Origin: Macrostomum lignano
Taxonomy: Eukaryota
Direction of reading: 5' to 3'
Assembly (NCBI GenBank): GCA_002269645.1
Contig: NIVC01002586.1
Coordinates: forward strand, 1 to 33,815
DNA: 33,815 nucleotides
Positions 1 through 33,815 of the stretch are shown here, piece by piece (within the stretch, counting starts at the first letter, position 1; each line of letters starts with the position of its first letter). A program made the translations under genes and the position numbers. The notes under the pieces are model-generated. The model was not told the DNA's origin. It did not search any database and worked only from the letters and a program-made list of their open reading frames with translations.

Positions 1-11
1 AGCAGTGCAAA

Positions 12-360
12 CAATCTGAGACTGCATAGCAAAAACACTATTGTCTATGGCCACCCTCGCTGCAGCCCAACTTTTTGGATCGCCTTGCAAGCAAAGTGAA
101 ATTTTTTAAAGCTAAGTGAGAACCTTATTGAAAACAAAGGCTGGGCTATGGCAAATCAACTGCGTCTAACAAGCAACCACCCCTTTTAATTTCGTAAAAC
201 CACCCCTTTTAATTTCGTAAAACCACCCCTTTGTTTTCAATATGGTTCTCACTTAGCTTTAAAAAATTTCTCACTTTGCTTGCAAGGCGATCCCAAAAAG
301 CTGGGCTGCAGCGAGGGTGGCCATAGACTAATAGTGTTTTTGCTATTCAGTCTCAGATTG
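12..360. mobile_element. Foldback/MITE-like inverted-repeat element (arms ~12-140 and ~228-360)
   Basis: The ~130-bp arms are reverse complements with few mismatches. The spacer holds a short tandem unit (AACCACCCCTTTTAATTTCGTAA-like). No ORF is present. Confidence 0.6.
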
Positions 361-1194
361 CTTGAAAAATGTCTCACTTAGCATGCAAAAACCAATATTA
401 TAGAACATATTTTCACAAGTGCTGTTTTGAAGCTCTGCTTACCAAGCCGACCGGGACGGAAAGTGGCGGACCATAGACTACACAGGGCTCGCCTTGGCCC
501 AAGATATTTGTAGACTGCAACTTGGGTGCGGGCGTGGTAAGCACTGCTTACCATCAGACTTTTGGAGGTCGCAGAGGTGTATTGCATTAAAAAATACGAA
601 AAGTCATTCTTGAGCGACCAGTGTGATGCTTGAAGATCCATAGACATTGTAACACGATATAAATGTGTAAAAAAAGCGTGAAATAAACGCTAAAAGCGTG
701 CTTAAATCGTTCTTGTGATCGCGTACTGAAGTCATTTAATGCACGAGAAATATATATCGTGTTACAATACTACTCAATACTTGGTTTTTCTTGCTTAAAT
801 GTCGATGACACTCGTGCACGAACGCGAACGCGCACTCGTGACCTAGACAATTAAGCACTCGAAACCAAGTATTGAATCCTATATTCAGCAAGCGACAGTA
901 AATTAAGTTGCACATCCTTGCAATAAACTCTGCTTTAATTAGCTCTCAATGCATCAGTAGCTGTAATAAACATAAAATTTTGTGAGCTAGACAGTTGAAT
1001 GTTAATCTTTCTTACGAGTAATAAAATTGGTTGCTTTAATATAGCTGCAATAGGATTTGATTTTTAAGGCAGAAGGCATTACTTTTTAGAACGACTCTCG
1101 TGGCAACAAATTATTTGATCCAGTTTTCATTAGTTAGATTTGCATTATAAAACTACTAAATCTATCTTTATTTCCATGAAATCTACCAATTAGA

Positions 1195-2696
1195 ATGAGT
1201 CATCAAAGCAGCGCAGATTAGCCAAGTTCTGGCGCAGCCTCCGCAAAATGCTCCATCTGCAACCAATCCGCAGTTGGTGTAGGTCCATTGTCAGGCTGTC
1301 ACCTCTGCGACCGGCATCTTGAATTAGATGTGTCTCAAAAAGTGAAACTAGTTGTTGCTGAGCAGAGGCGCGCCTACTTGCGAGAGAGGCAAAATCCAGG
1401 TGCAACCAGCAGTGCATCAAATGCAACGGAACCAGAATCTGAAGTTGCGCGTTTGCGCCGGGAAATCTGTCGGAATCTGTTGCGGGTGAATCACAGATTC
1501 GATTTGGTACAGCAAGGCGTCGAATCGTTACGTGGCAGGGTGACGGGCCAGCTTGAAGGTCTGCTCGGGCAGTGCAAAATGAACAGCAGCAGGCAGCTGA
1601 TACTCATAATTTGGTGGAGCTGTTTGAGTTAATGCAGTCTATGAATGTTCCGCATGCTAGTTTAGATACAAGCTTTGAGACTAATTCGCTTGGAGAGCAA
1701 ACTAACGAGTTGAAACTGCAGCTGCGGCTTCTAGGACAGCTCGAGCGGCTGGTTGGTATTTTTTCAGGGCGCAATGAATTTCACGTTGAATTGGAGGCGA
1801 GCAGATCCTACACGAGCGAGGTGAAGCTCAATGGTCTTATTGAGTGGCTGGCTGTGTGCAGCGACACCAGCGGATTCTTTGGTGACCCGTCAGGCCGTGT
1901 GGTTCGCGGAAATTCTGTTAATCAAGAAAATGTGCCTCTGTCTCAGCCATGCGTCTTTGCGCTAATAAATCATTTAGAGGATCATCTTCTAGTGGTCTCG
2001 CTAGACGGCTCACAGAAGCTGCGGTGCTACTGTGACCTACAAGACTGGAATGGCAACATCTGCGGCCTTCACTGCGACCGTCAGCTGCTGTTCATTGCTC
2101 AGAATGACACAGTGACAGTGACGGACTTGAGCGGTCGCGCATTGCGTCAAATTCGTCCAGACATCGAGAGCTTCGGCAAAATTAATGGAATCGGCGGCGA
2201 CGCAGCCTCCGTGTTTGTGTCCAGTGGAAACAAAATTGCTGCATTCAGCAAAGCGACTGGTCAGATGGAGACGGTCATCACGCTGTCTCAGCTTCCTCAT
2301 GCTGATCTGGGAAATCTGACGACTCACGACAACTGCATTTTGGTGACAGACTGGAATGCACATCAAGTGCACAGAGTGCGCATCGACACTGAACAGCTGG
2401 TCGCCTCACTGCCGAATCCAAGTGGCAATATTCGTCAGTTTGGTCACCTTAAAGATGTGGCCGTCGACCGGAGAGGCCGGCTATTCATTAGTGAATGGAA
2501 GGGTCACTCAGTGCGAGCTTTGACTGTTGACGACGGGTTGCTGCTGTGGTCTATGGGGACTCCTGGCGAGAGCGGCCGCGGCGAGGGCAGCCTTGAATAT
2601 CCTTGCGGTCTGTCAATGCTGACGGATAGTCATTGCGAGCGTCTTGTGATAGCTGACTATTATCACAGCCGATTGCTGATTGTTAATGTTCATTAA
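1195..2696 (+). pseudogene. NHL-1: intronless Zn-finger (reduced B-box-like)/coiled-coil/NHL-repeat gene, disrupted (in-frame TAG at 1219-1221; 1-nt deletion near 1567-1569)
   Basis: ATG at 1195 reads MSHQSSAD*PSSGAASAKCSICNQSAVGVGPLSGCHLCDRH, collinear with NHL-2 MSRRSSSDSSS...CIICDQAAVGVAPFSRCHMCSQH. ORFs 1288..1632 and 1572..2696 join through a frameshift (ctg ctc ggg ca gtg versus paralogue gtg ctt gag gca gtg). The C-terminal part has NHL-type motifs (DVAVDRRGRLFISE, LEYPCGL, LVIADYYHSRL). Confidence 0.75.
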
Positions 2697-3013
2697 CACC
2701 GTGGTTTTTAAAAAAAGTTTTAGTGCTCAGAACTGCAATTTATGGTCAGAAATATTGCTAATCTAGTACAGTATTAATATGTTACTCCTGGCAAACAGCT
2801 GTAAGTATATTTAAATATTTCGAAAACGAGTACCATATGTTGCCGTCTGTCTCTCGGTTGACCGCACTCTGCCATAACTAAAATCATCACCGGAAATCAA
2901 AGTGTCAGAAATCAAGGTCCGTAGCGAGAATTCTTGCTTTTGAAATTCTCTACTTGATTAGGTTTTAACCAGAGAGAAGAGCCTTAAACCGCTGGGTATT
3001 GCAAGCTGCCCAC

Positions 3014-3471
3014 TATTGCTTTTGTCAGCCTAACTGAGAGTGGAGCCGTCCAAAGTGAGAGTCCTGCCTGCGCTGACTGCGAAGGGCCTGGCTGCGTGCA
3101 GCCTTAGTCTATGGGCCATAGACAATAAAGGACAAGCAAAGTGATAAAAAGCCATCCAATGTGAGAATCGATTGGTCTATGCGTCATATTCTTTTATTTT
3201 TATACCTTCTGAGCTTCTGAGCCATATGAGTAGCCAATCCTAGCTTATACTTTATAGTCTATGGCTCATAGACTAGGCTGGACGCAGCCAGGCCCTTCGT
3301 ATTCAGCGTAGGCAGGATTCTCACATTGGATGGCTTTTTATCACTTTGCTTGTCCTTTATTGTCTATGGCCCGTAGACTGGGGCTGCACGCGGCCGGGCC
3401 CTTCGCGGTCGGCGTGGACAGGATTCTCACTTTGGATGGCTTTATTCTCAGTTAGGCTGACAAAACCAATA
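3014..3471. mobile_element. Foldback/MITE-like inverted-repeat element (arms 3014-3169 and 3316-3471, plus an extra partial sub-unit ~3255-3315)
   Basis: The 156-bp arms are reverse complements. It shares TTGTCTATGGCC, CAAGCAAAGTGA and GTGAGAA(T/C)C with the 12-360 element. Confidence 0.6.
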
Positions 3472-4169
3472 CTACATGTTAATTAAGGGCACTACTCTGT
3501 TACGGTATCAACGCGACTGGCTTTACGCAAAAGTACACTATTGAGATATGAATTGTTCATTTATCCAGGGACAAAATGCTGCCGACTTTTTGTTTGAATC
3601 GTAGATAATAAAGTATGATTTTGTTGCAGGGTTTTTTAAAGCACGAAACTCCCAATATCTCACCTGGACTTTTGAATTCCAATTGAAGCAAGTGTATATT
3701 TTTTTCGCGATGCGCTCACCAGTTGTAACCAAGCTACTCGTATTTTATTTCACAAAGTGCTACCGGAGACTTACAAACAAGCGAATTTGATTTCCTATCT
3801 TTTTAGTGTATTTTTTCTAGACCGAACATGTCTATGGCCAAACCCCATTCAGCGCTGTGCAAAAAAGCAGATATTTGCGAAATCCGTTTAAAAATTCAAA
3901 TCTGTAATTCGAGCTTTGTCACTCTGAAGCAATACTTTTTAAATAAATTAAAGGTTCATCGACGAATACTACACATGTTTATCCATGATTGCAAACAGCT
4001 TAAATGCATAATACATTTATGCATAATACATTATGCATAATACATTAAAAAAATACATTATTTTTTTAATAAAACTTATCTGTTGCTTGCCATTCGAGCT
4101 AGATAAATTTATAAAATACCTTGAAATGTATTTCATTTTTTTAAGTACAGGCTGGATTACTTGTGTGAA

Positions 4170-4650
4170 TGCAACTGAAACAGTTGTGTGAATTCTGATT
4201 AGACAGTTATTTGAATTCAGATTAGACAGTTATTTGAATTCAGATTAGACAGTTATTTGAATTCAGATTAGACAGTTGTGTGAATGTAGATTAAACGTTT
4301 CTGTGAATATGTAGATTAAACAGTTGTGTGAATTTAGATTAAACATTTCTGTGAATATGTAGATTAAACAGTTGTGTGAATTTAGATTAAACATTTCTGT
4401 GAATTTAGATTAAACAGTTGAGTGAATGTAGATTAAACAGTTGTGTGAATGTAGATTAAACATTTCTGTGAATATGTAGATTAAACATTTCTGTGAATAT
4501 GTAGATTAAACAGTTCTGTGAATATTTAGATTAAACATTTCTGTGAATTCAGAATAAACTGTTGTGTAAATTTGGATTAAAAAGTTGTGTGAATTCAGAA
4601 TAAACATTTGTGTGAATGCAGAATAGACAGTTGTGTGAATTCAGATAATC
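4170..4650. repeat. Degenerate ~22-24-nt minisatellite (AGATTA(G/A)ACAGTT(A/G)T(T/G)TGAATTC) just upstream of the SEH1 start
   Basis: Tandem copies read directly; boundaries approximate. Confidence 0.85.
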
Positions 4651-4708
4651 AAGACAGTTGCATATTATCATTCACACTTAATTCTTTGAAACTTTATGCA
4701 GCGTGAAG

Positions 4709-7700
4709 ATGTTCGTCGCAATGAAAAGCATCCCTGTGCAGCACCGTGATCTTATTCACGATGTCGCCTACGACAGCTATGGCAAACGTCTAGCCACGTG
4801 CAGCTCCGACCAGACTGTGAAGGTGTGGGACTTGGACTCAGACGGCGAATGGAAGCTTACTTGCTCTTGGCGAGCTCACAATGGTAGCATCTGGCGCCTG
4901 GCTTGGGCCCATCCTGAGTTCGGTCAGATCCTCGCTACCTGCTCATTTGATAGGTTGGTGATTTTCTGTTTTTGGTGGGCGCAGGAAGTCATTTTATTGC
5001 ACAAACACTACATATCGGAGAACGCTCTAACCAAGTTGGAAAACTACTCAAGCTCAAAGCTACTCAAGCTCAAATTTACTCAAGCTTGAAGCTACTCAAA
5101 CTCAGCTCGAAGCTACTCAAACTCAAAACTGCTCAAGCTTGAAGCTACTCAAACTCAAAACTACTCAAGCTTGAAGCTACTCAAACTCAGAACTGCTCAA
5201 GCTTGAAGCTACTCAAACTCAAAACTACTCAAGCTTGAAGCTACTCAAACTCAAAATTGCTCAAGCTTGAAGCTACTCAAACTCAACTGCTCAAGCTCGA
5301 AGCTACTCAAACTCAAAACTGCTCAAGCTTAAAGCTACTCAAATTTACTCAAGCTCAAAGCTACTCAAGCTCGAAGCTACTCAAAGTCAAAACTACTCAA
5401 GCTCGAAGCTACTCAAAGTCAAAACTACTCAAGCTCGAAGCTACTCAAACTCAAAACTACTCAAGCTTGAAGCTACTCAAACTCAAAATTGCTCAAGCTT
5501 GAAGCTACTCAAACTCAACTGCTCAAGCTCGAAGCTACTCAAACTCAAAACTGCTCAAGCTTAAAGCTACTCAAATTTACTCAAGCTCAAAGCTACTCAA
5601 GCTCGAAGCTACTCAAACTCAAAACTACTCAAGCTTGAAGCTACTCAAACTCAACACTACTCAAGCTCGAAGCTACTCTAACTCAAAACTGCTCAAGCTT
5701 CAAGCTACTCAAACTCAAACTACTCAACCTCGAACTCTCATGGAAGGTCAAGATTTTATTTTATTTCGTCAAACTGACAGAATCCTCTCTAAGCAAAGAT
5801 ACATTTCGAGTATGACTATATGTTAGTGAACAATTGCAGATCCGTCTGCATCTGGGAGGAGGTCACCACAACGGCGCCCTCAGCTGGAGTCGGCGTGGCC
5901 AGCATCGGCATCGGAGGCGGCGGCAGCGGCGGCAGGCCTTTGACAACGACAACGTTTGAAAAGCGCGCCCACCTGGTCGAGAGCGCCCTGTCCGTGACCG
6001 GGATCCAGTTCGCGCCTAGGCACGTGGGCCTTCAGCTGGGCACCTGCAGCAACGATGGCTATTTGAGAATCTATCAGTTCAGCGATATCATGCAGATTAG
6101 TCAGGTTTGTTAACTAGCCTCTGTTCTTGATTTGGGATTTGGGATTCTTTTTGGGGATTTGGGATTCTTGATTCTGGATTTGGGATTCTTGATCTAGCAT
6201 CTGGGATTCTTGATTTGGGATCTGGGATTCTTGATTTAGCATCTGGGATTCTTGATTTAGCATCTGGGATTCTTGATTTAGCATCTGGGATTCTTGATTT
6301 AGCATCTGGGATTCTTGATTTGGGATCTGGGATTCTTGATTTAGCATCTGGGATTCTTGATTTGGGATCTGGGATTCTTGATTTAGCATCTGGGATTCTT
6401 GATTTAGCATCTGGGATTCTTGATTTAGCATCTGGGATTCTTGATTTAGCATCTGGGATTCTTGATTTAGCATCTGGGATTCTTGATTTGGGATCTGGGA
6501 TTCTTGATTTAGCATCTGGGATTCTTGATTTAGCATCTGGGATTCTGATTCGGGATCTGAGATTCTTGATCTTGGATTTGGAATTCTTGATTTGGGATTC
6601 TTAATTCTGGATTCGGGATTCTTGATTTGGGATCTGTGATTTTTGATTTGGGATTTGGGATTCTTGATCTGGGATTCTTGATTTGGGATCTGGAATTCTT
6701 GTTTTGGGATTTGGGATTCTTGATTTGTGGTTTGGTATTCATGATTTGGGATCTAGGATTTTTCATCTAGGATTAGTGATTCATCATTAGGAATCTGTTA
6801 TCCTAATAATGGAATCATATGATATCATGATTTGGTATTTATTTACAATTCTAACCTTCAGGTGTCCCTCTACTGCGAGGCCATCCACACCAAGATGAAG
6901 AACTGCTCCTGCATCGCCTGGTCTCAGTCGCGCCTTCATCCGACTTTGATCGCAGCCGGCTGCTCAGACGCCGGAGCTACCGATGCCGCCTGCAAAGACA
7001 GCTTCCAGGTTTGTGGGCGCTTGGAAGTTCAGTGGTTTTTGCTGAAGTGCGAGGCATTATATCCCTTCTCTACCCGTGCCCTGAAGTGTCCTATCCCTTC
7101 TCTACCCATGCCCTGAAGTGTCCTATCCCTTCTCTACCCGTGCCCTGAAGTGCCCTATCCCTTCTCTACCCATGCCCTGAAGTGTCCTATCCCTTCTCTA
7201 CCCATGCCCTGAAGTGTCCTATCCCTTCTCTATCCTCGCCCTGAAGTGTCCTATCCCTTCTCTACCCGTGCCCTGAAGTGTCCTATCCCTTCTCTACCCA
7301 TGCCCTGAAGTGTCCTATCCCTTCTCTACCCGTGCCCTGAAGTGTCCTATCCCTTCTCTACCCGTGCCCTGAAGTGTCCTATCCCTTCATCTACCCGTGC
7401 CCTGAAGTGTCCTATCCCTTCTCTACACTCTCCCTAAAGTGTCCTATCCCTTCTTTACGCTCGCCCTGAAGTGTCCTATCCCTTCTCTACCCGTGCCCTA
7501 AAGTGTCCTATCCCTTCATCTACCCTCGCCCTGAAGTGTCCTATCCCTTCTCTACCCTCGCCGTGAAGTGTCCTATCCCTTCATCTACCGGCGTCCTAAA
7601 GTGTCCTGCCAGCCTGAATTACCATACCCCTGAAAAGTTTTGTGTTCTCTATAATCCCTATTATACAATAACAATATAGAAGCAAGTTTCAGGTCTGCCA

Positions 7701-8335
7701 GTGGTTCAATAAATATCATAATTGTATTCATATTAACCCTACCGCAGGTATACGAACTTCAAGAAGACAGTCGGAAATTCGCCAAAGTAGAATCTGTCGT
7801 TCTGCCTAAGCCAGACACCGGGGTGAATGATTTACAGTTTGCTCCGAGTCTGGGCCGATCATTTCACCTGTTAGCCGTGGCCTCTCAGCAGATCAGTCTG
7901 TACAAGCTCCGGTTATCAACAGGTGGACAGCAACAACAGCAACAGTCAGGCGGGATGCTGCTTCAAGCTTCCCAATCTTCTTCATCGCTAGACGTCGGCT
8001 CCAGCTCCGGTAGCACGGGCCGGTACGCTTTGAGCTGTATTCGAATTCTGGAGTATCAGCGCTGTCAGATGTCTGTCTGGCGGCTGAGCTGGAATGTACT
8101 TGGCACTGTGCTAGCTAGTTCGCTTGAAGATGGCACCGTCCGATTGTGGCAGGGCAATTATGCTGACCAGTGGAAGTGTCTGACTGTGATGACGCCTTCG
8201 GGTGATAGTCACACTGCTAGCTCTACCGATTTGAGTCAGCAACAACAGCAGCAGCAGATACCGGCTCAAACAACTGGAGTGCCTTTCGCTAAGATGGGCA
8301 GCATACAAGGCAGTCATCAGGTTGTTTGGAATTGA
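4709..8335 (+). CDS. SEH1L: Nucleoporin Seh1 (WD40; Y-complex/GATOR2 subunit), 414 aa; exons 4709-4953, 5840-6104, 6862-7008, 7748-8335
   Basis: The translation matches Seh1 as I recall it along its length: MFVA..I...[94 protein letters not shown]. All three introns are GT..AG and keep the frame (245+265+147+588 = 1245 nt). Confidence 0.96.
5040..5730. repeat. ~32-nt minisatellite (CTCAAGCTTGAAGCTACTCAAACTCAAAACTA), SEH1 intron 1
   Basis: Tandem copies read directly; explains ORFs 5257..5502 and 5635..5826. Confidence 0.92.
6125..6770. repeat. 21-nt minisatellite (GGGATTCTTGATTTAGCATCT), SEH1 intron 2
   Basis: Tandem copies read directly; produces the spurious ASGILDL/MLNQESQ ORFs. Confidence 0.93.
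7060..7605. repeat. 32-nt minisatellite (GCCCTGAAGTGTCCTATCCCTTCTCTACCCGT), SEH1 intron 3
   Basis: Tandem copies read directly. Confidence 0.93.
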
Positions 8336-8451
8336 TTGGACTCTTTAATTAACTTTTTATTGTCCCGATGTTCAACGCTTCTATTCAATGTTTCTGCGCA
8401 TCATGAAAGTCTTATGCTTCCTTACTTGTATGGAACATTCTTTTAACGATT

Positions 8452-9470
8452 TTAATCCATCCCTAATCCATCCCTTGGCTCCTAATCCACTCTCTTAGCT
8501 CCTAATCCACTCCCTTAGCTCCTAATCCATTCCAGTAGCTCCTAATCCATCCCTTGGCTCCTAATCCACTCCCTTAGCTTCTAATCCACTCCCTTAGCTT
8601 CTAATCCATTCCATTAGCTCCTAATCCATTCTCTTAGCTGCTAATCAATTTACTTAGCTCCTAATCCATTCTCTTAGCTTCTAATCCATTCACTTAGCTC
8701 CTAATCCACTCCCTTAGCTCCTAATCCATTCCATTAGCTCCTAATCCATCCCTTGGCTCCTAATCCACTCATTTGGCTCCTAATCCACTCTCTTAGCTCC
8801 TAATCCACTCCCTTAGCTCCCAATCCATCCCATTAGCTCCTAATCCATCCCTTGGCTCCTAATCCACTCCCTTAGCTTCTAATCCACTCCCTTAGCTTCT
8901 AATCCATTACATTAGCTCCTAATCCATCCCTTAGCTCCTAATCCATTCCCTTAGCTCCTAATCCATCGTTTAGCTCTTAATCCATTCCCTTAGCTTCTAA
9001 TCCATTTCTTTAGCTCCTAATCCATTCCTTATTCCTAATCCATCCCTTAGCTCCTAATCCATTCCCTTAGCTCCTAATCCATCCCTTAGCTTCTAATCCA
9101 TTTCTTTAGCTCCTAATCCATTCCCTTAGCTCCTAATCCATTTCTTTAGCTCCTAATCCATTCCCTTAGCTTCTAATCCATTACATTAGCTCCTAATCCA
9201 TCCCTTAGCTCCTAATCCATTCCCTTAGCTCCTAATCCATCGTTTAGCTCTTAATCCATTCCCTTAGCTTCTAATCCATTTCTTTAGCTCCTAATCCATT
9301 CCTTATTCCTAATCCATCCCTTAGCTCCTAATCCATTTCTTTAGCTCCTAATCCATTCCCTTAGTTCCTAATCCATTCCTTTAGCTCCTAATCCATTCCC
9401 CTAGCTTCTAATCCATCCGTTAGCTGCTAATATTTTCCTTTAGCTCCTAATCCATTTTCTAATCCATCCC
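8452..9470. repeat. 19-20-nt minisatellite (CTCCTAATCCATTCCCTTAG) downstream of SEH1
   Basis: About 1 kb of tandem copies read directly. Confidence 0.93.
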
Positions 9471-9879
9471 GAATGCATCCCCTAGCCCCAAGCCCAGTTG
9501 CAATGCTCATTGCTATTGGTAAACATGAAAGAAACCTTTTTAATTTACGCTTTACGTTTGCTCAAATTTCAGTATATGGGTCGTATGATTGGTAAAAACT
9601 ATGTAAATGTATTAGGTACGAGTATACAGGTGTGCTATAGGAATAAGCTCACATTTTCATATCTTAATAAATAATATTAGTCTAATTTAATTAATTTGGT
9701 CAGATCGTGTATTCACGAAAATAAATAGTTTTTTTAAATATGCGGGCATGGAATTTAACAACGTAATTTTGTACTACAGGTCAAGTTTTCATAACTTCTG
9801 CTTCTTTAACAAGCAGGGAAATAGTAGATGGATATATATAGCTGGTGGATAGATATATAGACTAGACTAAATAGATAAA

Positions 9880-10925
<1,046 letters not shown>

Positions 10926-11001
10926 ATTACAGGTGTACCCAATTTCAGTGTTTTAAGTGTAAATTACACTCACATCATCACCTTGATGCCCCAGCTCAGT
11001 A

Positions 11002-11692
11002 ATGCTCAATCGTGACTCAGCTCACAAGCCAGTTTCCGCGGCCGCTGCCGCTACCGGTAATTTAGAATTCGCCGCCGAATTGGCTAAGCAAAAGTCCGAG
11101 GTTCGAGCCTCGGTAGCCAGCGGTAGCGGTGTACAAACTTGCCGACCAATCAGAGAGCTCGGCGGTGTGCAATTCATTCCTGGCAGCAGGTGCGCCAACA
11201 AGAGGCCGCTAGATAAGATGTCGGAGGCTGAGCAGCCGGCCCGGCGCGACAAAGACTCTAACAATGATGATAACAGCTGCGATGACGAAGCGGCTAAACT
11301 TCGCGCATCCCGACTCAGCCTCATCGCCAAAGCTGCTCTGTACGAGAGTCTGGCCAGGCAGACAGCCGAAGGCGAAGCAGACGCTGAGGAAGATCGAGAC
11401 GGCGAGATTGACGACGAAGCGCCGCTGGTCGATTTTGTTCGACAGAGGCAGTTGGAGCGATGGCGAGATTTAGACAAGTTGAATGCTGAGTCCAATACTA
11501 CTCACTTCTCGCGAGTAGAGTATGACGAATCCAGGTAAGATGTGTTGTTTTTCGGTGAGCAAGTGTTACGATAATGATAGAAGGATAGGTTGATTGATCG
11601 ATGCATGAATTGATTGATTGATGGATTAATTGATTTATTGATGGATTAATTGATTTATTGATGGATTGATTGATTTATTGATTGATTGATTC

Positions 11693-11730
<38 letters not shown>

Positions 11731-12409
11731 GCATGGATTGATTGATTGATTGATTGATGGATTGATTGGTGGATAGATACATAGATAGATAGATGGATTG
11801 ATACCAGTAAAATGGCCTCTATGCATCAGGAAATAAGATAAGTACGCTCATATTATTCACTTTAATTTCGGGTCACACTGATACACTGATTCTCCTACTA
11901 TAAGTAGAAATACAAGCATTTTATTGTTGATTTCCCAAACCAGAGAGTACGGTGTCGGCCACTATCGATTCTCAGTTGACGCCGCGGAGCGAGCCGAGCA
12001 GCTGGCCGCGCTGAACAGGCGCACCGAGCAGACTGAACTGGCTAAGCGGCGCCGAGTCGAGGCGCTTGAGAAACGGCGCGACGCTGCCGCAGCCAGGCTC
12101 GAGCGCGTCAGACAACGGCGCGGCATCGCTGCGCCGGCGCCTTCGATGACGTCATCGTCAACTGACGCCGAGGAGGCGCCGCCAGCAATTCCCGAAGAAA
12201 TTGTTGTTGTTGAGCAACAAATCGAACAAGGAATCAAAGAGATTCGACGACAGGTGGAAGCTGAAACTAAAGCCGAATCGGCGTTGTCACCATGGCAACA
12301 ACGACAACGACAGGTTCAGCCTCGTCAGCGCCTCCCTGTGGCTAGTTTCAGACCACCAGCGGCAGCAGCAATGGAAGATAGAAACCCTGAGTTTGCTCCT
12401 CCCTACTAA
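11002..12409 (+). CDS. CCDC174: CCDC174-like coiled-coil protein, 332 aa; exons 11002-11534, 11944-12409
   Basis: Motifs KAALYE, LVDF, HF..VEYDESREYGVGHYRF and a K/R-rich helix match recalled CCDC174 motifs (KAKLYE, LVDF, HY..IRENEAR.LGVGYFAF). The phase-2 intron 11535-11943 (GTAAGA..CAG) keeps the frame. Confidence 0.8.
11590..11803. repeat. (GATT)n/(GATA)n degenerate microsatellite in the CCDC174 intron
   Basis: Read directly. Confidence 0.9.
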
Positions 12410-12932
12410 GTTCATGAATCATTTTTTTATGAAAAATAAATTCGAACTAAATAAAGTACAATTTTTCACATTGTTACCTGACATGCTTTGCTTGAAAACG
12501 ACTTATACTTTACTTTATTTAATTTTGCAGATGTTTACATTGTATACCAGCATGATACAAACTCTTTAGAGAGGTCACTGTTGTTTAAAAGAATGCATAA
12601 GGTGTTTGTTAGCCTAACGTTGAGGTCTTCACTCCCGTGTCGAAAGCCAACCCTGGCCGCTGTACACTGTGTGAGCATGTGTACTATTGGCGCGCTTGTA
12701 TACGTTCAGGAGTCAGCTGAATAGGCAGAATTGCCGTCACCGCTGGATGTGGGAGAACGTCGCCGAATGCGTTGCGCCTGCGTGCCCGCAGCCCTCATAC
12801 AGGAGAGCACTTAAAAAGCTTTAATGTTCTTTCCAAAAAAACTTGTCTAGTTTCTACCAACAGACGACGTGTAGTAATGTAATATTTCTTTTTTTCTTGT
12901 ACACAGCTGTCTTTTCTCCCTATTTTTCAGAA

Positions 12933-14591
12933 ATGAGCCGCAGAAGCTCCAGCGACAGCTCGAGTTTGGAAGCGCCTCCCGCTACCCCAACTCCTCTCTG
13001 CATCATCTGCGACCAAGCTGCAGTCGGTGTGGCTCCGTTCTCCCGCTGCCACATGTGCAGTCAACACCTCAGTGTCGATGTGGCCAATCTATTCAAGCTC
13101 AAGGAAGAGGTCGAAGAGCTGCTGCTTGCCTACTCACAAGAGTCACAAGACTCACAAGAGTCACAAGACTCACAAGGCGCAGCAGGTGCAGCTAGCCGTG
13201 CAGCGCTGCTGCGACACCGACAAGACGCTGAGTCGCTGCGTCGTCTCGCTCTCGACATCCAACAGCAGCTGCAAGAGGTCAATCACAAATTCGATTTGGT
13301 ACAGCAAAACATCGACTCGTTTCGTAGCAAGGTGACGGGCCAGCTCTCAGGTGTGCTTGAGGCAGTGCGTGTGTGCGAGCGGGACCTCGAGGACGTCTCC
13401 AGCTACAAGCAGGAGGTGGCCACGGCGGAGGCTGCAGGCGACATGGCGGAGCTGCTTCGCCTGGTCCAGTCCATGCACGAATCGCTTGGAGACTTGGAGG
13501 CCGACTTTGAGAGGTCAGAGCGCCTGCTCAGAGAACAGAGCGACAATGAGGAGCTGCAGCTGCGGCTTCTGGGCCAGCTCGAGCGGCTGGTCGGCATTTG
13601 TGCGGGACGCAGCGAAGAGGTCGACTGGTCGAGAGACGTTGCGGTGACCGCGACATCCGATAAGATAGACAGAAATATAGCTGCTGAGAGAGAGAGAATG
13701 TTGGAGCCGATGGTCTTCAGTCACGAGGTGAAGCTGGATGACCGTGTTGAATACCTGGCTGTGTGCAGCGACACCAGTGGATTCGTTTGTGACCGCTCAG
13801 GCCGTGTGGTTCCCGCGGACTCAGAGGGAGACGGCAGCGAGGCTCTGCCTCAGCCCTGCATCCTTGCATCATTCTATCACAGCAGAGACCACCTACTGGT
13901 GCTGTCTGTGGACGGCACACAGAAGCTGCGGTGCCACTGCGATATCGACTGGATGAAAGACATCCGTGGCCTTTACTGCGACCGTCAGCTGCTGTTCATT
14001 GCTCAGCGAGATGCCGTGGCAGTGACGGACCTGAGCGGTCGCGCGGTGCGTCGAGTCCGCCCACACATCGAGGGCTTCGCTGACATCAGGGGAATCGGAG
14101 GCAACGCAGCCTCCGTGTTTGTGTCCAGTGGAAACAAAATTGCTGCATTCAGCAAAGCGACTTGGGAGATCGAGACAGTCATCACGCTGTCTCAGCTTCC
14201 TGATGCTTATTTGCGGAACCTGACGACTCACGACAACTGCATCCTGGTGACAGACAGAAGGCACCATCAGGTGCACAGAGTGCGCATCGACACCCAGCAG
14301 CTGGTCGCCTCCCTTCCAAGTGCCCGTTCTGATCTTTGTCAGCCATGGGACGTGGTAGTTGACAGGAGAGGCCGCCTGTTCGTAAGTGAGCACTATGCTC
14401 ACTCAGTGCGAGCTTTGGCTGCAGACGACGGGTCGCTGCTGTGGACTCTGGGGACTCCGGGCAAGAGCGGCAGCGGAGACGGCAAACTTGGATATCCCTG
14501 TGGTCTGGCGGTGGTGACGGGAGGTCCGCACGAGCAGCTGGTGGTGGCTGACTGTGGCAGTCGTCTTGTATTTTTGAGCTTGTCAGATTAA
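12933..14591 (+). CDS. NHL-2: intact intronless Zn-finger (CxxC-x12-CxxCxxH)/coiled-coil/NHL-repeat protein, 552 aa; TRIM-NHL-like without a RING
   Basis: The ORF is open from ATG 12933, which follows the pyrimidine tract/AG tatttttcag. It contains CIIC..CHMCSQH, a long helical L/E/Q/R-rich region, and NHL-type repeats (PWDVVVDRRGRLFVSE; G.G.G.LGYPCGLAV; LVVADCG.RL). Confidence 0.85.
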   Translation: MSRRSSSDSSSLEAPPATPTPLCIICDQAAVGVAPFSRCHMCSQHLSVDVANLFKLKEEVEELLLAYSQESQDSQESQDSQGAAGAASRAALLRHRQDAESLRRLALDIQQQLQEVNHKFDLVQQNIDSFRSKVTGQLSGVLEAVRVCERDLEDVSSYKQEVATAEAAGDMAELLRLVQSMHESLGDLEADFERSERLLREQSDNEELQLRLLGQLERLVGICAGRSEEVDWSRDVAVTATSDKIDRNIAAERERMLEPMVFSHEVKLDDRVEYLAVCSDTSGFVCDRSGRVVPADSEGDGSEALPQPCILASFYHSRDHLLVLSVDGTQKLRCHCDIDWMKDIRGLYCDRQLLFIAQRDAVAVTDLSGRAVRRVRPHIEGFADIRGIGGNAASVFVSSGNKIAAFSKATWEIETVITLSQLPDAYLRNLTTHDNCILVTDRRHHQVHRVRIDTQQLVASLPSARSDLCQPWDVVVDRRGRLFVSEHYAHSVRALAADDGSLLWTLGTPGKSGSGDGKLGYPCGLAVVTGGPHEQLVVADCGSRLVFLSLSD

Positions 14592-16888
14592 ATGATGCAC
14601 GGGTTTATTAAGCAAATATTAAGGCAAATTCACTAGTCAGGACTGCATTAGCTGCTGTGCAAACAGTAGGTCAAAATCTAAGCAAATCAAACAGCTTTTT
14701 TCCGTAAACTTTTTGAAACTGTCTGCTGACACTTCAACTCAAGTGATTGAAAGAGCTTAACCATTTTCACCGCATTTTTACCTCTTGATATTCAAATATA
14801 TTTTTCTGTAACATTAAACATACTGTTTGCTAATTAGAAGTACACATGGATTTTCACGAAGTAAGTATTCTTGTGACTTTATCTTTAGCATCGAGCCTGA
14901 GACTTCGATGGCGACTTTCTATTTGTAGGGGTGTCGCAAGGGTTCTGTGTGCACCCTGGCGAACTTCAAGCGACATTGTCACACAACCGGCAAGAGGCAT
15001 TGCTGCCCATTCCGCCGACCCCCTGAGCAGGCACACAAGCGCGCGGATACGTACGCAGTCGTACGCACAGGCACACACTCACACAGGAGTGTACAGCGGC
15101 TCTAACTTTATTTATCGTTAGGCATGTACACTTCCCTTTGCCTTGTGGGTTGGCCCTTAAGGCCGTTAATTGCACGAGCAGAGCCAAGCCGAGATTCCAA
15201 TTTAGCCACAAATTAATGTGACTGCATCTGGAATCGAGGCCTGGGCCGCTGGCACATCAGAGCGCCGCGCGAGATCACTGGTTTGCAATGCGTATGGTTA
15301 TGCGTAACACCAAACCAACGCAATTTGAAAGCTTGTTATTGTCGAGGTCGCACTAAGGCGCAGTGCTGATTGGCGCATAGGGGCTGTACAATAGCGCTTA
15401 TAGATTATGGAGAGAATCGTTGAATATCTCGTCGGTCCGGAGGGCTGGCGGTCGACTTAGTTCTTGTTTGAGAAGGTGGGCAACACAAAGTTTGAGAACT
15501 TGCAGCTGAAGTCAGTGAACGCTTACTTGTATCGGCTCTTCATCTCTCTCTTCTCTCTTCTTCCATCTCGTCTCTTTTTATTCCTCCTTTCCTCTCACAA
15601 ATATCTGGTCCATAGCCACTATCTAGATTATTTATCTGGCCTTTCAGGTAAGCCTCTGGGGTAGAACTACACGAGATTTTTTATTAGTAAATTCAGGATG
15701 CAGTAAGTACATTAAAATTGGTAGTTTTGTGCTTTTTCAACTAAGGGCAATCTTTAAGATCAAGTTACTTTTTGTAGCAGAGATCAACGCTTTGTCTGTA
15801 AAATCGCCCCTGAAATACAGACTATAGACTATAGACAATCGCTCGATAATATATTGATTATTATATTGATGAGGACGCACTTTTTTCCAAACTTCACGCT
15901 CGCACATGGGCTCCAAACTTAAAACTCCAAGGTTTCAGTGGACCAATGGCAAGGCGGTTCTCAGTCGATCAATCTATCAAATCAGTGAGCAAAATTGTCA
16001 ATAGTGCAAAATCGGCGCTAAAGATGTACTCTGTGCACTCTAGGTTTGCCAAGCGGCTCGGGTAATGAATCATGCGGTCTCCGATGTTCGAGTTAGCCTA
16101 TCATCAGCGCTATGAGAGGCTAGTTGGCGCGTTGACGGCCAAAATTACAATTCCTCGTATTTAGCAATGTAATAGTACATGTAGTATAGCTACCCCATAG
16201 ACTCGCCACTGCAAGAATCCCCTGCACAAGTCCCCTCTGTACCTGCATGGCCAATGCGATCAAGTCCCAGCAGTGTCCCTTATCATCGACTATGACTTCG
16301 AGATTGACAAGCAAAAAGACACTAGTTGGCAGGTAAGTGCAAAGCCCCCTCTAGTCGGAAGCCCGATTTCGAAAGTTCCGGTTTGGTGAGCCAGGACGTA
16401 CGGGATATGGTGGCAGCGGGTTAGTTAATCTGCGGATTAGCTGATCTCTACCTTCAAAATTCTCCCTGCTTGTCTCTCGCTGTGCCTCTCTTAGCTATAG
16501 GACCTAGACTGCTCGCCACAAGATCAAGCTACCATGGGGCTGACCATCTGACAGGAGTGGAGGGCCAGGACTCTAATTGATTTATTTCTGAGACCTGAGG
16601 CCCGAAGGCTTCCACAAAGGGGCCGAAAAGGCCGAAACCCATCAATATTCTCAAGTAATATGACTAGATATTGCTGGTCAGCATTTTCAAACTAGCATGG
16701 TGTGCCCATGCGTTAGCAGGCAAGGTTATAGACTTAATTCTGCCACTGGGATTCCACTTAAACTTAATACTACTCATTTATAGCTATTAGTCTACGAGTA
16801 TAGTACTAGCAACACTAGCAATCTCGAACTCCCGTTTTGAAGGAGTACTTCGTAGAACTTCACTACAGTATGGTTACTATTTAATAAA

Positions 16889-16992
16889 CATCAAAACGCA
16901 TCAGTACACACTGAGGCAGATCAAAACACGTCAGGACACACCGAGGCACATCAAAACACATCAGGACACACTGAGGCACATCAAAAAACACC
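16889..16992. repeat. 30-nt unit x ~3.4 (CATCAAAACACATCAGGACACACTGAGGCA)
   Basis: Three degenerate copies plus a partial copy, read directly. Confidence 0.75.
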
Positions 16993-17526
16993 ATGTCCTG
17001 CAGGAAACACTGAAACACTTAGCCACGTAACTGTACAAGCATTGGCGTGGCGCCTTGGCGCCCAGGGCTACCACTCTACGAATGAAACGCCCTAAATTGA
17101 AATGGTGCAGTTTCAACTGCACATACAAAATTTGCCCCACGAAACGCAGACGTCACCCGTAGAAAAACCCTGGGCATGCACCACGGCTACTGCTGGACAT
17201 CCATTAGGACAAGTTCCTCCCCCCTAAAGTTGCTTTCCATAATCGCTGTGCATGCAACTACATGTAAACGAATTCAATGCCTGCGAGCCATTTTGGGGCT
17301 GCTGCAAATCGATCAAAACTTCTATACCAATATTTTTCAAAGTCGGACTCACATGCACTTCTCCCAGCAGACCGAAGCCCTGTGTATCGGGAGTCGGAAT
17401 ACATTTATGCATAAGCCAGCTCGTAACGGCAAGCAACTTTGAACCTTGCAGCCTACGTCATTAAGAATTGTTATAGCCGCTTCAGATCTTGCTCGCTGCA
17501 GCCCTCAATTATATCGCTTAGCAACG

Positions 17527-20056
17527 ATGAGTCTCTTTACGCTTCTAACCGCAATCTTTCTGACAGCATTCGTTCAGGCCTCGATGACGGCTAAGAGTGA
17601 GTTCTCAAATGCACCCATAAATGTTCTATAGGCTACATAATTATTTAATAATAATAATATTCACTGAGCTGAGGCAATTCTGCCCATTCTGCTGACTCCT
17701 AAGCATACAACTGTAAACAAAAACTTGTACATGTAGCTCTTCTTTCGAGAATTATATAACATACTACCGCAAGAAACTGCATCCTTTTCCTTTCATTCAC
17801 TGTCCGAATTTTCTAGTTGCTGGTCAACGCTGCGAGGCCAAATCGTTCGTTTACGATCGTCGGCACGAGAGCACACGCGGACATCACTGCGAGTTTGGTA
17901 ATTGGTGACCATTCTGCTGGGGTTTGAGGTGTCTTCGTGGCGTACGCCAGACAGATAAACTATGATCAGTAACTGAGGAAATCTGCTGTTACTATGTGTA
18001 TTGCGATGCAGTGGTAATTCTTAATCCTCCCCGCAGCTCCCCAGAACTGGTGGCGAATCAGCGAAGCCTGCAAGGATCTCCGCAAGAACCGACCGTCTCC
18101 CATCAGCATCCCACTGGGAGTCTGCAAGACTAAGTCCAAAAACTTGAAAAACATCACGCTTGGACGGGGCTGGTCTCGCGAAAGAGATTTTATCGTTAAA
18201 AATAACGGGCATTCAAGTGAGTTATTATCGTGTTCTGTTCCTTCTACTACTCTTAGTAGGCGGTTAAAGAAAATATTGCATAACTGCACAGTATTTTATA
18301 AAAAAGCAAATTTCGTGTCAATTGCTAACCTGCCTGCTCACAAATCACCTGTCTGCTCACAAATCACCTGTCAGTGCTCACAAATCACCTGTCAGTGCTC
18401 AGAAATCACCTGTCAGTGCTCACAAAGCACCTGTCTGCTCACAAATCACCTGTCAGTGCTAAAAAATCACCTGTCAGTGCCCACAAATCACCCGTCAGTG
18501 CTCACAAAACACCTGTCAGTGCTCACAAATCACCTGTCAGTGCTCACAAATCACCTGTCAGTGCTAAAAAATCACCTGTCAGTGCTCACAAATCACCTGT
18601 CAGTGCTCACAAATCACCTGTCAGTGCTCACAAAACACCTGTCAGTGCTCACAAGGCAACTCCCACACCATCTACCCTCTCCACAGTCCAAGCAGACGCG
18701 GTGGACGGTGCCGACCTGACGGTGACGGGAGGCCACCTGAAAGGCACCTACAGCTGCATCCAGTTCCACTTCCACTGGGGCAGCCGGGCCAACATGGAGA
18801 AGGGCATCGGCAGCGAGCATCGGCTGGTTGACGCGGCCGGCAAGGAGGTGCCGACGCCTCTGGAGGTGCACATCGTGTGCAAGCGGCGGGAGCTGAGCGT
18901 CAAACAGGCTGTCAGCACCCCAGACGCCATCGCTGTGCTGGGGGGCTTCATCCAGCCCATGAAGGTGAGGCTCTGGTTCTGTTCACTCCAGCGTGTATAT
19001 GAGTGCTCAGGTTCGATTCTGTGCTCAAATAGAAAGATCTCACACAGAGTGTACAGCAGCCTTCACTTTCTAATCGTCAGGCATGTTTAAGTAACTAAAA
19101 TTACTCAACTAAAGTACATTTTCAGCTCGTAATATATCCCTAATTGATTCCAGCCCACAGAGGAAGACACCTGGGCTGATTACGCAATTTCCCAGGTGCT
19201 GGGCTACATGACGGGACTGCTGAAACCTGTGGAGCACGGAGCCGCGGTGTCTCACGAAGGTTAGTCTGTCAAGCAGGGAAATAATTATCAAAAATGTATT
19301 TTAATTGTCATTTAACCGAGAGACAGGTAGACAATGTATTTGTCCACGACTGATATGCTAGAATGCATAAACACCCGGCAAACTTAAAGGCAGTCTTTAC
19401 TTAGCTCATACGTAGTCAATGAGCAGTCAATGAGCAGTCAATGAGCAGTCCATCTCAAGCCCTCCCACTTGCCTCTGCAGATGCACCGACAGTGCAGCTG
19501 CAGCTCCGCGACCTTCTGCCCGACAACCTCCAGCGGTTCGTGAACTACGATGGAGCCTTCACCACCCCTGGCTGCAACCCGGTGGCGCAGTGGCATCTCT
19601 TCACCGACATGATGAAGATCCGCAAGGAGCTGGTGAGAACTCGATATTGATCAGGCTGTAGATCAGGCTGTAGATCAGGCTGTAGATCAGGCTATAGATC
19701 AGGCTGTAGATCAGGCTATAGATCAGGCTGTAGATCAGGCTGTAGATCAGGCTATAGACCAGGCTGTAGATCAGGCTATAGATCAGGCTATAGATCAGGC
19801 TATAGATCAGGCTATAGATCACGCTGGTGATCAGGCTATAGATCAGGCTATAGATCAGACTGTAGATCAGGCTACAGATCAGGCTATAGATCAGGCTATG
19901 GATCAGGCTCACATGAAACCCCCCGAACCTCTCCAGCTGTTGCAGTTCACAACGGCTTTTTTTGACAAAGCCAAGACTCGCCCGATGGTGAACAATTTCC
20001 GCCCCGTGATGAGCCGGCACGGCCGAGAGATTCGCTGCAGCTTCGGCAACATTTAG
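17527..20056 (+). CDS. CA-A: secreted alpha-carbonic anhydrase, 328 aa; exons 17527-17596, 17817-17897, 18037-18216, 18687-18964, 19154-19259, 19481-19632, 19937-20056
   Basis: It has a hydrophobic signal-like N-terminus and the alpha-CA motifs P.NW, SPI.I, NNGHS, QFHFHWG, GSEH, EVHIV, Y.G.FTTP.C and NNFRP. The six GT-AG introns are phase-consistent (987 nt). Confidence 0.92.
18335..18655. repeat. 21-nt minisatellite (AAATCACCTGTCAGTGCTCAC), CA-A intron 3
   Basis: Tandem copies read directly; same unit as 24672-24988. Confidence 0.93.
19648..19910. repeat. 10-nt minisatellite (TAGATCAGGC), CA-A intron 6
   Basis: Tandem copies read directly. Confidence 0.93.
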
Positions 20057-20490
20057 AAGCGGCCGAGGGCTTCGAATGTTGTCTCCGGCTGAATTAATTT
20101 AAAGTACACTGAGGATAAAGTGACTGAACTCTGACAGAATTATGAGGTTTCTGTTTTACACTTTCCGGGTTTTTCGGAGTCATTTTTGTTATACTGTTAA
20201 GAAAAATGTTTATTTTAGTTTCGAAGTCTTTTTTGTTTTACTATTTAGAAAAATATCCGGTTTCAGGACGCGCGAAAATTTGAAACGATTTAAACAGCTC
20301 TTCCTGATTGTGTTGATGGGTTTATTCTAATTAACTGAGTCGTTTTTCATCGTTGTCTGTTTCTTTATTCTTTAGCATTATGTCCACCCACCGACAAGTG
20401 GTGTCATTGGTGGTTTAGCAACGTGTGAAGTAGGCACAAGCAGGCAGAAGTGCCGTTAAATTTCGTGGCATTGGGGACGCCATTTTGCTT

Positions 20491-20663
20491 AAATGGGTGT
20501 GAGTTTGTTTGAATGGGTGTGAATTTGTTTTAATGGGCGTGAATTTGTTTGAATGGGCGTGAATTTGTTTGAATGGGCGTGAATTTGTTTGAATGGGCGT
20601 GAATTTGTTTGAATGGGCTTGAATTTGTTTAAGTTGGCGTGAATTTTTTTAAATAGGCGTGAA
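20491..20663. repeat. 20-nt minisatellite (GAATTTGTTTGAATGGGCGT) abutting the NHL-3 truncation point
   Basis: About 8 copies read directly. Confidence 0.9.
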
Positions 20664-21983
20664 TTGGTACAGCAAAACATCGACTCGTTTCGTAGCAGAG
20701 TGACGGGCCAGCTCTCAGGTGTGCTTGAGGCAGTGCGTGTGTGCGAGCGGGACCTCGAGGACGTCTCCAGCTACAAGCAGGAGGTGGCCACGGCGGAGGC
20801 TGCAGGCGACATGGCGGAGCTGCTTCGCCTGGTCCAGTCCATGCACGAATCGCTTGGAGACTTGGAGGCCGACTTTGAGAGGTCAGAGCGCCTGCTCAGA
20901 GAACAGAGCGACAATGAGGAGCTGCAGCTGCGGCTTCTGGGCCAGCTCGAGCGGCTGGTCGGCATTTGTGCGGGACGCAGCGAAGAGGTCGACTGGTCGA
21001 GAGACGTTGCGGTGACCGCGACATCCGATAAGATAGACAGAAATATAGCTGCTGAGAGAGAGAGAATGTTGGAGCCGATGGTCTTCAGTCACGAGGTGAA
21101 GCTGGATGACCGTGTTGAATACCTGGCTGTGTGCAGCGACACCAGCGGATTCGTTTGTGACCGCTCAGGCCGTGTGGTTCCTACTGACTCAGCGGGAGAC
21201 GGCAGCGAGGCTCTGCCTCAGCCCTGCATCCTGGTATCATTTCTTATCAACAGAGACCACCTGCTGGTGCTGTCTGTGGACGGCTCACAGAAGCTGCGGT
21301 GCCACTGCGACATCGACTGGAAGAAGGAAATCTGGGGCCTTCACTGCGACCGTCAGCTGCTGTTCATTGCTCAGCATGACGCAGTGACAGTGACGGACCT
21401 GAGCGGTCGCGTGGTGCATCGAGTCCGCCCACACAACGAGGGCTTCGCTGACATCAGGGGAATCGGCGGCAACGCAGCTCGAACGCAGTTTCCACTGGTG
21501 TTTGTGTCCAGTGGAAACAAAATTGCTGCATTCAGCAAAGCGACTTGGCAGATGGAGACGGTCATCACGCTGTCTCAGCTTCCTCATGCTCGACTGGGTA
21601 ACCTGGCGACTCACGACAACTGCATTCTGGTGAGAGACTGGATGCACAATCAGGTGCACAGAGTGCGCATCGACACCCAGCAGCTGGTCGCCTCCTTCCC
21701 GACTCAGCGTTCCGGCCTCCAACACTTTTCTATGCCACTGGATGTGGCCGTCGACAGCAGAGGCCGCCTGTTCGTGAGTGAACATTGGGGTCACTCAGTG
21801 CGAGCGGTGGCTGCAGACGACGGGTCGCTGCTGTGGACTCTGGGGACTCCGGGCGAGAGCGGCAGCGGAGACGGCAGATTCGACGGGCCATGGGGTCTGG
21901 CGGTGGTGCCGGGAGGTCCGTGCGAGCAGCTGGTGGTGACTGACCTTTTCAACAGCAGACTGCAGGTGTTCAGTGCACCCTAA
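20664..21983 (+). CDS. NHL-3: coiled-coil/NHL-repeat paralogue, 5'-truncated (lacks the Zn finger and the start of the coiled coil); start uncertain, may be a pseudogene
   Basis: Homology to NHL-2 begins abruptly at 20664 (equivalent to 13296), directly after a 20-nt minisatellite. The frame stays open to TAA at 21981-21983. Confidence 0.65.
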   Translation: MVQQNIDSFRSRVTGQLSGVLEAVRVCERDLEDVSSYKQEVATAEAAGDMAELLRLVQSMHESLGDLEADFERSERLLREQSDNEELQLRLLGQLERLVGICAGRSEEVDWSRDVAVTATSDKIDRNIAAERERMLEPMVFSHEVKLDDRVEYLAVCSDTSGFVCDRSGRVVPTDSAGDGSEALPQPCILVSFLINRDHLLVLSVDGSQKLRCHCDIDWKKEIWGLHCDRQLLFIAQHDAVTVTDLSGRVVHRVRPHNEGFADIRGIGGNAARTQFPLVFVSSGNKIAAFSKATWQMETVITLSQLPHARLGNLATHDNCILVRDWMHNQVHRVRIDTQQLVASFPTQRSGLQHFSMPLDVAVDSRGRLFVSEHWGHSVRAVAADDGSLLWTLGTPGESGSGDGRFDGPWGLAVVPGGPCEQLVVTDLFNSRLQVFSAP

Positions 21984-22570
21984 TTTTATTCACAGGCCGA
22001 ATATTAATCGAACTGTGGGATTTCTTGAGTGATTGATTTCTTGGAGGCCGGGTTTTTGTTCGAGTTTTTTACATTGTGGAATTTTTACATGTTATGACCT
22101 TTTTTGTCTGATAATTGTTTATCGTGTCCAGCATATTCAGAATTGATATTTATTGAATAGAAGCACATTAAACATTATGCATGTATTCAGTAATTACATT
22201 AAACTTACGTTGGCCCTTAACACTTCTTTCATTGTTTTTCTTTTTCTAGAAGTTTCAGCACCAGAAATTGGGACTTGACTGTTGAATTGAATTTCAGCAA
22301 AAGTGGCATGCAGTTTACTTAAATTCTCTGCACTCGCTGCAGACTCAGCTCTCGCTTCTGTGTTGCATTTTCCTCAGTGGTTCACTGCTTTGTGTTTTAT
22401 ATGCATGGGCACAGGCATTCTTATCTGGGAAATCATTGTTAAAATATAAGCTTTGGAAAGTTGAAATTGATGGCACAACTGCTAAACATGCAAACTTCAA
22501 TTAAGGATGGGGATCTGTGATGGGATCTGATTCTTTCAACTAAAGGGCTGCATGAGCATAGTGGGATGTA

Positions 22571-22886
22571 GCACCAAGGTGCGCCAGGACCAAGGGGCGC
22601 CAGCACCAAGGGGCGCCAGCACCAAGGGGCGCCAGCACCAAGGGGCGCCAGCACCAAGGGGCGCCAGCACCAAGGGGCGCCAGCACCAAGGGGCGCCAGC
22701 ACCAAGGGGCGCCAGCACCAATTGGGGCGCCAGCACCAAGGGGCGCCAGCACCAAGGGGCGCCAGCACCAAGGGGCGCCAGCACCAAGGGGCGCCAGCAC
22801 CAAGGGGCGCCAGCACCAAGGGGCGCCAGCACCAAGGGGCGCCAGCACCAAGGGGCGCCAGCACCAAGGGGCGCCAGCACTAAGGG
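22571..22886. repeat. 16-nt GC-rich minisatellite (GCACCAAGGGGCGCCA)
   Basis: About 19 copies, intergenic; explains four overlapping ORFs at 22439-22899. Confidence 0.95.
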
Positions 22887-23411
22887 CTACTAAATACACG
22901 ACCTGTTATATAGTAAGTTTTCATCTGTAGCAGAGCAAAGCTGAGCTAACATTGTTAACAGCCAATGCCAACATCAAAATAGTTCTGTTGAGTCTATAAG
23001 AACTTCATATCTGAAGCTTTAATAGAAAATGTCGTGTCGTGAATGTACACTGATGCGTACACCACTTGCAGGACATACATAGATGACTGCATTGGCTTTG
23101 TAGGCCAGCCTTCCAATTTAGCCCTAAAGATTAAGCTTTATTTAATCTTCGTCAGGTGGCTCCAGCCAAAACTAACTTCACTAACTTGCATGTACATCAC
23201 TGAACGATGCACTTTTAGCTTTCAGTGCACTAGACAAAACTAGGTGTGTTCAAATTTTAGACCAATCAAGTTTGCATGTACGTTCGTAATTAGGCCAATT
23301 TGGAAAGATTTATATATAGCTAGCTTTGCGAATTTCATTGTGACCATCAAGTGAATATCAGTATTAGAGTCTATACAGAAAGGCCAGCTTCTACAGTGTT
23401 CTGCACCAAGC

Positions 23412-26400
23412 ATGACTCACCACTGTGTGCTGCTGACAGCTGCTCTTCTGACAGCATGCGTTCACCTCTCTGTGGCTGGAATTTGTGAGTTTTCAGGCAG
23501 GCTGTAGATCAGGCTATAGATCAGGCTGGAGATCAGGCTGTAGATCCGGCTATAGATCAGGCTATAGATCAGGCTGGAGATCAGGCTGTAGATCCGGCTA
23601 TAGATCAGGCTGGAGATCAGGCTGTAGATCAGGCTATAGATCAGACTGGAGATCAGGCTGTAGATCAGGCTATAGATCAGGCTGTAGATCAGACTGTAGA
23701 TCAGACTATAGATCAGGCTATAGATCAGGTTATAGATCAGACTATAGATCAGGCTGTAAATCAGACTGTAGATCAAACTGTAGATCCGGCTATAGATCAG
23801 GCTATAGATCAGGCTGTAGATCAGGATGTATAGATCAGGCTGTAGATCAGACTGTAGATCAAACTGTAGATCAGGCTATAGATCAGGCTGTAGATCAGGC
23901 TGTAGATCAGGCTATAGATCAGGCTATAGATCAGGCTATAGATCAGGCTATAGATCAGGCTGTAGATAAGGCTGTAGATCAGGCTGTATGAATCAGACTG
24001 TAGATCAGGCTATAGATCAGGCTATAAAATCAGGCTGTAGATCAGACTATAGATCAGGCTATAGATCAGGCTATAGATCAGACTATAGATCAGACTATAG
24101 ATCAGGCTATAGATCAGGCTGTAGAACAGGCTATAGATCAGGCTATAGATCAGGCTATAGATCAGGCTATATAGATCAGGCTGTAGATCAGGCTATAGAT
24201 TAGGCTATAGATCAGGCTATAGATCAGGCTATATATCAGGCTATTGATTACGCTACCACCTTCATTCCCTGATTTCAGTTGCCCAGCGCCTTCGCTGCAC
24301 TTTTCAAACCTTTGTTTACGAGCACGAGCACATTCGAGTCCAGCGATGCGAGTTTGGTGAGACCCGATTTGAGCTTTTCCAACTAATCCTAATCTCCATT
24401 CTAGCCAATGTTTCTCAACTGACCATGCACAGCTCCGCAGAGCTGGTGGCAGATGAGCCATCACTGCAAAGATCTCCCAGAGAACCGGCCGTCGCCCATT
24501 AGAATGGAGCTGTCACTCTGCCAGAGCGAGTCGGTCCAGTTGAAGCCCATCGAGCTGGGAGGCGGCTGGAGCGAAAATAGAAAGTTTGTTGTGTGGAATA
24601 ACGGGCATTCAAGTGAGTTCGTTGGTTTCCTGTAAAATTGCTCGGAATGTACTTAAGATCTGACAGTCGAAAGCACCTGTCAGTGCTCAAAAATCACCTG
24701 TCAGTACTCACAAAGCACCTGTCAGTGCTCACAAATCACCTGTCAGTGCTCACAAATCACCTGTCAGTGCTCACAAATCACCTGTCAGTGCTCACAAATC
24801 ACCTGTCAGTGCTCACAAATCACCTGTCAGTGCTCACAAATCACCTGTCAGTACTCACAAATCACCTGTCAGTGCTCACAAAACACCTGTCAGTGCTCAC
24901 AAATCACCTGTCAGTGCTCACAAAGCTACCTGTCAGTGCTCACAAATCACCTGTCAGTGCTCACAAAACACCTGTCAGTGCTCACAAGGCAACTCCCACA
25001 CCATCTACCCTCTCCACAGTCCAAGCAGACGCGGTGGACGGTGCCGACCTGACGGTGACGGGAGGCCACCTGAAAGGCACCTACAGCTGCATCCAGTTCC
25101 ACTTCCACTGGGGCAGCCGGGCCAACATGGAGAAGGGCATCGGCAGCGAGCATCGGCTGGTTGACGCGGCCGGCAAGGAGGTGCCGACGCCTCTGGAGGT
25201 GCACATCGTGTGCAAGCGGCGGGAGCTGAGCGTCAAACAGGCTGTCAGCACCCCAGACGCCATCGCTGTGCTGGGGGGCTTCATCCAGCCCATGAAGGTG
25301 AGGCCCTTGTTGTTGAATTGAGTCAACTGACGGAGCGCCATTTCATTTGAGGGGGCGCCATTTCATTTGAGGGGGCGCCATTTCATTTGTTGGGGGCGCC
25401 ATTTCATTTGAGGAGGCGCCAATTTTATTCGGGGGCGCCATTTCATTTGAGGGGTTCCATTTCATTTGAGGGGGTGCCATTTCATTTGAGGGGGCGCCGT
25501 TTCACTTGAGGGGGCGCCGGTATCCGGGGCTAACTATACATGCACTGCAAGGGGTGTCGCCAGTCGTCATTAAAATTCCTTCATTTCCAGCCCGCAGACA
25601 ACGAGACGTTGGCTGACTATGCTATTTCCGAATTGTTGGCCAACATCACGGGACTGCTGATACCTATGAAGCGCGGACCGCACTCGGGGCGCCAGCTTCG
25701 GGATGAAGGTAATGCCTGTTGGATGAAGCTGATTGGTTAAGTGGCAGCTGAGCAGCTCAGCGCTTTTTGATGAACGACCCATGAGCAGTCCATCTCAAGC
25801 CCTCCCACTTGCCTCTGCAGATGCACCGACAGTGCAGCTGCAGCTCCGCGACCTTCTGCCCGACAACCTCCAGCGGTTCGTGAACTACGATGGAGCCTTC
25901 ACCACCCCTGGCTGCAACCCGGTGGCGCAGTGGCATCTCTTCACCGACATGATGAAGATCCGCAAGGAGCTGGTGAGGGTCTCGCTTTTGAAGCTGTAGA
26001 TCAGGCTAGATCAGGCTGTAGATCAGACTATAGATCAGGCTATAGATCAGGCTATAAATCAGACTTTAGATCAGGCTATAAATCAGACTGTAGATCAGGA
26101 TATAGATCAGGCTATAGATCAGGCTATAGATCAGGCTATAGATCAGGCTTTAGATCAGGCTATAGATCAGGCTATAGATCAGGCTGTAGATCAGGCTATA
26201 GATCAGACTATAGATCAGGCTATAGATCAGGCTATAGATCATGTTATACATGTAGATCAGACTATAGATGAGGCTCACATCAACCCCCGCACCTCTCCAG
26301 CTGCTGCAATTCACAACGGTCTTCTTCGACAGAGCCAAAACTCACCCGATGGTGAACAATTTCCGCCCCGTGATGAGCCGGCACGGCCGAGAGATTCGCT

Positions 26401-26420
26401 GCAGCTTCGGCAGCAGTTAG
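23412..26420 (+). CDS. CA-B: secreted alpha-carbonic anhydrase, 332 aa; exons 23412-23484, 24279-24356, 24433-24612, 25020-25297, 25591-25708, 25821-25972, 26301-26420
   Basis: It has the same exon number, intron phases and motifs as CA-A, with signal-like MTHHCVLLTAALLTACVHLSVAG. The spliced CDS is 999 nt and open. Confidence 0.92.
23498..24245. repeat. 10-nt minisatellite (TAGATCAGGC), CA-B intron 1
   Basis: Tandem copies read directly; same unit as the intron-6 arrays. Confidence 0.93.
24672..24988. repeat. 21-nt minisatellite (AAATCACCTGTCAGTGCTCAC), CA-B intron 3
   Basis: Tandem copies read directly. Confidence 0.93.
25335..25520. repeat. 20-nt minisatellite (GAGGGGGCGCCATTTCATTT), CA-B intron 4
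   Basis: About 9 copies; absent from CA-A intron 4. Confidence 0.9.
25995..26272. repeat. 10-nt minisatellite (TAGATCAGGC), CA-B intron 6
   Basis: Tandem copies read directly. Confidence 0.93.
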
Positions 26421-29400
26421 AAGCGGCTGCAGATTGGGGCCTCAAAATTCAATTCCTGTGCTTCGAGGTTTTCTATTTACACTAAAATATTTCCTAATTC
26501 AACTGTTTGCTTTCGTTAATTTTGACTGAACTACAAGTCATATTAAAATATTTAACTACTAGCACAAATCGTTTATAATATAAAATTGCGCGAAAAATAA
26601 AAAATTTCGGTATTTATACAAAGAATAAAAAATTTTGGTTGCGCGGGTAGCTAATGTTAATTTTGTGGATTCAACAAACATATAGCTTTGATTTTTCATG
26701 TACGCATGCAATGCGCATATCATGGATGTAAAATATGAAAGCTTCGGAAGAGAAATCATACAAGAAAATAGCTGCATGCATGTACGATCATTCAAAAAGA
26801 ATAGGGAACTCGATTCTATAATTTGTTGATCAATGCTAAGGCACTGCATAAACGTATCGACTTTTTTGGATCTGAAAACAGAAAAAATATTGATTTTGTT
26901 AATCTGTGGTCCCTACTTTACTGACCCATTTTTAAGAAGCACGGCCGCCTCACGGAAGGTTGTTGACAAATAGTAAGAAAGATGTGTAGCCTGCACTTCA
27001 ATCAATGCTTACGTTAGTGTACCGGCTCTTCAAGACACTATACTTAGTGCGTATTATTTTTTAGAGGACTGAAGCAAACGGCGTCCTGTTGTTAACGATC
27101 AGGGTGCCTACTAGCAGGGCAGGTACATAAGAGCGCGGATCAGTCCTCCTGTTTTGTACTAAAGGAAGTGAGTAGAATGTATACATGTAGCAATAAAAAC
27201 AACCAGCAGAATCAAACGTACATGGACTATATATACTGTATTAAGTACGAGCAACGCGAAGGAAGCATCCTATTAAAGGCATTACGAGTTTTCACGAGTT
27301 TCACACGTAACAAACTCGTAAACACATCGGACACTTTTTCACGTGTTTTTCACGAGTTTTTTTCACGAGTAAATCACGTAATTTTCACGTAAAATCACGT
27401 ACGTAATTTTGTCAAGCGGGCTGGTGGGTCCTCGAGGAGCATAAACTCCGCGGCCACCTGAACCTTGGAACCGCCATTTTCATAGCACAAAGCTTGGGTT
27501 GCATCACAAAGATAGCAGTAACTAGCAATCTAGTGCCCCCCTTCGGGGCGCGCAATAAGCAAGGATCCATTAATCAGGGTCCACAAGTTGGGCTGCAGCT
27601 GTGAGAGATCAATTGCGTCACGCACAGCTCCACAAACAGGTAGGTGAGAGCAAAATATGCGCCCGTGCCACCGAAAACGTACTACATCTCCAAAGCCTAT
27701 TGGATCCCGAATTCCCGGTGGGCTACACTTGGCAGGGTTCCTGGAGCAAGAGGCGTGATCAGGTGGTCCGTTAACACGTACGGTAAGTCTGAACTAAAAT
27801 ATCAGAATCAGGGTTTTTAGCTTTTTAAGTTGAAAACAGTGTCGAATAGCATAACTATACTACCTCTTTTAATCATTTCTAGCTAGTACACGCAAAGTTC
27901 TAGAAGATTCTTTATATTATTTTGTTTCACCCTTTTGATTTCTAATAAAATTCAGCAGCCAGTTTGAACTCACTAAATTCTTTTCAAAATTTATGTTCGC
28001 TTTTAAAATTAAATATTGCTCAAAGCAAAGCTCATCTATAGACTATATATATAATATATCCCATAGGCATAGACATATAGGCTTTTCATATGACCGATTC
28101 CAGAACCAGAATCTGTTACGTTCCGTTCCGTTGTCTGTTCCGTTTTCAGAATCGGTTCCAGAACCGTGATCCGATTCTGGAATTTGGATCGAGAAATTTT
28201 CTCGATCCGTTGTCATGTTTACACTTTAACAGTAAAATATATTTGAAATCGTCAATTTTTTATTATTGGTATATAATTATTTTGTTTTTTTTGTCATATC
28301 CTAGAGGAAACAAAGTCAAGCAAGGATAGGCATCATAGGCCTAGACAAAATTAAATTGTAAGTAAAGACTGACAAACATAAAATGGCTTCGAAGCTTTTC
28401 ATTTTCCTAGGGGCCTTCCAATTCTCGTTCTAGAACCGATATTCGTGAAAAGCCGAATAGGCCATATATTATACGTATATACCTGTATCTTAATCTTACC
28501 TTATCTCAATATTTACCATGACCATGTGATCGACATTGTTGTAGACCTATGAGTAAAATGATGACACCTTTCTTTCAAGGTGTCTACTTGACCTATCTAG
28601 TCAAGTCAAGTTACTCAACTTACTCATAGGCCTATAATAAAAAGTTATAGTAATTTTAGTGTCATTTTTGATCATTGCATACATAATAGAATGCCATTTT
28701 CCCATCCATGACCATGGGCATAAAGCATTGCGATCATTTTTGCAAAAGTTCCTATTTTCCAAGGTCTGGATCATTAGTAGTAGGCCTAAATGCAAAACAA
28801 AAACCCTAACTTGGCAAAAGCCTAAATGTATGCCAGTATACACTAGGCCTATATACCAAAAATATAAATTTTTCCTAATTATATTAGTAAAATAGGCTAT
28901 GTAGCGAAATTTATCCAAACTTTGTTTATTTTTGTTAAATGCCAAGAAAAAAGTAGCATGATTTGGCCTTAGGCCCCAATAAAGAATTTGTAGGTATATG
29001 TCAATATGCATATGCCAACTTTTAATAATCAACATTGTTTTAATTAGGGGTTGGACGTGATCACGATTTCGTAAATTCATGACCATTTTTTCATGATTGT
29101 TATTTTTTTGACACCTGTTTACGATAGTCGTGAATTTCCACTTTATTACATTTTTATTAGAAGTATAACTTTTCTACTTGGTTTACCAAAATATGTGAAC
29201 ACAAATGTGTAAAAGAGTAATAAATTTTAAATTTGTTGACTTGACAGCATTACCAAGTAGCTATTATCAATTTATAAATATTTCTTATCTTGTTTTGTTA
29301 TTTTCAACACTTGTAACTTACGAGCTCAAAATACGTGTATGCAAATATAAATTCACGATCACAATCACGATCACGCCTGACTTTAAAAATTTCACAAAAT

Positions 29401-29662
29401 TTCATGCCCAACCAAAATTTTATACTTGTCCGACCTCTAGTTTTAATGCATAGAATAGATACAATGAGTACCAATCATTTCAATGACAAGTTATTTTGGT
29501 GACAAACATTTCAGTGACAAATAGTCATTTGGTAACAAGTTGCTATTGTAATAGATAGACCTCATTTTTATGAAAAATTAATGATTTCATTCACGATTAT
29601 TATCATTTTAATGATAAAAGGTACTTAGACCTAGCTTGTAGTTATTTTGTTAAGATTTATGT

Positions 29663-29695
<33 letters not shown>

Positions 29696-30646
29696 ATTTC
29701 ATTGAAAGATTGCTATACATGTGTTTAAGAAAAGAAATCAAATGTTTCTTCTTGTCCAGTCTAGATTGTTTTGAATTGTCCTAGAGTATTCAGACACAAA
29801 CTGTAAACTTATATAAAAAATCCTCATGAAATTCCAACTATGAGAAAAGCAAAGAAAAAGCCAAAGATATTCACTAGATGCTGCATGTTTAGATTGGAAA
29901 ACAATTTAAAAGACCACAACTCTAATTGTAAATAAACAAAATTAATTAAAGCAATACTTAACTGTTTCAAAAAATTATAAAACTTTAAGTTCAATATCCT
30001 TTAAGATTTGCAAGGTAATTTTCTATTTAAAAACAGTGGCTATCACTAAAAGGATATTTTTCTTATCACTGAAAAGACTTACCAAAATGTCTAATTACCT
30101 AAATGACTTTAATCTGATACAATTATATATTAGCAAGTAGTTTTTTGCATTGGAAATAATATGGCTATCAGTAGGCCTATTATATTAGAAAGCATCATTT
30201 TAAAGTTTAAATAATGCTTTTGCAAAAGAAAAGCAAATAGATTGCAAATTTTGCTAGCCCTTATTTAAAGAGATATATATTTTTTCATTTTTTTTTATTT
30301 ATATTAAAAAGAAACTACCTACTATTATATTTGATAGGCCTACCTTTTGTTATATTCCTTTAAATTTATTATGGTTTCAGTTTTCTAGAAGCATCTATTC
30401 TCCTCATTTTTTGTTTAATTCTACAAAGTTAGGACAAAATATAAAAACTTTGAATAAGTAATTTTTTATATTTGCATGATTTAAAGAAATAGGCCTAGGC
30501 CCTCATTAGAAAGTAGCATTTGTCTGCTTTTTAGTTTATATTGTGGCTTTTTAATATTATTTCTTGTTTGTATTTTATTGAGTTTTTTAAGCTAATACTA
30601 TTTCTAATACTGTTTTCACATTCTTAATTCTTTTACCTTGCATATA

Positions 30647-31632
30647 CAAGGGGTGTCCAAAAAGTAGTGATACTTTTAACCGTAGCTCTTGTTATATAGC
30701 TTCCTGTGATTTAAAATTTTATGAACTAATAGCGGAAAATCTCTTCTACAGACTGCTTTTTGAATTTTTAAAATTGATCCCAGAGAACAAAAGTTATACC
30801 CATGAAAGTAACAGTACCTGTACCATAGAGTTACACAGATTATAGGCTGAGCTTCACGAGATCCATGCCGAGTAAGCTTCGATGAATTGTTGATTTCGGC
30901 TTGTCCAACCTGTCAGCGATCTCTCTAATGGTCATTCGGGAGTCCTCGTCAAGAAGATTCAGAATGGAGTCCGCCAGTACATCAGGTCGATGAACGTATG
31001 GCCGCCCCGTCCAATGCTGATCTGCCAAGTCAGTCCTTCCCTTGCTGAACTGCTCCATCCATCGATAAACTCATGTCATTTTGCTGACTGCAGAGAATCC
31101 GTGCGCAGAGCAAAGTTTTGCGTGAATTTCTGAGGCACTATGGCCAGCACCCAAAGAGTGAAGATAGTACTTTGCTGAGCAACAACTGAGTGCACATCCA
31201 TGTGTGTTATCGAGTATGGGCAATGAAATCAATTGCAAAATGCAAGCTCCTCTGTTTGCAAGTAAAGTAATGAATTTAATGCTTTATTTTTCTGCGCATG
31301 ATTCTGTCCATAGACAAATTTCAGTCAGTCGCAGTGAGCATCATTTTGCAATTGGGCTTTGGTATTGCTTAAACAAGACATTTATCGATGCCTTCTTAAT
31401 GAATGAGTGCAGAAGTCGACTATCATAAATTTTGATATAATCTGTGTAACTCTATGGTACAGGTACTGTTACTTTCGTGGTATAACTTTTGTTCTCTGGT
31501 ATCAATTTTAAAAATTCAAAAAGCAGTCTGTAGAAGAGATTTGCCGCTATCAGTTCATAAAATTTTAAATCACAGGAAGCTATATAACAAGAGCTACGGT
31601 TAAAAGTATCACTACTTTTTGGACACCCCTCG
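30647..31632 (-). mobile_element. Non-autonomous Tc1/mariner derivative with ~198-bp terminal inverted repeats and a TA target-site duplication
   Basis: 30647-30844 is the near-perfect reverse complement of 31436-31632. The ends read C(A/G)AGGGGTGTCCAAAAAGTAG, with TA at 30645-46 and 31633-34. Confidence 0.92.
30845..31201 (-). pseudogene. N-terminal (paired HTH) fragment of a mariner transposase, with a frameshift and a stop
   Basis: The minus strand reads MDVHSVVAQQSTIFTLW / AGHSASEIHAKLCSAHGFSAVSKMT*VYRWMEQFSKGRTDLADQHWTGRP...MTIREIADRLDKPKSTIHRSL. It stops at the inverted repeat, with no WVP linker and no DDD domain. Confidence 0.85.
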
Positions 31633-32465
31633 TAACTTATAAGACTTGTTATAATAAGCCTATGCCAATATAATACAAAATTAGCCAGTTTTAACCTAAT
31701 ATGATAGTGAAGAGAAAGTAAAAGAAAATAAAAAGATATTTTTAAGCACCTAAGAGATATAAAGAGGGGCAGAGGTCAGAGGCTAAAGTTTGCCAATATA
31801 TATATTAAATAGGCCTACTTTAGATAGATATTGCCCATCATTTCATGTGGCACCCCAACCAATATCAATGCTTGCTTCAAATATGTGAATCTAGGGCTAT
31901 CAGCTAAAAAGCTTATGAAATTTCTACAGTCTCTTGCAAATTGGTAATGGTTAACTAGAGATCAATCCTAAGAATAGGCTTTTGTCAGTTGCTACTATTA
32001 GAGCTAAAGGCTAATGCTTACCTAAAACTATCACATGGATTTTCTAATATCAACTGGCTATTAGAGAGACAGCCATTTTGTCTCCCAATAAATGTTTTCA
32101 TTAGAAAGACTATAGAATATTATTATAAAGGTATAGAAATTTGAATTTAATACTAAAAGAACTAGAATTATCATGTCTATATTTAAATGTTTAACAACTT
32201 TCTCTGAAAAAATATTATATTTAATATCTTGGTCTTAATTTTGGTGCCATTTTTATCCTATTTTGAAACCCTGAAGTTAAATGGTCTTCAAATTCAGGAT
32301 GCCAAAATTAAAATATTAATTCATCATAATATTCTAACACAAAAATCTAAACTTCTTGCATGCTTTTTTATATCATAAATTTGGCGCAATTGTACTACTA
32401 AGCAAGTAGTAGTTAGTAGTTTTTAATAAGGGTGATTCTCTAGACCACACTAAGGCCAACTTAAG

Positions 32466-33799
32466 ATGGACTCGAACAGAAGCAGCAACATCAGTAACAG
32501 TGGTTGTCCAACTGCATTAGCTAATCATCTACAGTCGCATTCATTTGCACCTACTAATAGTAGTGTCGTTAGTAGTAGCAATAGCAGTAGCAATAGCGGC
32601 AGTAGTCACGCAGCTGAAATGCTTAGCAAAATGAACGAACTGCGCAAGCGTGACTGTCTGTGCGACGTTGACCTGCTAGTTGAAGACGAAGTCTTTCCCG
32701 CTCATAGGATTGTGCTGGCCTCGTGCTCGGATTACTTCTGCGCCATGTTTACTGGAGGGGTGAGTCTGTGTCAGATATGCTGGCTGACAGTAGCGTCTGT
32801 GTCAGATATGCTCACTGACAATAGGAGTCTGTCAGATATGCTCACTGACAGTAGCGTCTGTGTCAGATATGATGGCTGACAGTAGCGTCTGTGTCAGATA
32901 TGCTCACTGACAGTAAGAGTCTGTCAGATATGCTCACTGACAGTAGGAGTCTGTGTCAGATATGCTCACTGACAGTAAAAGTCTGTCAGATATGCTCACT
33001 GACAGTAAGAGTCTGTCAGATATGCTCACTGACAATAAGAGTCTGTGTCAGATATGCTCACTGACAGTAGGAGTCTGTGTCAGATATGCTCACTGACAGT
33101 AAGAGTCTGTGTCAGATATGCTCACTGACAGTAGGAGTCTGTGTCAGATATGCTTACTGACAGTAAGAGTCTGTGTCAGATATGCTTGCTGACAGTAAGA
33201 GTCTGTGTCAGATATGCTTGCTGACAGTAAGAGTCTGTGTCAGATATGCTCACTGACAGTAGGAGTCTGTGTCAGATATGCTTACTGACAGTAAGAGTCT
33301 GTGTCAGATATGCTTGCTGACAGTAAGAGTCTGTGTCAGATATGCTCACTGACAGTAGGAGTCTGTGTCAGATATGCTTACTGACAGTAAGAGTCTGTGT
33401 CAGATATGCTTGCTGACAGTAAGAGTCTGTGTCAGATATGCTCACTGACAGTAGGAGTCTGTGTCAGATATGCTTACTGACAGTAAGAGTCTGTGTCAGA
33501 TATGCTCACGGACAGTAGGAGGGAAATATAGGGGCCTGTGCCAGATGCTTACAGTATGAATCAGTCAGCGATCTCAATCAGAAATGTCCCAGTATTATAA
33601 TAGGCTTTCTAATCCAGACTTTCACTTTCAATCCATGTCCCGCAGATGGAGGAAAGCGACAAGTCTTCAGTTGAAATTAAAGGTGTCAAAGCTGACGTAA
33701 TGAGCGAATTATTGAATTTTGTTTATACGGAGTCTGTTGCGGTGTGCATGGACAACGTACAAGACTTGCTACCGGCCGCCTCGCTGCTGCAATTAGAAG
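32466..33799 (+). CDS. Kelch-like BTB protein (KLHL12-like), first two coding exons 32466-32759 and 33646-33799; continues beyond the window
   Basis: The BTB signature is HA..ML..MNELRK...LCDV.L.V....[20 protein letters not shown], spliced to [28 protein letters not shown]. This is closest to KLHL12 as I recall it, but the BACK and Kelch parts are outside the window. Splice sites are GTGAGT..CAG, then GTATGT at 33800. Confidence 0.88.
32765..33518. repeat. 30-32-nt minisatellite (GTCAGATATGCTCACTGACAGTAGGAGTCTGT), kelch-like gene intron
   Basis: Tandem copies read directly; each unit contains a GTCAG..CTGAC inverted pentamer. Confidence 0.93.
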
Positions 33800-33815
33800 G
33801 TATGTATAGAATTTT

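What the first reader, a model, noticed from the sequence alone, without database searches (positions are those of the whole stretch)
12933..26420. Tandem [NHL + secreted carbonic anhydrase] x2 cassette with patchwork identity
Seen: the order NHL-2, CA-A, NHL-3, CA-B, all on the + strand. The spacers between NHL and CA (14592-17526 versus 21984-23411) show no similarity that I can see, which suggests an old duplication. Yet three internal blocks appear identical between the units: NHL 13332-13777/20700-21145, CA exon 4 and CA exon 6. Inference: a two-gene module that is being homogenised only in structural and catalytic segments while surface segments diversify. This is the best candidate for an undescribed system in the window. 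A functional link between the two gene types is not shown by the sequence.
Basis: partly seen in the sequence, partly recalled or inferred. Interest (0 to 1): 0.72.

Follow-up and report, generated by a model that had tools for sequence, protein, structure and literature searches.

The report
Gene conversion patches between flatworm paralogs
Two old neighbouring gene pairs in the flatworm Macrostomum lignano (NHL-repeat genes alternating with secreted carbonic anhydrases) carry three short, perfectly identical patches that are best explained by ordinary gene conversion between paralogs, not by a new two-gene functional system.

Summary
The order NHL-2, CA-A, NHL-3, CA-B is on the + strand. The spacers share nothing. 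Three blocks are 100% identical: 446, 377 and 197 nt (0 of 100,000 permutations reach these run lengths).

The window is Macrostomum lignano. Both carbonic anhydrases are intact 7-exon secreted-type alpha-CAs.

dS between CA-A and CA-B is 0 in exons 4 and 6, but 0.5-1.3 in exons 1-3 and 5. The identical blocks also cover intron flanks. In a paralogous genome copy (NIVC01000032.1) the same exons differ by 2.5-4.6%. This is therefore sequence homogenisation (interlocus gene conversion), not protein-level selection.

In the NHL genes the homogenised part is the coiled coil, not the propeller.

NHL-3 is 5'-truncated. A 762-nt deletion removed its promoter, ATG and B-box, and the identity tract starts at that junction.

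NHL paralogs elsewhere form arrays without any CA. The only other NHL-CA adjacency is the paralogous copy of this same locus, where CA-A is broken.

dN/dS stays below 1 in the diverged segments.

Verdict: a mosaic of conversion tracts in a lineage-expanded gene family. It is ordinary biology, with an assembly or polishing artefact as the main caveat. Low interest.

The parts
12933..14591 (+). NHL-2: intact single-exon gene (552 aa) with a B-box-like N-terminus, a long coiled coil and a 6-bladed NHL beta-propeller
   Evidence: ORF. Pfam NHL E = 2.9e-5. AlphaFold2 model has helices at 43-227 and a beta-propeller at 261-552. Foldseek TM 0.76-0.77 to the NHL domains of Thin/TRIM32 and TRIM71. It is 78-84% identical to M. 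lignano 'B box-type domain-containing' proteins.
17527..20056 (+). CA-A: 7-exon secreted-type alpha-carbonic anhydrase (328 aa). Exons: 17527-17596, 17817-17897, 18037-18216, 18687-18964, 19154-19259, 19481-19632, 19937-20056
   Evidence: Spliced model with all introns GT-AG and an open frame. Pfam Carb_anhydrase E = 1.4e-45. Zn-binding His residues, Glu106, Thr199 and His64 are conserved in the alignment with CA2.
20664..21983 (+). NHL-3: 5'-truncated NHL paralog (open for 439 codons). It lacks the promoter, ATG and B-box that are present in its counterpart in the paralogous genome copy
   Evidence: Homology to NHL-2 starts at 20661. L003 carries a full-length 585-aa gene here. The window lacks L003 6059-6820, a stretch of 762 nt. 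Pfam NHL E = 9e-9.
23412..26420 (+). CA-B: 7-exon secreted-type alpha-carbonic anhydrase (332 aa). Exons: 23412-23484, 24279-24356, 24433-24612, 25020-25297, 25591-25708, 25821-25972, 26301-26420
   Evidence: Model. The exons match M. lignano A0A1I8GEY2 (P0017) at 100%, apart from one junction residue. Pfam E = 1.9e-45.
13293..13777 (+). Conversion tract 1, copy in NHL-2 (partner 20661-21145). Identity 99.4%, with a core of 446 nt at 100%. It encodes the coiled coil and linker.
   Evidence: dS 0.009 here, against 0.15 and 0.285 further 3'.
20661..21145 (+). Conversion tract 1, copy in NHL-3. It begins exactly at the deletion junction with the 20-bp minisatellite.
18342..18971 (+). Conversion tract 2, copy in CA-A (partner 24670-25304). 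It spans the 21-bp intron minisatellite (93-96% identical) plus 377 nt at 100% (18595-18971) that include exon 4, which carries the Zn ligands.
24670..25304 (+). Conversion tract 2, copy in CA-B
19441..20063 (+). Conversion tract 3, copy in CA-A (partner 25781-26427). The recent core 19441-19637 is 100% identical (exon 6 plus intron flanks). An older part covers the 12-bp intron minisatellite and exon 7 (about 89-91% identical, dS 0.28).
25781..26427 (+). Conversion tract 3, copy in CA-B
20484..20665 (.). 20-bp minisatellite, 9 copies here against about 2.5 in the paralogous copy. It abuts the NHL-3 truncation point.
1288..2696 (+). NHL-1: older paralog (66-76% nt identity to NHL-2 and NHL-3) with no adjacent CA. 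It is frameshifted in a G run near 1567-1569.

Best explanation
The window is a locus of the neopolyploid flatworm Macrostomum lignano. Members of a lineage-expanded, RING-less TRIM-NHL-like family (NHL-1, NHL-2, NHL-3) lie beside two old paralogs of a secreted alpha-carbonic anhydrase (CA-A, CA-B).

The paralogs diverged long ago. Introns, promoters and spacers no longer align, and CA exons 1-3 and 5 are only about 68% identical.

The patchwork of perfect identity comes from non-allelic (interlocus) gene conversion between copies 6.3-7.4 kb apart. There are three recent tracts of about 200-630 nt, laid over older conversions of the CA 3' end and of the NHL 5' half.

Tracts can only start and resolve inside the remaining islands of homology, which are exons and a few shared intron minisatellites. 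They therefore look exon-shaped, and they favour the most conserved (catalytic) exons for a passive reason. Exons that fell below the identity needed for recombination (3 and 5) escape conversion and keep diverging.

For exon 6 the direction was CA-B to CA-A.

The NHL tract begins exactly where NHL-3 lost 762 nt (promoter, ATG, B-box) next to an expanded minisatellite. This suggests a single double-strand-break repair event that copied from NHL-2.

The NHL-CA alternation is a by-product of segmental duplication in a fast-turnover gene family, not a functional module.

Shown: the mosaic, dS = 0 inside the tracts, the phylogenetic incongruence, the truncation, and the gene models.
Inferred: the recombination mechanism, the direction of transfer, the link between the break and the deletion, and the absence of functional coupling.
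For: (1) Mosaic identity is far beyond chance: 0 of 100,000 permutations.
(2) dS between CA-A and CA-B by exon is 0.77, 1.32, 0.80, 0, 0.54, 0 and 0.28. For NHL-2 against NHL-3, dS runs 0.009, 0.15, 0.285 from 5' to 3'.
(3) The identical blocks include 92, 7, 40 and 5 nt of intron, and the homology runs on into intron minisatellites.
(4) The trees disagree by segment when the paralogous copy NIVC01000032.1 (L003) is added.
- Exons 3 and 5: CA-B to CA-B' is 93-97.5%, CA-A to CA-B is 67-69%.
- Exons 4 and 6: CA-A equals CA-B (100%), while both differ from L003 by 2.5-4.6%.
- NHL 3' segment: NHL-3 to L003-NHL is 90.8%, NHL-2 to either is 81-82%.
- NHL 5' block: NHL-2 to NHL-3 is 99.4%, and both are about 95.5% to L003-NHL.
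(5) In L003, CA-A' against CA-B' exons 6-7 are 92.6-93.8% identical. This shows older homogenisation in an independent assembly.
(6) In the intron flank of exon 6 the window sequence carries the B-type states (alignment).
(7) Across the NHL family, dS is 0.04-0.07 in the 5' half and 0.08-0.28 in the propeller.
(8) The deletion and the minisatellite expansion sit at the tract start.
(9) There is no CA in 76 kb of other NHL arrays. The NHL-3 3' flank is shared with those arrays and not with NHL-2.
Against: No reads were available, so exact identity could be inflated by assembly or polishing in a genome where 93% of read pairs map to several loci and chimeric contigs are common (PMC10733133).

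The donor and recipient are unresolved for the NHL tract and for exon 4, because the NHL-2' and CA-A' 5' parts of the paralogous copy could not be fetched.

The closeness of tract edges to minisatellites is not statistically compelling. Arrays cover about 21% of the region, and by my rough estimate, 4 of 6 edges lying near an array is about what chance would give.

No expression data were examined, so functional coupling is not excluded directly.
Confidence: 0.75

Rival explanations
1. Assembly or polishing artefact. The paralogous blocks are truly similar (about 93-97%). They were made exactly identical when short reads or consensus steps mixed reads from CA-A and CA-B, from NHL-2 and NHL-3, or from the three subgenome copies.
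For: M. lignano assemblies are described as prone to collapsed and chimeric sequence, with 93% of read pairs mapping to several loci. The window has a homopolymer frameshift in NHL-1 that could be a sequencing error. In the independent NIVC assembly the corresponding CA-A' and CA-B' exon 6 are 92.6% identical, not 100%.
Against: Even if the 100% figure is inflated, the mosaic remains: about 93% or more identity in some exons against about 68% in others. It is also seen in the other assembly. The flanking minisatellite arrays of the two copies are distinct (93-96% identical, different copy patterns). CA-B exons match an independent protein record exactly.
Confidence: 0.12
2. NHL plus CA is a functional two-gene module, duplicated as a cassette. 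Selection keeps the structural and catalytic segments homogenised while the surface segments diversify.
For: The order is alternating and in one orientation, and it is conserved in the paralogous copy. The identical CA exons do hold the Zn ligands (exon 4) and the Thr199 loop (exon 6). The diverged NHL part is the putative ligand-binding propeller.
Against: - dS = 0 and identical intron flanks cannot come from protein-level selection.
- dN/dS is below 1 in the diverged parts.
- NHL-3 is truncated.
- CA-A' is disrupted in the paralogous copy.
- NHL arrays elsewhere lack a CA.
- The dS values are mismatched: NHL propeller 0.28, CA 0.5-1.3. NHL-3 also has closer kin at other loci. Both argue against one cassette duplication.
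- No literature links the two families in Macrostomum.
Confidence: 0.05
3. Exon-sized copy-and-paste by replication template switching (FoSTeS/MMBIR-type), or recent partial duplication, rather than classical recombinational gene conversion.
For: The homology boundaries are sharp. One tract coincides with a deletion junction and a minisatellite expansion.
Against: The copies are collinear, in phase and replace rather than add sequence, which is the signature of conversion. Sequence alone cannot separate these mechanisms.
Confidence: 0.06
4. Extreme purifying selection on nucleotides in exons 4 and 6 and in the NHL 5' block (for example splicing enhancers or RNA structure).
For: These are the most conserved protein segments.
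Against: The same segments differ by 2.5-4.6% between the window and L003, including at synonymous sites. The intron flanks are identical too.
Confidence: 0.02

Closest known systems
Interlocus (ectopic) gene conversion between tandem paralogs, as in human gamma-globin HBG1/HBG2, RHD/RHCE, the red/green opsins and CYP21A2/CYP21A1P (my own knowledge)
   Same: Short tracts (10^2-10^3 nt) of near-identity sit inside older, diverged duplicates a few kb apart. Synonymous and intronic sites are homogenised. The segment trees conflict with orthology.
   Different: This locus has not been described. Here two unrelated gene pairs, interleaved, each carry tracts. One tract starts at a deletion junction beside a minisatellite.
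TRIM-NHL proteins (Brat, LIN-41/TRIM71, Thin/TRIM32, TRIM2/3)
   Same: A coiled coil followed by a C-terminal 6-bladed NHL beta-propeller. Foldseek TM 0.74-0.77 to the Thin and TRIM71 NHL domains (0.55 to the two-domain Lin41 filamin-NHL chain). Relatives are labelled 'B box-type domain-containing'.
   Different: No RING domain. Pfam does not detect a B-box. Only 16-19% identity in the propeller. The family was found only in M. lignano and a few metagenome contigs, with many paralogs in arrays. RNA binding is untested.
Extracellular alpha-carbonic anhydrases (CA4/CA6-like)
   Same: Full Pfam Carb_anhydrase domain. His94, His96, His119, Glu106, Thr199 and His64 are present. Cysteines sit at the positions of the Cys23-Cys203 disulfide. 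The N-terminus is hydrophobic and signal-like.
   Different: No C-terminal hydrophobic tail for a GPI anchor. About 30-35% identity to non-flatworm CAs.
Lineage-specific tandem expansions of TRIM-type genes with a conserved N-terminal half and a variable C-terminal binding domain, such as fish finTRIMs (my own knowledge)
   Same: Arrays of paralogs. The 5' half is homogenised (dS 0.04-0.07). The C-terminal propeller is more diverged (dS 0.08-0.28).
   Different: dN/dS is about 0.8 or lower, with no demonstrated positive selection. The variable domain is NHL, not B30.2.

Membership tests
alpha-carbonic anhydrase (PF00194) | Full-length Carb_anhydrase domain above the curated cut-off | tested here: met
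   CA-A scores 156.3 bits and CA-B 155.9 bits against a cut-off of 27. Profile positions 3-254 of 254 are covered.
alpha-carbonic anhydrase (PF00194) | Three Zn-binding histidines (His94, His96, His119), plus Glu106, Thr199 and the proton shuttle His64 | tested here: met
   The alignment with human CA2 chains shows QFHFHWG, GSEH, EVHIV, FTTP and NNGHS aligned to the CA2 motifs. The motifs are identical in CA-A and CA-B (alignment).
alpha-carbonic anhydrase, secreted/extracellular subclass | Signal peptide and Cys23-Cys203 disulfide | tested here: inconclusive
   The N-termini are hydrophobic (MSLFTLLTAIFLTAFVQA, MTHHCVLLTAALLTACVHLSVAG). Cysteines align with an A23C/L203C-type CA2 chain, 4pxx. 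No signal-peptide predictor was available.
TRIM-NHL family | C-terminal six-bladed NHL beta-propeller | tested here: met
   Pfam NHL repeat hits at E = 2.9e-5 (NHL-2) and 9e-9 (NHL-3). The AlphaFold2 propeller spans 261-552 with pLDDT mostly 85-94. Foldseek TM 0.76-0.77, rmsd 3.3-4.3, to 6xg7, 6d69 and 8j72.
TRIM-NHL family | Coiled coil upstream of the NHL domain | tested here: met
   The model has helices at 43-76, 84-168 and 171-227.
TRIM-NHL family | N-terminal RING finger | tested here: not met
   There is no RING hit in Pfam, and only about 40 residues lie before the coiled coil. At best this is a RING-less, Brat-like architecture.
TRIM-NHL family | B-box zinc finger | tested here: inconclusive
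   UniProt labels the relatives 'B box-type domain-containing'. Pfam gives no B-box hit for NHL-2. The motif CIICDQ...CHMCSQH is present.
Interlocus gene conversion | Runs of identity longer than expected from the overall divergence (Sawyer-type test) | tested here: met
   0 of 100,000 permutations for both NHL and CA.
Interlocus gene conversion | Synonymous and non-coding sites homogenised inside the tracts | tested here: met
   dS = 0 over about 100 synonymous sites in exons 4 and 6. The intron flanks are identical.
Interlocus gene conversion | Segment trees group paralogs within a genome copy against orthology | tested here: met
Interlocus gene conversion | Tracts confirmed in raw long reads or independent individuals | not testable with these tools
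   There was no read access.
   The adjacency is found only in the paralogous copy of the same locus. At least 10 NHL copies in L001 and L002 have no CA. Other species could not be searched.
   NHL-3 is 5'-truncated in the window. CA-A' in L003 has a retrotransposon in its intron and has lost the exon 6 acceptor.
   No expression data were available. No paper links them.

The most novel reading that the evidence does not exclude
Minisatellite-initiated double-strand breaks may drive exon-sized conversion 'islands' in this genome. On this reading, one repair event both deleted the NHL-3 promoter and 5' coding sequence and copied 485 nt from NHL-2, and conversion from CA-B keeps the otherwise decaying CA-A splice-competent. 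That would make M. lignano's minisatellite-rich introns a general engine of concerted evolution. Less likely still, the NHL and CA genes could be co-regulated partners.
Probability: 0.1. Interest if true: 0.45.

Novelty: new member of a known kind. Interest (0 to 1): 0.2.

Why it matters
It matters mostly as a caution. In a neopolyploid, repeat-rich genome such as M. lignano, patchwork identity between neighbouring paralogs is expected from gene conversion, or from assembly effects. It should not be read as a sign of a functional module.

It also gives clean 7-exon models for two secreted carbonic anhydrases, and it documents a large Macrostomum-restricted, RING-less TRIM-NHL-like family that evolves in concert in its 5' half. 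If read-verified, the locus would be a tidy example of exon-limited conversion, with one tract anchored at a deletion junction.

Tried and rejected
- Exact look-up of the NHL-2 product: no record.
- The 14-kb stretch of NIVC01000032.1 between L004 and L003 could not be fetched, because nothing annotated lies there. It should hold NHL-2' and the 5' exons of CA-A'. The donor for the NHL and exon 4 tracts therefore stays open.
- Pfam on a frame translation given by reference failed because of stop codons. Exons were found instead by tblastn with M. lignano CA proteins.
- Pfam on the listed ORFs of L003 1-4400 found nothing. The retroelement pol runs off the locus end and only appeared in a full-frame translation.
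- Literature searches for Macrostomum with carbonic anhydrase or NHL found nothing relevant.
- Rfam and tRNA scans of the window were empty.
- I considered and rejected positive selection on the diverged segments (dN/dS 0.3-0.7).
- I considered and rejected a single clean cassette duplication. The dS values do not match, and NHL-3 is closer to NHL genes at other loci.
- I considered and rejected a significant link between tract edges and minisatellites. By my rough estimate, the association is about what chance would give.


Full report
**What the window is.**
The sequence is eukaryotic. It has spliced genes and introns packed with minisatellites.
- NHL-2 (12933-14591) finds only Macrostomum lignano proteins, at 78-84% identity. 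These are labelled 'B box-type domain-containing protein'.
- The CA-B exons match M. lignano A0A1I8GEY2 at 100%.
- The window is collinear with GenBank contig NIVC01000032.1 (assembly GCA_002269645.1) from about 527 to 576 kb, at roughly 88-95% nucleotide identity: NHL-1 and the WD40 gene in L004, then CA-A' (exons 6-7 only), NHL, CA-B' and a BTB-Kelch gene in L003. The stretch between L004 and L003, which should hold the DUF4078 gene and NHL-2', was not recovered.
- M. lignano is a recent polyploid with three paralogous subgenome copies, and its assemblies are prone to chimerism (PMC10733133).
- I treat L003 and L004 as a paralogous copy of the same locus.

**Checking the observation.**
- A sensitive BLASTN of unit A against unit B gives five collinear matches:
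  - NHL 13293-14552 with 20661-21944, 91%;
  - CA exon 3, 70%;
  - 18342-18978 with 24670-25311, 96%;
  - exon 5, 78%;
  - 19441-20063 with 25781-26427, 89%.
- The two spacers share nothing better than E = 0.11.
- A base-by-base comparison gives three perfect blocks:
  - 13332-13777 = 20700-21145 (446 nt);
  - 18595-18971 = 24928-25304 (377 nt);
  - 19441-19637 = 25781-25977 (197 nt).
- Shuffling the positions of the differences never reproduces such runs, 0 of 100,000.

**Gene anatomy.**
I used the M. lignano CA proteins as guides to build seven-exon models for both carbonic anhydrases.
- Intron phases are the same in both genes, all introns are GT-AG and both frames are open: CA-A 328 aa, CA-B 332 aa.
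- Both are full alpha-CA domains (Pfam 1e-45). They keep the three zinc histidines, Glu106, Thr199, His64 and the cysteines of the extracellular-type disulfide. Both have hydrophobic N-termini and no GPI-type tail.
- NHL-2 has a short Cys/His-rich N-terminus, about 185 residues of coiled coil, and a confident beta-propeller. The propeller superposes on the NHL domains of Thin/TRIM32 and TRIM71 at TM about 0.76-0.77; the Lin41 filamin-NHL chain scores lower (TM 0.55).
- NHL-2 has no RING. It is therefore TRIM-NHL-like (Brat-like architecture), not a proven member.
- A full HMMER scan shows that full-length relatives are essentially all M. lignano 'hypothetical proteins', in many clusters, plus a few metagenome contigs.

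**NHL-3 is a stump.**
- In L003 the NHL between the two CAs is a full 585-aa gene.
- The window lacks the 762 nt that correspond to L003 6059-6820. That stretch holds the promoter, ATG, B-box and the start of the coiled coil.
- At that point a 20-bp minisatellite has grown from about 2.5 to 9 copies.
- The near-identical NHL block begins exactly at this junction.

**Why the patches are conversion, not selection.**
- dS between CA-A and CA-B is 0.77, 1.32, 0.80, 0, 0.54, 0 and 0.28 for exons 1 to 7.
- For NHL-2 against NHL-3, dS climbs from 0.009 to 0.15 to 0.285 from 5' to 3'.
- Zero differences over about 100 synonymous sites, next to exons with pS of about 0.4-0.6, cannot be due to protein-level constraint.
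- The perfect blocks also take in 92, 7, 40 and 5 nt of intron, and they run on into shared intron minisatellites.
- The same exons are free to vary. They differ by 3.7% (exon 4) and 2.5-4.6% (exon 6) between the window and L003.
- Trees flip by segment:
  - In exons 3 and 5, CA-B groups with CA-B' (93-97.5%), far from CA-A (67-69%).
  - In exons 4 and 6, CA-A equals CA-B.
  - In the NHL propeller, NHL-3 groups with its L003 counterpart (90.8-95.5%), and NHL-2 stands apart (81-90%).
  - In the 5' block, NHL-2 and NHL-3 are 99.4% alike, and both are 95.5% to L003.
- Older homogenisation is visible too. In L003, CA-A' and CA-B' exons 6-7 are about 93% identical. This comes from a different assembly, so the mosaic is not just an artefact of this one.
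- Diagnostic sites in the intron flank of exon 6 show the window carries the B-type sequence. The transfer was therefore from B to A.

**Why the tracts look 'structural and catalytic'.**
The simplest reason is passive. Conversion needs homology on both sides, and introns here share none. Only the best-conserved exons, and a few shared minisatellites, can still recombine. Exons 3 and 5, at about 68% identity, have escaped. In the NHL genes the converted block encodes the coiled coil and linker, while the folded propeller is the diverged part. dN/dS in the diverged segments is 0.3-0.7, so diversifying selection is not shown.

**Is there a two-gene module?**
The evidence points against it.
- At least 10 NHL paralogs in 76 kb of other M. 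lignano loci (L001, L002) have no CA. Glyoxalase genes lie among them instead.
- NHL-1 in the window has no CA.
- The only other NHL-CA adjacency is the paralogous copy of this locus. There, CA-A' has a Ty3/gypsy-type retroelement upstream of exon 6 and has lost that exon's AG acceptor.
- NHL-3 is nearer to the array genes elsewhere than to NHL-2. Its propeller dS is 0.12-0.15 against them and 0.28 against NHL-2, and it shares 430 nt of 3' flank with them but not with NHL-2.
- The unconverted CA exons are far older (dS 0.5-1.3) than any NHL segment. A single cassette duplication is therefore not required by the data.
- Family-wide, the NHL 5' half has dS 0.04-0.07 even between loci, so concerted evolution is a property of the family.

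**Caveats.**
- Without reads I cannot exclude that perfect identity is partly a polishing effect. I give that 12%.
- The donor is unresolved for two tracts.
- Tract edges lie near minisatellites, but arrays cover about a fifth of the region, so this is not significant by my rough count.
- No expression data were available, and no paper addresses these genes.

**Verdict.**
The 'undescribed system' is not supported. This is a new example of a well-known process in a lineage-expanded gene family.

Noticed in passing
window 1560-1575 (NHL-1, 1288-2696): NHL-1 has GGG where the paralogous copy has GGGG. This shifts the frame between ORFs 1288-1632 and 1572-2696. It is either a pseudogene or a homopolymer error in the assembly.
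   Followed up: partly
window 3015-3466 and 30646-31633: Two insertions with long terminal inverted repeats (156-nt arms, 90% and 97% complementary). Both are absent from the paralogous copies L004 and L003, so they look like foldback/MITE-like elements that differ between subgenome copies.
   Followed up: partly
L003 1-4400 (minus strand): A Ty3/gypsy-order retroelement pol (protease, RT, RNase H, integrase) lies directly upstream of CA-A' exon 6 in the paralogous copy. That exon's acceptor AG is also mutated (CAG to CTG).
   Followed up: partly
window 19645-19909, 23498-24248, 25993-26241; L003 4748-5432, 10087-11533, 13564-13758: The same 12-bp minisatellite (unit about TATAGATCAGGC) occupies three different CA introns: CA-A intron 6, CA-B intron 1 and CA-B intron 6. 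The same holds in the paralogous copy. It is either a mobile or recurrent array, or it was spread by conversion.
   Followed up: no
window 9764-10950: A microsatellite-like array of about 1.2 kb (8/12-nt period, 130 registered copies). It has extreme strand asymmetry (GC skew 0.76, GC 27%) and lies between the WD40 gene and the DUF4078 gene.
   Followed up: no
window 4703-8335: A Seh1/Sec13-like WD40 gene. Its introns are almost wholly minisatellites with periods of 23, 16/32, 21 and 32 nt, and a 20-nt array (8392-9460) follows directly downstream of the gene. The arrays are conserved as arrays, but not in copy number, in L004.
   Followed up: no
L001 (NIVC01000200.1 280-334 kb) and L002: A tandem array of at least 8 NHL paralogs at about 6-kb spacing. 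Several are frameshifted or truncated. Duplicated glyoxalase genes lie between them on the opposite strand.
   Followed up: partly
window 21984-22415: The 3' flank of NHL-3 is 81-87% identical to the 3' flanks of NHL genes in L001 and L002, but unrelated to the NHL-2 3' flank. This ties NHL-3 to the dispersed array lineage.
   Followed up: partly
window 11002-12409 and 32466-32879: Neighbouring genes: a two-ORF gene with a DUF4078 domain (E = 1.8e-9), and the first exon of a BTB-Kelch gene (BTB E = 1.9e-13).
   Followed up: partly
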